Shown here piece by piece: positions 1 through 64,000 of a stretch of 64,000 nucleotides of DNA. Within the stretch, counting starts at the first letter, position 1, and the number at the start of each line of letters is the position of its first letter. This DNA is from Pirellula staleyi DSM 6068 (GTDB lineage Bacteria; Planctomycetota; Planctomycetia; Pirellulales; Pirellulaceae). The stretch lies in the NCBI GenBank assembly GCA_000025185.1, contig CP001848.1:1671699-1735698 (forward strand). The letters run 5' to 3'. A program made the translations under genes and the position numbers. Below the pieces are notes generated by a model. The model did no database searches. It saw only the letters and a program-made list of their open reading frames with translations, and had not been told where the DNA came from.

Positions 1-753
1 GAATTCTACGGTGAAGCGGGAGATGACTTCCTGACGGGCAGCTTCAACAACGACCTCTTGGTCGGTGGTCTCGGCAACGATCGCATCAATGCCAGCAGCG
101 GCAACAACATCGTCTGGGGCGACGACGCTCCGACGAGCGACGAGCTCAATCCGCACGAGCTCAACATCGGCGGTAACGATACGCTGAGCGCGCTCGGCGG
201 CAACGATCTCTTCTACGCCGGTGGCGGCAACGATAGTGTGAGCCCTGGCGCGGGTGACGACTGGATCCACGGCGGCTACGGCAACGATCAGCTGAGTGGC
301 AGCTCGGGCAACGACCGCATTTACGGCGCGCAGGGGAACGACACGATCAGTGGCGATGTCGGCGACGACTTCCTCAGCGGCGGCGATGGCGACGATCGGC
401 TGTACGGCCGCGATGGCAACGACGTACTGATCGGCGGCGACGGCGTTGATCTGGTCGACGGCGGCAACGGCAACGACCTGGTGCTCGCGGCGATCACCAC
501 TTACCAAGGGACGAGCGACACGGCGACGAGCAACACGTATAGCAGCGCGGTCGATGCCGCGATGCTCGCGCTGCTGGTGGCCTGGAACAGCGGCGGCCCG
601 GTCGCCCCGAATCTCACCCACACCGACGACCTCGACCGCGACACCGTTTACGGTGGCAGCGGCAACGATCTCTTCGGCACCCACACCAATGCCGACCCCC
701 TCACCAGCGACATCCGCGGCGACTTCAACAACTCCCAAGACACCAGCCTCTAA
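1..753 (+). CDS. 3' fragment (5' end cut by the window) of a second giant RTX-type adhesin-like gene. It encodes GGxGxD nonapeptide (hemolysin-type Ca-binding) repeats and ends TAA at 751-753.
   Basis: Frame 1 is open from base 1 (EFYGEAGDDFLTGSFNNDLLVGG...). The 251 aa are identical to the C-terminus of the 4153-aa protein at 16185-28646. Repeats of the GGNDTL/GGGNDS/GDGDDR type are visible. Confidence 0.8.
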   Translation, partial: EFYGEAGDDFLTGSFNNDLLVGGLGNDRINASSGNNIVWGDDAPTSDELNPHELNIGGNDTLSALGGNDLFYAGGGNDSVSPGAGDDWIHGGYGNDQLSGSSGNDRIYGAQGNDTISGDVGDDFLSGGDGDDRLYGRDGNDVLIGGDGVDLVDGGNGNDLVLAAITTYQGTSDTATSNTYSSAVDAAMLALLVAWNSGGPVAPNLTHTDDLDRDTVYGGSGNDLFGTHTNADPLTSDIRGDFNNSQDTSL

Positions 754-754
754 A

Positions 755-900
755 GCAGCCAGGGACCAGAGGCCAGGGGCCAGAGAAGGCCTGAGACCAG
801 AGGCGAGAGGTGAGAGAAAGCAAGAGACTAGGATCTAGAGACTAGGGTCTAGCCAAAGTCGGAGCAGGCTGAAGCAGCTGAAGAAGAGCAGCAAAATCGA
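755..900. repeat. Degenerate purine-rich heptamer-like low-complexity tract (gaccaga/ggccaga/gactagg units) directly after the stop. It is the diverged counterpart of the perfect heptamer arrays at 16066-16181.
   Basis: Read directly: agggaccagaggccaggggccagagaaggcctgagaccagaggcgagagg...gactaggatctagagactagggtctag. Confidence 0.5.
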
Positions 901-1010
901 GCAGCCAAAGGTGGCTGCTCGGGGGGCGATGGGTTTGGCTCGCAATGCGTGGGAGGATCGGTTCTACTGCTCGGTGCAACAAGGTTTCGTTGTAGCGAGG
1001 GTAAGAGCTC

Positions 1011-2135
1011 ATGGATCGTCGTCAGTGGGGATATGCCGCAGTTTCGGCGGCGCTCGTTGGGGCAAGTTCAGCTCCGCAGGGACCGCTCGTCGCGCTGCTG
1101 ACGGCAGCGGAGCCTCAGATGCGACGGACGCACACGACGATCGAAGGGGACTCGTTCCTGGTGAATGATCGGCCGACTTATGCCGGTCGCTCGTGGCGCG
1201 GTAAGTCGATCGAAGGACTGCTGCTGAATGCCCGTTTTGTGCAAGCGACGTTCGACGATCTGAATGTCGATACACGCTCGCGATGGGTCTATCCCGACAC
1301 AAAAACGTGTGACCCTCGGCGCAACACTCGCGAGTTTCTCGAGCAAATGCCGATCTGGCGCAAAGCAGGACTCCTCTCGTTCACACTCTGCTTGCAAGGG
1401 GGTAGTCCCGAGGGGTACTCCAAAGATCAGCCGTGGGAGAATAGTGCGTTCGATGCGCAGGGAAAACTCCGCGCGGAGTACTTGGCGCGACTCGAGCTCA
1501 TTCTGGATCGAGCCGATGAGCTGGGGATGACGGTGATCTTGGGCTACTTCTACTTTGGCCAGGATCAGCGGCTCGAAGAGGAGTCGGCGGTGATTCGCGC
1601 GGTCACCGAGGCGACGGAGTGGCTCGTCGCCAAAGGTTACCGAAATGTGCTCGTCGAGATTGCCAACGAGTGCGACAACGCGAAGTACGATCATGCGATC
1701 ATTCAGCCGAAGCGAGTGGGCGAGCTGATTGCGCTGGCTCAGAAAATTGGCAAGCCGATCGATCTGAAAGTCGGTGTCAGCCACAACGGCGGGCGCGTGC
1801 CGAGCCAGGAGCTGATCGCCGCCAGCGACTTTGTGCTACTGCATGGCAATGGCGTGGCCGAGCCTTCACGAATCGGTGCGATGGTGGAGCAAGTGCGGCG
1901 TAGTCCTGCCTATCGACCAAAGCCGATCTTATTCAATGAAGATGACCACTTCGATTTCGACCAAGAGGAGAACAACTTTCAGGTTGCGCTGGCCCACCGA
2001 GCTTCGTGGGGCTACTTCGACCCGGGCAAAAGCAACTACGTCGACGGCTATCAGTGTCCCCCGGTGAACTGGTCGGCGAGCACCGATCGAAAGCGGGCGT
2101 TCTTCGAGCTTCTGGCCGAGATCACCGGCAGCTGA
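1011..2135 (+). CDS. Secreted TIM-barrel glycoside-hydrolase-like protein (GH5-like; IANECDN resembles the NEP acid/base motif).
   Basis: 374-aa ORF with a signal-like N-terminus; EIANECDN and LGYFYFGQD motifs. Family assignment is by eye only. Confidence 0.5.
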   Translation: MDRRQWGYAAVSAALVGASSAPQGPLVALLTAAEPQMRRTHTTIEGDSFLVNDRPTYAGRSWRGKSIEGLLLNARFVQATFDDLNVDTRSRWVYPDTKTCDPRRNTREFLEQMPIWRKAGLLSFTLCLQGGSPEGYSKDQPWENSAFDAQGKLRAEYLARLELILDRADELGMTVILGYFYFGQDQRLEEESAVIRAVTEATEWLVAKGYRNVLVEIANECDNAKYDHAIIQPKRVGELIALAQKIGKPIDLKVGVSHNGGRVPSQELIAASDFVLLHGNGVAEPSRIGAMVEQVRRSPAYRPKPILFNEDDHFDFDQEENNFQVALAHRASWGYFDPGKSNYVDGYQCPPVNWSASTDRKRAFFELLAEITGS

Positions 2136-2399
2136 GCATAAAAGAAATTCTTGGTGGGTGTTCGGCCGCAGGCTGGCATCGCTGGGTGATCAGCGGACCC
2201 TTCCAGGGGCGTGAAAAAAGCTGCTCGAGAAGGAGTCCACTGTCGGCTGAATGGGCAAATGGGGGTTGCTAGGGAACTGATTTGCGACGAGCTGAGAACG
2301 TTTTTCGAGGAGCATTCCCGGTGGGCTGATGTGGCAAAGAACAGCCGACCTGCCGCTAGCTGGCAACGGAAAACCGCAGATTTCGAGGGGCTTTTGCTG

Positions 2400-2431
2400 G
2401 GTTGTGGAGATTGGGCGTAGGGCTCTATAAT
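2400..2431 (+). promoter_or_regulatory. Putative sigma70-like promoter upstream of metK (TTGTGG-N18-TATAAT).
   Basis: Perfect TATAAT at about 2425-2430 with a weak -35 18 nt upstream. A possible AGGAG RBS lies 8 nt before the GTG start at 2497. Confidence 0.3.
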
Positions 2432-2496
2432 TTGCCGTTTAGGTTTTTGGGCCCGCCCGGTCCCAACTTCGGGTCGAGTTATCAGGAGCGCAATCA

Positions 2497-3687
2497 GTGG
2501 CATCGGGAAAGTTTTTGTTCACCAGTGAATCGGTCAGCATGGGTCACCCCGACAAGCTTGCCGATCGTATTTCGGATGGCGTTCTTGATGCTTGCTTGGC
2601 GCAAGATCCGATGAGCCGCGTGGCTTGCGAAACGCTCGTCACCACCGACTTCTGCTGCTTGGCTGGCGAAATCACCACCAAGGCTGTGGTGGACTTCGAG
2701 AAAGTGGCTCGCGAAGTGATTCGTGAAGTTGGCTACGTCGACGACCGCATCGGCTTCTCGGCCGACACCTGCAAGGTGGAAGTGCGCCTGCACAGCCAAA
2801 GCCCCGACATTGCTCAAGGTGTGAACGACGACGCCACCAAGGGAAAAGATATCGGCGCTGGCGACCAAGGGCTGATGTTCGGCTTTGCTTGCGACGATAC
2901 CCCCGAACTGATGCCGCTGCCGATCGCTCTCTCGCACCGCATCCTGAACCGCCTGACCGAAGCTCGTCAAAACAAAGAAGTGTCGTGGCTCCGTCCCGAT
3001 AGCAAGAGCCAAGTGACGGTGGAATACGATGGTGATCGCGCTGTCCGTATCGACACCGTCGTCGTCAGCACGCAGCACGACGAAACCGTCAGCGACAAGC
3101 AAGACGTAATTCGCGACTTCGTGATCAACAAGATCATCAAGCCCGAGCTGCCTGAAGAATTGGTGACCGGCGAAATCACCTATCACATCAATCCGACCGG
3201 CAAGTTCGAAGTGGGTGGACCTCACGGCGACTGCGGTCTGACCGGCCGTAAGATCATTGTTGATACCTACGGTGGTTGGGGTCGTCACGGTGGTGGTGCG
3301 TTCAGCGGTAAGGACCCCACGAAGGTCGACCGCAGCGCTGCCTACATGGCTCGCTACGTGGCCAAGAACATCGTGGCTGCTGGTCTTGCTTCGCAGTGCG
3401 AAGTGCAGCTGGCCTACGCCATCGGTGTGAGCGAACCTGTCAGCATCAACATCAACACGTTCGGCACGGGTCGCGTTTCGGAAGATCAACTCGTCACGCT
3501 GGTGCGTCGTAACTTCCCGCTCACTCCCAGCGGCATCATTCGTCACCTCGACCTCCGTCGTCCGATCTATCGCAAGAGTGCTGCTGGTGGCCACTTTGGT
3601 CGTGCTCTTCCCGAATTCAACTGGGAAAAGACCGACAAGGCTGCCATCCTGGCCGAAGAAGCTGGCATCGCCGCCGCTGCTCGCTAG
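2497..3687 (+). CDS. metK: S-adenosylmethionine synthetase (methionine adenosyltransferase).
   Basis: GTG start. [27 protein letters not shown] matches the MetK N-terminus (E. coli [25 protein letters not shown]). [12 protein letters not shown] and [19 protein letters not shown] motifs are present. Confidence 0.95.
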
Positions 3688-3750
3688 TGCAGCTGCTCCG
3701 CTGTGTTGGAGTGTCGACAACAGCCGCTGACGGATTCATCCGTTAGCTCC

Positions 3751-3808
3751 GAAAAACGCAAACGCCGAGTGCCATCTTCCAACGATGCCCTCGGCGTTTG
3801 TTTTTGCG
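3751..3808 (+). terminator. Rho-independent terminator after metK.
   Basis: aaacgccgag...ctcggcgttt stem followed by gtttttgcg. Confidence 0.5.
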
Positions 3809-3952
3809 CTGTCGCTGTCTTGGCTTAGCCTTTTTGGGGCAGCCCGGTTTGGGCAGGCCTGTTTTGCCCGCTGGCATATTTTGAGCAACAAGGTTCTGCT
3901 ACGATTCGCGAGTTCTCGCCATCGATCGGGTAGGCCTCGAACCGAATTTCCC

Positions 3953-4666
3953 ATGCACTCCGCCACCGCAACCACCGCGCGCGACGATCTTCAGGCGGTC
4001 ATCGTGCGCGCAGTGATCGGAGCGGCTGCGACCTCGCTGCTGGTGGTGCTGGTGGTGCTGGCACTCACGCAGCTGACTCTCGGGCTCGCCCTCGTTGTGA
4101 TCAGTGGCAGCCTCGTCTCGCTGGGGCTCGTGATCTACTGTTTTTTGCTCGACCGAGCAGCGGCTACCGAGACACTCAGCGTCGCCAGAATCGCCCCCGC
4201 AGCGACCTCTGAGATCCGGCTCCCTTCGCCTCCAGCTACTGCTCCGGAAGTCGAGCAAGAGACAGAGCTTGCAGCGAATCTGCTTCGGGAATCTGCACTC
4301 GACGAAACTTTGCTTGAAGCGACCTCGGTCGATGAAAATGCCCTGGAAGAAGAGTCGGCTGAGCTCCCCGATGGCGCCACGCTGCGGCTGACCCGCTACG
4401 AGCGTCCCGGCGAAGGTTCGTCGCTAGTGGCAGCGGTCCGAATCGTCCCCGAGCAGGGGGAAACCACGCACGTGCTACATCTGCTGTTTCAGCCTCCCTT
4501 TGAGGCCAGCCCCACGGTGGAAGCTGAAGTGGCAGAAGGAGATGCGGAGCTGTCGACTACCCTCGTCGAGCCCTACGGCTGCCGTCTCGAGGTGAAACTG
4601 GCTCCCGGCACATCCGGGCCAGTGGTGCTGCAATTGGTGGCCTATCTCGAGTCCCCCTCGTTGTAA
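3953..4666 (+). CDS. Hypothetical membrane protein: 2-3 N-terminal TM helices and an acidic Glu/Ala-rich C-terminal region.
   Basis: ORF 3785-4666 overlaps the metK terminator, so I take the ATG at 3953 (MHSATATT...). Hydrophobic LLVVLVVLALTQLTLGLALVVISGSLVSLGLVIY. Confidence 0.45.
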   Translation: MHSATATTARDDLQAVIVRAVIGAAATSLLVVLVVLALTQLTLGLALVVISGSLVSLGLVIYCFLLDRAAATETLSVARIAPAATSEIRLPSPPATAPEVEQETELAANLLRESALDETLLEATSVDENALEEESAELPDGATLRLTRYERPGEGSSLVAAVRIVPEQGETTHVLHLLFQPPFEASPTVEAEVAEGDAELSTTLVEPYGCRLEVKLAPGTSGPVVLQLVAYLESPSL

Positions 4667-4723
4667 TCCACCTCCCCGACTCATCTCCTCGCGGCCTTAG
4701 TTGCATCAGGTTATCATTAGCAG

Positions 4724-5782
4724 ATGCAAGCTCATCTACTTCTCCTCGGCTACTGTGTTCTGATCGTTGCTGCCTCGATGATCGGCGGCTATCTCCCCAC
4801 GCGCGTCCGTCTCACGCATCGCAGCATGCAGATGGTGATGAGCTTCGTCGGCGGCTTTATGCTCGGCGTCGCGCTGCTGCATCTCATTCCGCACAGCCTG
4901 GTGGAAGGTCTCGCGATCGACTCCGCGATGGCCTGGGCACTCGGCGGCCTTCTGTTCATGTTCCTGCTGATCCGCGTGTTTCACGTTCATCAGCATGCCG
5001 ATTTGGAAGGGGACCCCGGACATCATCATGGTCACTCGCACGGGCACAGCCATTCGCATAGCCACGCGCACGATCATGGTCACAGCCACGCGACTCCAGC
5101 AGCTGGCGAGATGGCACTACCGATGGCTGGCACGCCGCACGTGCATGGGCCCGACTGCGATCACACGCATGAGCCTGGTCATGTGACGGCAGCAGGGAGC
5201 TCGCTGAACTGGTTGGGACTCGCCATCGGCCTCAGCTTGCACACGATCATCGATGGTCTCGCGCTCGGCGCTGCAGTGGCTGCTGAAGCCCATGGTGGAC
5301 ACGCCTTTGCATTATTCGGCCTTGGTACGTTTCTAGCCGTGCTGCTACACAAACCGCTCGACGCTTTGACGATCACGTCGCTGATGAAAGCGGGAGGCTG
5401 GAACACCAAGAATGCCATGATTGCCAATGCTTGCTTCGCGGTGATGTGCCCGCTGGGAGCGATTGGCTTTGTGCTGGGAGTCGACAATTTTGTCGGCGAG
5501 CAGGCATTCGTGATTGGCTGTGCCCTCGCTTTTGCAGCGGGCGTTTTCCTCTGCATCTCGCTGGCCGACTTGCTCCCCGAAGTGACGTTTCACTCGCACG
5601 ATCGGGCCTCGCTCACCGCGCTGCTGTTGCTCGGTGTCGCGATTGCGTGGGGAATTGGGCTCGTCGAAGAGCCGCATACTCACGGGCATGGTGCTCACAG
5701 CCACGCGGCCGATGATCACGGTCATAGTCACGACGACCACGATCACGACCATGCTCCGAAAGCCTCGCCGAAAAAGCCGTAG
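4724..5782 (+). CDS. ZIP-family divalent metal transporter with a His-rich cytoplasmic loop and His-rich C-tail.
   Basis: Multiple TM segments. HGHSHGHSHSHSHAHDHGHSH loop. LHTIIDGLALG (HxxxDG) motif. C-terminal HGHGAHSHAADDHGHSHDDHDHDH. Confidence 0.65.
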   Translation: MQAHLLLLGYCVLIVAASMIGGYLPTRVRLTHRSMQMVMSFVGGFMLGVALLHLIPHSLVEGLAIDSAMAWALGGLLFMFLLIRVFHVHQHADLEGDPGHHHGHSHGHSHSHSHAHDHGHSHATPAAGEMALPMAGTPHVHGPDCDHTHEPGHVTAAGSSLNWLGLAIGLSLHTIIDGLALGAAVAAEAHGGHAFALFGLGTFLAVLLHKPLDALTITSLMKAGGWNTKNAMIANACFAVMCPLGAIGFVLGVDNFVGEQAFVIGCALAFAAGVFLCISLADLLPEVTFHSHDRASLTALLLLGVAIAWGIGLVEEPHTHGHGAHSHAADDHGHSHDDHDHDHAPKASPKKP

Positions 5783-5818
5783 CCGCTTCTGACGGATCGG
5801 AGCGAGATGTGTGAGCTC

Positions 5819-8368
5819 TTACTTGCCGCTGCGCAAATGGCGCATCAATCCGTGCGTCGGAAACGCGCCGCCGATCCCATAGACGTGATGTACTTTGTGA
5901 TCGGAGTAGAGCTTGTGATAGCCGGCGATCGAACGCTCGATTTCGCTACCGATCTGCACGAAAATGGGGCTCATCGTCGCATGGAGCAAATGAAAGCGGC
6001 GTGCTTTCGATGGCTCGCGTTTCAGCTGCTCAGCTTGCGGATAGGTGAGCTGAAATTGCTTCACGAGGGCCTGTGTCATGGTGTCCCCTCCCTTGCCGAA
6101 GCTGCGAAACCAAACCGAAGTCGCCGTGCTGATCACCACGTTGCTCGACTCGGTTCCTAGATCGACAATCGCAATCGCATCGCCACTTGCGGCCTGCTCG
6201 GCAGCTCCTTGGGCTTTGATTGCCTTCAGCTTCGGGTCAGTCTCGAGCGTATCGGGATAGAACTCCTGCACCATCGCATTGTGGATCGCGATGCACTCGC
6301 TTTGCACAATGTCGACGTTGATTCCGGCGGTCTTGAAGATCGCCAGCCGCTCTTGCACATGCACTTCGCGGGCGGCAACCACCATGATGCGGCGGGGGAA
6401 CTCGTCGGCGGTCTTCGCATCGCGTTCGTCGAGTATGTAGTGGCTCCAGCATAGCTCCTCGAGGTTGATCGGAATCTGGTGCTTGGTTTCATACTGCACT
6501 GCGCCGGCCACTTTTTTGGCCGGGAGTGGCGGCAGTTCGAAAAAGCGTCCAAGCACTCGATGGCCGGGGACCGCAATCACCACCTTCGCCCCCTTGAGAT
6601 CCGCGCGCGACAGGAAATCCTTCAGTGTCGCTTGCATCAGCTCGTTGCGATCAAGTTCCGCATCGGGGTGCGTGAGAGGGGAACTGTGCGGAATAAACTC
6701 GGCCTGTTCTAGTTTCACGATCTTCGTTTTGGGATCGCGCGTTAGCTTCACCGCTTTGAGGGCGTACTCGGAGAGATCGATTCCCCAGGCGATGTCGCTC
6801 GTCTTTGCGCCGAAGGAAAAACCGATCGCGCCGAGCATCGATTTTTTCTGACCGGGCATGAGATTCAGGTCGATGGCAGCGCGGCCAATGCCTTGCAGCG
6901 CGAGTCCTGCAGCGACAAAAAACTGCCCGGGCTGATCGGCCATCGCTTCGGCGACCGCTTCAGGAACATTCTCGAATTTTGTGAAGTGCCCGAGCCAGTC
7001 GACTGGCAATCCCAGCATCGTCCGTTTGGGGATCGGTGCCCAGTTGGGGGCCGCGATGCGGGGGTCGGCATGTTTCCCTTTCACCTTCACGTCGAGTTTT
7101 TCTTTGAGCGTTTTGCCTTCGGGGTTCGAGGCAGCGATCTTCAGAAAACGATTCGCGAGCGCCACCAGCGGCGGGTCGGCTAGGGCTGCGAGTCGCAGGT
7201 TTAGCAGCAGCGCTTGAAGTTCGTTCGCGGTATCGAGCAGCGAATCGGCCTCTTCGGTTTTCGCAAACGATGGGATCTGCTCGAGGGACGCAATCGCTTC
7301 TTCATAGGCGTGCGTTTTGAGTTTGCTTTTGGCCTGTTTAACAAACTGATCGCGGAGCGAAAATGCCAGCTCTTGAGCCTTCGTATGATCGGGCTTGAGC
7401 ATCAGCAGACGCTCGATTTTGGGCAGGAGATCCCAGCTCCGTTTTTCTTCCACAGCCTGGCGAATTTCGCCACTTAGCTGCAGCAGCTCGGTGCGACAAT
7501 CGCGCGATTTTTCGAGGAGCCGCTGATGCGCGTCGCTGCGGAGTGGCACAGGCACTTCGTCGATCACCGAGAGCGATTTGTCGTAGGCATGGCGCTCGAA
7601 GTACTTGGTCGCCAAGACGAGCGCTTGCGCGGCCTTCTGTTTTTCTTCATCGCGGCGAGCTTCCACCCGCTTAATCTCGTCGAGCGCATCGATGGCGAAC
7701 GATTCGAAGCGTGGGTCGTCGATGGCTGCGATACCTCGCAGCGCCGAGATGGCCGCATCGTAGCGATGCGACTCGAGCAGCTCCATCGCCGCTTCTTTAC
7801 GCTGCCGCAGTTGCTGCGTTTGCGCGTCGAGATTGCCATGCACATCGGTGCCGCAAATGCCGCAAAAACGCTCGTCAGCAGCACACTCGGCGTTGCATTT
7901 GGGGCACTTTTCCCAGAGCGGTTTGCCACAGCTGCCGCAAAACTTACGATTGGTCGGATTGGATTTCGTGCAGTGGCGGCAAACCACCGTTTGCCCTGCA
8001 GCGGCGAGGGGTCCTGCATTTCCGTTGCCCGAGGAGTCGGTGTTGTCGACTCGTGGACGGGGGCCCACACCGCGCCGCTTGAGCGCTGCGTCGAGCACCG
8101 CCTTACGTTCAGGGTCCGCCATTTCACGAATGGCCGCTTGCAACTCGTCCCACACTTGCTGCCACAGCTGCGGATCGGAGACGGTGGTGCGAATGGTTTC
8201 GAGTTGTTCTTGCTGACGCACCACCGCCGCTTGAATGCGGGCCAGGTTGCTTTCGAGCGGAGGCAAACCGAGAAGCTGGTAGGGATTCAGCGGGCGATCG
8301 TAGTCAGGTACACCGAGCCACACGCGATAAGGATCGAAATCGATGGCGGTTTCTGCCATGGTTCGCAC
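5819..8368 (-). CDS. Multidomain protein. N-terminal J-domain-like segment without an HPD motif, a double zinc ribbon, a long TPR/helical middle and a C-terminal PilM-like actin-fold ATPase domain.
   Basis: NPYQLLGLPPLESNLARIQAAVVRQ is J-like. CRHCTKSNPTNRKFCGSCGKP...CPKCNAECAADERFCGICG is the ribbon pair. The C-terminus (GIDLSEYALKAVKL...AIVDLGTESSNVVI...VYGIGGAFP) resembles type IV pilus PilM. Confidence 0.7.
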   Translation of the reverse strand: MRTMAETAIDFDPYRVWLGVPDYDRPLNPYQLLGLPPLESNLARIQAAVVRQQEQLETIRTTVSDPQLWQQVWDELQAAIREMADPERKAVLDAALKRRGVGPRPRVDNTDSSGNGNAGPLAAAGQTVVCRHCTKSNPTNRKFCGSCGKPLWEKCPKCNAECAADERFCGICGTDVHGNLDAQTQQLRQRKEAAMELLESHRYDAAISALRGIAAIDDPRFESFAIDALDEIKRVEARRDEEKQKAAQALVLATKYFERHAYDKSLSVIDEVPVPLRSDAHQRLLEKSRDCRTELLQLSGEIRQAVEEKRSWDLLPKIERLLMLKPDHTKAQELAFSLRDQFVKQAKSKLKTHAYEEAIASLEQIPSFAKTEEADSLLDTANELQALLLNLRLAALADPPLVALANRFLKIAASNPEGKTLKEKLDVKVKGKHADPRIAAPNWAPIPKRTMLGLPVDWLGHFTKFENVPEAVAEAMADQPGQFFVAAGLALQGIGRAAIDLNLMPGQKKSMLGAIGFSFGAKTSDIAWGIDLSEYALKAVKLTRDPKTKIVKLEQAEFIPHSSPLTHPDAELDRNELMQATLKDFLSRADLKGAKVVIAVPGHRVLGRFFELPPLPAKKVAGAVQYETKHQIPINLEELCWSHYILDERDAKTADEFPRRIMVVAAREVHVQERLAIFKTAGINVDIVQSECIAIHNAMVQEFYPDTLETDPKLKAIKAQGAAEQAASGDAIAIVDLGTESSNVVISTATSVWFRSFGKGGDTMTQALVKQFQLTYPQAEQLKREPSKARRFHLLHATMSPIFVQIGSEIERSIAGYHKLYSDHKVHHVYGIGGAFPTHGLMRHLRSGK

Positions 8369-8476
8369 TTGATTCTCTGAAGGAACAGGACGGGTGGTGG
8401 GCTAGGTGGGAGGTCGAGCAGCGGAGGATTCCGTCAATTGTTGACGCACGCGACACGTTTGCTCGTCCGTGATGAT

Positions 8477-9667
8477 TTACTCACTCACCACCATCAGCAG
8501 ATTCAGCGACACTTCTCCGATCCGGGGATGCCCAGTGGCAATGCGAATCGTTCCGTAGGGATTGCCAAGCATCTGACAGGCAGGGGCATCTTCGGGAATG
8601 GTGATGACAAGGTCATAGAGCCCAGCGACTTGATCGTCGGACTCGTGAGGCTTTAGTTCAGCCTGCAGGAAATCGGGGATCAGCGTGATTTTCGGCGCGG
8701 TGAGCGTCGGTTCATCGTCCCGAATCTTGACGAGCACCTTGGTGGCCTTGGCCTTCCCTTGCTTGGTCTTGCCGAGATCGATTTGACCTTCGCCGTCGAG
8801 CGAACTGACAGCCGCCCCGTACATGGTGAGCCGAAGTCCCACTTGGCCTTTGAGTTCCAGTTGAAAATCGATCGGCTGAGCACCCGGCGTTCCGGGCGAG
8901 ACTTGCATGTACAGCGTGTCGCTAAAGTTCCCTTGCGGCAGGTCGGGGGGGAGGGTGACGACGAGCTTCTGCACCATTTTGGCGTCGTAGTCCGGCAAAT
9001 CGTCGATCGTCGCGGGCTCGATTTTCCACGCTAGGCCCGGCAAATTCGACTTCAGGTTGCTGAGCGTGAAGTTGTCATACAGCTGCGAGTAAAGAAGCAC
9101 CGACGCTGTGGTTTCCGTGCCGGGCTGCATCTTCGGGACGATGATCTCGGGCACGTTAGCGTTGAGTTCCTGCCGCACTTTTCCCTTCACGTTAAAGTCG
9201 ATCGACTTACGGAACGGGTCGTTGGTTTTGATTTCGGCATAGTGTGAGTAGAACAAGTTGTAGCGCCCGGTATTCCACTCGAGCTTCACTTTCCCTTCGC
9301 CACCGGGGGGGATTTCGCGGTCGGAGAGTCCACCGACCGTGCACTTGCAGGTGGTGCTGCCGACATCGAGCTTCAGCGGCGCATCGCCGTCGTTGCGGAT
9401 GACAAACTCATGAAAGCCATCGGTCAGCGGGTCCATGACACCGAAGTCGTACTCTTTCGACGGCGCGATCGCTTCGGGCAATTTGGTTTTCTTGCGTCCC
9501 TCGACGGTGGCCGCCTCGACAATAGCGGCTCCATTCTCGCCAATGACCACGCGCAGTTCGGGTGAGTCGCGATGCTTATACAGAAAAGTGCTCTGCGACG
9601 ACGCATAGACAATCAGCGTGGCGAGGGCGAGCAGAATCGTGGCGACAATGGCAACGGTGCGATTCAT
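8477..9667 (-). CDS. DUF1573 (Ig-like fold) domain protein with an N-terminal TM anchor.
   Basis: Start at ATG 9667 (MNRTVAIVATILLALATLIVYA). YDFGVMDPLTDGFHEFVIRNDGDAPLKLDVGSTTCKCT fits the DUF1573 repeat (FDFGxV...F.I.N.G..PL.I..V...C.CT). Same strand and directly upstream of the PilM-like gene. Confidence 0.7.
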   Translation of the reverse strand: MNRTVAIVATILLALATLIVYASSQSTFLYKHRDSPELRVVIGENGAAIVEAATVEGRKKTKLPEAIAPSKEYDFGVMDPLTDGFHEFVIRNDGDAPLKLDVGSTTCKCTVGGLSDREIPPGGEGKVKLEWNTGRYNLFYSHYAEIKTNDPFRKSIDFNVKGKVRQELNANVPEIIVPKMQPGTETTASVLLYSQLYDNFTLSNLKSNLPGLAWKIEPATIDDLPDYDAKMVQKLVVTLPPDLPQGNFSDTLYMQVSPGTPGAQPIDFQLELKGQVGLRLTMYGAAVSSLDGEGQIDLGKTKQGKAKATKVLVKIRDDEPTLTAPKITLIPDFLQAELKPHESDDQVAGLYDLVITIPEDAPACQMLGNPYGTIRIATGHPRIGEVSLNLLMVVSE

Positions 9668-9904
9668 AAGAGCAAGAATCCGTCGGGACTGAGATAGCAA
9701 ACGACCTGTGGAGTGTTTGGCGGCGATGCCATCCTGGCGACGATTGGGAAATCGCGCCGCTGGGCCTTGCGGCGCGAGGTTTGTAGTCTGCCTCACCGCT
9801 GTGAAGATTGAGTGAAGTAATGATGAAGCGAGTTGCGGTTGAACTCGATATTCACACCTCTTCAGCCGCTTCCTTGCACCCGCAATCGGCTGCGGCAAAG
9901 CGCA

Positions 9905-9944
9905 TGAAAAAGGACAGGCGAAGAGCATGGCCCTCCGCCTGTCC
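9905..9944 (-). terminator. Rho-independent terminator on the minus strand downstream of the DUF1559 gene.
   Basis: On the minus strand: ggacaggcg-N15-cgcctgtcc stem followed by tttttcatgcg. Confidence 0.55.
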
Positions 9945-10132
9945 GGCATGTTGTCAATCGTTGTGGTAAGTCAAAGCGAGGGGGTACTTCGCGAAGCAGG
10001 GTTCACCGCCGACGAGTCGTGGTGAGTCCGTTGCTGGCGAGAAGCTTTATCGTTGAGGTTCGCTCGCGGAGGGAGATTCTGGCGTCGACCTGCGACACCA
10101 GAATCTCGTGATCACGTGGAGCGAAGACACGA

Positions 10133-11389
10133 CTAGTCTTCCAGGGTGCCCTTGGTGAGCTTGAACAACCAGATACCGTTGAAGATTTCTCCAGGTGGGA
10201 GTTCGACAACGTTGTCGCTGTAACCGATCGCCGAGGTGTCGGCCAAACCTGGCGTCACTGGGAAGCCTGGGTTGAGGAAGCCGTCGCCGTTGCTATCGGT
10301 GAATTCCTTCACAGCACCGTCAGCCATCACGATATTGCAGCTGGCGTTCTTGCCACCACCGTGGGTAGCAAACCAGTCGCGCGTGTCTTGGAGGTAGGTG
10401 TTGTTGACAGTTCCGAGAGGTTCGTCGCAATCCTTGCGGAAGTCGCACGAGATTTGGTTGCTCATGTTGGTGCCGACAGGGATCAGCTTGACGCCGTTCG
10501 AACCGTTCCAGAAAGCAGGACCGTCGTTGAACGCTTCGCTCAGAAGAGCACCCGATGGAATCAGGGACTTCGTGGTGGCGGTGCCGAGACCGGTGTTGAT
10601 GTAGTCGGTGGGGCTGATTTCGAGCGTAACAGCCATCACAGCTTCGTCGACGTCACCAGGAGCCGAGTCACCCAGGAGGGGAATCGACGAGGTGGGAACG
10701 CCAGCGTTTTCAGCAACACGACGGGTCAGAGGACCTTGCGTACCACCGAAGCCCTTATGGCCCGAACCGCTGAGAGCGGAGGTGAGCACTGGCGAGCTTT
10801 GGTTAGCTTGGGTCACACGGGGGGCCGTGCGAGCCATGAAGTAGCTCTGAGCGTAGTTGTTGTTGAAGCCTTCACCAATGAAGTAGTGCGAGACGAACGT
10901 AGCGCGCTGAGCGGTATCGTCGTCGGTGCCGCCGAAACCTTCGGCTGGAGCTGGACCAGCAACGCCACGCCATTCCGACTTGCCGCAGAGGCCAGCAGTC
11001 AAGCGAGCGGCTGGAACGCCGTCGGACAGTTCGGTCGTGTTACGACCGTAGACGTCGTTCAGCTTTTCGGTGCCGAGCAGTGGGTTGCTGGGGCAGGTCA
11101 TTTCGCTGGGCTTAGCAGCATTGATGGCGACAAGGTCAGCGACCCAGCCCCAAGTGTCCAAGCAACCGTCGCGACGGAAGTCCGAAGCACCGGTGCAGTA
11201 GCGACCCGAAGGATCTTTGTCGGCGAACAGCTGGAAGCCGATGCCGAACTGACGGAGGTTGTTCTTGCAAGCTGCATTGCGGGCAGCTTCACGAGCACGG
11301 CTAACAGCTGGGAGAAGCAGGGCGACCAGGATGCCGATGATCGCAATGACCACGAGCAACTCGATCAGGGTAAAACCACGACGTTTCAT
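10133..11389 (-). CDS. DUF1559 / prepilin-type N-terminal cleavage-methylation domain protein (type II secretion pseudopilin-like; H-X9-DG family).
   Basis: [51 protein letters not shown] is the canonical class III signal plus DUF1559 core. AGGAG RBS 7 nt upstream of ATG 11389. Confidence 0.85.
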
Positions 11390-12082
11390 CTCAAACTCCT
11401 GAAACAAAGAAACAAAAAATGTGCGAACCGAGGCGTATTGCGAGAGTTAGTCGTAGTGAGCTCTGGGGGCTTGAACTGCGACTGACGCTTGCGATCAAAA
11501 AACTTGTGAACCGTTCCAACTGTGGCTGCGTACTGGGTGAAAACTCTTGGGTTCTGTGAGCACTATCGTGTCGATGCCGTGGGAAGATCTGACCGAGATT
11601 GTGAGTAACTCCCGAGAAACTCTTCCGAAGATTGTCGACTGAAACTCTCTTCTTCAACCTGCTTCCACCAAGCTCTGCTTTTTCCATCCGTTTCTGTGAA
11701 GCCCGCTCGATCGCTGCTCTTCGCACGGCGATCTAGCACCCCAAAGAAGCCAAAACTCTAGTTGCCGGTTTCAAACGTTGTGTGTGTGTTCCGTAAAGGT
11801 TTGCGGAAACGGGGAACGTTCTTTCCTGCTCGCCGGCGCCCACCCCACACTCGTGTGGACACCTCAGACACTTGCCGAGACGCTCTGCTTGAGTAGCTGG
11901 AACCGAGCCATTGTGTGCGACAAAAACCGGCTCTCGAAATCACGTTTCTCTAGGCGTTTTTTGAGCATTTCGCAGAGTCTTTGGCCCATCGCGCGGCGCT
12001 AGTGCAGAGCAGATTTCTAGCGCAGCTGTGGTATTTCGTGCGCACCGCAGGTGCGCACGGACTCTACGATCACGCCCCGCTG

Positions 12083-13252
12083 TTATTCGCGTTTGGCGTC
12101 GAGCGAGTACAAGCTGAAGATCTCGTCGGGGCTCACTTCCATTTCGCTATCCTCGAAGCCACCGACTGCGGGGAAGCCGTTGTTGAGCGAACCATCGCGA
12201 TTGGTATCGGTGAAGGAGCGAACGCTCCCATCGACGAACAGAATGTTGCAGGCACCACGATGCACCGGAGCAAAACCGCGATAGTCTTGCATGGCATCTT
12301 TGGCCCACACGCGCCACCAACCACCAGCACCCTCTTTGGGTGTGAAGTCGGCAAAAGCAGGGGGAACCACTTCGCTCATGTCGGCGATGCGTACCGGTCC
12401 ACGTGTGAACGACTGTGCCATCGGTGTGCCGCTTAGGATCCGGCCAAAACCGACATCAAGCGTCCCCACTGTCTCACCATCGCCGATGATCGGAACAAAG
12501 CTCGAAGCAGCCTTGGCCGTATCGCTGAGCGTGCGTCGCATCCCACCACGTGTGGTGTTGCGGCTGCGAACATCGCTGCCACATCCGGGAATCGCTTGGC
12601 GAGGATTGCCGTAGAGCAAGTTCACTTCACTACGGACCAGGAACCACGATGCGGTGTAGTTGGTGTTGTAATGCTTGTCGTAGATTTCGGTCTTCACCAC
12701 GCTCGAACGAGCATCACTGGCCGTGGGAGACGCACCGACAATCGCGCGGCAAGGGTTGGTGATTGTCGTTCCGTCGATGGCCAATTTGGGAGGACTGCCG
12801 AGCACGTTTTGGATTTGCATGCATGGAAACGGTCCCGCACCTTGAAAGGCTGTGACGTCGCGCTGCAGCAGGTCGTTGTAAGTCTCGCTGACGAGAGCGT
12901 TGTTGGAAGGGCAGAGCATGCCGCCGACAGGAGTTCCTTGGTTCACCAGATCGGCGACCCAGCCGATCTCGGTCACGGCCCCATCTTCCATCCAGTTGAA
13001 ACCACCGGTGCACAGGAGTTCGTTATGGCGTTCGGCGTGGACTGACAGACCGAGACCAAATTGGCGGAGGTTGTTTTGGCAGGCAGCGGTGCGAGCTGCT
13101 TCGCGAGCTGCAGAGACCGCCGGGAGCAGCAGCGCCACCAGAAGGCCAATGATCGAAATGACGACGAGCAATTCGACGAGCGTGAACGCACGCTGGTTCG
13201 ATCGACTCGCAAGGTCGCATGATCGTGGTTGGCTCAAGCGGAAATGCCACAT
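12083..13252 (-). CDS. DUF1559 / prepilin-type N-terminal domain protein, a diverged tandem paralog of 10133-11389.
   Basis: ...[51 protein letters not shown] use the ATG at 13252; the ORF tool's GTG at 13267 is an alternative. Confidence 0.8.
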
Positions 13253-14009
13253 AGAAAATCGCTCCACAGTTACTCATCTCCTGCCAACTGGCGCTAATGC
13301 CCAGCGGGCGCGTCCGAGCAGGGTCAAGAATCTCACCTAAGTCTCACTGGGCAGATAAAGCAGCCGTGAGTGGGTCGTGAACTTCGAGTTAGCTTCACAT
13401 GAAGGATTCGCGCAGAGCGGTTGGCCATGCGTTCGACCGCACAGCGTGGCAATTCGACGCGGGAGTCTCGCTTCAAAAATCGCCGTAAACTGCTTAAGAA
13501 GTGCTACTTAGCACGAATGTTCTGCAGATCCATGTCTGGCCGATGACACGAGCTGAAACGCTCGAACCGGCCGATAGTCGCCAATGCGGTGCGGCTTACC
13601 ACATGCTTATGCGGAGCGTTTCGAGCCGCCCGAAGCGGAATTTCGAGCTAGGGGATCGAGCGTCTACGCGCGAACTGCGTGCCCCAGGCTGAACCGACTA
13701 GCACACCCCCAGCAGCGGCAGCAGCCGGCTCGAGCGGCACACTGATTTTCAGTCCTGTGCGGTTTCCCGAAACACTTGCGGGAAATCAAGTTGCTAGCGA
13801 TGGAGAACGCTCTTCGCCGGGATTTCGAGGGTTGCTATGCTCCCGGAAATCGGTGTGGCGAAACGTGGTCCAGGAACGTGACCTAAATTCCCCTAAGGAT
13901 TGCGGAGCATGGTATCTCGCCCGCGACGCAAGCCACTCGGGACTGCACGTGGACGTTGATTTCGTGCGCTGCTGTCGAACTCTGCTGAATATGAAGGAAG
14001 TCTTGCATC

Positions 14010-15884
<1,875 letters not shown>

Positions 15885-15942
15885 CCATCCACGCCCCACC
15901 CGAGCAGCTGACTTCTTTCCGCTGCTCGGCGAAACAATTTGC

Positions 15943-15990
15943 GAGCCTGTATTTCGAGCCTCAAACGCTTGTAATACAGGCTTTTTTGCT
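15943..15990 (+). terminator. Rho-independent terminator after glmS.
   Basis: gagcctgta...tacaggct stem followed by ttttttgctttc. A second hairpin ccgagcagc/gctgctcgg lies at about 15900-15930. Confidence 0.55.
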
Positions 15991-16065
15991 TTCAGCCTGC
16001 AGCTCGGTTTTACTGCTCTTCTTCCTCTGCTCTTCTTCAGCTGCTCCTGCCTGCTCCGTCTTTGG

Positions 16066-16123
16066 CTAGTCCCTAGTCCCTAGTCCCTAGTCCCTAGTCC
16101 CTAGTCCCTAGTCCCTAGTTCCC
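16066..16123. repeat. Tandem heptamer microsatellite (CTAGTCC)x7 plus one imperfect unit.
   Basis: Read directly: ctagtccctagtccctagtccctagtccctagtccctagtccctagttccc. Confidence 0.9.
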
Positions 16124-16153
16124 AGCCTCTGGCTTTCTCTCGCCTCTCGCCTT

Positions 16154-16181
16154 CTCTGGCCTCTGGCCTCTGGCCTCTGGC
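16154..16181. repeat. Tandem heptamer microsatellite (CTCTGGC)x4, preceded by degenerate units.
   Basis: cttctctggcctctggcctctggcctctggccgc immediately before the giant-gene stop (tta at 16185-16187). Confidence 0.9.
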
Positions 16182-16183
16182 CG

Positions 16184-16937
16184 CTTAGAGGCTGGTGTCT
16201 TGGGAGTTGTTGAAGTCGCCGCGGATGTCGCTGGTGAGGGGGTCGGCATTGGTGTGGGTGCCGAAGAGATCGTTGCCGCTGCCACCGTAAACGGTGTCGC
16301 GGTCGAGGTCGTCGGTGTGGGTGAGATTCGGGGCGACCGGGCCGCCGCTGTTCCAGGCCACCAGCAGCGCGAGCATCGCGGCATCGACCGCGCTGCTATA
16401 CGTGTTGCTCGTCGCCGTGTCGCTCGTCCCTTGGTAAGTGGTGATCGCCGCGAGCACCAGGTCGTTGCCGTTGCCGCCGTCGACCAGATCAACGCCGTCG
16501 CCGCCGATCAGTACGTCGTTGCCATCGCGGCCGTACAGCCGATCGTCGCCATCGCCGCCGCTGAGGAAGTCGTCGCCGACATCGCCACTGATCGTGTCGT
16601 TCCCCTGCGCGCCGTAAATGCGGTCGTTGCCCGAGCTGCCACTCAGCTGATCGTTGCCGTAGCCGCCGTGGATCCAGTCGTCACCCGCGCCAGGGCTCAC
16701 ACTATCGTTGCCGCCACCGGCGTAGAAGAGATCGTTGCCGCCGAGCGCGCTCAGCGTATCGTTACCGCCGATGTTGAGCTCGTGCGGATTGAGCTCGTCG
16801 CTCGTCGGAGCGTCGTCGCCCCAGACGATGTTGTTGCCGCTGCTGGCATTGATGCGATCGTTGCCGAGACCACCGACCAAGAGGTCGTTGTTGAAGCTGC
16901 CCGTCAGGAAGTCATCTCCCGCTTCACCGTAGAATTC
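16184..16937. repeat. Perfect inverted copy of window positions 1-754 (at least 754 bp; mapping x <-> 16938-x).
   Basis: Identical translated ORFs in three different frames: 58-753(+) = C-terminus of 16185-28646(-); 446-838(+) = 16115-16492(-) for 103 aa; 6-203(-) = 16735-16932(+). The revcomp of 16881-16937 matches 1-57 when checked directly. Identity breaks at 755/16183. Confidence 0.9.
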
Positions 16938-19900
16938 CGCCGGAATCTGCAGGTTCGATTGGTTGATGATGTCGTTGCCGCCGCGGCCGTAGACGAGCGT
17001 CTTGCCAGGGACGTTGTGGTACGTGTAGCTCGAGCCGATCTGCACGCGAGTGCGGCTGGGTTCAAGCGTCGTGTTGGCGCGAGCGAACTGAATCGTGTCA
17101 TTGCCATTGGTGCCGCGGATGTAGATGTCATTGATCGTGGCGCTCGTCATCTCGCCATCGTCGGCCAAGTTGAGATCTTCGATCGTGGTGAAGGTGACGG
17201 TCGCGTGCGTCGAGCTCAACACTTGTCCGCTGCTCACGAGCACGGGGCTCGTCGCGGCGAGTCCACCGCCGAGCGCCGAGACATCGATGTTCAGCACATC
17301 GCCCGGCAGCACCGAGGGATCGTTGCCGTTGATGAAGAAGGGGGTCGTGAGGCTCGGGCGAATCATGTCATCGACGCCGTCGAGTTCACTGGCGCTCAGC
17401 AGATAGCCAGGCGCGGTGCTCGATGGTGTGCCGCCGAAGGTGTCGTCGCCAAGACCACCGTTGAGGGTGAGCCGTGCGAGGAAGTCAGCTGCGTTGACGT
17501 AGAACTGATCGTTGTCTCCGGCACCGGTGACGACGGCGGTATCAAGGTCGTTGGCCGCTTCGGTCATGTTGACGCGGATCGTATCGGCGCCGCCCGACGT
17601 GGTGACATCGAGATCGTCGATGCTCGTGAACGTGATGTCGATTCCCGACGCGATCGTGAGCCCTTCGATCGTGGTGCGCGTGATGACGACGGAGTCGGCC
17701 GACACACTTCCGCTGTCGACGACGATCAGCGAGTCGTCGTCCCCGGCAACGCCATTGAACGACAGAGTCGAGGCGATGTTCGATGCGGAATTCCCGCTGT
17801 CAAACACCTGGAACGTGTCGACCCCGATGTCGCCCGTTACCGTCACGGGCACGCCACTCTTGATCGCGTGGATGCGAACCGTGTGAGCGCTGTTGTCGGT
17901 CGCCGCGAGCGACGAACCAGCCACGATATCGATGCTCGTGAGGCTCGACGTGCTGTCGATGTTCACCAGATCAATCGCTTCGTTGCCGCCACCCGCGATG
18001 AGGTCGAGCGCGAGGAAACCTTCGAAGGTGGTCGTCGCGACGAGACCCGTATCGGCGGTGATCTCGGTCACGCCATCAGCTGCTGCACCATCGTCGCTGA
18101 TCTCGATATCGGCAGTGCTCGTGCTGCTCGAAGCATCGACGACGAGGTTGCCACCAGCGCCGTCGAGGATGAGCGTGTCGAGGTCGGCGAAGCTGACGAG
18201 GGTCAGCGGCGCGCCACTCGGCCCCACACCGACGTTGCCACTTCCTTGACCATCGAGGACGTCGCTGAAGTAACCGACATCAGCGGCAGTAAGGAGCTCG
18301 AGCGCGAGGCTGTTATCGCCGAGTCCGCCATCGAAGTGGATCGTCACATCGGTCAGATTGCTCGCGGTGTAGTAAGCATCGGCGGCTATATTCAAGTGCG
18401 CGCCATTGCTCACACCACCCGACGCGAGGCTGTTGTCGACCAGCGGCGCAGCGCCGTCGAAGCTCGGGAGTCCCGCTGCTGTTTCGCGAATCGTCAGCGA
18501 CTCACTATCGCTGCTACCGATCACCGTGAAGCTGTTGATCGTATCGGCCTGGCCACTGAACTTGCCGAGGCCATTCACCTCGACTTCGAACACGTTCGGT
18601 GCACTCAGGAAGATCTCGATCGCGTCGGCCGCGCCGTTCTGGAAGCCGGCGATTCGCATGTCGAGCACGAGGTTGTAGACCGACGTCAGCGGCGTCGTTT
18701 GCACCGTTTCAATCGAGCTATACGCAACCCCTGCCGCCGACGCGCCGAACGACCAAACGCCGCTGTAGTTGACTGCGCCGAGCGTCAATGTCGGCACGCC
18801 GAGTCCCGTGATATCGAGCACTAAAAGATCGCCCGCAGGCATCGTCGGATCGCCACCAAAAATGCTGATCGGTGTGCTCGCGAGACCATTGTCTTGATCG
18901 GGCCGGACGTTGAACGTATCGATCTCCGCGCCGCCGGTGAACGTCGCGCTCACCGCGTCGATATCCCCTGCAAAGCTCAGCGTCGCGCCACCCACATCCG
19001 CACTCGCCGCATCAATCGTCACGCTGACGGTTCCCGTCGCGCTGATCGTGCCGCTGAGGGTCGCATCGTCACCTGCCAGCAGCACCACATTGCTCGTCGA
19101 GCTGAGTGTGCCACTGACGATGATGTCGTCGTCGGCAGCGCCGGTATCGGTCACCGCGAGGTTCACCGCGCCGGCGGCATTGATGCTCGTGACGGTCATC
19201 GTGCCGGTCGCCGAGGTGATGTCGACGAGACCGTTGTTGGTCGTGATGCTTGTGAGCGTGATGGCGCTCGCTTCATCGATGTCGATCGCGCCGGTGCCAG
19301 TGACGCTGGCGGTGAGCGTAGCGATGCTCGTATCGAGATCGATCCCGCTAGCGCTCGTCGCGCTCAGGTTACTCGCCGACACATTGAGCACACCTGCGTT
19401 CGCATCCGTAATCGCCCCCGTCGTCGCCACCAGCGTCGCATCGCCTACGGCCGTGATGGTGGTGACGGCGATGTCGCCACTGGCAGCAGTGAGTGTGATG
19501 TTGCCATTCACGGTCGTTGCGGACGAGACTGCGAGGCCGCTGGTCTCGTTGATGTTGATGTTGCCATTGGTTGCGCCGGTCGTGGAAACGATCAGCGACG
19601 TGATGGTGGTGTCGAGATCGATGGCGTTTGCCACACCGGTGGCAGCCTGCGCGACCAGCAGACCGGTCGCGACGTTTACACTCGCGCCGTTGCCGTCGGA
19701 GATCGAGCCGGTGAGCGCGGTGAGGGTCACAGCAAGTCCGGCGGTGATCGTGTTGTTCACGCTGATCGAACCACCTGAGGTCAAGCTGATCGCACCACCA
19801 GCGCCAACCATCAGCGGACCATCCACTTCGATCGTATCGGCCCCCACTCCCGTATCAATCGTGATGTTCGCATTCGCATGCGCATTGGCACCACTCGTGA

Positions 19901-22900
19901 TGGTGACGCTGTCGGCAGCATCGGAGCCACCCGTCACGGTGTTGATCTCGACAGCGATATTGCCCGAGAGATGAACTTGCTCGAACGCCACGCCGCCGCT
20001 GTTGCCACTCACAACGAGGGCTGGAATTGCGGAGGTGGCGACCGTTGCGCCAAAGCCAGCGCTGATGTCGATCGTGTCGGCAGCGCCACCGAAGTTGACG
20101 ACGGCGCTAGCCAGATTAAACATGTTCACCGGCTCGAGACCACGGAACGTGATCGTCCCGGCGAGGGCATCGGAGGTGATCGTTCCGGCGCGGGCAATCA
20201 CGGCGTCGCTGGTGTACGTTGCCGTCTGCAATCCGGTGCCGACAATCGCCAGCACATCGCCAAACGAGGGATTGCCGCCAGCTGCAACCGGCGAGCCCTG
20301 CCCTTCACCGTCGTAGTAAATCCCTCCGGGGAGCGCGACGTTGATGGCGTTGAGATTGACGTTCAGTGTGTCGTCGGAATCACCGCCGTAGAACGTGAAG
20401 GCGTTGGGTGGTGTCGTCGTCGTGTAACCACCAATCACCGCGCCATTGTTGAGCGAGTAAGTGACGGTGATGTTCCCCGCCCCATCGGCAGCTGTGACCG
20501 TCACGATATCAGCACCCGCAGTGCCGTTAATGATCGGCTGTGAATAGAGCGCAACATCGTTCCCCGCACCTGGCCCCGCGCTATCGGCGCTGTAGCTGAT
20601 GTAGAACGTGCTTCCACCCACCACCACTGCCGCTCCTTCGGCCAGCCCCGCAAACGTCCCCACCACCGCATCCGTCCCATCATTGGTGATGAGGATGATT
20701 TCCTGCAGCGTTAAAGCGTTGGGTGTGAATCCGCCGAGGAGGGAAACGTTCAGCGTAGCGCCACCAAGATTGATGGTGCCGGTGGTGTTGAGTTGATCGT
20801 GAGTGTTCGCGCCACCATCGCCGGGTGTGAGGCCGCCGATTTCGAAGCTGTATACATTGCCAGCCGAACCGACGATGTTGCCGGTGGCGAGCGTTCCGGT
20901 GGTACTGGTGCCAGTCCCTGCAGCGACGAGGCTCGCGCCAGTTCCCGAGAGTGCGCCGACCACGCTACCAGTGCCCGAGAGAGTGGCCGCAGCAGCGACA
21001 TTCACCGAGGAATTAAGAGTTCCGAGGACGCGAAGTTCGCCTGTGCTGACGCTCGTCGAGCCTGCGGAGTTGCCGGCGCCGGTGAGATCGAAGCGTCCCG
21101 CGCCACTCTTGGTGAGTGCGCCGACCACTACCACATTGCCAGAGTTGGAGATGAGTCCCGCTGCTGTGACGGCGAAGTTCGAGCCGATGTTCGTCGAGCC
21201 GAGGTTGATGATGCCGCCGCTGGTGAGCGAGGCTGTTGTGGTGGTCGAGAGCAACGCCGAGGAGACGATGGTGTTGGCCGCCGTGACGCTCACCGAACCA
21301 GCCGTGGTGTTTTGGCTGAAGGTGACATCGTCGCCAGAGGCGATGACGATCGAGCCAGGCGCGCGGCTGTTGCCGACTTGTCCGTTAAAGTTCACGTCTC
21401 CCACACCAGCGGTGATGGTGAGTGGTAGATCGGGGTTGTATTCGAGGATAAATCGGGTCGCTGCACCATTATTGATGGTGAGGTCGTTCCAGCCACCTGC
21501 GCCGATGATTTCCGCGTAATCTTCATCGCCCGACTGGTTCGGTTCGCCCGAATTCCAGTTCGTATAGAAGCCGTTCTGCGCTGTGCCGCCGGCGGTACCG
21601 ATCCAGAAAATGCTTCCTGCTTCAGGGCCATCCATCCAACGCCATGTACTTTCGGTTTGCAGATCCGAGGCACCAATCCAAGCGCGTCCACCACCGAGGG
21701 TCGCGGTGATGGCGGCGTTTTCAGCAGGCGAGGTGATGTTGGCGAGATAGCCACCAGCAGCGAGTGCCGCTGCGCGAGCAGCGGTCCAGGTGATCGGGCC
21801 ACCGGTGTTCACATTCACGTGGTTGCTGGCGATTTGATTCACTGCGCCGCCGAAGGTGACAGCAGCACCCACAGCGCCATTGGCGGTGGTGTTGATGTTG
21901 ACGGCACCAGCGAGACGAACGCCACCGCTAAAGTTGATGGCAGCCCCTTCGGTGGTGTTGCCCCGCGCGACGGTGGTTTCACCGCTGGCGGTAAACGTTT
22001 GGGTGCCGGTGGTATCGACTCCCACCAGGCTGATGTTGCTGCCGGCAAAGTTCACACTCGACAAACGATAGATCGAGCCCATTACGTTGGCGGCCGAGAT
22101 CGTACCCGCACCAGCGTTGACGCTCAGCGACTGTGGCGAAGCGGCATTGAACTCGACGATATAGTTGCGTGTCGAGGTGATGTTCAAATCGTTCCAGCCA
22201 CCCGTGCCGAATTGGAATTCGGCCCCATCTTCGTCGCCCGATTGATTCGGCTCGCCAGTGTTCCAGTTGGCGTAGTTGCCACCCACGGTCGATCCACCAA
22301 CGGCGCCACTCCAGAACTGCACGTTGTTATCGGGACCATCGGCCCAGCGCCAGGCCCCTTCGACAGCGGTGTCATTTGCACCAATCCAAGCCGTTCCCGA
22401 GCCGATGGCGTTGATGCGGGAATTCTCGACAGCCGATCGAATCGAAGCGAGGTGCCCGGTAGTTCCCAGGAAGCTGAGCGAGGTGGCGGCAGTACGAGCG
22501 TTGCTCCAAGTCAGCGCCGAGGCGACGATCTGATAATGGCTCATCGTGTCCACGGTGCCGCCGAACACCACATTACCGCCCGCGGTGTTGATCGTGGTTC
22601 CGCTGAGGACGTTGAGAGGTCCGCTGAACGTCACCGCGCCGCCGCTGGTGGTGTGGGTGGCGCGAGTGATGATCGAGTTCGTCGAGGCAAACGTTTGTGC
22701 GCCGGTCGTGGTGACGTCGTCGACCACGATCAGCGGAGCATTCATCGAAACCGATGTCAGAACTGCGCCGCTACCGATGTTGCCACCGACAATCACCGAG
22801 CTTCTTCCATTGGCGGTCAGGGTGCGAGCCCCGCCGCTGCTGTCGATCGTCGACGCAAACTGCAAATCGTCGCCACTTACGGTGACGTTCGTCGCCAAAC

Positions 22901-25900
22901 TAACGGTCGAGTTGACTGTCAGGTCCGAAATTGTGGCGACATTGCCACCAAAGCTCGTGCTCGCCGCGCTGATCGTCACGTTGTTGAGCGGCTGATTATT
23001 GTCGCCGACTCCCGCGCCAAACGTCACGTTGCTGCTGCCAGTGCTAATCGTCAAGTCGGCTGCAAACAGGCTGCTGCCGTACTCGATGATATAGGCGTTC
23101 GACGAACCGACCCCCAGGTCGTTCCAAGTGCCGTTGGCGATCATCGTCGCCGCATCTTCATCGGGCGAGTTGTTCGGTTCACCGGTGCCGTTCCAGTTGG
23201 CATAGTTGCCACCCACCGTCACGCCGCCCGAGCCACTCCCTGTCCCTTGCCAGAACTGCACCCCTGCGTCAGGGCCGTCGGCCCAACGCCAAGCACCTTC
23301 CACCAAGACGTCGTTGGCGCCGATCCAAACAGTGGAGGTTCCACCAATCGAGCGGACATAAGCGTTTTCAGCAGCCGAACGAATGTTGACGAGATAGCCG
23401 CTCATTCCATCGAGCGTCGAAGCGAGCGCTAGTGCGCGAGCGTTTGTCCAGTTTTGACCAGCGCCGACAAACACATAGCCCTTCAGCGCGCGAACGTTGC
23501 CGGTGAAGCTCACCGAGCCATCGGTCCCTGCCAGCGAGTCGGTATCGAGCACCAGGCTTTCACCAATTCTCGCATCGCCGTTGATGGCAATCGAACCGGC
23601 ATTGGTACCCAGATCGGTGCTAATGTTGGCCGAGATTTCCGTGCGCTCGGCATTGATCGTCAGGTTGCCGGTGTTGGCAGCGTTGCCGAGTCCCAGTGCG
23701 CCGGTGATCCGCACGATATCGCTCGCGCCGTCGCCGTTGATCGTGACAGCCGACCGCAGATCGGAGCCAGGAGCAACCGTCAGCACTCCAGCATCGGCCC
23801 CCATGTTGATGGTGAGCTGCTGAGTCGGAACGCTAAACGTGGTGACTTCGAAGGTCGGAGTTCCGTTTTGACTCCGCAGACGGATGAGCCCGTCCCCAAG
23901 CAGTCCGTTATCTTCCAAGATCGCTTGGTCGCTGGTCCCCGGGAGATTGAAAATGGCGATCGCTGGCGAGGCATCGAAATCGGTGAGGACCGGTTCGAGG
24001 CCGGTGTAAGTGATCAGCGTGCCGTCGATGCTGATCGAGCCATCGGTGGCGTTCACATAGTTGTAGGTGACAGTGTTCGGGTTTCCGCCGAGCACTTCCA
24101 AATCGTCGCCATCGACACCTTGTGTGTTGCCATGGACGGTGATGGGAAGAGCGAAGATCCCGCCCGATGCGGTGTAGTCGATCACGAAGTCGTCGTCGCC
24201 ACCTTGGCCACTGATTTCCAGCGACGAGAGTTGCGACAGCGGAGTGTTGATCGTCAGCACGTTATCGATGAAGACTTGCAGATTGCCGCCACTGGTTTGA
24301 ACGCGGAAATCCTGGTCCAAATTGGTGCCGACCACGGTCGGAGTTTGATCGTAGGCGAGCGTCACGCTATTCGCGCCGTAGGTCAGCTGCATCGGCGCGC
24401 CGTTGATCACGACGAGCCCACTGGTGGGATAGTTGGCGAAAGTGCCACTGATGCCGCCAGCTGCCGAGACAAGCGTTAAGGTGTCGCCTGGGACAGGAAC
24501 ATAGCTTCCGGACAGCTGCAGGGTTGCGCCACTCAGAGCGATCGCGCCGCTGCTGCTGAGCGCGTCGTAGCTCCCCGCAGTGTTGCCGCTGATCACCAGT
24601 TCGACGATGCCAGTGGAGCTAAGCGCGGCACTCCCAACCGACAGCGTTCCGGTGGGATTGCCGGGGGCCACGGTCGAAAGCGCTGCTGCGGCAACCGCAC
24701 CTGCAATGGTGCCGGTCCCTTCGAGTCGCGCGCCGCTGGCAACGGTGACGTCGGTGGCAGCTGCTCCATCGACGAGCGAGCCATTCACGCGCAGCGTCCC
24801 TTGCGAAACCGTCGTGACGCCGCTGAAGTTGCTGCTGCCACCCAGCGTCAGCACGCCGGTCCCTTGCTTCGTGAGGAAGTTGTTCCCCAAGAGCGAAATC
24901 GAGAGAGCGGCCGGATCGATCACACGCCGACCAAACGGATTGGTGCCATCGAGCTGCTGCCAGAAGGCCTGCACTCCCGAACCGCCATTCCCTTCGTAGT
25001 ACGTGATTTCGATATCGTGCACACCGGCGGTCAAGACGATATCGCCTGTGCGTGTCGTCATCCCTTGCGAGAAGTTGTTGTCGACAACCTGCGTGCCATT
25101 GATGAAGAGCTTGCTACCGTCGTCGCTGCGGGTGCCGAAGCGGTACGTCGCATTTTCGGGAACGGTGATTTTTCCGACCCAGCGGCCACCGATGTTGTCC
25201 GCTCCAACATTCACGCCAACGCCTGCATAGACGTTGCCGTTGCTGCCGCCGCGCTCGATCGTGCCACCGAGTCCCGAGGTAATCTCCGTGCCGATACCGA
25301 AGTCGACAAAGCGGGTGAACTTGGTGGTGGGAAGCAGCGTGACGAGCTGATTGGGAAGCGCCACGGTGCCGGGCGAATTGAGCAGCGTGGTGGCCGAGCT
25401 GGGGAATGCGGGGGCGATCGAAGCGGCGTTGAAATACTGGCCGCGCAGACCACCGGGAACAAACGTTCCGGGCGTCGCGATGTCGTTGAGCAGCACGCTC
25501 GAAGGGATGATCTGCCGCGCGAACGACTGACTGCCAGCGCTCAATTGCCAGCTCGCTTGGATACCACCATTGCCACCACTGTCGAACGCTGCGATCAGGA
25601 TGTCGTAATCACCCGGGGTGAGATAAATGGTGCCGCTGCGGTTAGTCATCCCTTGCGCGAAGTTGTTATTCACCACTTCGCGACCATTGATGAAGAGCTT
25701 GCTTCCATCGTCGCTGCGGGTGGTGAATTGATAGTGGCCAGCCACCGTAATGCGGATCCGACCTTCCCAGTAGGCCGCCATGTCGTTGCCGACATTCACC
25801 CCAATGCCACCAAAGAAATTGCCGCTGCTGTCACCACGATCCAGGATCGAGCCATTGCCTGGAATGGTTTCTGTTCCACCACCGAAGTCGATCGTGGGGG

Positions 25901-28646
25901 TCAGGTAGTTGGCAACGGTGGGGATGTAGGACTGTAAGTTGATCGGCGTCGAAGCGACGTTGATCGGATTGAGGAACGTCGTAGCGCCGCCAGCACCAAG
26001 CGCGTAGTACTCGCCACGGAGACCCCCTTGCACATTGGCTGAGCTGCCGAGTCCCGTCACGTTGCCGGTGACGGTGGTGTTGCCACTTCCCGAGACGCGA
26101 AGACCCGAGAGTCCGACATCCATGCTGCCGATCGTCAGGCTCGTCCCATCGTTATGAATTCCCATCGTGCCACGATCGACGATCGCAGCCTTCACAGCGC
26201 CAGGGAGCGAAGTGCTTCCCGAGAGAATCACCAGTCCGGTGTTGCCCGCTGCGGCGACATTGCCGAGCGTGATATCTTCCCCAGCGCCAAAGGTCAGATT
26301 CCCTTGCAGCGCCAGCGTTGCGCCGTCACTCACGTAGGTGTCGCTCGTCGTGGTGCCGAGCGCGGCACTCGTTGTGGCCACGAGCGTTCCCCCTGTCACA
26401 CGTGTCGGTCCGCTATAGCTCGAGCCGGTGCCAGTGAGGGTGAGCGTTCCGGTGCCATGCTTCGAGAGACCACCATCGATCGTGCGCAAACTGGTCGCGC
26501 CACCACCGGCGGTTTCGCTCGGCGAGGTGTAGAGCAGGCCATCGACGGTGCTGGTGCCACTGTCGCTGATACCAAAACCAAAGGTCAATCCGAAGTTATT
26601 GGCAGGCACGGCACCACCGTCGCCACCACCATCGCCGAAGCGGATTTCGATGTTGTGCCAGCCGTCCCCGTTGGGGCCCATGCCAAGGTTCAAGCGACCG
26701 GTGCCGGTAGGTGTGCCAGCGTTGGTGTCGCGCAGGTAGAGAGCGCCGTCGATCGTGATCCGGACGTTGTCGTCCATCGATTCGGCAAACGAGACGATCC
26801 CATCGGCGTCGAAGAACTGACCGGTATAGACCCAAGTGACGTTATCGTTGAGCCAGTAGATGCCGGGGTTTCCGCCGACGCGCGACGTCGCATTGCCAGC
26901 CGGTGTGCCGAGTCGTTGCACGGTGCCAGGATTCGGGCTGGTTTCGTCGAAAGCGCCTGCGAGGAGCCCTTCGAGCAAGCCTTCCTGCTCGTAGCCCAGC
27001 ACGTTGCCGCTTACGAGAGTATTGCCGCTGCCGTCGATCTCCAGTTCAGCGCCGCCGCGAAGTGTGATATCGCTGGTGAGGTTCAGCTGCGACCCAGCAT
27101 TGGTGATCATCGCCTGGCCCAGCGCGGTGATCGGACCGGCGATGGTGGAGGTGCCACTCGCGAGGCGAATTGCGCCGTTGAGGTTGTTGCCACGCCCGTT
27201 GATCGAAAGGGCTTCCGAGGCGGGCAGATTCAAACCTGCAGCGACCAGCAGTTGGCCACCCGCTTGCACCAGCGTATCGCCGTCGCCTGAGCCGAGGGCA
27301 TTGTTACTCGTGATACTGACGACACCCGCATTGATGCGCGTCAAACCGACGTAGTTATTGCCAGTTCCGGCGAGGGTGAGTGTGCCGCCACCGTTCTTGA
27401 CGATGCCACCATCGGGCGTGCGCAAGCGCGTGGCGGTTCCATCGATCGTCTCTTCGAGCTTCTGCAGATCGGCGACGTTGCCATTCACGGCCGGATTGCC
27501 ACTTTCGCTCCAGGCAAAACCGTAGGTGCTGCTCCAACCGGTGAAACCGTTGGTGCTGCCACTCGCACCAGCGCCACCACCACCGTTGCTGAAGCGGACC
27601 TCGATATCGTGCCAGCCATCGCCGTTGGGACCCATCCCCAGGTTCAGCGTGCCGGTGCTCGTAGCGACATTCCAGACGCTGTTGTCGAGTCGCACGACCC
27701 CATCGATCACCACGTAGGTCCGGTCGTCGATCTGCTCGGCAAAGGCGACAACACCATCGGCGTCGTAGAACTGACCGTTGTAAACCCAAGTGGTAGTGCC
27801 AGCCCACGGCGCGACGGAGTTGGCAAACATCTGGCCAAAGCGGAAGCCGTTGGTGAGACCACCATAACCGGCGTAGATCGAGGTGCCGTTGTTAGCCGCG
27901 AACGACATGTTGCCGCTTTGCGAAGCTTCAAGCAGACCCTCTTGATAGCCGCCCAGTACGTTGCCCGTGATGTTCGTGCTGCCGTTGCCCGAGACCGTGA
28001 GAGTGGCAAATCCGAGGGTGACGTTGCCACTGATGTTATGCGTACCGGCGTCGACATTGATGGTGCCGGAGGTGGCGAGCGTGAGCGGGGTACTGATGGT
28101 GTTGCCACCTAAATCGTCGTCGATAGCGGTCCCGCCACCAAAATTTTGGGCATCGAGGATGAGCGGATTTCCGCCGAGCGAATAGCCGGTCCCTGTGAAG
28201 CGGAGGGCGTAGCGGTTGGTCGACAGCGTGTCGTTGAACTGCGTGAAGTTGGCGGCAGCGGCCGGGAAAACGAGAACGTCGCCATCTTGCGGCAGCGTGT
28301 TGGAGTCCCAGTTGGTGTTGGTTCCCGAGATCCCCCCGTTCCAGTTGCCATCGACGTCGCCGACCCAGGTGAGAGTGGCGAGCACTTCGCGGCGCTCGAG
28401 CGTTTCGAAGAACATGCGGCGCTTGGAGGCCAGAGTCGACTTCTTCTCACGACGGTCGCGGGGATTTTTAGCGCGAAGCGAAGCTGAACGACGATCGAGT
28501 GAACCTGAACTCATGAGCGAAACTCCAAGCTGCAAATTGACGGAGCGCGATCGACAGCCGCAGCGCGGTGGCTTTCCGAGGAAAGTAGCGACTGCGAAGA
28601 CGATCTCGCCGAAAATTTCCACCCCAGGAGTTCTGTTGCACTTCAA
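16185..28646 (-). CDS. Giant (about 4100 aa) secreted adhesin-like protein: autotransporter-type beta-strand repeats, 4 PA14-like domains, 3 cysteine-poor C-type-lectin-like domains, a long Thr/Ala/Ser/Gly-rich beta-helical repeat region and a C-terminal RTX Ca-binding beta-roll.
   Basis: One uninterrupted 12.4-kb ORF. PA14-like: DDGSKLFINGREVVNNNF...GDYDILIAAFDSGGNGGIQASWQ. CTLD-like: WIGANDVLVEGAWRWADGPD...NYANWN.GEPN...WNDL (x3). RTX: GGNDTL/GGGNDS/GSSGNDRIYG. Likely true start is ATG 28514 (MSSGSLDRR...KRRMFFETLERREVLATL). Confidence 0.85.
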   Translation of the reverse strand: MKCNRTPGVEIFGEIVFAVATFLGKPPRCGCRSRSVNLQLGVSLMSSGSLDRRSASLRAKNPRDRREKKSTLASKRRMFFETLERREVLATLTWVGDVDGNWNGGISGTNTNWDSNTLPQDGDVLVFPAAAANFTQFNDTLSTNRYALRFTGTGYSLGGNPLILDAQNFGGGTAIDDDLGGNTISTPLTLATSGTINVDAGTHNISGNVTLGFATLTVSGNGSTNITGNVLGGYQEGLLEASQSGNMSFAANNGTSIYAGYGGLTNGFRFGQMFANSVAPWAGTTTWVYNGQFYDADGVVAFAEQIDDRTYVVIDGVVRLDNSVWNVATSTGTLNLGMGPNGDGWHDIEVRFSNGGGGAGASGSTNGFTGWSSTYGFAWSESGNPAVNGNVADLQKLEETIDGTATRLRTPDGGIVKNGGGTLTLAGTGNNYVGLTRINAGVVSITSNNALGSGDGDTLVQAGGQLLVAAGLNLPASEALSINGRGNNLNGAIRLASGTSTIAGPITALGQAMITNAGSQLNLTSDITLRGGAELEIDGSGNTLVSGNVLGYEQEGLLEGLLAGAFDETSPNPGTVQRLGTPAGNATSRVGGNPGIYWLNDNVTWVYTGQFFDADGIVSFAESMDDNVRITIDGALYLRDTNAGTPTGTGRLNLGMGPNGDGWHNIEIRFGDGGGDGGAVPANNFGLTFGFGISDSGTSTVDGLLYTSPSETAGGGATSLRTIDGGLSKHGTGTLTLTGTGSSYSGPTRVTGGTLVATTSAALGTTTSDTYVSDGATLALQGNLTFGAGEDITLGNVAAAGNTGLVILSGSTSLPGAVKAAIVDRGTMGIHNDGTSLTIGSMDVGLSGLRVSGSGNTTVTGNVTGLGSSANVQGGLRGEYYALGAGGATTFLNPINVASTPINLQSYIPTVANYLTPTIDFGGGTETIPGNGSILDRGDSSGNFFGGIGVNVGNDMAAYWEGRIRITVAGHYQFTTRSDDGSKLFINGREVVNNNFAQGMTNRSGTIYLTPGDYDILIAAFDSGGNGGIQASWQLSAGSQSFARQIIPSSVLLNDIATPGTFVPGGLRGQYFNAASIAPAFPSSATTLLNSPGTVALPNQLVTLLPTTKFTRFVDFGIGTEITSGLGGTIERGGSNGNVYAGVGVNVGADNIGGRWVGKITVPENATYRFGTRSDDGSKLFINGTQVVDNNFSQGMTTRTGDIVLTAGVHDIEITYYEGNGGSGVQAFWQQLDGTNPFGRRVIDPAALSISLLGNNFLTKQGTGVLTLGGSSNFSGVTTVSQGTLRVNGSLVDGAAATDVTVASGARLEGTGTIAGAVAAAALSTVAPGNPTGTLSVGSAALSSTGIVELVISGNTAGSYDALSSSGAIALSGATLQLSGSYVPVPGDTLTLVSAAGGISGTFANYPTSGLVVINGAPMQLTYGANSVTLAYDQTPTVVGTNLDQDFRVQTSGGNLQVFIDNVLTINTPLSQLSSLEISGQGGDDDFVIDYTASGGIFALPITVHGNTQGVDGDDLEVLGGNPNTVTYNYVNATDGSISIDGTLITYTGLEPVLTDFDASPAIAIFNLPGTSDQAILEDNGLLGDGLIRLRSQNGTPTFEVTTFSVPTQQLTINMGADAGVLTVAPGSDLRSAVTINGDGASDIVRITGALGLGNAANTGNLTINAERTEISANISTDLGTNAGSIAINGDARIGESLVLDTDSLAGTDGSVSFTGNVRALKGYVFVGAGQNWTNARALALASTLDGMSGYLVNIRSAAENAYVRSIGGTSTVWIGANDVLVEGAWRWADGPDAGVQFWQGTGSGSGGVTVGGNYANWNGTGEPNNSPDEDAATMIANGTWNDLGVGSSNAYIIEYGSSLFAADLTISTGSSNVTFGAGVGDNNQPLNNVTISAASTSFGGNVATISDLTVNSTVSLATNVTVSGDDLQFASTIDSSGGARTLTANGRSSVIVGGNIGSGAVLTSVSMNAPLIVVDDVTTTGAQTFASTNSIITRATHTTSGGAVTFSGPLNVLSGTTINTAGGNVVFGGTVDTMSHYQIVASALTWSNARTAATSLSFLGTTGHLASIRSAVENSRINAIGSGTAWIGANDTAVEGAWRWADGPDNNVQFWSGAVGGSTVGGNYANWNTGEPNQSGDEDGAEFQFGTGGWNDLNITSTRNYIVEFNAASPQSLSVNAGAGTISAANVMGSIYRLSSVNFAGSNISLVGVDTTGTQTFTASGETTVARGNTTEGAAINFSGGVRLAGAVNINTTANGAVGAAVTFGGAVNQIASNHVNVNTGGPITWTAARAAALAAGGYLANITSPAENAAITATLGGGRAWIGASDLQTESTWRWMDGPEAGSIFWIGTAGGTAQNGFYTNWNSGEPNQSGDEDYAEIIGAGGWNDLTINNGAATRFILEYNPDLPLTITAGVGDVNFNGQVGNSRAPGSIVIASGDDVTFSQNTTAGSVSVTAANTIVSSALLSTTTTASLTSGGIINLGSTNIGSNFAVTAAGLISNSGNVVVVGALTKSGAGRFDLTGAGNSAGSTSVSTGELRVLGTLNSSVNVAAAATLSGTGSVVGALSGTGASLVAAGTGTSTTGTLATGNIVGSAGNVYSFEIGGLTPGDGGANTHDQLNTTGTINLGGATLNVSLLGGFTPNALTLQEIILITNDGTDAVVGTFAGLAEGAAVVVGGSTFYISYSADSAGPGAGNDVALYSQPIINGTAGADIVTVTAADGAGNITVTYSLNNGAVIGGYTTTTPPNAFTFYGGDSDDTLNVNLNAINVALPGGIYYDGEGQGSPVAAGGNPSFGDVLAIVGTGLQTATYTSDAVIARAGTITSDALAGTITFRGLEPVNMFNLASAVVNFGGAADTIDISAGFGATVATSAIPALVVSGNSGGVAFEQVHLSGNIAVEINTVTGGSDAADSVTITSGANAHANANITIDTGVGADTIEVDGPLMVGAGGAISLTSGGSISVNNTITAGLAVTLTALTGSISDGNGASVNVATGLLVAQAATGVANAIDLDTTITSLIVSTTGATNGNININETSGLAVSSATTVNGNITLTAASGDIAVTTITAVGDATLVATTGAITDANAGVLNVSASNLSATSASGIDLDTSIATLTASVTGTGAIDIDEASAITLTSITTNNGLVDITSATGTMTVTSINAAGAVNLAVTDTGAADDDIIVSGTLSSTSNVVLLAGDDATLSGTISATGTVSVTIDAASADVGGATLSFAGDIDAVSATFTGGAEIDTFNVRPDQDNGLASTPISIFGGDPTMPAGDLLVLDITGLGVPTLTLGAVNYSGVWSFGASAAGVAYSSIETVQTTPLTSVYNLVLDMRIAGFQNGAADAIEIFLSAPNVFEVEVNGLGKFSGQADTINSFTVIGSSDSESLTIRETAAGLPSFDGAAPLVDNSLASGGVSNGAHLNIAADAYYTASNLTDVTIHFDGGLGDNSLALELLTAADVGYFSDVLDGQGSGNVGVGPSGAPLTLVSFADLDTLILDGAGGNLVVDASSSTSTADIEISDDGAAADGVTEITADTGLVATTTFEGFLALDLIAGGGNEAIDLVNIDSTSSLTSIDIVAGSSLAATDNSAHTVRIHAIKSGVPVTVTGDIGVDTFQVFDSGNSASNIASTLSFNGVAGDDDSLIVVDSGSVSADSVVITRTTIEGLTIASGIDITFTSIDDLDVTTSGGADTIRVNMTEAANDLDTAVVTGAGDNDQFYVNAADFLARLTLNGGLGDDTFGGTPSSTAPGYLLSASELDGVDDMIRPSLTTPFFINGNDPSVLPGDVLNIDVSALGGGLAATSPVLVSSGQVLSSTHATVTFTTIEDLNLADDGEMTSATINDIYIRGTNGNDTIQFARANTTLEPSRTRVQIGSSYTYHNVPGKTLVYGRGGNDIINQSNLQIPAEFYGEAGDDFLTGSFNNDLLVGGLGNDRINASSGNNIVWGDDAPTSDELNPHELNIGGNDTLSALGGNDLFYAGGGNDSVSPGAGDDWIHGGYGNDQLSGSSGNDRIYGAQGNDTISGDVGDDFLSGGDGDDRLYGRDGNDVLIGGDGVDLVDGGNGNDLVLAAITTYQGTSDTATSNTYSSAVDAAMLALLVAWNSGGPVAPNLTHTDDLDRDTVYGGSGNDLFGTHTNADPLTSDIRGDFNNSQDTSL

Positions 28647-29191
28647 ACGCTCGGATCGCGCGGCGCAGTGAGCTCGAGCCGCAGCAACGAGTGAACGGTG
28701 CTGCGGATAAGCCAGTGTTGAGCGCGAAGCATCGCCGCACGGCGGCTGGCGATACTGGAAAACGCGGAGAGTTTCGACGAAGCAGGGGTTGCTAAGTAAC
28801 CTGAATTCCGTTGCGGTTACGAGGCAGGGCTACGAGCGAAAACTGACGCGAGGCGAGAGAAGTGGGAGAGGCACCTAGTGGGGGAAATTGGGGGAGGTAA
28901 GGGGAACGACTCGAGGCGATCTTGGATTCGTGGCGTGGCAGACTGCTGAGCGCAACGATCAGCGCTTCAGCATAGTTGGGGAGATCCAAAAACGCACCTT
29001 CTGACTAGACAATAATAAGGTGATCGTCAGCCAGTCAACAGAATTTAGTGCAAACTGGATGGAATGTGCACGCAGGGAACGCCTTTTGGGGTGGATAAAT
29101 GTCCGCAAATGGGAGTGGCGGAGAGGCGATTGACGTGCCAAAGCGGGTTTGAAGCAGCAGCCGTGAGATCGAAGCGGGCTGATCGGAACGC

Positions 29192-29227
29192 AAAAAAAGC
29201 TGAAGAACCTTGCGGCGCTTCAGCTTT
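29192..29227 (-). terminator. Rho-independent terminator (minus strand) after the DUF1080 gene.
   Basis: On the minus strand: aaagctgaag-cgccgcaaggtt-cttcagcttt followed by tttttgcg. Confidence 0.65.
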
Positions 29228-29282
29228 CATGATCTGGGTGAATAGTCGCGAAAACTATCGCAACTGTTTATCTATAAAGAAC

Positions 29283-29987
29283 TTAGGGTAGTTCTTTGAT
29301 GTAGATGTTGCGGAAGTAGAGCGTGTTGCCGTGGTTTTGGAGCTCGATCTGTCCGGTGGGGTAGATCGGCTTGTCTCGTTCCCAGTAGTTCTCGAGCGTG
29401 ACATCGGTGACCACGTTCTTGCCGTTGAGCTGGATCGTCACCTTTTCACCCACCATGCGGATGAAGAAGGTATTCCACTCACCCACTGGCTTATCGGCCT
29501 TCACTTCGGCCTGATTGGGGTTCTTTTGGTTGTTCCAGAGGCTTCCCGAGCCCTTGTTGGCACCGAGTTTCCAGAGAGGTTCGTGATCGGTGTCCCAGAT
29601 CTGAACCTGAGGGCTGCCACGGAGATAGATGCCGCTGTCGCCTGCTTTTTCGATCTTCCAGTCGACGTAGAGCTCGAAATTGGCGTAGTCCTTGGCGGTG
29701 CAGAGGCTGTCACCCTTGCCGTCGAACACAATGATGCCGTTTTCCACTTTCCAGTGGTCGCGCATCTTTTGATCGGCCTTCGCTTGGGCAGCGGCGAGAT
29801 CTTCCGGCTTCATCTCGGCGCGGCTCTTAGGATTGCCAACCAATCCCTTCCAGCCGGTGAGATCGACACCGTTAAACAGGGCCGTGAAACCTTCCGGGGG
29901 AGTGTTCAGCTTTTCCTCGGCAGCGGTTGCCGAGCACCAAACACCGAGGGCAACAAACAAACCAGCAAGCGTGAGCAACGAGCGCAT
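29283..29987 (-). CDS. DUF1080 (3-keto-disaccharide hydrolase-like) secreted protein.
   Basis: Start ATG 29987 (MRSLLTLAGLFVALGVWCSA signal). LFNGVDLTGWKG, WKVENGII, DYANFELYVDWK and GDSGIYLRG match the DUF1080 jelly-roll family. Confidence 0.75.
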   Translation of the reverse strand: MRSLLTLAGLFVALGVWCSATAAEEKLNTPPEGFTALFNGVDLTGWKGLVGNPKSRAEMKPEDLAAAQAKADQKMRDHWKVENGIIVFDGKGDSLCTAKDYANFELYVDWKIEKAGDSGIYLRGSPQVQIWDTDHEPLWKLGANKGSGSLWNNQKNPNQAEVKADKPVGEWNTFFIRMVGEKVTIQLNGKNVVTDVTLENYWERDKPIYPTGQIELQNHGNTLYFRNIYIKELP

Positions 29988-30322
29988 GGGCGCAAGCTCC
30001 AAAGACACGAGTAGCAAAGGTGGGATATCTAGCGGAGAGCGATCCACGATGGACCGGTCGCGGAGAGTCTAACGCACTTCCCGGGCGATAGCGAGCAAAA
30101 AAGAGGCCCAAAATCGGCTGAATCACCCTTCCGGCGGCGGCTTCCAATATTCCCGGTCCGCTGGCGAATAGAACGATAACGATCGCCGCAAAATAGGTGG
30201 CGAAAGTTAGTCACTGCTCGATTTCTCGTCTACGATGCAGGGAGATTTCCCAACCTGCGGCACGCAGCAACGCACGGGCTTGCTGCCCGATTCCGCCACC
30301 TCAATTTCGAGGAGGAGAGGCC

Positions 30323-31003
30323 ATGTTTGACAGCTACTTGTCGATCGTCTTTTTGGTCATGGCCGTTTTTGGCGGAACAATCCTGACGATTCAATTCGTC
30401 CTCACCGTGCTCGGTGTCGGGGGAGTCGATCTTGTCGAAACTCTGACCCACGATGCCGGTGATATCGCTGATGCCGATGGGTCGGGTGGTGACGCACACA
30501 GCCATCACGGGGGTAGCGATCAATCCGAAGATCCGCATGGTACGGCCTCGCTGCTGGGGATGATCTCGTTTCGAACCCTGGTGGCAGCCGCCACTTTCTT
30601 TGGTTTGGCAGGGCTCGCCGCTGCTGGTGGGCGTCAGCCGCAGGTGGTGCAGGTCGGCATCGCACTCTTAGCCGGCGCGGGCGCAATGTATGGCGTACAT
30701 TCGCTCATGCGGGCGATGGGTCGCCTTACCGAAGATGGCACCGTGCGAGTACGTAAAGCCATTGGCCTGGTGGCCACTGTCTACGTGCCGATCGCGGCCC
30801 ACGGCAAGTCGACCGGCAAAGTTCAGCTGTCGCTTCAGAATCGTGTGATGGAATACGAAGCGATTGCCAAAGCTAGCCATTCGCTCGCAACGGGAACGAA
30901 GGTCCGTGTGATAGCCGTCGAAGGAAATGTGCTCGAAGTCGAGCCTCTGGTGACAGAGACCACTGCTTCGCACGCTTCAGCCGAGACCAAAGCACACGCC
31001 TAA
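30323..31003 (+). CDS. NfeD/YqiJ-like membrane protein (N-terminal TM helices, C-terminal OB-fold) paired with flotillin.
   Basis: AGGAGGAG RBS before ATG 30323. The VRVRKAIGLVATVYVPIAAHGKSTGKVQLSLQNRVMEYEAIA...GTKVRVIAVEGNVLEVEP beta-barrel pattern is typical of NfeD partners of SPFH proteins. Confidence 0.55.
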   Translation: MFDSYLSIVFLVMAVFGGTILTIQFVLTVLGVGGVDLVETLTHDAGDIADADGSGGDAHSHHGGSDQSEDPHGTASLLGMISFRTLVAAATFFGLAGLAAAGGRQPQVVQVGIALLAGAGAMYGVHSLMRAMGRLTEDGTVRVRKAIGLVATVYVPIAAHGKSTGKVQLSLQNRVMEYEAIAKASHSLATGTKVRVIAVEGNVLEVEPLVTETTASHASAETKAHA

Positions 31004-31198
31004 GTTGCTTCTGCTTGGCCTACAGAAACAGAATCAACCAGCTGCGCTCGCTGTGCGCCTGCATCTGCGCACGCGCTCGGCTGCTCACGCTATCGACACG
31101 ATCCCAAACAACATCAAGACCACGACAACGATCACCACCAAGTAGCGCTGCACTACCGAGGCTCACCCCTCCGTCCAGAGATCAAGGAGTAACCCCCC

Positions 31199-32803
31199 AT
31201 GGTTGAAGTACTGATTCCTATTGTGATGGGCGTGATGTTCATCGGCATGCTCGCGTTCGGGCTCTTTATTGCTTTCATCAAGCAATTCAAGCGCTGCCCG
31301 AGCAACCGCGTGCTCGTGATTTTCGGTCGCACCGGCAAAGGTTCGAGCCACACCATCCATGGTGGCGCGAAGTTCGTGTGGCCCTTCATTCAGGACTACG
31401 CCTACCTGAGCCTCGAGCCGATTCAAATCGAAGTTCCTCTGCGTGGCGCACTCTCGTCGGAGAACATCCGCGTGAATGTGCCGAGCGTCTTCACCGTCGC
31501 GATCGACACCAAGCCCGACGTGATGGCCAACGCTGCTGTTCGTTTGCTCGGCCTCACCGTCCAAGAGATTCGCAAGCAAGCGGAAGAAATGATCTTCGGC
31601 CAGCTGCGACAAGTGATTGCTTCGATGGGCATCGAAGAAATCAACCGCGATCGCGATAAGTTCCTCGAACATGTGCAGCACTCGCTCGAGCCGGAACTGG
31701 CGAAGATCGGTCTGCAGCTGATCAACGTCAACATCACCGACATCACCGACGAATCGGGCTACATCGACGCGATTGGCCAGAAGGCTGCTTCGCTCGCGAT
31801 TCAGCAGGCACGTGGCGACGTCGCCGACAACGAAAAGATGGGAGAAACGCGCGTGGCGGCTGCCGAGCGCGATAAGAGCATTCAAGTGGCCAACGCTCGC
31901 AAAGAGCAAGCGATCGGAACCCGCGAAGCACAGCGTGATCAGCTCGTTTCGATTGCCTCGCTCGAACGCGATCAAGAGATCGGTGAGAAGCAAGCGGCTT
32001 ACGAGCGCGAAGCGCAGGTGAAGCTCGCCGAGCGTCAAATGCGTATCCAAGTGGCCGAAGCAGATGCGACGGCGATCGACGGCGAAAACCTTTCCGCCGC
32101 TCGTGTCGCTGCCTCGCAAGCTGAACTCGCTGTGAAAAAAGCCGAAGCCTACGAACGTGGCGAAAGCCGTCGTAAGACAGCCGAAGCAAGCGTGATGGAA
32201 GTTCAAAACCGCGCGCTAGCCAAGGCGGCGCTCGCTGAAGCCGAACGTGTAGAAGCTGAACAGCGTGCCAAGCTCGAAGCTCCTGCCAAGGCTCAAAAGG
32301 CCCGCGCCATTGTCGACGCCGAAGCTGTCGCCGAGAAACGAATCATCGAAGCCAAAGCTGAAGCCGATGCGATCTACCTCAAGCTCGAAGCAGAAGCTCG
32401 TGGTCAGTACGAGATCCTCGCCAAGAAGGGTGATGGTCTCAAGCAGATTGTCGAAGCTTGCGGTGGCGCAAACCAGGCGTTCCAAATGCTGATGCTCGAA
32501 CACCTCGACAACCTGGCGGAAGCTTCGGCCAAGGCGATCTCGAACATCAAGTTCGACAAGGTGGTGGTGTGGGAAGGTGGCGGCAATGGCAACGGACGGA
32601 GCAGCACGGCTGACTTCCTCAGTGGCATGGCGAAGAGCCTGCCGCCGATGATGCAAGTGATGCGCGATATTGGTGGCGTCGAGCTTCCCGAATCGCTCGT
32701 GAAGCTGCATGGCGACAACACTGCCACCGGGACCGCGTCGACCGAAGCAACGTCGACCAGCACCGCAGCCGCTACAAAATCCGAGAAACCACCGAAGGCT
32801 TAA
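31199..32803 (+). CDS. Flotillin / SPFH-domain (band 7) family protein, YqiK-like.
   Basis: N-terminal TM, then an SPFH domain (RVLVIFGRTG...FVWPFIQDYAYLSLEPIQIEV), then a long Ala/Glu-rich coiled coil with EAxxxA repeats. AAGGAG RBS. Confidence 0.85.
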   Translation: MVEVLIPIVMGVMFIGMLAFGLFIAFIKQFKRCPSNRVLVIFGRTGKGSSHTIHGGAKFVWPFIQDYAYLSLEPIQIEVPLRGALSSENIRVNVPSVFTVAIDTKPDVMANAAVRLLGLTVQEIRKQAEEMIFGQLRQVIASMGIEEINRDRDKFLEHVQHSLEPELAKIGLQLINVNITDITDESGYIDAIGQKAASLAIQQARGDVADNEKMGETRVAAAERDKSIQVANARKEQAIGTREAQRDQLVSIASLERDQEIGEKQAAYEREAQVKLAERQMRIQVAEADATAIDGENLSAARVAASQAELAVKKAEAYERGESRRKTAEASVMEVQNRALAKAALAEAERVEAEQRAKLEAPAKAQKARAIVDAEAVAEKRIIEAKAEADAIYLKLEAEARGQYEILAKKGDGLKQIVEACGGANQAFQMLMLEHLDNLAEASAKAISNIKFDKVVVWEGGGNGNGRSSTADFLSGMAKSLPPMMQVMRDIGGVELPESLVKLHGDNTATGTASTEATSTSTAAATKSEKPPKA

Positions 32804-32877
32804 CGAGCTTTCCTAAGCAGAATTGCGAGCTCGTAGGCTCATCCCTACTTGCCGCAGCTCGCTAAATCGAGAACGAT

Positions 32878-32920
32878 GCGCTCGCGCGAAGTTGATCTTC
32901 GTGCGAGCGTTTTTCGTTTC
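32878..32920 (+). terminator. Strong Rho-independent terminator after the flotillin gene.
   Basis: gcgctcgcgcgaag-ttgat-cttcgtgcgagcg (13-bp stem, 1 mismatch) followed by tttttcgtttctt. Confidence 0.7.
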
Positions 32921-32950
32921 TTGATCCCCTTCGCGCAGGAGTAACGTGCG

Positions 32951-33847
32951 GTGACCAGAACGCCCGAATTCCTGTTATGGTCGATCAGTCGGAAGTGTCC
33001 GCTACGCACCTATCGCAACTGGGACGATCCGCAGCGAACCGAGCGTCATTTGCGAGCTGCGCGGGCCTTTGCCGAGGCGATGGTGGAAGGACGTGTGCTG
33101 GGGGATTTGTGTTTCGATAACGCGGTCGATCCGTGGTCGGTGGCACAGGAAGATGAGCCCCGCGCGTTTCGGATCGAAGCGAGTCTCGCGCATCTCGGGG
33201 GGAGTATTCAGGTCCTCTCGACCTGCGATGAATGCCCCGCGCGAACCCTGGCGGCGGGGAGCAAAAAAATTGCTGCCTCCTGCTATGGCTGGTGGATTTT
33301 GCCCGACGATCCGAGCCCGATTCATCAAACGATCGAGCGCGCCGCGACAGCCGCCAAAGCACTCGACCCCAACGATGCCTGGCCGATGCCGACCTCTCCC
33401 TGCTGGTATGGTGTGTGGCAACAAGGGGTGTTCACGGGGGATCATTTGCCAGCGCTGACGGCGATGCTCGAACAGCAGCGTTTTCCGAGTGAAACGGCGC
33501 AGGCGAGTGCCACGCATCTGGCCGCCGCAGCACGCGTCGCGTTTCTCGAGCGTCTGCCGCTGGTGGTCACTTTGTATCCGCCCGGCCATGTCGAGAATCG
33601 GCTATGGACACTCGATCCTCATTGCCCGCGCTGCCAGGCTCCCTCTAGACACGATCCGGAGCGGTGCGGCGTCTGCGGCTATATCGGCCCAATCACACCG
33701 ACGACGACGTTCAAAGCGCGTGGCTCGCGCCCGTGGCGCCCGCTGTCGCAAGTCGCGCTCCCCGAGGAACGTGCGAAAGTTCGCGAACTGCTCGCTGCAC
33801 TCGAAGAAGATCCCGAAGGAAATTCCGACGAGGAATCAAAAGAGTAA
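32951..33847 (+). CDS. Hypothetical protein with Cys-rich motifs (CDEC...CYGWW...CPRCQ...CGVCG).
   Basis: 298-aa ORF. I recognise no family. Confidence 0.4.
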   Translation: MTRTPEFLLWSISRKCPLRTYRNWDDPQRTERHLRAARAFAEAMVEGRVLGDLCFDNAVDPWSVAQEDEPRAFRIEASLAHLGGSIQVLSTCDECPARTLAAGSKKIAASCYGWWILPDDPSPIHQTIERAATAAKALDPNDAWPMPTSPCWYGVWQQGVFTGDHLPALTAMLEQQRFPSETAQASATHLAAAARVAFLERLPLVVTLYPPGHVENRLWTLDPHCPRCQAPSRHDPERCGVCGYIGPITPTTTFKARGSRPWRPLSQVALPEERAKVRELLAALEEDPEGNSDEESKE

Positions 33848-33989
33848 AGCGAGCTTCAGACGCCCGTGTGCCACTGGGCTCTGCCCAGTGCGAAGTGTAG
33901 ATGGACGCTACGATCTTAGGCAGATTTCGCCCAAAGCATCGGTTCCAACTTCTGCACTGGCGAGACGCCAGTGGCACCCAAAAACACCT

Positions 33990-34100
33990 GACATGGGTCG
34001 ATACACGAAGTACTAATTCTCTTCGTGCACTCGGTGCTCTTCGTGGTGCAAGATTACCACGAAGGACACGAAAGACACGAAGTAGTTTTGGCTTTGCAGC
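33990..34100. repeat. Cluster of short palindromic CACGAAG/CTTCGTG repeats forming stacked hairpins between convergent genes.
   Basis: acacgaagtactaattctcttcgtgcactcggtgctcttcgtggtgcaagattaccacgaaggacacgaaagacacgaagtag. Confidence 0.6.
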
Positions 34101-34166
34101 TTCGTAGGTCCGGTTCCACCGGACAAGAATTGCGGGCTTGTTTGTACTGAGGATTACCGTGGGCGT

Positions 34167-34970
34167 TTACTTATCGAACTGCTGTTCGGGACCGGGGAAC
34201 TGACCACTCCGGACATCTTCGCGGTATGCCACCACCGCATCGGCAATCGTTTGCTGCAGATGGGCATATTGCTTGACGAAGCGCGGCACATAGCCGTGCG
34301 TGAGTCCCAGCAGATCGTGTAGCACCAGCACCTGTCCATCGCACTGATTGCCAGCGCCAATCCCGATCGTCGGGACACGGAGCTTAGAGGTGATCTCCGC
34401 CGCCAGCGGAGCCGGAATGCATTCGAGCAGTACCGAGAACGCGCCTGCCTCCTGGGCCGAGAGAGCATCGTGGATCAAACGCTCGGCATCGCGCTGCACT
34501 TTATAGCCCCCCATGGTGTGGACACTTTGCGGGCGGAGTCCCACATGGGCCATCACCGGGATGCCAGCCGAAACCAGACCGGCAATCACGTCGGCTTGTT
34601 CGGCCCCCCCTTCGAGTTTCACAGCCTGACAGCGAGTCTCTTTGATGATCCGCGAGGCATTTTCAATCGCCCGATGCACCCCGAGCAAATTGGTCGGAAA
34701 CGGCATGTCGACAATCACCAGCGCATGCTGCACAGCGCGGCCGACCATCTCGGCATGGTAGATCATTTGATCGAGCGTCACAGGCAATGTGGTGTCGTGC
34801 CCCTGCACCACCATCGACATGCTGTCGCCCACTAGAATTGCTTCGATCCCCGCGCCGTCGAGCAAGGCAGCCATCGAGTAGTCGTAGGCGGTCAGCATGC
34901 TGATCTTGCGACCAGATGCCTTGAAGCTGACGAATTCAGGAACGGTGACGCGGGATGCTCGTTTGGCCAT
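34167..34970 (-). CDS. panB: 3-methyl-2-oxobutanoate hydroxymethyltransferase (ketopantoate hydroxymethyltransferase).
   Basis: Start ATG 34970 (MAKRASRVTVPEF). KISMLTAYDYSMA signature, then VGDSMSMVVQGHDTTLPVTLDQMIYH. 267 aa. Confidence 0.85.
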   Translation of the reverse strand: MAKRASRVTVPEFVSFKASGRKISMLTAYDYSMAALLDGAGIEAILVGDSMSMVVQGHDTTLPVTLDQMIYHAEMVGRAVQHALVIVDMPFPTNLLGVHRAIENASRIIKETRCQAVKLEGGAEQADVIAGLVSAGIPVMAHVGLRPQSVHTMGGYKVQRDAERLIHDALSAQEAGAFSVLLECIPAPLAAEITSKLRVPTIGIGAGNQCDGQVLVLHDLLGLTHGYVPRFVKQYAHLQQTIADAVVAYREDVRSGQFPGPEQQFDK

Positions 34971-35270
34971 GTCGGAGTTCGTTGTGCGTGGGGAGAGTCG
35001 TCGCGATCCCGGCAGGCTGGGGAGCGCCACGTTGAAGTCGTGCCAGGGTCTATCATAGCTCGCGCCCTCTCGCGGATGTGATGCTCTGAAGCATTGCAGC
35101 GCTCTTTTTCTGCTACACTTTTGCCCGTTAAGAGCGCCCGTTGCAAACGCCCACTGCGAGGCAGCCACTCGAGGGTTGCCAGGAGGAGAGCTTCGCGCGG
35201 GAAAAAGTTCGCGCAGGCACTGACGGATCGCTCGATCGAGGAGCGGGGCGATGAGGGAAGTTGGGCTACC

Positions 35271-37067
35271 ATGGAGGCGGGACTGAACGTGAACAGCAGC
35301 GCGGAGCGTGAACCACGACAGCGTGCCTCGGGGCGAGCCACCGGCAGCAGCACTGTGGATAAAGGTGGCGACAAGCGTAGTGACAATAGTGGCGACAAGC
35401 AGACGCGCGATCGCAGCGCGGTGCTTCTCGGCCACTGGCAAACGCTGCTGGTGGCGCTGCTCGGGAGTTTGCTCCTCTATCTGGCGTTTCCTCCTGCGCG
35501 GCTCGGCCTACTAGCCTGGGTGGCCCCCCTTCCCTGGCTCTGGCTTGTCGCTCAGCCGACACTCGCCGCACGTCGACCTTATCTGGCGATTTACCTCGCG
35601 TCGTGGGTCTTTTGGCTCGCGCTACTGCAAGGAATTCGTCTGGCGCATCCGGCACTGATCCTCGGCTGGATTGCACTGGCAGCTTATCTCGCCGCTTACT
35701 TGCCGCTGTTCGTGGCGATCACGCGTCAGGCGGTTCACACGTACAAGATTCCGCTGATCGTGGCCGCGCCGATAGTGTGGGTCGGACTCGAACTGGTTCG
35801 CGGCCGGATGATCAGTGGCTTCTCGCTCGGGGGACTTGCGAACTCGCAAACCGAGTGGGTCACGCTGCTGCAAATCTGCGACCTGGCCGGGGCGTATGGA
35901 TTGAGCGCGCTGATGATGATCACGTCTTCGGCGATCCTCGCACTGATGCAAACCGAGCGGTCGAGACTCGCGCGGGTGATTGAGCCGGTAGTGGCGGTGG
36001 CGCTTATCGGCGGCGCGCTGCTGTATGGACAAGCCCGACTCCGCGCGCCGGAATCGGAGGAGACGATTCTTTCGGCAGCGCTCATTCAAGGTTCGCTCGA
36101 CACCGTGTTTGAAGTGAGCCCCGAGCGCGTGCGCGAGACGATCACCACCTATGCGCGACTGACCAGCGAGGCCCGCGCTTCGATCGGCGATCTCGATTTG
36201 GTGATCTGGCCCGAATCGATGTTTCCGATCCCTCGGTTTGATATCGAAGAGCCTCTGGAAGATGATCGCGAAAGTGGGCTAACGAAAGAGCAACTCCGAT
36301 TGCGACTCGAGGAGATGAATCGTCAGTTCGATAGTGTGGTGCGTGATGCGGTGGCAAGTCTCAACAGCGAGGCGAATGCTTCGCGACCGACGCTGCTGCT
36401 GCTGGGGACCAACGTGATTCAGTATGGTCCAGGGCCGACGAAGATTTTTAATAGCGCCATGCTGTTCGATCCGCAGGGGACCCGGATCGCTCGCTACGAC
36501 AAGATGCACCCGGTGATGTTTGGAGAGTACGTTCCGCTGACCGACCTGTTTCCGTTCCTATATGACCTGACACCGATGGCGGGTGGCTTGTCGGCGGGGG
36601 AGGGTCCGGTGATGTTCGAGGTGGGGGAGGCGAAGCTATCGCCGAGCATTTGTTTCGAGAGTACGGTCCCTCATCTGCTGCGCACGCAAACAGCGCAACT
36701 AGTTGCGCAGCGCGCGCGCCCCGATTGTCTGGTAAACATCACAAACGATGGCTGGTTCTGGGGTTCCAGCTTGCTCGACATGCACCTGCATTGCGCGGTG
36801 TTGCGCGCGGTGGAAAACCGCCGGCCGATGCTGGTAGCCGCCAACACAGGCTTCTCGGCATCGATCGATGGCCGGGGTCGGCTTTTGGAGAGAGGCCCCC
36901 GACGTGCCGAGCGGATCATCCACGCCCAGGTGCGCCGCGAGAGTCTCACCAGTCCCTACCACACTGTGGGGGACCTCCCCGCCGTGGTTTGTGCGGCACT
37001 AGCGTGGCTGATTGCGATCTCTCAGCAGGTGGGAGAGTTCTGGCAACTGCTCAAACGCCGAAACTGA
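35271..37067 (+). CDS. lnt: Apolipoprotein N-acyltransferase.
   Basis: Polytopic N-terminus plus a C-N hydrolase domain with the E-K-C triad (IWPESMFP, YDKMHPVMFGEYVP, SICFES). Start is uncertain: 35271, or upstream as far as 35094. Confidence 0.75.
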   Translation: MEAGLNVNSSAEREPRQRASGRATGSSTVDKGGDKRSDNSGDKQTRDRSAVLLGHWQTLLVALLGSLLLYLAFPPARLGLLAWVAPLPWLWLVAQPTLAARRPYLAIYLASWVFWLALLQGIRLAHPALILGWIALAAYLAAYLPLFVAITRQAVHTYKIPLIVAAPIVWVGLELVRGRMISGFSLGGLANSQTEWVTLLQICDLAGAYGLSALMMITSSAILALMQTERSRLARVIEPVVAVALIGGALLYGQARLRAPESEETILSAALIQGSLDTVFEVSPERVRETITTYARLTSEARASIGDLDLVIWPESMFPIPRFDIEEPLEDDRESGLTKEQLRLRLEEMNRQFDSVVRDAVASLNSEANASRPTLLLLGTNVIQYGPGPTKIFNSAMLFDPQGTRIARYDKMHPVMFGEYVPLTDLFPFLYDLTPMAGGLSAGEGPVMFEVGEAKLSPSICFESTVPHLLRTQTAQLVAQRARPDCLVNITNDGWFWGSSLLDMHLHCAVLRAVENRRPMLVAANTGFSASIDGRGRLLERGPRRAERIIHAQVRRESLTSPYHTVGDLPAVVCAALAWLIAISQQVGEFWQLLKRRN

Positions 37068-37430
37068 TTGTGATGCTGGAACTGGGCCGCCGGAAATAGC
37101 AGCGGCAAACTTCGGGAAAAATGTCCGAATTCCGCTGGTAACGAACCACCCTGTCCCCGGCCATCGTAAGTTAGAGGTGGAGCGGGAAGGTTTTCTTTCC
37201 GATTCTGGGAACTATTTCGCCGGGCGGTTCTCGCCCTGTAGCCGCCGAATTTCCCGGCTCCGTCACCGATGGGGTAGTGCCGGTTAGTTTGCTCAAGATC
37301 GCCCACTTGGCGTAGGAAAACTTGGCTCGCGAGGCAAGTTGGGGCCGTTTTCGAGATTCTTCGGAGTCTGGTTTGAACCGCACAGAACTCGACCTAAACT
37401 TCCTAGCCAACCGAATTTGAACTCGTTTCG

Positions 37431-37460
37431 TTGACTTTTCATTTCAGCGGAAATTATACT
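37431..37460 (+). promoter_or_regulatory. Putative sigma70-like promoter TTGACT-N18-TATACT for the 37657 operon.
   Basis: ttgacttttcatttcagcggaaattatact. The approximately 190-nt leader holds a direct repeat GACACTTT(T)GCC at 37466 and 37507. Confidence 0.35.
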
Positions 37461-37656
37461 GAAGCGACACTTTTGCCTATTCTCCTCTCAAAGTGAAACG
37501 CCTGCGGACACTTTGCCGCTTGAGTGAAAGCTCGAGCTGGTAAGGATCGTTCTGCCGATTCGCGTTTCGGCTGCTTGTTAGTCTGGTGTGCGGACTGAGC
37601 GGCGGTAGAGGGCTAGTAGTGCTTCGTATACCCTTCCAACCAAGGTAGCGGTAGCC

Positions 37657-38511
37657 ATGACGCTCGTCGGGAAAATCTTCACCGTTCTGATTTTCATCAT
37701 GAGCCTCGTGTTCATGTCGTTGTCGCTGATGACCTTTGCGACACATCGCAATTGGAAAGAATTTGCGACCAACGCCTCTCCAGGACCGGGGCAAAAGCTG
37801 GGGCTGATGCAGCGCCTGCAACAGGCCCAGGATCTGAACAAACAACTCACCAGCGAACGGGATCGCATCCTGTTTCAGCTGGCTCAAGAACGCGCTTCAC
37901 GCAAAACAGCTCTCGCTGCCATGCAAACGCGTTTGGTCGCTGCCGAATCGGCCCTCGCTGCTCGTCAAAAAGCACTCGACGATCTGACCGCCACCCACAA
38001 CACCACGGCCGAAGCTGCTAAGACTGCGCAGGAACGCCTCACCGCCCTCGAAATGGAAGTGCAAGGCTTGCGCGATGAAGTCCGCGTCACGCAGCAAGAT
38101 CTCGACAAGAAGTTCGGCGAAGTGGTCACCCTCACCGATCAGCTGAATCAATCGACCGGCCTCAAGCTTCGTCTCGAAGAACGCAACACGCAGCTCGCCC
38201 TGCAAGTCACCCGCATGAAGATGGTGATGGATGCCAAGGGTCTGACTGAAGACGCTCTCGTCTCGCACATCCCGCCGCAAGTCGAAGGTGTTGTGCTCGC
38301 CGTGAGTGACAAGGATCTGATCGAGATCTCGCTCGGAGCCGACGATGGCCTGAAGGAAGGTCACGTGATGGAAGTGTTCCGTGGCAACACCTACCTGGGA
38401 CGCGTTATCATCCGCCGCACCGCTCCTGATCGAGCCGTCGCCCAGATCGTCAAGGAACTCCAGCGAGGCCAGATTAAGAAGGGCGACAATGTCTCTACCA
38501 AGCTCGGCTAG
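37657..38511 (+). CDS. Membrane-anchored coiled-coil protein with a C-terminal small beta-rich (OB-like) domain.
   Basis: N-terminal TM (LVGKIFTVLIFIMSLVFMSLSLMTFA), then a long heptad-rich region, then C-terminal GVVLAVSDKDLIEISLGADDGLKEGHVMEVFRGNTYLGRVIIRR. Confidence 0.5.
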   Translation: MTLVGKIFTVLIFIMSLVFMSLSLMTFATHRNWKEFATNASPGPGQKLGLMQRLQQAQDLNKQLTSERDRILFQLAQERASRKTALAAMQTRLVAAESALAARQKALDDLTATHNTTAEAAKTAQERLTALEMEVQGLRDEVRVTQQDLDKKFGEVVTLTDQLNQSTGLKLRLEERNTQLALQVTRMKMVMDAKGLTEDALVSHIPPQVEGVVLAVSDKDLIEISLGADDGLKEGHVMEVFRGNTYLGRVIIRRTAPDRAVAQIVKELQRGQIKKGDNVSTKLG

Positions 38512-38683
38512 TCCTTCGTATCAGCCTACGGAAAAGCCCGAAACCAACATCTTCACGATCATGCTGTTGCTGTCGTTCGTGGCGCTGGTTACCGGCTGTG
38601 TGCTGATGCATCTCGAACTGCAACGCTTCGGTCCCGAGTATCCGTTTTGGAAAACTCCTCCGGTGCCGCAGGTCGTGCGCTAA
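38489..38683 (+). CDS. Small (64 aa) single-TM protein, paralog A. Its start overlaps the last 23 nt of the upstream gene.
   Basis: MSLPSSASPSYQPTEKPETNIFTIMLLLSFVALVTGCVLMHLELQRFGPEYPFWKTPPVPQVVR. Confidence 0.45.
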   Translation: MSLPSSASPSYQPTEKPETNIFTIMLLLSFVALVTGCVLMHLELQRFGPEYPFWKTPPVPQVVR

Positions 38684-38760
38684 GCGTCTGCTCTCCATCG
38701 GTACGACTCCGCTTGCTTGTTCGCGATTCGTTGTCCGCTACTTTCATCGAGACCATCGAC

Positions 38761-38937
38761 ATGGCCACTGCCAACAACGAATCGACACCAAAGACCAAGG
38801 AACGAACGAATCCCTACACCGTGGTGCTGGGACTCACGCTGCTGGCCATCACGCTCGCCTGCATTGCACTGGTGATCGAACTACGTCAGTATGGTAACTT
38901 CCCATTCGAACTAGTGTGGAAGACCCCGAAAATCTAG
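38761..38937 (+). CDS. Small (58 aa) single-TM protein, paralog B.
   Basis: MATANNESTPKTKERTNPYTVVLGLTLLAITLACIALVIELRQYGNFPFELVWKTPKI. Shares N(P/I)(Y/F)T...A..(A/G)C(I/V)....EL(R/Q)(Q/R)(Y/F)G...F..WKTP with paralog A. Confidence 0.45.
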   Translation: MATANNESTPKTKERTNPYTVVLGLTLLAITLACIALVIELRQYGNFPFELVWKTPKI

Positions 38938-38979
38938 TCGGCCGGTCTGCTCTTTAAGCCCACGGAGCGGGGCACTTCT

Positions 38980-39651
38980 TTGCGGCACTACTCGCTAGCG
39001 GCATCAGGATTCGAGTTAGTTACCGGCGCAATCGCTCGAGCCCGCTGCGCCGAGATTGCTCACTTGCTCGACGAGCGCGACAGCATTTCGCTCGGCTCGC
39101 GGCGTTTACTCGACCAGCCCTGGTGCCGCGAACTGGCCGTAGATTTGCGACGCCATCCACGCATCGCCGCGCTCATTCCAGAAGCGTGGGTTGTCGCGCA
39201 GTGCACCTTGTTCGAGAAATCGCGTGCGACCAATTGGCTCGTGCCGCTGCATCAGGACCTTAGTATTCCTGTGCGCGAGCGGGTCGAACATCCGGAACTC
39301 TCAGGCTGGTCGATCAAAGAGGAAGGCCACTTTGTACAGCCTCCCGCCGAGCTTCTTGCCATGCTGGTGGCGGTGCGATTGCATATCGACCCCTGCGACC
39401 AGCAGGATGGTCCGCTGCGCGTGGTTCCCGATTCTCATCGCGCTGGAAAGCTCTCGCCTGAAGCCTCCGCCGAGCTTCGAAATCGCTCGGGAGAAACGAG
39501 TTGCATCGCCGAGGCTGGTGATGCACTCCTGCTGCGGCCTCTCCTCCTGCATGCGTCGTCGAAAGCGACCGGCAGCAGTCAGCGGCGCGTTCTGCACTTT
39601 TTGTGGGGGCCACCAGCGCTCACGTGCGGGCTTTCTTGGCCTGCCAGCTGA
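38980..39651 (+). CDS. Phytanoyl-CoA dioxygenase (PhyH)-family Fe(II)/2-oxoglutarate oxygenase-like protein.
   Basis: WLVPLHQDLSIP (HxD) and a distal LHAS. Size and spacing are consistent with PhyH. Assignment is by eye. Confidence 0.45.
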   Translation: MRHYSLAASGFELVTGAIARARCAEIAHLLDERDSISLGSRRLLDQPWCRELAVDLRRHPRIAALIPEAWVVAQCTLFEKSRATNWLVPLHQDLSIPVRERVEHPELSGWSIKEEGHFVQPPAELLAMLVAVRLHIDPCDQQDGPLRVVPDSHRAGKLSPEASAELRNRSGETSCIAEAGDALLLRPLLLHASSKATGSSQRRVLHFLWGPPALTCGLSWPAS

Positions 39652-39911
39652 AAGATCGGCCAAGTTCGGCCCCTTTCACTTCTGTCTGCCGGCCGAACGC
39701 CAGTTTCTAGTTAACTTGCGCGACCATTTGCCAGTTTATCCCGTAGTCCAGTGGCCACGACGAGTCAGTCGCGGATATTCGAGCGCATCTCATTTTTTGT
39801 AGCGGCCATTTCGTCAATCTCCACGAGGATTGCAAGCGTCACGCACGCCACCCGTCCGTGCGACACGCATGGGGTTTTCGTAACATCGCCGAGCGAGCAG
39901 AGTCTCAGCCC

Positions 39912-40685
39912 ATGTGCACATCCCTTTCCGAGAGTTCGCTCGAGAAGAACGCCTCGAGCGAAATTTATAGCAGCGAGTATGTGCAGCGGCTGTTCGATGA
40001 AATGTCGCACACCTATGGCATCGTGAATGTTCTCTCGTCGTTTGGCTTTGCCGTGCGCTGGCGCTCGCAGTGCATCGATCAAGCGCGAGTGGAGGTGGGA
40101 GATCGTGTCTGCGATTTAATGTCGGGCATGGGAGAGATGTGGCCCGGCCTCGCGCGACAACTGCGCGGGCGTGGCAAGATCGTCGGCATCGACTTCTCGC
40201 GCTCGATGGTCGAGAAGTCCCAGCGAACCCTCGCGCGCATCACTCGGCAAAACGCTGAGCAGCCAATCACCATCGAAGCTCTGCTCGACGACGCGCTCGC
40301 CAGCAAGGTTCCCGACCAGTCGGTCGATGTGGTCACCTGTTCGTTTGGACTCAAGACCCTCGACGAAAATCAGCGCGGGCGACTTGCTCGTGAAGTGCAT
40401 CGCATCTTGAAGCCGGGAGGACGATGCTCATTCGTCGAGATCTCGGTGCCACCTCAGCGATGGCTCCGAGCAGCTTACTTCTTCTATCTCAACCAGGTGG
40501 TGCCGATCATCGGTTGGCTGTTGCTCGGCAACCCCGAGAACTATCGCATGCTGGGTCGCTACACCAGCGCGTTTGGGAACTGCGATCGTTTTGTGCAAGC
40601 GTGCCGCAGCGCGGGACTCGATGTCGAGCCCGCCAGCTACTTCTTTGGCTGCGCAACGGGCGTCGTCGGAACCAGACCGCAGTAA
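39912..40685 (+). CDS. Class I SAM-dependent methyltransferase (UbiE/COQ5-like).
   Basis: YDEMSHTYGIVNVLSSFG...VGDRVCDLMSGMGEMW...GKIVGIDFSRSMVE...ILKPGGRCSF layout resembles UbiE/MenG. Confidence 0.6.
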   Translation: MCTSLSESSLEKNASSEIYSSEYVQRLFDEMSHTYGIVNVLSSFGFAVRWRSQCIDQARVEVGDRVCDLMSGMGEMWPGLARQLRGRGKIVGIDFSRSMVEKSQRTLARITRQNAEQPITIEALLDDALASKVPDQSVDVVTCSFGLKTLDENQRGRLAREVHRILKPGGRCSFVEISVPPQRWLRAAYFFYLNQVVPIIGWLLLGNPENYRMLGRYTSAFGNCDRFVQACRSAGLDVEPASYFFGCATGVVGTRPQ

Positions 40686-40708
40686 AACGGCGCCTCCAGA
40701 GTGAATTG

Positions 40709-41632
40709 CTATTTTTCCACCGATTCCTTGGGGAATTCGATGTTAGCGATGACCGGCAAGTGATCGCTGACAAAGCGTCCTGCTGGTGTGAGAGGGTTTT
40801 CGACTACGTGATCGAGCACGACAAAATCGCGCACGAAAATGAAGTCGATTTTGTTGTCCCCTTCCGGAATCGCCTTAAAACCATTGAACGTCGCGGTGGG
40901 GCCTGTCGGTTTCTTCGCGCTCACCCCCTGGGCATCGACGAGTCTCCAGTCACTTGCGGAATCGGGCTTCGCGAGAACGTTCTGAATCGGGTCGCTCGCA
41001 AGTCGCGCGTTAAAGTCGCCGACGAGCACCACAGGCAAATCGGCTGCCAGCTCTTTCAAGCGACGAGCAATCAACTTGCCACTCTCGGCCCGCGCCTCTT
41101 GTCCCATGTGGTCGAAATGGGTGCTGGCGGCGATGAATCTCTTGCCCGTCGATTTGTCCTTGAGCTCGGTCCAGCTGCAAACACGGGGGAGCATCGCGTC
41201 CCATCCTTTGCTGCCGACAACTTCATGAGTCGCAGAGAGCCAAAAGGTCCCTTCGCGGACGAGCTCAAAACGTTCATGGCGATAGAGCAGCGGTGAGAAC
41301 TCTCCTTTGTCTTTTCCATCATCGCGGGCCACTCCCGATCGCTTGAACTCGGGGAGACCTTCGAGCAGATCGCTGATTTGAAAGGCGAGTGCTTCCTGCA
41401 GTCCCAGGATGTCGACTTTCGACTCCTTCAAGTATTTCACCATCGGCTCTTGGCGATGCACCCAGGCATCGTCGCCATCGCGCGCTGTTCCATAGCGAAT
41501 GTTGTAGCTCATCACGCGGAGCGGCTGTGGTTCTGATGTCGGCTCGGCAGCTTCTCCTGAATTGGTAAGGAGTACCGCAGCAAATGCTAAAGAAATCGAT
41601 AGCAATGCGTGAGAAAGTGCTGACGAATTCAT
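40709..41632 (-). CDS. Endonuclease/exonuclease/phosphatase (EEP) family secreted hydrolase.
   Basis: Start ATG 41632 (MNSSALSHALLSISLAFAAVLL signal). LRVMSYNIRYG, LVGDFNA and SDHLPVIANIEF are EEP catalytic motifs. Confidence 0.8.
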   Translation of the reverse strand: MNSSALSHALLSISLAFAAVLLTNSGEAAEPTSEPQPLRVMSYNIRYGTARDGDDAWVHRQEPMVKYLKESKVDILGLQEALAFQISDLLEGLPEFKRSGVARDDGKDKGEFSPLLYRHERFELVREGTFWLSATHEVVGSKGWDAMLPRVCSWTELKDKSTGKRFIAASTHFDHMGQEARAESGKLIARRLKELAADLPVVLVGDFNARLASDPIQNVLAKPDSASDWRLVDAQGVSAKKPTGPTATFNGFKAIPEGDNKIDFIFVRDFVVLDHVVENPLTPAGRFVSDHLPVIANIEFPKESVEK

Positions 41633-41836
41633 TGAGAAGTCTCCAGGAGGCCGTAAATAAGTCGGCAGTAGATGTTGACGAATTAAAGCGTAGTTAGTGT
41701 GAAGTTCGTAAGGAATTGCGGAATTGTGGCGGCGATCCATGGGCCCCTGTCCGCGACAGCGATGGCGGTTTGGGTAATCTGTCGCAAGTGCCTGTTTGGT
41801 AAGGATTTGCGACGCGTCTTTATCCCACTTGGCCCA

Positions 41837-41865
41837 TTGTGACAGGGGGCCAAAACTGCTATATT
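41837..41865 (+). promoter_or_regulatory. Putative sigma70-like promoter for gyrA (TTGTGA-N17-TATATT).
   Basis: ttgtgacagggggccaaaactgctatatt, about 95 nt upstream of the TTG start at 41960. Confidence 0.35.
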
Positions 41866-41959
41866 CTGGGGCAATTGCTGGCTCCCTCCAAAACGCCCCC
41901 TCCAGGCTCCTGTTTTCGCCTCGGAGCCACCTGCGATCAACCCCCGAAAGGATTCTCGC

Positions 41960-44776
41960 TTGTCGTCAGACTTCGATCCACCTAGTGGGCCTTCCGCTTC
42001 CGAACTTCCTCCCGGTGATGATGGCACGCGGTTCCTCGATCAGCCGATTGAGGACGAGCTCAAGGAGAGTTATCTCACCTACGCGATGAGCGTGATCGTC
42101 AGCCGCGCGCTCCCCGACGTGCGCGACGGTCTGAAGCCTTCGCAGCGACGCATTTTGGTCGCCATGAACGACCTTAATCTCACGCCCGGTGCGCCGCGCG
42201 TCAAATGCGCGAAGATTTCGGGCGATACCAGCGGTAACTATCACCCGCACGGCGAAAGCGTGATCTATCCCACGCTGGTGCGCATGGCCCAAGAGTGGAA
42301 CATGCGTCACATCCTGATCGACAAGCAAGGAAACTTCGGATCGATCGCTGGTCTGCCACCAGCAGCCATGCGATACACCGAAGCGCGACTCTCCCCTGTC
42401 GCATCGATGATGCTCGAGGATTTGAATCTCGACACCGTCGACTTTGTGCCGACTTACGACGAGCGGAATCAAGAGCCGACGGTACTCCCCTGCCGCTTCC
42501 CAAACTTGCTCGTCAACGGCGCGCAAGGAATCGCGGTCGGTATGGCGACGAGCATTCCGCCGCACAACCTGGGGGAAGTTTGCGAAGCGCTCGTCAAGGT
42601 GATCGATGACCCCGAAGTGACCCTCGGCGAACTCTGCGAGATCATCAAAGGCCCCGACTTCCCAACGGGCGGCACTATTTGTGGACGCGCCGGCATTCGC
42701 CGCGGCTATCGCGACGGTCGCAGCACCATCGTGCTGCGGGCCAAGACTCGGATCGAAGAGCATAAAAAAGATCGCTACCGCATCATCATCACCGAGATTC
42801 CTTACCAGCAAGCGCGCGATCGTGTGGTCGAAAAGATCGCCGAACTGGTGAATGAAGAGCGGATCAAGGGTATTTCCGGGATTACCGATCTCTCGGATCT
42901 CAAAGAGCCAGTCCACTTGGTGATCGACATCAAGCGCGATGCCGATCCGTACGTGGTGCTCAATCAGCTCTATCAGTTCTCGCCACTGCAAGATTCGATT
43001 TCGATCATCCTGCTGGCTCTCGTCGATGGAAAGCCGCGCGAGCTTTCGCTCAAGGAATTGCTCGAAGAGTTCCTGCGGCATCGCGTGACCGTCATTCGCC
43101 GGCGGACGCAGTTTCTGCTGTCGAAGGCTCGTCGCCGCAAGCACACCGTCGAGGGTTTGCTGCTGGCGCTGGCCAATATCGACGAGATCATTCGGATCAT
43201 TCGCGCATCTCGCACCCAGGCGGAAGCCAAGGTCGGCCTGATGGGGGTCGAATGCCCAGCGGCGATGATGCAGCGAGCGTTGGGAGAAGAAGGGTTCGCG
43301 ATGTTCCAGTCGGAACGTGGCGCGAGCGACACCTATCGCCTGACCGCAGTGCAGTCGGAAGCGATCTTGCGCATGACGCTCGGTCAGCTCGTCAACCTCG
43401 AGCAAGAGCGTCTCGGCGGCGAGCATGCCGAACTCCTCAAGGAGATTGCCGAATACCTCCGCATTCTGGCCGACGAAAACATCATCCGGGCGATGATCAA
43501 GGAAGAGCTGATCGCCATCGCTGCCAAGTATGGTGACGAGCGGCGTACTGAAATTAGTGGCGAAGAGATTGGGGACGTCAATCTCGAGGATCTGATCACC
43601 GAAGAGACGATGGTGGTCTCGATCAGTCATCGTGGTTACATCAAGCGCACGCCGGCTAGCACCTATCGTGCTCAGCGCCGGGGTGGCAAGGGACTCAAAG
43701 GTGCGAAGACGGAGGACGAAGATCCGATCGCGCATCTGTTCGTCGCCAGCACACATGCCTACCTGCTGTTTTTCACGAATCTTGGCCGGGTCTACTGGCA
43801 GAAGGTTTACGACTTGCCCGAGTTGTCGCGCGAGAGTCGTGGCCGCGCGATTGTGAACCTGCTCAACCTTTCGGAAGGTGAGAAGATCGCCGAGTGCATC
43901 GCGATTCGCGACTTCGATCAGCAAGGTCACTTCCTGATGATGGCGACCCGAAAGGGGCTCGTGAAGAAATCGCCACTCGAGGATTACAGCCGACCGAAGA
44001 AGGGTGGCATCATCGCGATCAAACTTCGCGAAGATGATGAAGTGGTCGATGTGGTTGTCACCAAGCCCGGCGATGAAGTGGTGCTTTCCACCTCCACCGG
44101 CATGGCAATCCGGTTCAGCGAATCGGATGCGCGGCCGATGGGACGCAACACTTCCGGCGTGAAGGGGATCTCGCTTGCCAGCGGCGATTCGCTCGTCGGT
44201 ATGGTGGTGGCTGATCCCGACGCCACGCTCCTCACCGTTTGCGAAAATGGTTATGGAAAGCGGACCAACTTTGGTCCCAACGCCGAAGTGGTGGGACCAC
44301 CACCTGCCGATGATGACAGTATTGATACCGGCAGTATTGATACCAGCAGTGCCGAAGCCGAAACTGTAGTCGCCGAGCCCCCTGCTCCTGCGGAAGAAGC
44401 AGCCGCGGAGGACGAAGGAGACGAAGAGGGTTCGAGCGGCTCGCGCTATCGGACCCAGCGTCGCGGTGGCAAGGGGCTGCGCGATATCAAGACGACGACT
44501 CGCAACGGCACCGTGATCGCCGTGGCCCGCGTCGACGATACCGAAGAAGTGCTGATGATGACAGCCCGCGGCAAGTTGCAGCGGATCGCCGCCCGCGAGA
44601 TCAAAACGATCGGACGCAACACGCAAGGTGTCCGGATCATGAGCCTCGACGACGACGACAAACTCGTAGCTGTGGTTCGTGTGCCGCGCGATGAAGCGGA
44701 AGTGACGGATCTAGCTGCTCTGGGCGCACTTCCCCCCGAACTGCCGCCACCAGCACCAGCGGGCGACGCGAGCTAA
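41960..44776 (+). CDS. gyrA: DNA gyrase subunit A, with an acidic insertion and a second QRRGGKG box in the C-terminal domain.
   Basis: TTG start. [26 protein letters not shown]...[20 protein letters not shown]. The active-site Tyr lies in [10 protein letters not shown]. GyrA box [10 protein letters not shown], then an acidic insertion ([22 protein letters not shown]...[15 protein letters not shown]), then [10 protein letters not shown] again. Confidence 0.9.
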
Positions 44777-44799
44777 GTCATCCTGCTCCGATTGATCCA

Positions 44800-44840
44800 A
44801 AAACGGCTTCCGCAGCTATAGCGGGAGCCGTTTTCTGCGT
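44800..44840 (+). terminator. Rho-independent terminator after gyrA.
   Basis: aaaacggcttccgc-agctatag-gcgggagccgtttt followed by ttttctgcg. Confidence 0.6.
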
Positions 44841-44969
44841 AATATGGTGCAAGTTCGTGGCTACCACGCCGCTCTTCACTCGCGAAGTCCTTTTCCCAAC
44901 CACGCTTCGCTCGGAAGTCTCCCTTTTCTCTAGCCAGTTTGCTTCTCCGAATACGCCAAAGGCTGTCTT

Positions 44970-46280
44970 ATGAAAATCGCCATGATCGGGACTGGCTACG
45001 TGGGACTTGTCACCGGAACATGCCTGGCCGACAGCGGGAATGAAGTGACCTGCGTCGACATCGACCAGGCGAAGATCGAGCGGCTCGAGCAGGGAGTGAT
45101 TCCGATCTTTGAGCCGGGGCTGTCGGAACTTGTGGTGCGGAATGCTCAGGCGGGGCGACTGCGATTCACCACGCGAACTGCATCCGCTGTCGCATCGGCT
45201 CAGCTGATTTTTTTGGCGGTCGGAACTCCGAGCGCCGAAGATGGTTCCGCCGATCTCAAGTACCTTTGGTCGGCTGTCGAATCGATTGCGCCGCACTTGG
45301 CTCCCGATGCCGTGGTGGTCGTAAAGAGCACGGTTCCTGTGGGCACGAATGCGGCGATTTTTGCCAAGCTTGCCGCGCTCACGGGGCGCGTTTGCGACGT
45401 CGCCAGCAACCCTGAATTCCTCAAGGAAGGGGCGGCGATTAACGATTTTCAGTATCCCGATCGTGTCGTCGTGGGGGTCCGCTCGGAACATGCAGAAACG
45501 CTGCTGCAGGAACTCTATGGCCCTTATCTGCGAACCGACAAACCGTTCCTGTCGATGACCCCCGAGAGCGCCGAGTTGACGAAGTATGTCGCCAACGCGC
45601 TCCTCTCGACGAAGATCAGCTTCATCAACGAAATGGCGAATCTGTGCGAGCGATTGAAGGGTGATATCAACGATGTTCGGCGTGGCATCGGGCACGATCG
45701 TCGAATTGGATTTCAGTTCCTCTTTCCCGGTGTGGGTTACGGTGGAAGCTGTTTTCCCAAGGATGTTCGGGCGCTCGCGAACATGGCACGCAAGGTGAAT
45801 CTCGAGCCACGGATGCTGCTGGCTGTTGACGAAGTGAACAACGCGCAAAAGAGCGTGCTGATCGAAAAGATCTCGACCTATTTTGGAGAGGCGCTCCCGG
45901 GGCGCACGATCGCGATTTGGGGACTCGCCTTTAAGCCACGGACCGACGACATTCGCGAAGCACCAGCGCTCGTGCTGATCGACTACCTGCTCGAGCAGGG
46001 TTGCCGCGTGATCGTTCACGATCCTGAAGCGATCGAGAATGTGAAACAGCAGTACGGCAGTCGGCTGATCTATTGCACACAGCCGATGGATGCGCTCGAG
46101 GGAGCCGACGCCCTCGCGATCAACACCGAATGGGGCGAGTTTCGAAACCCCAACTTCGACGAAATGCGTCGCCGCATGAAACAGCCGGTGATCTTCGACG
46201 GCCGCAATTTGTACGAGCCAGAGCAGATGCGCCAGCATCAGTTCGTGTACCACTCGATCGGTCGTATTGCGGTCGAGTAA
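44970..46280 (+). CDS. ugd: UDP-glucose 6-dehydrogenase (UDP-glucose/GDP-mannose dehydrogenase family).
   Basis: [32 protein letters not shown] Rossmann. [12 protein letters not shown] with the catalytic Cys. [12 protein letters not shown]. Confidence 0.85.
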
Positions 46281-46413
46281 AGCGGTTCGCGATCGCGGCG
46301 GCTAGGTGTAGTCGACTTGAATTTTTCGAGCTATCAAATCGACTACAAAACCGAGGGCTTGCTCCTTCGCGGCGTCGCTGCAGCTAGTTTCCGCCGGGGA
46401 CGCACTATTTTGC

Positions 46414-46440
46414 GCAAGTGTATTTCTTACAAACACTTGC
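46414..46440. promoter_or_regulatory. Perfect 8-bp inverted repeat GCAAGTGT-N11-ACACTTGC upstream of the 46584 gene; possible operator.
   Basis: gcaagtgtatttcttacaaacacttgc. A 12-bp-stem hairpin gtagtcgacttga...tcaaatcgactac lies just 3' of ugd at about 46309-46347. Confidence 0.3.
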
Positions 46441-46583
46441 AATCGATCTGCTGGCGACGCTAGTGCTGTCGCTGCTCGATTTGGCACGCCGGGTGCATTC
46501 TCTCTTCAGGCATGCGGAGAAGTCAACTTCTGACGACTCGCACACGACCAAGCTTTCCTGCATAGACCCAGGAGACGGATGCC

Positions 46584-47189
46584 ATGAAGACTCTGATTGC
46601 CACTGCTGCCACGATTGTTTCTTTGGTGATGTTTTCGGCCACGGCCCAGGCCGATCACCGCGACGACTTCCGTCGCGACGTTTTCAGCGACATCAAGCGG
46701 GTCGCTTGTGCGATTGGTAACACCGCTGCCGAGTTGCAGCGCGAAGTTCGCCTGCTCGACCGGAGTGGTCACCTGGCCTCGCATGCTCGTGACCTCGAGC
46801 GTGCCGCGCGTCGGGTTGAGTCGGCAGCCGTGACTGGTTGCAACCTCGATAACCTGATTCGCGATGTCCGTAAGCTCGAAGTGATCCGCTGCCAGCTTGA
46901 CGACGAAGTTTCGGAAATCCGTTTCACGTCGTACTCGCCATGGGATCGTGGACATCACCACGGAAGTGGTCGCCCCTCGAGCACGCGTGAAGCTCGGTAC
47001 CTGCTCGACCAGGCTGAAGGTCAGATTGCTCAGCTCGATCGTCTGGTGTGCGAAGCTCAGCGAGTGGTAGTGCGTCGCCCTTCGGTTCCAGTTCATCCTG
47101 GCTATGGTCGTCCCAGCTACGGTCCCCGCCCTGCAAGTCCTCAAGTAGGTTTCACGATCGGTGGCTTCTCGTTCCAGCTTGGTCGCTAG
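46584..47189 (+). CDS. Secreted hypothetical protein (signal peptide; Arg/Asp-rich; C-terminal Pro/Gly-rich tail).
   Basis: MKTLIATAATIVSLVMFSATAQA signal. No recognisable family. Confidence 0.45.
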   Translation: MKTLIATAATIVSLVMFSATAQADHRDDFRRDVFSDIKRVACAIGNTAAELQREVRLLDRSGHLASHARDLERAARRVESAAVTGCNLDNLIRDVRKLEVIRCQLDDEVSEIRFTSYSPWDRGHHHGSGRPSSTREARYLLDQAEGQIAQLDRLVCEAQRVVVRRPSVPVHPGYGRPSYGPRPASPQVGFTIGGFSFQLGR

Positions 47190-47289
47190 TACCAGCCATC
47201 TGCAAAATGCTCAAGCAGCCTTGTCGCCGCGAGGCTGCCTGAGTAAGTCAGAAACCGAGCGAAATTCCAAAATCAAAGTACGAAACAGC

Positions 47290-47325
47290 GAGGCCCCATC
47301 GATCCAGCAGGATTGGTGGGGCCTC
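47290..47325. terminator. Bidirectional hairpin terminator between convergent genes.
   Basis: gaggcccca-N18-tggggcctc (9-bp perfect stem) followed by gaacattttcttg. Confidence 0.5.
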
Positions 47326-47396
47326 GAACATTTTCTTGATCTAGCCGCGCATCGCATACAGGCATTCGCAGCATCGACGCGCGGAGCAGACGCAGA

Positions 47397-48482
47397 TTAT
47401 TCTGCCAGCCGGACGATGTAGTAGCTGTTCATGATGTCGTGCGGCAAACGCTTCACCTCCGGGAGCGAAAAACCAGCGTTTTTCAGCATTTTACAAGCTA
47501 ATTCCTCGCCCCACGCGGTGCCGAGTCCCATGCCACCACTGGCGAGCGACACCGTCATGCAGTGCATCGTCGAGATGGTATAGAGGAACGGCCCGAGCGG
47601 ATGGTCGATGTTCTTTTCGACGTAGCTGGAAGCGGTGATGTCTTGCATCAGGAACACACCACCATCGAGCAGAGCCCGCGCGATGTTGGCGAGCACCAGA
47701 TCGGGACGCGCTTGATCGTGAATCGCATCGAAGGCGGTGATCAAGTCGTACTGCCGATGATCGTCGATCTTGGCAGCATCACGAACGGCGAAGCGAATGT
47801 TCGCGAGGTTTTTGGCGGCAGCTTCGCGAGTTGCAGCTTCGATCGCTTCTTCACTGAAATCGTAGCCGGTGAATTGGCTGTGCGGAAATCGCTCGGCCAG
47901 TGCAATCATCGCGCGACCACGTCCGCAACCGACGTCGAGCACTTCGATCCCTTCTTCCAGGCGCGCCTGGAGTCCGTCGACGAGCGGCAGGATATGCTCG
48001 AATAAACCGCCGACCGTACTTTGGTTGCTCTCTTCCGCCATCACTTCATGGAATCGCTTGAAGCGGCAGTAGTGCACGCCACCCCCCTGCTGAAAACGCT
48101 CGACCACTTCGTCCTCGACGCTGCCCAGCACACTAATCCACTGCATGGTGGCTGCCATGTTGCTGGGAGCACCAGCGCGGGTGAGAAGTGCTGCGCGATG
48201 CGCGGGGAGCCAGTACTGCTGCGTGGCAGCGTCGTAGTCGACCACTTTGCCGGTGACCATCGCGCCGAGCCATTCGCGAACATAGCGTTCTTGAAGTCCG
48301 GTTCGCGCTGCGATCTCGGTGCTGGTGGCAGGGTCCATCTGAGACATGGCGTCCCAAAGTCCTGTCCGGTGCCCAATCGAGAGCATCATCGAGAGTCCGC
48401 TGGCGTTGATAACTCCCAGCAGACGTTCGCCAAACTCTTCGGTCGTCTCTTGCGTGTGCGACAAACTTTCCATCGTGGCCAT
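47397..48482 (-). CDS. Class I SAM-dependent methyltransferase with an N-terminal winged-helix/dimerisation domain (O-methyltransferase-like).
   Basis: VLDVGCGRGRAMIALAERFP motif I, YDFSEEAIEAA post-I, ITAFDAIHDQARPD. Confidence 0.7.
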   Translation of the reverse strand: MATMESLSHTQETTEEFGERLLGVINASGLSMMLSIGHRTGLWDAMSQMDPATSTEIAARTGLQERYVREWLGAMVTGKVVDYDAATQQYWLPAHRAALLTRAGAPSNMAATMQWISVLGSVEDEVVERFQQGGGVHYCRFKRFHEVMAEESNQSTVGGLFEHILPLVDGLQARLEEGIEVLDVGCGRGRAMIALAERFPHSQFTGYDFSEEAIEAATREAAAKNLANIRFAVRDAAKIDDHRQYDLITAFDAIHDQARPDLVLANIARALLDGGVFLMQDITASSYVEKNIDHPLGPFLYTISTMHCMTVSLASGGMGLGTAWGEELACKMLKNAGFSLPEVKRLPHDIMNSYYIVRLAE

Positions 48483-48885
48483 GGCCTAACTTCTCCAAAA
48501 CGTGACTTGTGGTGATCGGAGATACCGCCAGATGTCAGCTGCACCCGTTGCAGTGCTTAGCGGCTGTCGATCACGCTCTCTTCGTTCGATTCTGTGCGAG
48601 GCGTGCTTCCGGGGGATTTGTTACAGCCCCGCGAGGAAAAAGGGGCTAGCACCCTTCGGTCCCGACAGATTTCTGAGGAAATTCGTTGCTGGGGGCGGGA
48701 ATCCTGTAACAAGTGGCGGTGGCTCGCAAGTAAGTAATGGGGCAGTGTGCGCCGTTCTTTCCAAGGCCGGCTGTTTCGGCCCCGAAGTTGCTCGGAAGTT
48801 CGTGGGTTGATTGGCAGTGGCGACAGACGAGCGATACACTAAAAAGGTTCGCTCGAAGGCTTTTCTTCGGCTTCGCTTCTCGTAG

Positions 48886-51153
48886 ATGCAGATTGAAGTT
48901 CGTTTCATGGCGGTGCCTGCTCATCAAGATTCCGAATTGCAGCACAGCTTCGGCCCGGGCGAAGTGACGTTCGACTATTTGCCGCTGGAGTCGACAACTG
49001 CGCCCAACTTGCCGGTGAACGTGCAGCCCGAGAATCGGCTGCCGGTTTTCGATTTGGCATCGACCGGTCCTTTGGAACTTCCGCCAGCCCTCACGACGAA
49101 CGTGGCACCAGCGCCGGCACAACGTCAGGTCCCTCGATCGTCCGCGCAAGTCAAAGCACGTGGCGCGGGAGAGATTTGGCTCGAGGGGGATGTGATTCTG
49201 TGCGCCTGCCCCGATTGCCGGGCGCCGATGTCGATTCGTATCTGGCTGCTGATTGCCGACTGCTGGAAGTGCGGCACATCGATCGAACTCGACGAACAGC
49301 AAGAGCGCGAGGTGCAGCGACTGCTCGAGCAGCGGAAGCAAGAACCGGCAGCTCCGGTTGCTCAGGTTCCGGTTGCTCCAGCGCCGGTCGTGCCACCTGC
49401 CAAGGTTGAAAAGAAGAGTGTGGCGCCGATTCCTCCACCACCAGCGCCGGTGTCGCCACTGGCAGCGACGGCCGAGATGCCCGATGCAGGTGGAGTGGAT
49501 GTGATGATGCAGATGGGTCCGCTGCTGCCAGCGCGACCACCACGTCCCACAACTTCGCCAGCGCGCCGCGAGGAAATGCGCGACGAAGCTGTACCTCGGC
49601 AGCGCTTCAAAGGAGCTGTGACAGCCGAAGCGCCTGCAGCCGCCGCCGTAGCGCCAGCCGAGCAAGCGCGCCCCAAACAAAAACGTCGCCGCGTGCTGCA
49701 GAAGCAAACGTCGATCATCAAGAGTCTGTTCAAAGATACGCCCGCCTGGCTCGTGAGCATGCTGATTCACATGGTGCTGCTGACGCTCCTGGGAATCTTC
49801 AGCCTGCCGATCGAGGATGAAGAAGGTCCGTGGATTTTGCTCAGCACGTCGGCGCGCATCGAACGAAAGCCGGGCGAGGATGTGGTGAAGATCGAGCCGC
49901 AGCAAGAGGAAGCCAAATTCGATCTGCCGATTCCAGTGACAGCCGACATCAACGATGCCCAGCAGCGTCAGGTGCTGATCGCTGCCAATCAAGACGCGCG
50001 TGATCTGCGGCTCGATGAATCGCAAGCGCTGCCACTGGCGAATGTCGAGGATGTGAAGCGGCGCATCAACGAATCGTCGGGCAACTCGGGACTGGTCGCC
50101 GCGCGCGATCCTCGACTGCGTGTCGAAGTGGTGCAGCAGGAAGGTGGCACCACGCTTACCGAAGCGGCGGTCGCGCGTGGTTTGCGCTGGCTCGCCGAAC
50201 ATCAAAACAGCGATGGAAGCTGGAGCCTTCGTGGCTTCAAGCATGCCGCCGATTGCAACTGCGATGGAGATGGCGGTTTTGGGGGTAAAGCGCCCGGCAC
50301 GGCGCTCGCCATGTTGCCCTTTTTGGGAGCGGGCCAAACGCACCAGGTGGGCAAGTATAAGAACACCGTTTCCAAGGGACTTCGCTGGATGCTTACGCAT
50401 CAGGGAGAGAATGGAGACCTGCGCGACGGAGCCAATGGAACCGAAGGGATGTACACCCACGGCCAAGGGACGATCGTCTTGTGCGAAGCTTTTGCGATGA
50501 CCGGCGATGAACAGCTCCGCATCCCCGCGCAGCGTGCGGTCGACTTCATTTTGAAAGCCCAATACAACGACGGCGGCTGGCGCTACTCTCCCACCACGCG
50601 CAGCGAACGTGGCGACACGAGTGTCGTTGGTTGGCAGTTGATGGCGCTGCAAAGTGCACGGGCGGCGAATCTCACGGTTCCCGATCAATCGCTCGGCATG
50701 GCGTCGTTGTTCTTTGATGGTGTGCAGTCGCGCGATGGCGAGCGCTATGCTTACATGCGTGGCCAAACCGCCACGCCGGTCATGACAGCCGAAGCGCTGC
50801 TGTGCCGCATGTATTTGGGCTGGAATAAAGAGAATCCCGCGCTTGAAAACGGAGTGAAATGGCTCGTCGAGAATCATCCACCCAGCCGCAGTGAAGCCAA
50901 CATCTACTACTGGTATTACGCCACGCAAACCATGCATCACTATGGTGGCGAGGAGTGGGAACAGTGGAACTTGAAGATGCGCGATATCTTGGTGGAATCG
51001 CAAGAGAGTAGCGGTCACCGCGCAGGAAGTTGGAATCCGCGCGGCGATCATGCTTCTGCGGGAGGCCGCATTTATATGACGGCGCTCTCCGTTTGTAGTT
51101 TGGAAGTTTACTACCGCCATCTGCCCATCTTTCGGCAGATCAAACTCGACTAA
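48886..51153 (+). CDS. Membrane-anchored protein: N-terminal zinc ribbon, Pro/Ala-rich linker, one TM helix and an alpha/alpha-toroid prenyltransferase/squalene-oxidase-repeat domain.
   Basis: CACPDCRAPMS...CWKCGTS ribbon. KQKRRRVLQK plus TM (AWLVSMLIHMVLLTLLGIFSL). Repeated QxxDGSW/GGW motifs (EHQNSDGSWS, AQYNDGGWRY, LTHQGENGDL). Start may be 48907. Confidence 0.6.
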   Translation: MQIEVRFMAVPAHQDSELQHSFGPGEVTFDYLPLESTTAPNLPVNVQPENRLPVFDLASTGPLELPPALTTNVAPAPAQRQVPRSSAQVKARGAGEIWLEGDVILCACPDCRAPMSIRIWLLIADCWKCGTSIELDEQQEREVQRLLEQRKQEPAAPVAQVPVAPAPVVPPAKVEKKSVAPIPPPPAPVSPLAATAEMPDAGGVDVMMQMGPLLPARPPRPTTSPARREEMRDEAVPRQRFKGAVTAEAPAAAAVAPAEQARPKQKRRRVLQKQTSIIKSLFKDTPAWLVSMLIHMVLLTLLGIFSLPIEDEEGPWILLSTSARIERKPGEDVVKIEPQQEEAKFDLPIPVTADINDAQQRQVLIAANQDARDLRLDESQALPLANVEDVKRRINESSGNSGLVAARDPRLRVEVVQQEGGTTLTEAAVARGLRWLAEHQNSDGSWSLRGFKHAADCNCDGDGGFGGKAPGTALAMLPFLGAGQTHQVGKYKNTVSKGLRWMLTHQGENGDLRDGANGTEGMYTHGQGTIVLCEAFAMTGDEQLRIPAQRAVDFILKAQYNDGGWRYSPTTRSERGDTSVVGWQLMALQSARAANLTVPDQSLGMASLFFDGVQSRDGERYAYMRGQTATPVMTAEALLCRMYLGWNKENPALENGVKWLVENHPPSRSEANIYYWYYATQTMHHYGGEEWEQWNLKMRDILVESQESSGHRAGSWNPRGDHASAGGRIYMTALSVCSLEVYYRHLPIFRQIKLD

Positions 51154-51276
51154 TTTTCTCGCGCGCTGTTTCTCATTCTCGTGCGTTGCATCGCCGATGG
51201 AAGGAGCTAGTGCCATTGCTGCATGCAGGGCAGTGATGTGCAGCTACGATCACTTCTAGCCAGGCGCACCAACCCG

Positions 51277-52014
51277 ATGAGTTACTCGAACCAGTTTTAC
51301 GAGGCTATTAACTCCGGCGCTAAGCAATCAGCACGCGCTCTACTGCCCCACTTGAGTCGAATTACCGCTATCCAAAGTGTGGCCGATTTTGGCTGCGGAC
51401 AAGGGGCGTGGCTCGCCGTTTGGAAAGAGCTGGGGGTGACAGAAATTTGTGGCGTCGATGGCGATTATGTCGATCGGGCCGAGTTGCTCATTCCGAGCGC
51501 TGCGTTTCAATCGGCCGACGTGAGCAAGCGTGTCGATTTGAATCGTCGCTTCGATCTCGTGCAAAGCTTCGAGGTCGCCGAGCATCTGCCGCACTTCGCT
51601 GCGGCCCAGTTCGTCGAAAACCTCACTTCGCACAGCGACTTTGTTGCCTTTTCTGCAGCGGTCCCGGGCCAACTCGGGGTGCATCACGTCAACGAAAAGC
51701 CATACCACTACTGGCAACATCATTTCGCCGATCAGGGCTACTTGATGCTCGACTGCGTCCGCCCGCACATTCACAACCAGTGCGATGTGGAGTGGTGGTA
51801 TCGCTACAACACATTTCTGTTCGTGAAGCACTCGCGTATCGCCGCACTCCCCGCCGAAGTTCGCGCGACAAAAGTGCCGATCGGTGCACCGATACGAGAC
51901 TACGCCTCGTCAACCATTCGTCTTGGTCGCCAAGTAACACGCTGGTTCCCGCGCTGGCTCAGCACACGCATCGCCAACGCATCGTTTGTCAGCAAAGCCA
52001 AACGCTCCGCCTAA
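51277..52014 (+). CDS. Class I SAM-dependent methyltransferase.
   Basis: VADFGCGQGAWLAVWKELGVTEICGVDG motif I, DLVQSFEVAEHLP motif II. Start ATG 51277; the ORF opens at 51223. Confidence 0.6.
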   Translation: MSYSNQFYEAINSGAKQSARALLPHLSRITAIQSVADFGCGQGAWLAVWKELGVTEICGVDGDYVDRAELLIPSAAFQSADVSKRVDLNRRFDLVQSFEVAEHLPHFAAAQFVENLTSHSDFVAFSAAVPGQLGVHHVNEKPYHYWQHHFADQGYLMLDCVRPHIHNQCDVEWWYRYNTFLFVKHSRIAALPAEVRATKVPIGAPIRDYASSTIRLGRQVTRWFPRWLSTRIANASFVSKAKRSA

Positions 52015-52202
52015 CGTCGATCAAGCTGGCTTCAGCCATCGAACACTCACCACTGCCGGTATCGCCGCGAACATTGCGGCTCTTCTTCCGGAATTGTCTT
52101 CGAGAGCTCGGACGCCTGAAATGACGGAATTACTTCGGCTGAAGCGGAATGCCTAGTCGTCCCTGCTGATCCACCTGATTTTCTACTCGCAGTCTTCCAG
52201 GT

Positions 52203-52895
52203 TTAAGTTGGCGAATCATTGTTATCGAGTGACTTCTCTTTCCAGCGAATAAAAATCACGATCGCCTCAGCCATCGCGTTCGAGAAGACACCAATCGCTG
52301 CAAGCAAAATGGCAATGAACGCGAAGGATATAGCCGCCACAATCGGTTCGGGCGACTGCATGGCTAGCAAAAATGCCAACAGGGCCAAAATCCCTAGGGC
52401 GACACTCAGGATCAGCATCAGTATTCCGAGAATATGCAAGAGGGAGCCAGAGAGCTTCAGCCAGTACGTATCGCTGAAACTTTCCGAATACGGTGGTGAC
52501 ATGCTCCCTAAATTAGCTGCGGGATCATGCATCGGCTGAGTAGGTTCAGAGTCGGCTCTTGCGGGGCGATAGGCGATCGGCTCGTAGCGCTGCCACCCCT
52601 CTTCTCTCGCGGCAGTTTCACGCGGCTGGGCATGCTCGCGCACCGAGCTGTCGCGGTAACTAACAGCAGCGGCGGAAATGATTGGGCCATCATCGAGCGC
52701 TTGCCAGCCGGGATCGCTCACCAGGTCTTCGTGAAACTCACCCGTCGCTACAAGAAACTCGCTCGTGATCGGGAAGACTTCGGCGCGCACGAGATCCCGA
52801 ATCTCGGGGCGCGTGAGTGGCCCCGTGATCGGCGCTGTGACATGTTTGCGTAGCCAATATTTTTGCACGACAGATATCCTCGAGGACCAAATCAA
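52203..52895 (-). CDS. DUF4339-like (GYF-like N-terminal domain) membrane protein with two C-terminal TM helices.
   Basis: KYWLRKHVTAPITGPLTRPEIRDLV resembles the DUF4339 motif (YW....G...GP.S...L..L). Hydrophobic LLHILGILMLILSVALGILALLAFLLA. Confidence 0.4.
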   Translation of the reverse strand: MIWSSRISVVQKYWLRKHVTAPITGPLTRPEIRDLVRAEVFPITSEFLVATGEFHEDLVSDPGWQALDDGPIISAAAVSYRDSSVREHAQPRETAAREEGWQRYEPIAYRPARADSEPTQPMHDPAANLGSMSPPYSESFSDTYWLKLSGSLLHILGILMLILSVALGILALLAFLLAMQSPEPIVAAISFAFIAILLAAIGVFSNAMAEAIVIFIRWKEKSLDNNDSPT

Positions 52896-53552
52896 TCAGG
52901 GCTGAGGGGGATCCACTGGGCGACCCTGCTGCTCCGCAAGATAAGCAATATCACTCGACGTCCGAACCACAAGCTCGATGAACTCAGCGAGGGCGAGACA
53001 GGTGACGCTGCCAATTAAAGTTTGTGCGAACATAAGAGCTCCCAACGTGAAAAGATTGGAGCTGGAGTTCGATACAGCCATCATCAAGACGATGATCGAA
53101 AGCGCTATCCCCATCGCAAGCAGAATTGCTAAAAGACGCAGCAAAACAGTTGCCAGTCCCATCCACCTGTAATGCCGAAGGACGTTTTGCCAGGAAAGGA
53201 TTGGTAAGTAGCCACCAAAGTGCGTAGGCAAAAAACGCGAGCGGTTAGCGCTTGGTCTTCGCTCTCGATTTTGAAGGTTCAGAGACTCTTCATGCTCGGC
53301 GTCAAGCGGCTCCATTGCGTCCGCGCCACGGCGTTCGATATCGGCTTGTCGTTTGAGCAGCTCGAATGTCGCTGGATCACCGAGTGTTATCCAAACAGCA
53401 TTATCGGCGGGAAGTTCAGCTGCTGCATCGGTCGCAGGAGAGATTCGCGCCAATGGAGAATACTCCTGCAATTTTAGTCCGGCCAAAACTTGCCGAGCAC
53501 TCACGGGACCGAGCAGCTGATTGCTCGGATGCAGCCGCAGCCAGTAGTTCAT
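52896..53552 (-). CDS. DUF4339-like membrane protein, tandem paralog of 52203-52895.
   Basis: MNYWLRLHPSNQLLGPVSARQVLAGLKLQEYSPLARI plus two C-terminal TM helices. Start ATG 53552. Its stop abuts the next gene's start. Confidence 0.4.
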   Translation of the reverse strand: MNYWLRLHPSNQLLGPVSARQVLAGLKLQEYSPLARISPATDAAAELPADNAVWITLGDPATFELLKRQADIERRGADAMEPLDAEHEESLNLQNRERRPSANRSRFLPTHFGGYLPILSWQNVLRHYRWMGLATVLLRLLAILLAMGIALSIIVLMMAVSNSSSNLFTLGALMFAQTLIGSVTCLALAEFIELVVRTSSDIAYLAEQQGRPVDPPQP

Positions 53553-53701
53553 TGCGCGTCTCCCACTCGCGGTGTGCGTAGCGACAGGGCTGCATTCAGG
53601 GACGCAGCCTTCAGAGACCACGATGGTAGCTCGCTAGTGGAGCAAAAGCACTACTAGAGAGGGTGGGATTTGCAGCAAACGCTGGCAAGCGCACTGCCGT
53701 G

Positions 53702-53938
53702 CTAGGAATCGTCGCGCACGGTGGGATCGTGGGGATGGCAGTGGGCCGAGCAGTCGGAGAGCCACTGGTCCATCGCAGCGCGGAAAGCAGTGGGAACTTG
53801 ATGCAGTTCTGCTGCCTCGAAAGTGATCAGCGTCTTGGTGCCGAGCAGTTCGCCACGATACAAGCCAGCCTCGGCATCGTAGGTAAAACTGGCCGAATAG
53901 CCTTTGTAGCGGAGCACATTATCGAGCGGCTGATTCAT
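53702..53938 (-). CDS. HicB-family type II antitoxin-like protein (N-terminal HicB-like domain only), orphan.
   Basis: LRYKGYSASFTYDAEAGLYRGELLGTKTLITFEAAELHQVPTAFRAAMDQWLSDC closely follows the HicB pattern (L.YKGY.G.VEYD.E....G.V.G..D.ITF.G.S..EL...F..S.DDYL..C). No hicA-sized ORF is adjacent. Confidence 0.6.
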   Translation of the reverse strand: MNQPLDNVLRYKGYSASFTYDAEAGLYRGELLGTKTLITFEAAELHQVPTAFRAAMDQWLSDCSAHCHPHDPTVRDDS

Positions 53939-53974
53939 CGGCGAGAGCTCGCAAACGCTGGGACAAAAAGAAAC

Positions 53975-54006
53975 GCGAGCCTGAAACAGTTCAGACTCGC
54001 GTTACT
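53975..54006 (-). terminator. Rho-independent terminator (minus strand) just outside the IS left end. Probably the displaced native terminator of the DUF1080 gene at 54901-55794.
   Basis: On the minus strand: aacgcgagtctgaactgtttcaggctcgcgtt followed by tctttttgtcc. Confidence 0.55.
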
Positions 54007-54042
54007 TAGTTTAGCGTGCTTGGAGAGGAGCTGAGGCCCTTA

Positions 54043-54901
54043 GAGCCAGTTATTGACTTTGTCTGTAGATTTTTGCGAGGAGTATGGTGAGGAAGGCGAG
54101 CCAGTGGAAGTTGGTGAGCGTGACGGTGAGTCTCTCATAATCACGCGCGAGACGGCGGAAGCGACTCAGCCAACCAAAGGTGCGCTCAACAACCCAGCGG
54201 CGTGGCAATAGGACAAAGCCTCGCTTGGTCTCGGTATGTTTTATAACTTGTAATCTTATCGAGGATGCTTCAGCCTGCTCGGCTGCTGCGGCGCCCGTAT
54301 AGCCTTGATCGACGTACGCTATCTCCACGTTGCTGCCCGTCACCTCTTGCACTCTCTGCGAGAGGATGGCGACTTGGTCGCGGTCTTGCTCATTGGCTGC
54401 AGTGATGTAAACCGCCAGCAGATTTCCCAGTGTATCGACGGCAATATTGGCCTTCGAACCCTTCTTTTTCTTCGCGCCGTCGTATCCCGCGCGGCCTCCA
54501 CTTTCAGGAGTCGATTGCAGCGTTCGAGCATCCATGATCACAGCGGTTGGCTGTTCGTCACGTCCTTCCAAAAGACGCACCATCAGCCTGAGGTCTTGCG
54601 CAATTTCCTCAAAGACTCCCGCTTCGAACCAGCGTCGCATTTGTTGATAGACGGCCCGCCACGGAGGCATTTCATGCGGCAGGAAGTCCCACTGGATTCC
54701 TGTTTTCACCACGTAGCGCATGGCGTTAAACTGGTCGCGCAGTGAATAGGCGCGCTGCGGCACATCCTCGCGCATGAGGCTTAAGTAAGGGAGCAGGAAT
54801 TCCCACTCCGCATCCGTTACGTCGCTGGGATACGACTTCCCTGTCGTGTGTTTCATCCCCTAACTACAGCAATTTCAAGCAGATAAGTCAATAACAGGCT
54901 C
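54043..54901. mobile_element. IS5-family insertion sequence (about 859 bp) with 17-19 bp imperfect terminal inverted repeats.
   Basis: Left end (t)agagccagttattgactt. Right end aagtcaataacaggctc(ta), whose revcomp is gagcctgttattgactt, giving 1 mismatch in 17. Flanking TA/TA is a possible 2-bp duplication. Single transposase ORF inside. Confidence 0.75.
54050..54856 (-). CDS. IS5-family DDE transposase.
   Basis: 268 aa. WEFLLPYL, MRYVVKTGIQWDFLP, AVIMDARTLQSTPESGG, VDTLGNLLAVYITAANEQDRD and FGWLSRFRRLARDYER are all typical of IS5/IS4-superfamily transposases. Confidence 0.85.
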   Translation of the reverse strand: MKHTTGKSYPSDVTDAEWEFLLPYLSLMREDVPQRAYSLRDQFNAMRYVVKTGIQWDFLPHEMPPWRAVYQQMRRWFEAGVFEEIAQDLRLMVRLLEGRDEQPTAVIMDARTLQSTPESGGRAGYDGAKKKKGSKANIAVDTLGNLLAVYITAANEQDRDQVAILSQRVQEVTGSNVEIAYVDQGYTGAAAAEQAEASSIRLQVIKHTETKRGFVLLPRRWVVERTFGWLSRFRRLARDYERLTVTLTNFHWLAFLTILLAKIYRQSQ

Positions 54902-55794
54902 TAGGGCTCGAGCTTCATGATTTCGACTTTGCGGAAATCGATCGGGTGGCTTTCGCTCTGGAGCGAAATCGTCCCTTCTTCGAGCAGCAGACCACCGTTC
55001 TTGGCGGCGAGCTCTTTGGCGTGGGGATCGCGGTCGTCGAGCTGCGGCTTATCGTAGCTCAGAACTTCCTCGCCATCGATCAAGTGACGAATCACCTTGC
55101 TGCCGCGCACTTCCATTTCCACCGTCACCCAGCCGTCGCCATGGTAGGTCTTGGACTTCGAGTTGGTGCAGTGCTGCGTGATCAGTTTGTCGTTCATCAC
55201 CACGTTGGTGCCAGGGGTGCAGAGATTGGCGGTGGTGCGATCGGCTTTGCCGTTTCCACCCAGGAATTGCACTTCGATCGAAGCGGGGAAATCTTGGTCT
55301 TTGCTCATGGTCGAAGGTTCTTCGCCATGCAGCATCGCGCCACTGTTGCGAGTGGCCCAGCCGGGACCACCAGGGCATTGATCGCCGACAAAGCGATACT
55401 CGATCCGAAGTTTGTAGTGCGAGAGCTTGTCTTTATAGAACAAGTGGCCGAACGTTTCGTTGAACTTGTCGTAGCCGTCGTAGCGGACCTTCAGCAAACC
55501 ATCTTCGACGCGAAACGTGTTGGCGAAATTATCGCCCGCTTCGTGATAGCGAATTTTGGGAGTCCAGCCGGTCAGGTCTTTGCCGTTGAATAGCTGAATC
55601 CACTCACCCTCGGACTTTGCTTCGGGCTTAGTTTCGGCTGCAGCGGGCGCTTGCTTCTTGGCTTCGAGCGAACCGGTCGAAACGAGGAGCGTGCCGAGGA
55701 TCACCGCGACAACGATCATCAGTGGGCCGAGAATCGCGCCACGGAGTGGCTGCTTTTCGGTGTCCCAATCGATCAATTTTCTGGTGCTGGGCAT
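54901..55794 (-). CDS. DUF1080 (3-keto-disaccharide hydrolase-like) protein with an N-terminal membrane anchor or signal.
   Basis: WIQLFNGKDLTGWTPK, FRVEDGLLKV and DQDFPASIEVQFLGG. The TAG stop at 54901-54903 is formed by the IS terminus plus the flanking TA. Confidence 0.75.
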   Translation of the reverse strand: MPSTRKLIDWDTEKQPLRGAILGPLMIVVAVILGTLLVSTGSLEAKKQAPAAAETKPEAKSEGEWIQLFNGKDLTGWTPKIRYHEAGDNFANTFRVEDGLLKVRYDGYDKFNETFGHLFYKDKLSHYKLRIEYRFVGDQCPGGPGWATRNSGAMLHGEEPSTMSKDQDFPASIEVQFLGGNGKADRTTANLCTPGTNVVMNDKLITQHCTNSKSKTYHGDGWVTVEMEVRGSKVIRHLIDGEEVLSYDKPQLDDRDPHAKELAAKNGGLLLEEGTISLQSESHPIDFRKVEIMKLEP

Positions 55795-56254
55795 GGGAGA
55801 GTTTCCTTCACAAACCTGGCGAGAGGAACGCTAGGCCGCATGTGGCGACCTCGGAACAATCAACCGTAGCTCACAAAATCGTGCCCCACGCGAGGGGGTA
55901 ATAGCGAGCAGCTGATTGTGTAAGTCGTTACAGGACAAGGACTCCCGCAGCCAGAGCCCGTCCCTAACAGACCTGTAATATACCCTTCTTCGGATGCGAC
56001 TTCCATGTACAAAACCGATCTCTTGGGAAACCTACGGAAATGTAATCTTCACTAGGCAGGTTCTCCGAGATACGGAAAATGCCCCTAGGCGCACAGGAGG
56101 AAAGCTGTCTTAATAAGGGCTTCCGTTTTGACCTGATCCTTTGTTCGTTTGCACCTTTGGGCATCTATTTAGCCCATCGGGGATTTCTCGCTGGCCTCCG
56201 TGTCTCAGCTTGCCGCAATCGGTCCTTGGATCGCTATTTCCCCAAGGGACCTGT

Positions 56255-58051
56255 ATGTCGTTTGAAGATTTGGGGCTTGCTGAGCCCCTCGTGCGCGCAC
56301 TCAACGCCGCCAACTACACCGAGCCTACCGCCATTCAGCTGCAAGCGATTCCACCGGCCATTGCCGGTCGCGACTTGCAAGGCTGTGCTCAAACCGGCAC
56401 CGGCAAGACCGCTGCCTTTGCACTTCCTCTCCTCGATCGTTTAATCAAGAACCCACGTCAAGGAAAATTGCGCGGTCGCCTGCCACGGGCCCTCGTCCTT
56501 TCCCCCACGCGCGAACTCGCCGGTCAAATCCACGACAGCGTGCGCCGCTATGGCCGCCATGCCATGCAAAACAGCCTCACCATCTACGGCGGCGTCAGCC
56601 AAGTGCCGCAGGTGAAGGGACTCAACGCCGGCCAGGATGTGCTGATCGCTACTCCCGGTCGTTTGTGCGACCTGATGCAGCAGGGCTATATCAACCTGAG
56701 CGAAATCGAAGTCTTCGTCCTCGACGAAGCCGACCGTATGCTCGACATGGGTTTCATGCCCGATATCCGTCGCATCATCGCCAAGTTGCCACAGCAGAAG
56801 CAAACGCTCCTGTTCTCGGCCACCATGCCTCCCGAGATTCAAAAGCTCGCGTCGCAGCTGTTGCACGACCCTGTCGAAATCAACATCGAACCCGAACGTG
56901 CCACGGCCGACGGCATCACCCAGAGCCTCTATTACGTTCCCACCAAGCACAAGCCAGAACTGCTCGCTTCGGTTTTGAAGCGTGAAGAAGTGACTCGCGC
57001 GGTGGTCTTCGTTCGTACGAAGCACGGCTGTAACAAAGCAGCTCTGCAACTCGAAAAGACCGGCCTCAAGGTCGATGCGATTCACGGCAACAAGAGCCAA
57101 TCGGCCCGTCAACGGACGCTCTATGCGTTCAAGAACGGCCACATCCAAGTCCTGGTAGCAACCGACGTTGCTGCTCGTGGGCTCGATGTCACGGGCGTCT
57201 CGCACGTGATCAACTACGACCTGCCGATGGAACCTGAAACCTACGTCCACCGCATTGGTCGTACGGGACGCGCTGGCAAGAGTGGCATCGCCATTTCGTT
57301 CTGTGATGACGAACAGCGTGGCCTGCTCCGCGATGTGCAGCGCATTCTCGGCAAAAAGATCCCTGTCGAAAACGAAATGCCCGACGGCATTCCTGGCCTG
57401 CCTGCCAACATCGATCGCGATGGCGGTGCTAAGCGTGCTCCTTGGGGCAACAAGAAGCCGTTCCGCGCTGGTCCTGGTGGCGGTGGCGGATATGGTGGCG
57501 GCAATCGTAGTTCGGGTGGAAGTGGCGGCAGCCGTGGCTTTGGTGGGCGTAAGCCTTACCGAAGTGGTGGCGATCGCGACGGCCAAGGTGGTGGCTACGG
57601 CGCACCACGTGATGGCGGTTCGCGCGAAGGTGGCTATGGCCGCCCTCAAGGCGAACGTCCAGCTCGTCCTCAGCGCCCCTCGAATGAACGTGGCTACGAC
57701 GGTGGCTACGAACAAACGCCCGCTGAAATCGTGGCCCGCGAAGGTCTCGGCGAAGGTGCTCCCCGCTCGGCAGGCCCACGACCCGCTGGTCGTCCTGCTG
57801 GCCCCGGTGCACCAGCTGCAGCCCAAGGTGGCCCCCGCAAGTTCGCTGGCCCGAAGGGCAAAAAGCCTTTCGGCGCTAAGCCCAGCGGCTATCGCAGTGG
57901 TGAAGGCCGTAGCGAATACCGTGGCGGTGGCAACCGACGTCCCGAAGGGGTAGGCCCCAATGGCGAGAAGCCGTTTGGTGCTAAGCGTTTTGCCGTGAAG
58001 CGAAAATTCAAGCCGAAGAGCAACAAGCCAGCCCCTGCGGCAGGCACGTAA
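56255..58051 (+). CDS. DEAD-box ATP-dependent RNA helicase (RhlE-like) with a long Gly/Arg-rich (RGG-type) C-terminal tail.
   Basis: Q-motif (TAIQLQAIP), AQTGTGKT, DEAD (VLDEADRMLDMGF), SAT, HRIGRTGRAG, then GGGGGYGGGNRSSGGSGGSRGFGGR... Confidence 0.9.
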   Translation: MSFEDLGLAEPLVRALNAANYTEPTAIQLQAIPPAIAGRDLQGCAQTGTGKTAAFALPLLDRLIKNPRQGKLRGRLPRALVLSPTRELAGQIHDSVRRYGRHAMQNSLTIYGGVSQVPQVKGLNAGQDVLIATPGRLCDLMQQGYINLSEIEVFVLDEADRMLDMGFMPDIRRIIAKLPQQKQTLLFSATMPPEIQKLASQLLHDPVEINIEPERATADGITQSLYYVPTKHKPELLASVLKREEVTRAVVFVRTKHGCNKAALQLEKTGLKVDAIHGNKSQSARQRTLYAFKNGHIQVLVATDVAARGLDVTGVSHVINYDLPMEPETYVHRIGRTGRAGKSGIAISFCDDEQRGLLRDVQRILGKKIPVENEMPDGIPGLPANIDRDGGAKRAPWGNKKPFRAGPGGGGGYGGGNRSSGGSGGSRGFGGRKPYRSGGDRDGQGGGYGAPRDGGSREGGYGRPQGERPARPQRPSNERGYDGGYEQTPAEIVAREGLGEGAPRSAGPRPAGRPAGPGAPAAAQGGPRKFAGPKGKKPFGAKPSGYRSGEGRSEYRGGGNRRPEGVGPNGEKPFGAKRFAVKRKFKPKSNKPAPAAGT

Positions 58052-58097
58052 TCAGCTCGGCCCAGCGCCGCTGATGCTGCTTCGATAAAAACCACTC

Positions 58098-58140
58098 GGG
58101 AAGTGACTTGATACCTTCAGGTCACTTCCCTTTTTCGTTT
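58098..58140 (+). terminator. Rho-independent terminator after the helicase gene.
   Basis: gggaagtgac-N13-gtcacttccc followed by tttttcgttttctt. Confidence 0.7.
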
Positions 58141-58187
58141 TCTTGCTGGTCCCGCTGATGCCTGTCTATAATCAACCCAAAGGTTGA

Positions 58188-58541
58188 TTGTTTATGGTCC
58201 AGGCAAAGCAAAAACCATCCCCCGACGACTTGCTCGACGCGGCCATGCTAGCGCTTGCTGATCCGACGCGCCGGCAGATCTTGCGGCGACTTGCCCGGGG
58301 CGAAGCGCGCGTGACTGAGCTTGCGCAGCCCTTTGCCATGTCGCTAAATGCCGTCTCGAAGCATATCAAACTGCTCGAGCGGGCCGGACTTGTCGAGCGC
58401 ACACGTGTGGGGCGCGAGCACTACCTGCGTTTCCGTCCCGCAGCTCTACGGCGCGTGCAACTTTGGATCGAGAAACAGCAAGCGTTCTGGAAGGCGGGCC
58501 TCGCAGCACTCGATGAACTGCTCAACCAAGAAGATGAATAA
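58188..58541 (+). CDS. ArsR/SmtB-family winged-helix transcriptional regulator.
   Basis: LADPTRRQILRRLARGEARVTELAQPFAMSLNAVSKHIKLLERAGLV HTH. Start may be 58194. Confidence 0.75.
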   Translation: MFMVQAKQKPSPDDLLDAAMLALADPTRRQILRRLARGEARVTELAQPFAMSLNAVSKHIKLLERAGLVERTRVGREHYLRFRPAALRRVQLWIEKQQAFWKAGLAALDELLNQEDE

Positions 58542-59022
58542 CCTCGCAGTCGATACTCGGGAACGAACCCTCATGACAAGCCAAGTGGAAGCCTGCACCA
58601 GCCATGATTTTTCGGCCTCCGCCGAGCGAGTGTACGACGCCTGGCTTCAGCCCGAGCAGGTGCGCGTCTGGATGAGCGCCGCGCTCCGTTCGTTGGGTCT
58701 GCCAGGGGAAATCGTGAGTATCGAAATCGATCCCCGCGTCGGTGGTAAGTTCCTCTTTTCCGATTTGCGGGGCGAGGTGGAAGCCAAACACTGGGGGACC
58801 TACCTCGAACTCGATCGGCCTCGCAAGATTGTGTTCACCTGGATCGTCGATGCCAGTGGCGAGGCTGATCCGTCGGTCGTCACACTCTCGATCGAACCAC
58901 GCGACAACGGGTGCCGCGCCTCGATTGTGCATCAGATGGATGTGAAGTGGATCGAGTACGTTTCGCGCACCGAAGCAGGCTGGGCTCGGATGCTTGCCCA
59001 AATGGGTGTGCTACTCGGGTAG
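58534..59022 (+). CDS. SRPBCC (Aha1/polyketide-cyclase-like) domain protein; overlaps the arsR stop by 8 nt.
   Basis: About 160 aa. The ArsR plus SRPBCC pairing is common. No diagnostic motif beyond size and pattern. Start could also be 58573. Confidence 0.45.
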   Translation: MNNLAVDTRERTLMTSQVEACTSHDFSASAERVYDAWLQPEQVRVWMSAALRSLGLPGEIVSIEIDPRVGGKFLFSDLRGEVEAKHWGTYLELDRPRKIVFTWIVDASGEADPSVVTLSIEPRDNGCRASIVHQMDVKWIEYVSRTEAGWARMLAQMGVLLG

Positions 59023-59090
59023 CCACTGATGAGCGGCCGATCAGCAGAGATTTGTTTGCAATCGCGGCGCTCGTCAGCGTATGATCCGGC

Positions 59091-59885
59091 GTGCAGCGAC
59101 GAAGCATTTTGCCAGTCGCTCACCCCACCTCTCGATCCTACCGCGATTGTTCTCGTATCCAAGGATTTGCTCCTGTGAAGTGCATTGCCTGGTTTGCTGC
59201 TACGCTCGTTCTTGTTGCTTCCACCGCGCTGGCGGAGGACGAACCCAAAAAAGCGTTCATCGATGGTTCGGGCGAGGGCTGGGTCGCTCTCGGGGAAGCT
59301 GATTTCAAAAACGTCAACTGCTTCGAAGACACCTGGAAGTGGAAAGAAGGGGTTGCCTACTGCACCGGCAAACCGGTCGGTGTGATTCGCAGCGTGAAGG
59401 ACTACACCAATTTCGAACTCGTCGCCGAGTGGCAGCACGAAAAGTTCGCCGGCAACTCCGGGATCTTCTTGTGGACCATTGAAGATTCACTCGCCACGCT
59501 CAAGCCGGGCGGACTTCCCCAAGGGATCGAAGTGCAAGTGCTCGACCTAGGCTATGCCGAGCAGTACGAAAAATCGACCGGCAAAAAGCCCGATTGGTTC
59601 ACTTGCCATGGCGATGTGTTTCCTGTCGGTGCCGCCAAGATGAAGCCCTTCCCACCCGTTGCTCCCAACGGTTCGCGCGCGTTCCCCAAGAAGGAACTCT
59701 CAAAAGGAGCAGGCGAGTGGAACCACTACTACATCCGCGCGATCAACGGCGAAGTTCGCCTCTGGGTCAACGGTGAAGAGGTGACCGGCGGCACCGGTTG
59801 TAGCCCAGCCAAAGGCCCGATCTGCCTCGAGTCGGAAGGCTCCCCTGTGATCTTCAAGAACCTCAAGATCCGCGAACTGCCCTAA
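59091..59885 (+). CDS. DUF1080 (3-keto-disaccharide hydrolase-like) secreted protein, third paralog in the window.
   Basis: FKNVNCFEDTWKWKEGVAYCTG, DYTNFELVAEWQHEK, NSGIFLW. Signal peptide KCIAWFAATLVLVASTALA. Real start probably GTG 59176. Confidence 0.75.
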   Translation: MQRRSILPVAHPTSRSYRDCSRIQGFAPVKCIAWFAATLVLVASTALAEDEPKKAFIDGSGEGWVALGEADFKNVNCFEDTWKWKEGVAYCTGKPVGVIRSVKDYTNFELVAEWQHEKFAGNSGIFLWTIEDSLATLKPGGLPQGIEVQVLDLGYAEQYEKSTGKKPDWFTCHGDVFPVGAAKMKPFPPVAPNGSRAFPKKELSKGAGEWNHYYIRAINGEVRLWVNGEEVTGGTGCSPAKGPICLESEGSPVIFKNLKIRELP

Positions 59886-59977
59886 GGCAAAGGACGAGAG
59901 TCGGGAGGCGAAAGAAATCGCTAGTGCAGTAGCGTCCCTGCCAACGAACTCGACAACTCGTAAGCCAAGAAACGACA

Positions 59978-60023
59978 ACACCGCTGAGGGCCCCGATGAA
60001 GTGGCTCGCAGCGGTGTTTTTTT
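59978..60023 (+). terminator. Rho-independent terminator.
   Basis: aacaccgctg-N21-cagcggtg followed by ttttttt. Confidence 0.65.
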
Positions 60024-60056
60024 GTGCTTGTTTGCGATTCGAAGAGCGCAGCAAAC

Positions 60057-60629
60057 TTAGTGCGGCTTTTCGGTCGAAGTGGCGGTCGGCTTGCCGTGAC
60101 CTGCAGCACCCTTGGGTGGCTTCGGGGCAAAAGTCAGCACCGTGATGGCACCGACAGCAATCAGAATCAAACCGGCAGCGAAGAACGGATTGATTTGCGA
60201 CCAGGTGTTGTTGCGATACATCGTGACGAACGTGCTGATCATTGGCGCACAGCCAAAAACGATCGGCATCACATAGGCCACGCTCTGCACACCACCGGCG
60301 CTGAGTGCCATCAGTAGTCCAAAGGCACCAAGAGCACCGACCGCGCCAGCGATGAAGCTCCACAGAGCGCCGCTGAACGTCCAGCCACTCATCAGGCCGT
60401 TCCCCTTGTCGTGTCCAAAGAGGTACATCACGACGATGGGACCGAGAATGGCCACCACAAAGTAAGCAAAGCCGACGCAGATGAACGGACGCATGCGACC
60501 AGGATCAGGCACGTCGGCTGTCTTAAATCCGTGATGTCCGATTTGCAGCAGCGGCCCGTAGGTCCCCCAAAACAGTGCGGTCACCAGGGCGAACCCAGCA
60601 GCATAGAGGTTGATTCCGAATAGGTTCAT
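60057..60629 (-). CDS. Hypothetical polytopic membrane protein (about 190 aa, 5-6 TM).
   Basis: Start ATG 60629 (MNLFGINLYAAGFALVTALFWGTYGPLL...). Hydrophobic throughout. C-terminus PKPPKGAAGHGKPTATSTEKPH. Confidence 0.5.
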   Translation of the reverse strand: MNLFGINLYAAGFALVTALFWGTYGPLLQIGHHGFKTADVPDPGRMRPFICVGFAYFVVAILGPIVVMYLFGHDKGNGLMSGWTFSGALWSFIAGAVGALGAFGLLMALSAGGVQSVAYVMPIVFGCAPMISTFVTMYRNNTWSQINPFFAAGLILIAVGAITVLTFAPKPPKGAAGHGKPTATSTEKPH

Positions 60630-60805
60630 CGCAAGGTTTCCTTCAAGGCAAATGGTTGTTGGTAGGCGATGGAAGGGGAGTAGCGAAGCCACCTGCCAAG
60701 CGGCCGATCGCTTAGTTGTTGAAACGGCTATGGAAAACTGTAGCAGATCGATGGGAAGGGGGGCAGTCTGGCTCCCGAGGGGAGATTGCTCGGCGCGGGG
60801 ACAAG

Positions 60806-61600
60806 CTACGGCGCTAAGCTCGGTTTTTGGGCCAGCAGCGTGCGGTCTTTCAGAATGTCGTAGAGCGGGTTGTCTTTCTCGCCGCAGAAGCCGAGATGCA
60901 AGTGCTTGCGCCACCCTTCCGCGTGCGAGAAAATACAGCTCATGCGCCCCAGCATGGCGTCAAGCTCTTGCATCCGGTCGAGGTACGAATTGAGCCCCTG
61001 GCTTTCGTCGAGCCACTGTTTTTGGCTCACATGCTTGGCGAGCATTTTTCGCTTCTGCTCGACGAGGTCCGAAATATCGATCACCAAATCGGGCTCGACG
61101 ATTCGCCCCAACGGGTCGTAGTGCGAGTAGGGCTGAGCGTGGTAGACCGTCACTTTCTGCTGCACCGCCGGGCGTGGTGGATCGACCTTAAAGTTGGGCA
61201 TCCCGCGTGTAAAGGCGGCTGTTGTCGCTAGGCGGCAGGTGTTCGTGTGATCCTCCATGTAGTCCGACGGCGAATGCGTGAGCAAGATCTCGGGGCTCAC
61301 GTCGCGAATGACCGAGGCGACTTTGCGAAGCGTGGGAACGTCGTACATCACCTCGAGATCGTGACAAATGCTTTCGTGAAAGATCGCGCCGATTTGATTG
61401 GCAGCGGCATAGGCTTCTTCACGTCGGATTCGCGCGGTCGTTTCGCCATCGTAGCGCGTACTGCCACACGAACCGTCGGCGAGGTTCCAGTAATGAATCT
61501 CGTACCCCGCTTTTCGCAGCAGCATGAGGGTCCCCGACATCAGGAACTCGATATCGTCGGGATGAGCAGCGATCGCCATCGCGGTTTTCATGACAGGCAT
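60806..61600 (-). CDS. PIG-L/LmbE-family N-acetylglucosaminyl deacetylase.
   Basis: AIAAHPDDIEFLMSGTL (AHPDDxE zinc motif). LTHSPSDYMEDH. Confidence 0.8.
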   Translation of the reverse strand: MPVMKTAMAIAAHPDDIEFLMSGTLMLLRKAGYEIHYWNLADGSCGSTRYDGETTARIRREEAYAAANQIGAIFHESICHDLEVMYDVPTLRKVASVIRDVSPEILLTHSPSDYMEDHTNTCRLATTAAFTRGMPNFKVDPPRPAVQQKVTVYHAQPYSHYDPLGRIVEPDLVIDISDLVEQKRKMLAKHVSQKQWLDESQGLNSYLDRMQELDAMLGRMSCIFSHAEGWRKHLHLGFCGEKDNPLYDILKDRTLLAQKPSLAP

Positions 61601-61767
61601 TTCATACGAGCGGAGGAACAGTCCTAGGAAGCTCGATTGTCGATTGCCCGCACGAAGGTTGTCAAATGGGGAGGGAAGTGGTCGGAGACGAGAAGCGAGA
61701 GGTTAGAGAAGCAGGATGTGGCACTGCACGCTCTTCGCACTCGTCTCTAGATCCTGATCCTTTCGGC

Positions 61768-62682
61768 TCAGATCCACAGCAGATCGATCACGCTGGTGGC
61801 GAGCAGCCCGATGCTGATGATGGCATTGATGGTGAAGAAGGCGAGGTTCACCCGCGCAAGATCGGTGGGCCGGACCACCCAGTGCTCGTAGATAAGTAAT
61901 GCCGCCACGATCGCCACGCTGAGGAGGTAGAGCCATCCCAGCGGCACTTGCGGTGAAAGAAAGGGGAGCACGAAGAGGGCCACGACGGTGAGCAAGTGAC
62001 AAACAGCAGCGAGGCGAAATGCGCCGGTCACTCCGAGCGTGGCGGGGATGCTGCGGAGGCCGATCGATTGATCGAACGAGGCATCCTGACAGGCATAGAT
62101 CATGTCGAAACCGGCGACCCAGGTAAGCACTGCCAGGCCCAGCATCGTCGGGGGAATCAGGTCCGAGGGGGTGTTGATGACGTAGTCGCCGCGCAGGGCA
62201 ATCCAGGCCGATAGCGGCGCTAGAGCCAGCGCGATGCCGAGCCAGAAGTGAGCCAGGCTCGTGAAGCGTTTGGTGTAGCTATAGCCCAGGAGGAACAGCA
62301 GCACCGGAATCGAAAGAGCCACCGGCAGCGTGTTGGGTAGAAAAATGAGTGTGCCAGCGATGAACAGCGCGCTCGAGGCCAGCGTGAACAGAATGACGGT
62401 CGGGAGCGAGAGTGTTCCCGCTGGCAAATGCCGCGCTGCAGTGCGGGGATTGGCGGCGTCGAATTGGCGATCGACGAGCCGATTGAAGGCCATGGCGGCC
62501 GAGCGGGCGCCGATCATGCAGACGAGAATCCCCACCAGATCGAGTGCGCGAAACGGCAGCATCACGCCGGTGGGGAGCGGTGTCGTCCAGGCCATCATGG
62601 CCGCCAGGAGCGCAAACGGTAGGGCAAAAACCGTGTGGCTGAAGCGGATCATCTCGAGCAAATGGCGAACAGTGGTGAGCAT
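61768..62682 (-). CDS. UbiA-family membrane prenyltransferase.
   Basis: 8-9 TM helices. NRLVDRQFDAANPRTAARHLPAG (Asp-rich motif 1). YSYTKRFT. Second motif around DMIYACQD. Confidence 0.7.
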   Translation of the reverse strand: MLTTVRHLLEMIRFSHTVFALPFALLAAMMAWTTPLPTGVMLPFRALDLVGILVCMIGARSAAMAFNRLVDRQFDAANPRTAARHLPAGTLSLPTVILFTLASSALFIAGTLIFLPNTLPVALSIPVLLFLLGYSYTKRFTSLAHFWLGIALALAPLSAWIALRGDYVINTPSDLIPPTMLGLAVLTWVAGFDMIYACQDASFDQSIGLRSIPATLGVTGAFRLAAVCHLLTVVALFVLPFLSPQVPLGWLYLLSVAIVAALLIYEHWVVRPTDLARVNLAFFTINAIISIGLLATSVIDLLWI

Positions 62683-62742
62683 AGATCTTGCCCCGCAAAA
62701 AGGGGCGAAAGTTAACGGAGCCGAGTGAATGGTGAAGCGTGA

Positions 62743-63786
62743 TTAGGGGCGTTTGGCGCAGGCATCGCGGGCGATCGACAAAGCGCCGATCACCACCACG
62801 TTTTCGCCGAGGCTGGCGGGGACGATCTGGTAGGTTTTGGCGAGTGGCGGAAAGACATAGCGATCGACCGAATCTCGCAGCGGCGCAAAGAAATGGGTTT
62901 CGCCGATCATCGAGACCCCCCCACCAATCACCACGGTTTCGATCGCCAGCAGCGTGATGACCTGAGCCACTCCCCAGCCGAGCACCACCGCTGCATGCTC
63001 GATCACCTCGCGGGCCACTTCGTTCCCTTCGGCGGCAGCTTGTGCCACCTGTTTGGCGGTGAGTTTGTCGACGTCGCCACCACAGCGGTCGACTAAATCT
63101 TGCAGGAACTCAGCCTCGGTTTGACGAGCGTTTTCTAGCTGTTTTTCGAGCGACATCCGCCCAACCATGGCCATCTGCTTACGCAGGGAATCGAGTGAGC
63201 GCGACACTTGGCCATTGATGCGTGCGGTGGCTGCTGCGGCGATTGCAGGACCAGCGCACATCGACTCGACGGTCAGTTCGGGCCGATCGTCGTGCAGTCC
63301 GGGACGAAGATGGCCGATCTCGGCTGCAGCGGGGCGATTTGCGCCAAACAGCTTGCCCCCTAGCACAAGACCTCCACCGACACCTGTCCCCACCGTGACG
63401 TAGAAAACCGAGTCGCTCCCCTTCCCTGCTCCATACGTCGCCTCAGCCACTGCGGCAGCATCGCAATCGTTGGCCATCGTGGCGGCCAGGCCAAGAGTCT
63501 CCTGGCACCAGCGTGCGAGGGGAAATTGGTTCCACCCTTTCACCTGATGGCTGCAGGTGACCACACCATGCTTGGCATCGATCGGACCGCCAAAACCGAT
63601 TCCCACATGCCGGAGTGGATACTTCCGCGCGAAAACAATCGCCTGCTTCTCGATCGACTCGAGAATTCCCGAGGCACCACGCGCAAGGTCGACGTCGGTT
63701 CGCACAAGTTCCACGATGGTCTCGGGCGACTGATCGCAGACGCCGAGCTGCAACTTGGTGCCACCAATTTCGATCCCCAGGAGCAT
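62743..63786 (-). CDS. ROK-family sugar kinase (glucokinase/N-acetylglucosamine-kinase-like).
   Basis: MLLGIEIGGTKLQLGV N-terminal ATP motif, GIGFGGPID, VTVGTGVGGGLV, EIGHL. Confidence 0.75.
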   Translation of the reverse strand: MLLGIEIGGTKLQLGVCDQSPETIVELVRTDVDLARGASGILESIEKQAIVFARKYPLRHVGIGFGGPIDAKHGVVTCSHQVKGWNQFPLARWCQETLGLAATMANDCDAAAVAEATYGAGKGSDSVFYVTVGTGVGGGLVLGGKLFGANRPAAAEIGHLRPGLHDDRPELTVESMCAGPAIAAAATARINGQVSRSLDSLRKQMAMVGRMSLEKQLENARQTEAEFLQDLVDRCGGDVDKLTAKQVAQAAAEGNEVAREVIEHAAVVLGWGVAQVITLLAIETVVIGGGVSMIGETHFFAPLRDSVDRYVFPPLAKTYQIVPASLGENVVVIGALSIARDACAKRP

Positions 63787-63854
63787 GCGACAGCCTACTT
63801 GCGAATACGGGTGGCGGAGGAACAGCTACGCGCGGTGTGCGCGGGATGCGATGG

Positions 63855-64000
63855 TTAGCCTTGGGCGTAGCGACCTACTTGATTGATGCGCGCGAAGACG
63901 TCGTTGAGCACCCAGTGGAATAGGCACATGTGGATGCTCTCGACCATCCCCATGTCGTCGAGCGGGACATGCAAATTGTGCTGGGCGAGGGTCATGAGTT
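63855..64000 (-). CDS. Possible 3' end of a gene running off the window end. Open frame with no stop up to base 64000; stop TAA at 63855-63857.
   Basis: ...[47 protein letters not shown]. Too short to classify. Confidence 0.2.

What the first reader, a model, noticed from the sequence alone, without database searches (positions are those of the whole stretch)
1..16937. Perfect inverted repeat of at least 754 bp makes two convergent giant-adhesin genes share an identical 3' end and brackets a 15.4-kb segment
Window bases 1-754 are the exact reverse complement of 16184-16937, so the C-terminal RTX beta-roll of a second, window-truncated giant gene matches the last 251 codons of the 4153-aa gene exactly. 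Identity ends exactly one base past the TAA, and downstream sequence is only loosely similar low-complexity DNA. Zero divergence over 754 bp, with a boundary pinned to the CDS end, points to recent gene conversion between paralogous giant genes, perhaps maintaining a shared C-terminal secretion or anchoring module. Alternatively it is an assembly or cloning artefact: the window begins with GAATTC, which may be a clone boundary. Inverted repeats of this size can mediate inversion of the intervening 15.4 kb (GH-like, metK, ZIP, PilM-like, DUF1573, two DUF1559, glmS).
Basis: seen in the sequence. Interest (0 to 1): 0.75.

Follow-up and report, generated by a model that had tools for sequence, protein, structure and literature searches.

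The report
Shared tail of giant Pirellula genes
The perfect inverted repeat is real, but it is only the visible tip of a several-kilobase, nearly identical tail module that at least six giant surface-protein genes of Pirellula staleyi share, most likely kept alike by recombination between the copies: a known kind of process seen here at an unusual scale.

Summary
The repeat is real. Window 1-753 is the exact reverse complement of 16185-16937 (753 bp, not 754), and identity ends on the last base of TAA. About 140 bp of homologous but diverged heptamer-microsatellite trailer follows.

The window comes from the finished Pirellula staleyi DSM 6068 chromosome. GAATTC at base 1 is therefore a coincidence, and a cloning artefact is excluded.

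The right gene is ADB16019.1 (4109 aa). Four other P. staleyi giant proteins elsewhere in the genome have unrelated N-terminal heads. They share its last 950-1520 residues, ungapped, at about 97.5-99.2% identity. Their variant patterns are mutually incompatible, which indicates a mosaic.

Independent assemblies of a 98.8%-identical strain break exactly at the outer module boundary (window ~20.6-20.7 kb) and at both trailers. A related species also has a homologous gene end in front of the same neighbouring gene.

The 753 bp is thus a window-truncated view of a module of up to ~4.5 kb, homogenised by intragenomic recombination. I could not read the left gene, so the true length for this pair is only bracketed between 0.75 and ~4.5 kb. 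Inversion of the 15.4-kb segment is possible but unshown.

This is a new member of a known kind (concerted evolution of surface-protein gene tails). Interest is moderate.

The parts
1..753 (+). Last 250 codons plus TAA of the left giant gene, whose 5' part lies outside the window. This is the left arm of the perfect inverted repeat.
   Evidence: 100% over 753 nt. (open frame, translation identical to the right gene's end). (matches ADB16019 at all 6 sites that vary among the paralogues in this stretch).
754..895 (+). Left 3' trailer. It consists of degenerate heptamer microsatellites (GCCAGAG-like, GAGACTA-like) followed by a conserved block, GCCAAAGTCGGAGCAGGCTGAAGCAGCTGAAGAAGAGCAG.
   Evidence: It is homologous to the right trailer, with 14.9% substitutions and 24 gap columns.
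898..921 (.). A 10-bp stem hairpin at the inner edge of the left trailer. Contigs from related strains start here, at base 903.
   Evidence: terminator-like hairpin. (L084 and L085 both start at 903).
1011..15884 (.). Unique 15.4-kb segment between the arms. Genes in order: conserved hypothetical ('GH-like'), metK, a hypothetical, a ZIP transporter, a PilM-like zinc-ribbon protein, DUF1573, two DUF1559/N-methyl proteins, and glmS.
   Evidence: A single 15,068-bp Logan contig from a 98.2%-identical strain starts at window 903 and, by its length, runs to about 15,950; bases 903-13,661 were aligned.
16027..16184 (-). Right 3' trailer: (GCCAGAG)n at 16137-16182, a perfect (GGGACTA)7.7 at 16066-16119, and then the conserved block.
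16185..16937 (-). Right arm of the perfect inverted repeat. It encodes the RTX beta-roll and the C-terminal tail of the right giant gene.
16185..20690 (-). Full constant C-terminal module of the right gene (residues ~2609-4109), as shared with ADB16950 and ADB17518. The inner identity fronts lie at ~19913 for ADB17731 and ~19031 for ADB18769.
   Evidence: ungapped near-identity measured from the C-terminus. (contigs of the related strain end at 20598 and 20666).
16185..28514 (-). Right giant gene, ADB16019.1 / WP_012910283.1 of Pirellula staleyi DSM 6068 (4109 aa). It has an N-terminal planctomycete leader motif (weak, sub-threshold Pfam match), two PA14 domains, three C-type lectin domains, PATR repeats, a long stalk with no Pfam match, and RTX repeats.

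Best explanation
The two arms are the 3' ends of two real, convergent giant surface-protein genes of Pirellula staleyi DSM 6068. Both belong to a family of at least six giant genes built as variable head plus constant tail.

The heads are unrelated or only distantly related. The last ~950-1520 codons form a constant module: a stalk with no Pfam match, an RTX beta-roll, a helix and a short tail. Repeated homologous recombination between the copies keeps the module nearly identical. This can be non-reciprocal gene conversion. For inverted copies it can also be reciprocal crossover, which would flip the DNA in between and swap the tails.

The identity fronts lie at different distances from the 3' end in different paralogues. 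On the 3' side, identity stops at the stop codon, where an indel-rich heptamer-microsatellite trailer begins and homology becomes too poor for an exchange to continue.

**Shown**
- The perfect repeat.
- The diverged trailer.
- The family and its identity fronts.
- The mosaic variant pattern, at protein level.
- Independent support from other assemblies.

**Inferred**
- The recombination mechanism itself.
- How far identity runs for this particular pair (between 0.75 and ~4.5 kb).
- That the module serves export or anchoring of the proteins. It looks like the C-terminal part of type I secretion substrates, but no secretion genes were found nearby.
For: - **Perfect repeat.** 753-bp inverted repeat.
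- **Trailer older than the CDS identity.** The trailer has 21/141 substitutions and 24 gap columns, against 0/753 in the CDS. Expected synonymous differences are 13-26 and none are observed, giving P<=2e-6. Strains of this species differ by 1.2-1.8% in unique DNA, so the pair was homogenised after those strains split (P~1e-4).
- **Family.** The five best representatives sharing the last 1200 aa are all from P. staleyi DSM 6068: ADB16019, ADB17731, ADB16950, ADB17518 and ADB18769.
- **Tail identity.** It is ungapped from the C-terminus. Values are 99.2% over 1250 aa, ~97.6% over 1520 aa (two proteins) and ~98.5% over 950 aa. The heads show no more than local 25-73% domain matches.
- **Mosaic.** Informative variant patterns in the last 950 aa are mutually incompatible: 140+141 share 12 sites, 140+142 share 3, 141+142 share 3.
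- **Graded fronts.** Upstream of each identity front the paralogues are still homologous, at 30-70%, so the fronts are graded rather than fusion points.
- **Independent data.** In a 98.8%-identical strain, a Logan contig and the MAG GCA_002483025.1 contig run unbroken from the right flank through 7.9 kb of head. They stop at 20666 and 20598, 24 and 92 bases past the last head-specific residue at ~20690, which fits a k=31 branch. The 15-kb unique segment assembles as one contig bounded by the trailers.
- **Related species.** In a species whose neighbouring protein is 73% identical, the same synteny holds. The contig ends 52 nt inside a CDS ending PNDLRPDFNPLQDIQLP*, homologous to TSDIRGDFNNSQDTSL*.
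- **Relative genus.** Anatilimnocola aggregata has two giant paralogues whose last 1178 aa are 88.6% identical.
- **Assembly quality.** The genome was finished with 8-kb Sanger clones, 454, Illumina polishing and PCR/primer walks (PMC3035237).
- **Fold.** The RTX beta-roll is supported by Pfam, PDB sequence hits to CyaA, lipases and HlyA, and an AlphaFold model with pLDDT>90 over the roll.
Against: - The left gene beyond the window could not be read, so the length of identity for this pair is only bracketed.
- Its protein was not among the cluster representatives. It may be grouped with a paralogue or be an annotated pseudogene.
- DNA of the other four paralogues was not available. The mosaic test therefore rests on 22 informative amino-acid sites, not on nucleotides.
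- No module sequence from a second strain was obtained. The classical test, within-strain identity exceeding between-strain identity, was not done.
- In a 2009 hybrid assembly, polishing with ambiguously mapped reads could have erased a few real differences between copies, which would exaggerate '100%'.
- No type I secretion genes are in the window, nor next to one homologue.
Confidence: 0.7

Rival explanations
1. A single recent segmental duplication, or a recent fusion of one tail onto several heads, with no ongoing exchange. On this view the copies are alike simply because they are young.
For: Perfect identity over 753 bp. The modules are ungapped across all the paralogues.
Against: - The trailer directly after the stop is ~15% diverged with many indels, so the duplication of this end is old.
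- The left gene end sits in the same place in a species whose neighbouring protein is only 73% identical.
- The identity fronts differ between paralogues and are graded.
- The variant patterns are mutually incompatible.
- Some head domains match other species at 41-59%, while the module matches them at 30-41%.
Confidence: 0.12
2. An assembly or cloning artefact. On this view the left arm, or its perfect identity, was created by repeat collapse, a chimeric join or a clone boundary at GAATTC.
For: - Several copies of a 3-4.5-kb repeat are hard to resolve. The 2009 assembly used 454 pseudo-reads and Illumina polishing.
- The window starts with GAATTC.
Against: - The window comes from inside a finished 6.2-Mb chromosome.
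- GAATTC is part of the repeat itself (16932-16937) and occurs 19 times in the window.
- The left arm is followed by its own distinct trailer.
- The other paralogues keep copy-specific variants, so the copies were resolved.
- Independent short-read assemblies break at both trailers and at the outer module boundary.
- A related species has a homologous gene end at the same locus.
Confidence: 0.07
3. A programmed invertible segment. On this view the inverted repeats exist to flip the 15.4-kb segment as a switch.
For: Inverted repeats of at least 753 bp flank the segment. A crossover between convergent identical tails would leave both genes intact.
Against: - No invertase or recombinase gene lies in or next to the segment.
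- The segment carries housekeeping genes (metK, glmS) with their own orientation-independent expression.
- The repeats are coding sequence shared with paralogues elsewhere in the genome.
- No data show both orientations.
Confidence: 0.04

Closest known systems
Concerted evolution of the 3' segments of Helicobacter pylori outer-membrane adhesin paralogues (babA/babB, homA/homB, sabA/sabB/hopQ)
   Same: - These are surface-protein paralogues at separate loci.
- The variable or allelic 5' and middle parts determine binding.
- The 3' segments are nearly identical within a genome because of RecA-dependent intragenomic gene conversion (PMC3960876).
   Different: - Here the genes are 9-13.5 kb and the homogenised tail is 2.9-4.6 kb, against a few hundred bp there.
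- There are at least six copies.
- The heads are unrelated in architecture, not allelic.
- The tail is an RTX-type module, not a beta-barrel.
- Within-strain versus between-strain identity was not tested here.
tufA/tufB of Salmonella and E. coli: inverted duplicate genes that co-evolve by gene conversion and can invert the DNA between them
   Same: Inverted, near-identical coding repeats on one chromosome. Homologous recombination both homogenises them and can invert the intervening segment.
   Different: The tuf genes are whole-gene duplicates of a housekeeping gene, hundreds of kb apart. Here only the tails are shared, the spacing is 15.4 kb, and further copies exist.
Giant RTX adhesins and toxins exported by type I secretion (LapA-like adhesins, CyaA, HlyA, serralysin-type enzymes)
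   Same: A very large, repeat-rich extracellular protein with C-terminal GGxGxD nonapeptide repeats that form a beta-roll just before the C-terminus.
   Different: - No ABC transporter, membrane-fusion or TolC-like genes were found nearby.
- The N-terminus carries the planctomycete 'RRxFFExLExR' leader motif instead of a LapA-type retention module.
- The secretion route is untested.
Giant genes of Planctomycetes (Reva and Tummler 2008; Kohn et al. 2016, PMC5177795)
   Same: Genes over 5 kb encoding presumed surface proteins, common in this phylum.
   Different: That paper counts giant genes and lists their domains. In the passages I read, it does not report a shared, near-identical tail module or recombination between giant genes.

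Membership tests
Gene families under concerted evolution by intragenomic gene conversion | A paralogous segment is far more alike than its flanks, or than the age of the duplication allows. | tested here: met
   0/753 differences in the CDS, against 14.9% substitutions plus indels in the adjoining trailer. P(0 synonymous differences)<=2e-6. The tails are ~97.5-99.2% identical between paralogues whose heads are unrelated.
Gene families under concerted evolution by intragenomic gene conversion | A mosaic (phylogenetically incompatible) distribution of variants among the copies. | tested here: met
   Among 22 informative amino-acid sites, the patterns 00110 (12 sites), 00101 (3) and 00011 (3) cannot all fit one tree. 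This is at protein level only; nucleotides were not available.
Gene families under concerted evolution by intragenomic gene conversion | Copies within one strain are more alike than orthologous copies between strains. | not testable with these tools
   No module sequence from the 98.8%-identical strain could be fetched. Only indirect support exists: modules are at least ~97.5% identical within P. staleyi, 88.6% within Anatilimnocola aggregata, and 30-41% between species.
Type I secretion (RTX) substrates | Tandem GGxGxDxUx calcium-binding nonapeptides forming a beta-roll near the C-terminus. | tested here: met
   PF00353 at E=2.9e-17. NCBIfam RTX models match partially. PDB hits to CyaA, lipases and HlyA. 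The AlphaFold beta-roll has pLDDT>90. The top Foldseek hit is the CyaA RTX domain.
Type I secretion (RTX) substrates | Cognate ABC transporter, membrane-fusion protein and outer-membrane factor, often encoded nearby. | tested here: not met
   None among the Pfam-scanned ORFs of the 64-kb window, nor beside homologue P0008. The rest of the genome was not searched.
Type I secretion (RTX) substrates | An uncleaved C-terminal secretion signal that is functionally required for export. | not testable with these tools
   The last ~90 residues (a helix at model residues 630-646, then a low-confidence tail) are conserved among homologues. There is no sequence test for the signal.
Classical autotransporters (type V secretion) | A C-terminal beta-barrel translocator domain. 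| tested here: not met
   Pfam finds PATR passenger-type repeats only (PF12951). No autotransporter barrel is found, and the C-terminus is an RTX roll. The database name 'autotransporter-associated beta strand repeat protein' refers to the repeats only.
Site-specific invertible DNA switches | A recombinase gene next to or inside the segment, with short specific inverted repeats. | tested here: not met
   No recombinase family was found in 1-29 kb. The repeats are long coding sequence.
Planctomycete giant genes | A gene over 5 kb encoding a multidomain, presumably extracellular protein. | tested here: met
   The gene is 12.3 kb and the protein 4109 aa. Domains found are PA14, C-type lectin, PATR and RTX, plus a weak Planc_extracel motif.

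The most novel reading that the evidence does not exclude
The constant 3-4.5-kb tail may be more than a passively homogenised region. It could act as a recombination handle that lets the cell exchange or re-assort very different binding heads among expression sites. For the inverted pair, it would do so by flipping 15.4 kb. That would give a planctomycete a cassette-like system for varying its giant surface proteins. The tail itself may define a still undescribed export or anchoring route common to Pirellulaceae.
Probability: 0.1. Interest if true: 0.7.

Novelty: new member of a known kind. Interest (0 to 1): 0.45.

Why it matters
Giant genes are a hallmark of Planctomycetes, but their organisation and evolution are poorly understood.

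- In P. staleyi, at least six of them share one nearly identical tail of up to 1500 residues. This points to a common export or anchoring module. It also gives a concrete target for experiments: delete or tag the tail, then look for its partner.
- It shows that kilobase-scale homologous recombination operates between dispersed genes in this phylum. This affects genome stability, through inversions and deletions between copies.
- It also affects assembly. These loci will break or collapse in short-read MAGs, as was seen here.
- For the scan itself, a repeat that touches a window edge must be read as a lower bound.

Tried and rejected
- **Recovering the left gene.**
  - Exact-protein look-ups of the neighbouring ORF, with two start codons, and of the 4109-aa protein found nothing. 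The source genome is not in that contig collection.
  - The genome-contig scan with the neighbouring protein returned only relatives of at most 65% identity.
  - The metagenome scan with the last 130 aa was swamped by generic RTX patterns.
- **Word-indexed homologue searches.** One on the whole giant protein timed out. Two on its tail returned nothing above 50% identity, although 100% matches exist. That tool apparently does not return very long proteins; only the exhaustive representative search found them. The third search, with the neighbouring protein, gave a useful related-species locus.
- **Exact cluster look-up** of the two partial products from the related strain: not in the collection.
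- **Codon third-position profile along the gene**, as a mosaic signal: the fluctuations are not specific to the module boundary, so I dropped it.
- **Rfam on both trailers:** only sub-threshold, low-complexity matches to vertebrate lncRNA models, so I rejected them.
- **Literature search for sample SRR845265:** nothing found.
- **Contig breaks at 27.2 kb** in two other samples. These show that not every break marks a repeat boundary. I rely on the 20.6-kb break only because it coincides with the protein-level identity front.
Full report
**1. The observation**

The repeat finder reports one long inverted pair in 1-20000. Its arms are 1-753 and 16185-16937, 753 nt, 100% complementary, 15431 nt apart.

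Reading both strands shows that the stop codon TAA occupies 751-753 on the left and 16187-16185 on the right. The next base differs: A at 754 and G at 16184.

The left arm is an open frame from the first base of the window, 250 codons plus the stop. The repeat is cut by the window edge, so 753 bp is a lower bound.

A self-comparison of the whole window shows no other copy. It extends the homology, with gaps, to about 891 on the left and 16027 on the right.

That extra ~140 bp is a trailer made of heptamer microsatellites. On the right these are (GCCAGAG)n and a perfect (GGGACTA)7.7; on the left they are degenerate versions. A 40-nt block with 3 mismatches follows. These heptamers occur nowhere else in the window.

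**2. Age of the trailer against age of the coding identity**

A global alignment of the trailers gives 21 substitutions in 141 aligned positions (14.9%) and 24 gap columns. The 250 codons hold about 174 synonymous sites. At the trailer's divergence, or even at the 7.5% of its non-repetitive block, 13-26 synonymous differences are expected. None is seen (P<=2e-6).

The coding identity is therefore much younger than the duplication of this gene end. Purifying selection cannot explain identical synonymous sites. Recombination between the copies can.

**3. Where the window comes from**

An exhaustive search of 1.84 billion cluster representatives with the last 1200 residues of the right gene returned a 4109-aa protein at 100%. 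It is identical, residue for residue, to the translation of 16185-28514. It is ADB16019.1 / WP_012910283.1 of Pirellula staleyi DSM 6068, on a 6,196,199-bp replicon.

That genome is a finished JGI project. It used an 8-kb Sanger library at 10.6x, 454 at 20.4x and Illumina polishing, and mis-assemblies and gaps were resolved by primer walks and PCR (PMC3035237).

The window is thus an arbitrary slice of a finished chromosome. GAATTC at base 1 is part of the repeated sequence (16932-16937) and occurs 19 times in the window. It is not a clone boundary.

**4. The repeat is the tip of a family-wide module**

The next four hits of the same search are also P. staleyi DSM 6068 proteins, from distant places in the genome:

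| Protein | Length |
|---|---|
| ADB17731 | 3688 aa |
| ADB16950 | 4503 aa |
| ADB17518 | 3688 aa |
| ADB18769 | 2976 aa |

Each represents its own 50% cluster because the N-terminal two thirds are different proteins. Head-to-head comparisons give only local domain matches.

Counted without gaps from the C-terminus, their identity to ADB16019 is:

| Protein | Identity to ADB16019 | Over the last |
|---|---|---|
| ADB17731 | 99.2% (one difference in the last 850) | ~1250 residues |
| ADB16950 and ADB17518 | ~97.6% | ~1520 residues |
| ADB18769 | ~98.5% | ~950 residues |

In window coordinates the identity fronts lie at about 20690, 19913 and 19031. Upstream of each front the proteins are still homologous at 30-70%. 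The fronts are therefore graded edges inside an ancestral common tail, not fusion points.

All five proteins begin with the planctomycete leader motif RRxFFExLExR, seen by inspection of the sequences; Pfam matched it only weakly in the right gene (PF07595, E=0.0097, below the gathering cut-off).

The left gene of the window is a sixth member. In the 250 residues that can be seen, it agrees with ADB16019 at all six positions that vary among the others.

**5. Mosaic pattern**

In the last 950 residues, which all five proteins share, 22 sites are informative:

- 12 group ADB16950 with ADB17518.
- 3 group ADB16950 with ADB18769.
- 3 group ADB17518 with ADB18769.
- The rest give yet other groupings.

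These patterns cannot all fit one tree. Together with the different identity fronts, this is what repeated exchange of tracts between copies produces. The test is at protein level only, because the DNA of the other copies was not available.

**6. Independent evidence that the arrangement is real**

Exact-protein look-ups found contigs from environmental relatives that are 97-99% identical to the window.

- **Unique segment.** In sample SRR845265, the unique segment between the arms assembles as one 15,068-bp contig. It starts at window 903 and, by its length, ends near 15,950 (aligned as far as 13,661). Contigs from other samples stop at 903 on the left and at 15924-15990 on the right. All of them stop at the trailers.
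- **Right flank.** A Logan contig and the contig of MAG GCA_002483025.1 are identical to each other where they overlap. They run unbroken from 33.8 kb through the first 7.9 kb of the giant gene and stop at 20666 and 20598.
- **Match to the module boundary.** The last head-specific residue, against ADB16950 and ADB17518, is encoded at about 20691-20693. A k=31 assembly should run about 30 bases into shared sequence and then stop, and it does.

Two conclusions follow. The relative also carries the multi-copy module with the same outer boundary. In that strain the first 7.9 kb of the right gene is single-copy, so the left and right genes cannot be whole-gene duplicates. For this pair, the inverted repeat is therefore at least 753 bp and at most about 4.5 kb.

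One caution applies. Contigs from two other samples break at ~27.2 kb, so a break alone is not proof. The 20.6-kb break counts because it coincides with the protein-level front.

**7. The left gene is old at this locus**

The ORF just right of the left arm (1011-2135) has a 73%-identical homologue on a 50-kb Logan contig from another species. The following genes there have the same order: metK, PilM-like, DUF1573, DUF1559.

That contig ends 307 nt upstream of the homologue. Its first 55 bases encode ...PNDLRPDFNPLQDIQLP followed by a stop. This is clearly homologous to the P. staleyi tail end ...TSDIRGDFNNSQDTSL followed by a stop.

So a gene with this tail stood in front of this neighbour before the two species split. 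There too, the assembly breaks just inside the tail.

Homologous tails at 30-41% identity are attached to proteins of 1265-4916 aa in other members of the group. Anatilimnocola aggregata has two giant paralogues whose last 1178 residues are 88.6% identical.

Some P. staleyi head domains match other species at 41-59%. That is higher than the module's cross-species identity, while heads within P. staleyi are unrelated. The heads are old, and the sameness of the tails is recent.

**8. What the module is**

Pfam finds two PA14 domains, three C-type lectin domains and PATR repeats in the head and middle of the right gene. RTX nonapeptides lie near the end. No domain is found in the ~1200 residues between the last PATR block and the RTX repeats.

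NCBIfam and PDB sequence searches match the RTX part to hemolysins, CyaA and secreted lipases and proteases.

An AlphaFold model of the last 700 residues, built on 11 homologues, has mean pLDDT 71. It shows a beta-rich domain, a confident beta-roll (pLDDT>90), one helix and a low-confidence tail. Foldseek puts the CyaA RTX domain first.

There is no autotransporter barrel, so the database name refers only to the PATR repeats. This looks like the C-terminal end of type I secretion substrates. However, no transporter genes lie in the window or beside one homologue. The export or anchoring role is therefore an inference.

**9. Inversion**

Inverted identical repeats of 0.75-4.5 kb are good substrates for homologous recombination. 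Because the genes converge, a crossover inside the tails would invert the 15.4-kb segment and swap the distal tails and trailers, leaving both genes intact.

Nothing shows that this happens. No recombinase gene is present, the segment holds housekeeping genes, and I had no data on orientation in other strains.

**10. Verdict**

It concerns a family of at least six genes and a tail of up to 4.5 kb, and the 753 bp is a window artefact. The artefact alternative is not supported.

The closest described parallel is the concerted evolution of the 3' segments of H. pylori bab, hom and sab adhesin genes (PMC3960876). Papers on planctomycete giant genes that I read do not mention such a shared tail.

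I rate it a new member of a known kind, of moderate interest. The remaining gap, the sequence of the left gene, can be closed by simply reading the public chromosome next to this window.

Noticed in passing
window 16066-16119, 16137-16182; 757-852: The heptamer microsatellites (CTAGTCC x7.7, perfect; GCCAGAG-type) occur only in the 3' trailers of the two giant genes. They are perfect behind the right gene and degenerate behind the left one. Their role is unexplained; they may be a barrier to recombination, a terminator context or a binding site. Contigs from related strains never assemble through them.
   Followed up: partly
window 898-921 and 15940-15981: Hairpins, one with a T-run, sit at the inner edges of both trailers. 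Short-read contigs of related strains start or end within or next to them (903; 15924-15990).
   Followed up: partly
window 54050-54856 (-): An IS4/IS5-family DDE transposase ORF (PF01609, PF13340). Directly beside it, at 54901-55794, is a second 3-keto-disaccharide hydrolase paralogue. The first is at 29283-29987, next to the giant gene.
   Followed up: no
window 5819-13267 (-): A run of genes that looks like a pilus or secretion-related cluster: an 849-aa protein with a double zinc ribbon and a PilM domain, a DUF1573 Ig-like protein, and two DUF1559 proteins with N-terminal methylation motifs. The 5' ends of the two DUF1559 genes are 76% identical (11238-11364 vs 13050-13176).
   Followed up: no
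window 21484-23220, 25057-25722, 26611-27792: Diverged internal repeats (74-86%) lie inside the head of the right giant gene. They correspond to the three C-type lectin units, the two PA14 units and a duplicated N-terminal unit. Contigs from two other samples break near 27.2 kb.
   Followed up: partly
L175 1-55 (Logan SRR33531176 contig, related species): The contig ends 52 nt inside a CDS whose end, PNDLRPDFNPLQDIQLP*, is homologous to the P. staleyi tail end. It lies directly upstream of the homologue of the window's ORF 1011-2135. There is no microsatellite trailer there.
   Followed up: partly
P0259 / P0260 (Anatilimnocola aggregata, 9.0-Mb genome): Two giant paralogues (4347 and 4916 aa) share 88.6% identity over their last 1178 residues, with different heads. 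This is the same architecture but less homogenised than in P. staleyi.
   Followed up: partly
L168 (JGI 3300000271, PBR_1150916): This contig matches window 25966-36491 at 97-100%, but in some twenty short pieces separated by small gaps. It looks like a low-quality assembly of the same species.
   Followed up: no
window 1011-2135 (+): This conserved 374-aa protein has no Pfam or NCBIfam match, yet more than 7000 close homologues (E<=1e-100) exist across Acidobacteriota, Verrucomicrobiota and Planctomycetota. It is a widespread family with no match in Pfam or NCBIfam.
   Followed up: no

What the first reader, a model, noticed from the sequence alone, without database searches (positions are those of the whole stretch)
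16185..28646. 4153-aa surface protein combining four PA14-like and three cysteine-less C-type-lectin-like domains with a C-terminal RTX beta-roll and a Planctomycete-type N-terminal motif
The architecture is unusual. From the N-terminus it runs: a basic segment (RRxxxFETLERREVLA); autotransporter-type beta-strand repeats; two PA14-like modules; two canonical PA14 domains (YEGNGG / DDGSKLFING); three CTLD-like modules (WIGAND..W.W.DGPD...NW..GEPN); about 1500 aa of Thr/Ala/Ser/Gly-rich beta-helical repeats; and nonapeptide RTX repeats. PA14 and CTLD are both carbohydrate-binding folds, so this looks like a glycan-targeting adhesin. RTX C-termini usually signal type I secretion, yet no T1SS genes lie nearby and the N-terminus looks like a Planctomycete export motif, so the export route is unclear.
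Basis: partly seen in the sequence, partly recalled or inferred. Interest (0 to 1): 0.6.

Follow-up and report, generated by a model that had tools for sequence, protein, structure and literature searches.

The report
Cysteine-free giant lectin adhesin, five-gene family
This is an intact gene of the freshwater bacterium Pirellula staleyi for a 4,109-residue, cysteine-free surface protein carrying seven sugar-binding-type modules; four other giant genes in the same genome share an almost identical tail but carry different sugar-binding heads.

Summary
The ORF is real and is identical to GenBank ADB16019.1 / WP_012910283.1 of Pirellula staleyi DSM 6068, which starts at ATG 28514 and gives 4,109 aa rather than 4,153.

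- **Domains:** Pfam supports two PA14 domains, three C-type lectin domains, PATR repeats and an RTX block. The two N-terminal "PA14-like" modules are supported only by profile and fold comparison.
- **Lectin domains:** They keep the EPN/E/WND calcium-sugar site but have lost all four canonical cysteines. An AlphaFold model scores pLDDT 94.
- **Cysteines:** The whole protein has none, where about 56 are expected.
- **N-terminal motif:** It is the known Planctomycete motif of giant surface proteins.

New here: four dispersed paralogs in the same chromosome share the C-terminal 945-1,500 aa at about 97-100% identity, with patchwork variants that indicate gene conversion. Each has a different head: LamG, F5/8-C, PA14/GLEYA, or none recognised.

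No type I secretion (T1SS) genes lie in the 64 kb. A published survey predicts one T1SS and no T5SS in this genome.

Best reading: a calcium-dependent glycan adhesin exported unfolded, probably by T1SS. The export route is not proven. This is a new variant of a known kind, of moderate interest.

The parts
16185..28646 (-).
16185..28514 (-). Most likely coding sequence: ATG 28514 to stop codon 16185-16187. 4,109 aa, 411 kDa, pI 4.05, zero Cys. Equals ADB16019.1 / WP_012910283.1 of Pirellula staleyi DSM 6068.
28377..28514 (-). N-terminal basic segment (residues 1-30) followed by the Planctomycete motif KRRMFFETLERREVLA (residues 31-46, window 28377-28424). There is no hydrophobic signal-peptide core.
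   Evidence: PF07595 is the top hit at 21.4-22 bits, below the gathering score of 25.5. The same motif sits at the same place in all four paralogs.
27411..27950 (-). Divergent PA14-like module A (residues 189-368)
   Evidence: 49% identical to module B. Profile hits PA14 lectin domains of RTX adhesins. AF2 model pLDDT 72 retrieves PA14 folds. No Pfam PA14 hit of its own.
26475..26996 (-). Divergent PA14-like module B (residues 507-680)
27312..27401 (-). PATR (passenger-associated transport repeat) copy, residues 372-401. Further copies lie at 26379-26468 (residues 683-712) and 24786-24875 (residues 1214-1243).
25485..26033 (-). Canonical PA14 domain 1 (residues 828-1010)
   Evidence: PF07691, 53.8 bits against 24. 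46% identical to PA14-2.
24900..25460 (-). Canonical PA14 domain 2 (residues 1019-1205)
   Evidence: PF07691, 64.6 bits against 24
23070..23501 (-). C-type lectin domain 1 (residues 1672-1815): WIGAND, EPN, DED and WND present, no Cys
   Evidence: PF00059, 38.4 bits against 22.6; alignment A4
22140..22559 (-). C-type lectin domain 2 (residues 1986-2125): EPN, DED and WND present, no Cys
   Evidence: PF00059, 38.7 bits. Hits the DC-SIGN CRD at E 3e-8, with the calcium-sugar residues aligned and Cys replaced by G, I and V. AF2 pLDDT 94.1. Foldseek top hits are all animal C-type CRDs, TM 0.70-0.75.
21435..21830 (-). C-type lectin domain 3 (residues 2229-2360): EPN, DED and WND present, no Cys
   Evidence: PF00059, 39.8 bits
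16188..20687 (-). C-terminal 'chassis' (residues about 2610-4109). It is 92-100% identical per 50-aa window to paralogs ADB17518 and ADB16950. From about 2870 it is also near-identical to ADB17731.
16188..19022 (-). Core chassis shared by all five paralogs (residues about 3165-4109). The window protein differs at 3, 12, 25 and 26 positions from the four paralogs over the last 890 aa, and variants are shared in incompatible combinations.
16443..17114 (-). RTX nonapeptide block (residues 3801-4024, about 16 units). One more unit lies at residues 4077-4085 (window 16260-16286).
   Evidence: PF00353, 121 bits on the last 330 aa
16188..16442 (-). C-terminal tail after the RTX block (residues 4025-4109), ending ...DIRGDFNNSQDTSL
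   Evidence: In a 1.84-billion-protein library only the five P. staleyi paralogs match it strongly. The composition of the last 20 aa fits RTX/T1SS C-termini, but the last two residues do not.

Best explanation
The gene encodes a 411-kDa, acidic (pI 4.05), completely cysteine-free extracellular protein of Pirellula staleyi. I propose that it acts as a calcium-dependent, multivalent glycan-binding adhesin.

**Shown**
- The variable N-terminal 2,600 residues carry seven lectin-type modules. These are two divergent PA14-like modules, two canonical PA14 domains, and three C-type carbohydrate-recognition domains.
- The C-type domains keep every residue of the EPN / Glu / WND calcium-sugar site and have lost both disulfides.
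- The modules are spaced along PATR/beta-strand-repeat segments.
- The C-terminal 945-1,500 residues form a common 'chassis': a T/A/S/G-rich repeat rod, an RTX beta-roll of about 17 units, and an 85-residue tail.
- Four other dispersed giant genes of the same chromosome share this chassis at about 97-100% amino-acid identity. Each has a different head: LamG/ConA-like, F5/8 type C, PA14/GLEYA, or none recognised.
- All five carry the same N-terminal RRxFFExLExRxxxAT motif.
- Variants are shared between paralogs in incompatible combinations.

**Inferred**
- Gene conversion keeps the 3' chassis homogeneous because it serves a shared export or anchoring function, while the heads diversify in ligand specificity.
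- The protein is kept unfolded in the cytoplasm and threaded C-terminus first through the single T1SS predicted in this genome.
- The RTX roll folds on meeting extracellular calcium.
- The N-terminal basic-plus-motif segment, which leaves last, holds the protein at the envelope or is recognised by a Planctomycete-specific step.
- The EPN domains then bind mannose-, GlcNAc- or fucose-type glycans, and the PA14 domains bind further sugars, on algal, cyanobacterial or particle surfaces.
For: - **Domain calls above curated thresholds:**
- **Lectin domains:** EPN/E/WND align to DC-SIGN and are conserved across 25 bacterial homologs. The AF2 model scores pLDDT 94 and Foldseek returns only animal C-type CRDs. 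EPN is associated with mannose-type binding (PMC5379193).
- **N-terminal PA14-like modules:** their closest solved relatives are the sugar-binding PA14 domains of RTX adhesins.
- **Cysteines:** zero in this protein and in all four paralogs. The expected count is 56, P about 1e-25. By my own knowledge, T1SS substrates and other proteins threaded unfolded across the outer membrane typically have few or no Cys.
- **C-terminus:** acidic pI; the main RTX block ends 88 aa from the C-terminus; the last 20 aa are rich in D, T, L, I and F and poor in K, E, R and P, like known RTX C-termini.
- **Paralog chassis:** near-identical with four-gamete-type incompatibilities. At positions 3225, 3794 and 4040 all four combinations occur.
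- **Heads:** all of lectin type.
- **Secretion systems in the genome:** P. staleyi DSM 6068 is listed with T1SS = 1, T2SS = 0 and T5a/b/cSS = 0, and most T1SS are split over two loci (PMC4793230).
- **Surface localisation of motif proteins:** PF07595-motif proteins were detected in the SDS-soluble envelope fraction of another planctomycete (PMC8567305).
Against: - No T1SS component lies in the 64-kb window.
- The single T1SS is a published prediction that I could not inspect.
- The protein ends in 'SL', not the [FLI][VAI] typical of RTX T1SS substrates.
- NCBIfam finds neither a T1SS C-terminal target domain nor a retention module.
- The ligand-binding modules sit in the N-terminal half. In a T1SS adhesin that would be the cell-proximal half, the opposite of LapA- or MpIBP-type adhesins.
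- The N-terminal motif has been interpreted in the literature as an export signal, not an anchor.
- Cys-less CTLDs also occur in proteins with PEP-CTERM or T9SS-type ends. Cys loss is therefore not specific to T1SS.
- No expression, localisation or binding data exist for this protein.
Confidence: 0.55

Rival explanations
1. Same extracellular lectin function, but export is directed by the N-terminal Planctomycete motif through a Sec-like or still unknown phylum-specific route. The RTX block would serve only as a calcium-dependent folding or cell-surface anchoring module. In that case the conserved chassis is the cell-proximal anchor and the variable heads are distal.
For: - The motif is described as a putative novel export signal of Planctomycete surface proteins and occurs on most of their longest proteins (PMC8567305).
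- All five paralogs have it at the same position.
- This topology puts the variable lectin heads at the tip, which makes functional sense.
- The C-terminal end 'SL' is atypical for T1SS substrates.
- The tail has no relatives outside this species, so it is not a widely conserved secretion domain.
Against: - The segment has no hydrophobic core, so it is not a classical Sec or Tat signal (sequence).
- The motif scores below Pfam's threshold.
- No machinery is known for it.
- It does not explain the total absence of Cys.
- The genome is listed with no T2SS and no T5SS to cross the outer membrane.
Confidence: 0.28
2. The five proteins are the polysaccharide-capturing fibres, or the tips of fibres, that emerge from Planctomycete crateriform structures. 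They would serve nutrient capture and uptake rather than attachment.
For: - Fibres from crateriform structures bind dextran in two planctomycetes, and the uptake system is uncharacterised (PMC5394234).
- This family offers five lectin-type heads on one rod-like chassis.
- The neighbourhood and genome are rich in carbohydrate-related genes, for example three 3-keto-disaccharide hydrolase-family genes in the window.
Against: - There is no evidence linking these genes to crateriform structures.
- The fibres described are 12-nm pili-like bundles longer than the cell, which suggests polymeric pilins rather than single 400-kDa chains.
- The chassis tail is confined to P. staleyi, whereas crateriform fibres are found across the phylum.
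Confidence: 0.08
3. An RTX cytolysin or toxin, or a classical type V autotransporter.
For: - RTX repeats give a weak hit to the NCBIfam RTX_toxin subfamily, 73 bits.
- PATR repeats are typical of autotransporter passengers.
Against: - The RTX_toxin hit is far below its cut-off of 1000 and covers only the repeats.
- No pore-forming hydrophobic domain or acyltransferase neighbour was found.
- There is no autotransporter beta-barrel domain at the C-terminus.
- The genome is listed with no T5SS.
Confidence: 0.03
4. A decaying or unexpressed giant gene, meaning the long ORF is not made as one product.
For: - No expression data exist.
- Giant genes are costly to express.
Against: - 4,109 codons run without a stop or frameshift in 60% GC DNA.
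- GC3 is 0.74, at the high end of the range for window genes.
- Cys avoidance is maintained in frame, while TGY is common out of frame: 0 in frame against 86 and 169 in the other two frames.
- Functional residues are conserved in all three CTLDs.
- The chassis is kept near-identical in five intact genes.
Confidence: 0.03

Closest known systems
RTX adhesins secreted by T1SS (LapA of Pseudomonas, MpIBP of Marinomonas primoryensis, MhLap, FrhA, SiiE)
   Same: - Giant, acidic, calcium-dependent surface proteins.
- C-terminal RTX nonapeptide block close to the C-terminus.
- PA14-type sugar-binding modules. The nearest solved relatives of the N-terminal modules are the PA14 domains of these adhesins.
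- Repetitive rod between the ends.
   Different: - No N-terminal retention module; a Planctomycete basic-plus-motif segment sits there instead.
- The extender is made of PATR/beta-strand repeats, not tandem Ig-like domains.
- The lectin modules lie in the N-terminal half, not near the C-terminus.
- No adjacent T1SS or LapG/LapD genes.
- C-type lectin domains did not come up as ligand-binding modules of RTX adhesins in the papers searched.
- Five paralogs share one chassis.
Planctomycete giant extracellular proteins with the N-terminal PF07595 motif (Studholme 2004; Tuwongella proteome, PMC8567305)
   Same: - Same phylum.
- Same N-terminal RRxxxExLExRxxLA-type motif after a basic stretch.
- Giant size.
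- Adhesion- and carbohydrate-type domains.
   Different: - The motif scores just under Pfam's threshold.
- This family adds a C-terminal RTX chassis and total Cys avoidance.
- In the papers I searched I found no description of a same-genome family with near-identical C-termini and swapped heads.
Animal C-type carbohydrate-recognition domains (DC-SIGN, MBP-A/C, CD23, CEL-I)
   Same: - Pfam Lectin_C above threshold.
- Same predicted fold, TM 0.70-0.75 (up to 0.9 when normalised to the target).
- WIGxxD, EPN, Glu and WND motifs in register.
   Different: - All four canonical cysteines are replaced by A/T, G/A/Y, I/V and V/I.
- The long loop carries a Gly-rich insertion.
- The domains are embedded in a bacterial rod protein.
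- Related bacterial CTLDs form a series with 4+, 2 or 0 Cys.
Bacterial Cys-less or 2-Cys CTLD proteins from metagenomes (e.g. P0001 with two Cys-less CTLDs + PA14 + PEP-CTERM; 'lectin-like protein' of Candidatus Paceibacterota, P0019)
   Same: 42-56% identity to the window CTLDs, with the same EPN/WND motifs. P0001 also combines CTLD with PA14.
   Different: They are small proteins of 500-1,300 aa with other anchors (PEP-CTERM, T9SS-type C-terminal domains, PG-binding domains). They have no RTX block.

Membership tests
C-type lectin domain (Pfam PF00059, CTLD/CRD) | Match to the family HMM above the curated gathering score | tested here: met
   Three copies at 38.4, 38.7 and 39.8 bits against 22.6
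C-type lectin domain (Pfam PF00059, CTLD/CRD) | CTLD double-loop alpha/beta fold | tested here: met
   AF2 model of CTLD2 scores pLDDT 94.1 and pTM 0.89. The top 50 Foldseek PDB hits are almost all animal C-type CRDs or other C-type lectin-like domains. This is a prediction, not an experiment.
C-type lectin domain (Pfam PF00059, CTLD/CRD) | Calcium site 2 / sugar ligands: EPN (or QPD), Glu, and Asn-Asp of WND | tested here: met
   All three copies have GEPN...DED...WND in register with DC-SIGN
C-type lectin domain (Pfam PF00059, CTLD/CRD) | Four conserved cysteines forming two disulfides | tested here: not met
   There are 0 Cys in all three copies. The positions are occupied by A/T, G/A/Y, I/V and V/I.
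C-type lectin domain (Pfam PF00059, CTLD/CRD) | Calcium-dependent carbohydrate binding | not testable with these tools
   Needs recombinant protein and glycan arrays with and without EDTA
PA14 domain (Pfam PF07691) | HMM match above the gathering score | tested here: met
   Residues 828-1010 and 1019-1205 score 53.8 and 64.6 bits against 24
PA14 domain (Pfam PF07691), applied to N-terminal modules 189-368 and 507-680 | HMM match above the gathering score, or PA14 fold | tested here: inconclusive
   - No Pfam hit.
- hhalign against the canonical pair gives probability 18.5%, E 1e-3.
- The profile hits PA14 of RTX adhesins in the PDB at E 7e-6.
- Two homologs carry PF07691.
- AF2 pLDDT 72; Foldseek PA14 hits at probability 1.0 but TM only about 0.5.
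RTX adhesin / T1SS substrate | Tandem GGxGxDxUx nonapeptides near the C-terminus | tested here: met
   PF00353 scores 121 bits. About 17 units lie between residues 3801 and 4085.
RTX adhesin / T1SS substrate | C-terminal secretion signal | tested here: inconclusive
   The composition of the last 20 aa fits published trends, but the last two residues 'SL' do not fit [FLI][VAI]. No NCBIfam T1SS target-domain hit.
RTX adhesin / T1SS substrate | Cognate ABC transporter, membrane-fusion protein and TolC-like protein | tested here: inconclusive
   None in the 64-kb window. One T1SS is listed for the genome in a published table, but I could not read the rest of the genome.
RTX adhesin / T1SS substrate | N-terminal retention module and tandem Ig-like extender (LapA/MpIBP type) | tested here: not met
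   No such Pfam or NCBIfam hit. The N-terminus is the PF07595-type motif and the extender is PATR/beta-strand repeat.
Planctomycete extracellular-motif proteins (PF07595) | N-terminal RRLxxExLExRxLLA motif | tested here: inconclusive
   It is the only Pfam hit at the N-terminus of four of the five paralogs and the best of three in the fifth (17-22 bits, E 9e-5 to 4e-3), but it is below the gathering score of 25.5. By eye the consensus matches at R,R,E,L,E,R,L,A.
Planctomycete extracellular-motif proteins (PF07595) | Planctomycete origin and extracellular-type domain content | tested here: met
   Pirellula staleyi; lectin, PATR and RTX domains
Type V autotransporter | C-terminal beta-barrel translocator | tested here: not met
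   No autotransporter barrel in Pfam or NCBIfam. The genome is listed with no T5SS.
Diversity-generating retroelement target (CLec-fold variable protein) | Reverse transcriptase plus near-identical template/variable repeat pair | tested here: not met
   No RT among the window ORFs scanned. The longest internal DNA repeat is 70 nt at 81% identity.

The most novel reading that the evidence does not exclude
The five genes form a 'one chassis, many heads' system. Gene conversion between the dispersed, near-identical 2.8-4.5-kb 3' ends keeps a single export-and-anchoring module. The same homology would let lectin heads be exchanged or renewed. The products would be the long-sought glycan-binding fibres or fibre tips that Planctomycetes use to capture polysaccharides at crateriform structures. 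In that reading the N-terminal PF07595 motif is the envelope-retention element of a T1SS-type pathway, not a signal peptide.
Probability: 0.1. Interest if true: 0.75.

Novelty: new variant of a known kind. Interest (0 to 1): 0.45.

Why it matters
- **Export of motif-bearing giant proteins.** This gives a concrete, genetically tractable case for an open question in Planctomycete biology: how the many giant proteins carrying the N-terminal motif leave the cell. Five substrates with one shared C-terminal module face a single predicted T1SS and no T2SS or T5SS. One knockout should therefore tell the N-terminal route from the C-terminal route.
- **Disulfide-free lectin domains.** A textbook disulfide-stabilised animal lectin fold exists in bacteria with all sugar- and calcium-binding residues intact and no cysteine at all. 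Related sequences form a graded 4-, 2- and 0-Cys series. Such domains could be made in the reducing cytoplasm and would be useful scaffolds for lectin engineering.
- **Diversification of glycan-binding repertoire.** The swapped-head family with concerted evolution of the tail is an example of how a free-living bacterium can diversify what it binds. The near-identical tails are also long, multi-copy repeats of a kind that could break metagenome assemblies, although the contig breaks looked at here did not show this.

Tried and rejected
- **Whole-protein homolog search:** timed out, so I searched three pieces instead. None returned a full-length ortholog, and all hits were 1,316 aa or shorter.
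- **Genome-collection scan with residues 1205-1670:** found only a 42%-identical module in another Planctomycetaceae MAG giant protein (L004) and an unrelated hit. It did not find the source genome.
- **Exact look-ups of the giant proteins on contigs:** found nothing. The source was identified through cluster membership instead.
- **hhalign of the N-terminal modules against the canonical PA14 pair:** weak, probability 18.5%. I then used a deeper profile and a structure model.
- **PDB sequence search of chassis residues 3165-3800:** no match.
- **Pfam on residues 2400-3790:** only sub-threshold hits.
- **Supplementary tables of the Tuwongella proteome paper:** no Pfam names to test co-occurrence of the motif with RTX.
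- **Rfam:** no riboswitch or other RNA in the window or upstream of the gene.
- **Promoter and terminator scans:** nothing above shuffle expectation.
- **DGR hypothesis for the CTLDs:** rejected, because there is no RT and no template/variable repeat pair.
- **Contig breaks as evidence for the repeat:** I considered that metagenome contigs ending just past glmS marked the repeat boundary. They come from strains 97% identical in DNA and end in the intergenic spacer, so they say nothing about the cassette.
- **Cys-less CTLDs as a T1SS-specific adaptation:** weakened, because Cys-less CTLDs also occur with PEP-CTERM and T9SS-type ends.
Full report
**1. The observation**

The window has one ORF of 4,153 codons on the minus strand, 16185..28646, starting at a TTG. 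For DNA of about 60% GC, a stop codon is expected roughly every 30 codons by my own arithmetic, so an open frame of this length is not chance. GC3 is 0.74, at the high end of the range for window genes.

The first ATG is at 28514. It has a GGAG 8 nt upstream. The 4,109-aa product from that ATG is identical to a protein in the public collection, ADB16019.1 / WP_012910283.1. That record is named 'autotransporter-associated beta strand repeat protein' or 'PA14 domain-containing protein' of Pirellula staleyi DSM 6068, on a 6,196,199-bp contig.

An independent argument supports this start. The 4,109 residues after the ATG contain no cysteine, whereas the 44 codons before it contain three.

The neighbourhood is typical of Planctomycetes: DUF1559/N-methyl prepilin-like genes, DUF1573, and a PilM fusion.

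**2. Domain content**

| Feature | Residues (from Met at 28514) | Evidence |
|---|---|---|
| PATR repeats | 372-401, 683-712, 1214-1243 | above threshold |
| PA14 domain 1 | 828-1010 | 53.8 bits against 24 |
| PA14 domain 2 | 1019-1205 | 64.6 bits against 24 |
| Lectin_C domain 1 | 1672-1815 | 38.4 bits against 22.6 |
| Lectin_C domain 2 | 1986-2125 | 38.7 bits against 22.6 |
| Lectin_C domain 3 | 2229-2360 | 39.8 bits against 22.6 |
| RTX block | 3801-4085, about 17 units | 121 bits on the last 330 residues |
| Planc_extracel motif | 31-46 | 21.4-22 bits against 25.5, below threshold |

The two N-terminal 'PA14-like' modules get no Pfam hit of their own. A direct profile comparison with the canonical pair is weak (probability 18.5%). 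Other evidence is stronger:
- A profile built from ten homologous modules hits the PA14 sugar-binding domains of RTX adhesins in the PDB. These are an 'RTX protein' at E 7e-6, the Marinobacter Lap domain 6m8m at E 2e-3, and MpIBP at marginal E.
- Two homologs carry a precomputed PA14 annotation.
- An AlphaFold model (pLDDT 72) retrieves PA14 domains of RsgI3, yeast flocculins and MpPA14, at probability 1.0 and TM about 0.5.

I therefore accept 'four PA14-type modules', two of them only at fold level. Residues 2400-3780 are 50% T+A+S+G and have no Pfam or PDB sequence match. Their homologs are named 'beta strand repeat-containing', 'filamentous hemagglutinin' or 'S-layer family' proteins. Calling this region a beta-helix is reasonable but untested.

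**3. The lectin domains**

CTLD2 matches the DC-SIGN CRD at E 3e-8. 'WNTGEPNQSGDEDGAEF..GGWNDLNI' aligns to 'WNRGEPNNVGEEDCAEF..NGWNDDKC'. The EPN, Glu and WND ligands of the calcium-sugar site are all kept, while the cysteines are replaced by G, I and V. All three copies show the same pattern.

The AlphaFold model built on a 25-sequence alignment is confident (pLDDT 94.1, pTM 0.89). Its 50 best PDB neighbours are almost all animal C-type CRDs or other C-type lectin-like domains (CEL-I, collectin-11, CD23, MBP-A/C, a type II antifreeze protein), with TM 0.70-0.75, or up to 0.9 when normalised to the target.

These are therefore genuine C-type carbohydrate-recognition domains that fail only the disulfide criterion. 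They are not unique in this respect. Among 46 CTLDs in the 37 bacterial or metagenomic homologs found, there is a series:
- 4 or more Cys;
- exactly 2 Cys, keeping only the inner pair, in a large Paceibacteria-like group at 53-56% identity;
- 0 Cys, as in P0001, P0026, P0027, P0029, P0030, P0032 and P0034.

The Cys-less ones occur with PEP-CTERM or T9SS-type ends as well. P0001 combines two Cys-less CTLDs with a PA14 domain.

**4. Cysteine avoidance applies to the whole protein**

There are no Cys in 4,109 residues, against 1.37% in the other window ORFs. About 56 would be expected, so P is about 1e-25. TGT/TGC codons are frequent in the two other reading frames (86 and 169) and absent in frame. 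The protein is also very acidic: pI 4.05, with 371 D+E against 120 K+R.

**5. The paralog family**

A full HMMER search with the last 95 residues against 1.84 billion representative proteins found only five strong matches: the window protein itself and four others of 2,976-4,503 aa. Nothing else scored better than E 2e-5.

All five are proteins of the same P. staleyi DSM 6068 chromosome: ADB16019, ADB16950, ADB17518, ADB17731 and ADB18769. The spacing of the accession numbers suggests they are dispersed.

Identity to the window protein is low in the N-terminal 1,800-2,850 residues, then rises abruptly to about 100% at three different points:

| Paralog(s) | Near-identity begins at about residue | Note |
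|---|---|---|
| ADB17518, ADB16950 | 2610 | 92-100% per 50-aa window |
| ADB17731 | 2870 | only 3 differences in the last 890 residues |
| ADB18769 | 3165 | 12 differences in the last 890 residues |

The few variants are shared in incompatible patterns. At positions 3225, 3794 and 4040 all four pairwise combinations occur among the five sequences. This is the signature of recombination or gene conversion, not simple descent.

Other properties of the five:
- All have zero Cys.
- All have the N-terminal motif at the same place. For ADB17518 this holds in the longer RefSeq start.
- The heads differ but are all of lectin type: Laminin_G_3 / ConA-like in ADB17731, F5/8 type C in ADB17518, weak PA14 and GLEYA in ADB16950, only PATR and a weak fn3-like hit in ADB18769, and PA14 plus C-type lectin here.

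**6. Export route**

Of the 42 other ORFs of at least 120 codons in the window, 39 were scanned, and none is an ABC exporter, membrane-fusion protein or TolC; three (2051-2503, 53663-54034 and a third) were not scanned.

However, the TXSScan survey reports that most T1SS are encoded in two loci and predicts T1SS in Planctomycetes. Its Table S3 lists Pirellula staleyi DSM 6068 with T1SS = 1, T2SS = 0, Tad = 1, flagellum = 1 and T5a/b/cSS = 0 (PMC4793230). Five dispersed substrates could not all sit next to one exporter anyway.

Features that fit a T1SS substrate:
- an RTX block ending 88 residues from the C-terminus;
- an acidic pI;
- no Cys;
- a last-20-residue composition rich in D, T, L, I and F and poor in K, E, R and P.

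Features that do not fit:
- the last two residues are 'SL' rather than [FLI][VAI];
- no NCBIfam T1SS target domain or retention module;
- the lectin modules lie in the half that would stay nearest the cell.

The N-terminal motif is the one described for Rhodopirellula and Tuwongella surface proteins and proposed there to be a novel export signal. In that work, 8 of the 10 longest Tuwongella proteins carry it, and 20 of 52 motif proteins were detected, 8 of them only in the SDS-soluble envelope fraction (PMC8567305). It has no hydrophobic core, so it is not a classical signal peptide.

My reading is that both ends are needed and the middle is cargo. This explains why exactly those two elements are common to all five paralogs. 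I rate the T1SS route somewhat more likely than an N-terminal route, at roughly 0.5 against 0.3, but neither is shown.

**7. Comparison with known systems**

In operation, the closest analogues are the T1SS RTX adhesins such as LapA, MpIBP, MhLap and FrhA, with their PA14 lectin modules (PMC6650083, PMC8092209, PMC5550230). Membership of that family is not established. The retention module and Ig-like extender are absent, the T1SS signal is inconclusive, and the order of the modules differs.

In lineage, the protein belongs with the Planctomycete giant surface proteins. Giant genes occur in all planctomycete genomes surveyed, up to 45-60 per genome, and are thought to serve adhesion and carbohydrate binding (PMC5177795; PMC12673574).

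Other families considered and rejected:
- It is not an autotransporter, because it has no barrel and the genome is listed with no T5SS.
- It is not an RTX toxin, because the hit covers the repeats only.
- It is not a DGR target, because there is no RT and no template/variable repeat pair.

**8. Novelty and verdict**

The gene is already in the databases with automatic domain names but, as far as the searchable literature shows, is uncharacterised. The individual domains and the N-terminal motif are known.

What appears new:
- the combination of PA14, Cys-free C-type CRDs and an RTX end on a Planctomycete-motif protein;
- total cysteine avoidance across the protein;
- above all, the five-member family with a near-identical, gene-converted C-terminal chassis and different lectin heads.

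I rate it a new variant of a known kind, interest 0.45. The most novel reading that I cannot exclude is that this family forms the polysaccharide-binding fibres of crateriform structures (PMC5394234). I give that about 0.1.

Noticed in passing
window 16066-16119 and 16125-16182: Perfect heptamer tandem repeat CTAGTCC x7.7, followed by CTCTGGC/CTCTCGC-type repeats. They lie in the 300-bp spacer between the convergent glmS gene and the stop codon of the giant gene. A terminator-like hairpin for glmS sits at 15967-15981.
   Followed up: partly
window 28515-28646: The 44 in-frame codons upstream of ATG 28514 contain 3 Cys, while the following 4,109 residues contain none. This is a composition-based argument for the start codon. 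One database entry (P0077, 4,145 aa) uses the upstream GTG start.
   Followed up: yes
window 29283-30047 (-), 54901-55794 (-), 59091-59885 (+): Three paralogous 3-keto-disaccharide hydrolase-family (PF06439 / DUF1080) genes in one 64-kb window. One of them lies directly upstream of the giant gene on the same strand.
   Followed up: no
window 54050-54856 (-): IS4/IS5-family DDE transposase (DDE_Tnp_1 + DUF4096), next to one of the DUF1080 genes.
   Followed up: no
window 5819-8368 (-): 849-aa protein combining two zinc-ribbon motifs (residues about 130-173) with a C-terminal PilM-like domain (residues 529-845). This is an unusual fusion.
   Followed up: no
window 10133-11407 (-) and 12083-13267 (-): Two neighbouring DUF1559 (SBP_bac_10) genes with prepilin N-methylation motifs. 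They belong to the heavily expanded Planctomycete family discussed in PMC8567305.
   Followed up: no
window 48646-51216 (-), 44778-46253 (-), 2494-3720 (-), 3785-4666 (+): Several sizeable ORFs (856, 491, 408 and 293 aa) with coding-like GC3 and no Pfam match at E 1e-3.
   Followed up: no
L004 about 5475-11817 (Planctomycetaceae MAG JAKFUF010000113.1): Another giant protein, over 2,114 aa and cut by the contig end. It has an N-terminal '...TRLEDRLVLNA' motif and shares one module of about 220 aa (DDD...VIDY...TYTGLEP type) at 42% identity with residues about 1390-1605 of the window protein. That module recurs inside the window protein and its paralogs.
   Followed up: partly
L001-L003 (Logan metagenome contigs from ERR12155856, SRR28423922, SRR28423916): These contigs encode an identical GlmS protein but are only about 97% identical in DNA to the window. 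All three end 41-107 bp past glmS, before reaching the giant gene. They show close relatives of P. staleyi in environmental samples. The breaks are not informative about the repeat cassette.
   Followed up: yes
P0001 (JGI metagenome, 548 aa) and P0019 (Candidatus Paceibacterota 'lectin-like protein'): - P0001 is a small protein with two Cys-less EPN CTLDs, a PA14 domain and a PEP-CTERM anchor.
- A large CPR-type group, which includes P0019, has CTLDs that keep only the inner Cys pair.
- Together with 4-Cys members, they form a graded series of disulfide loss in bacterial C-type lectin domains.
   Followed up: partly
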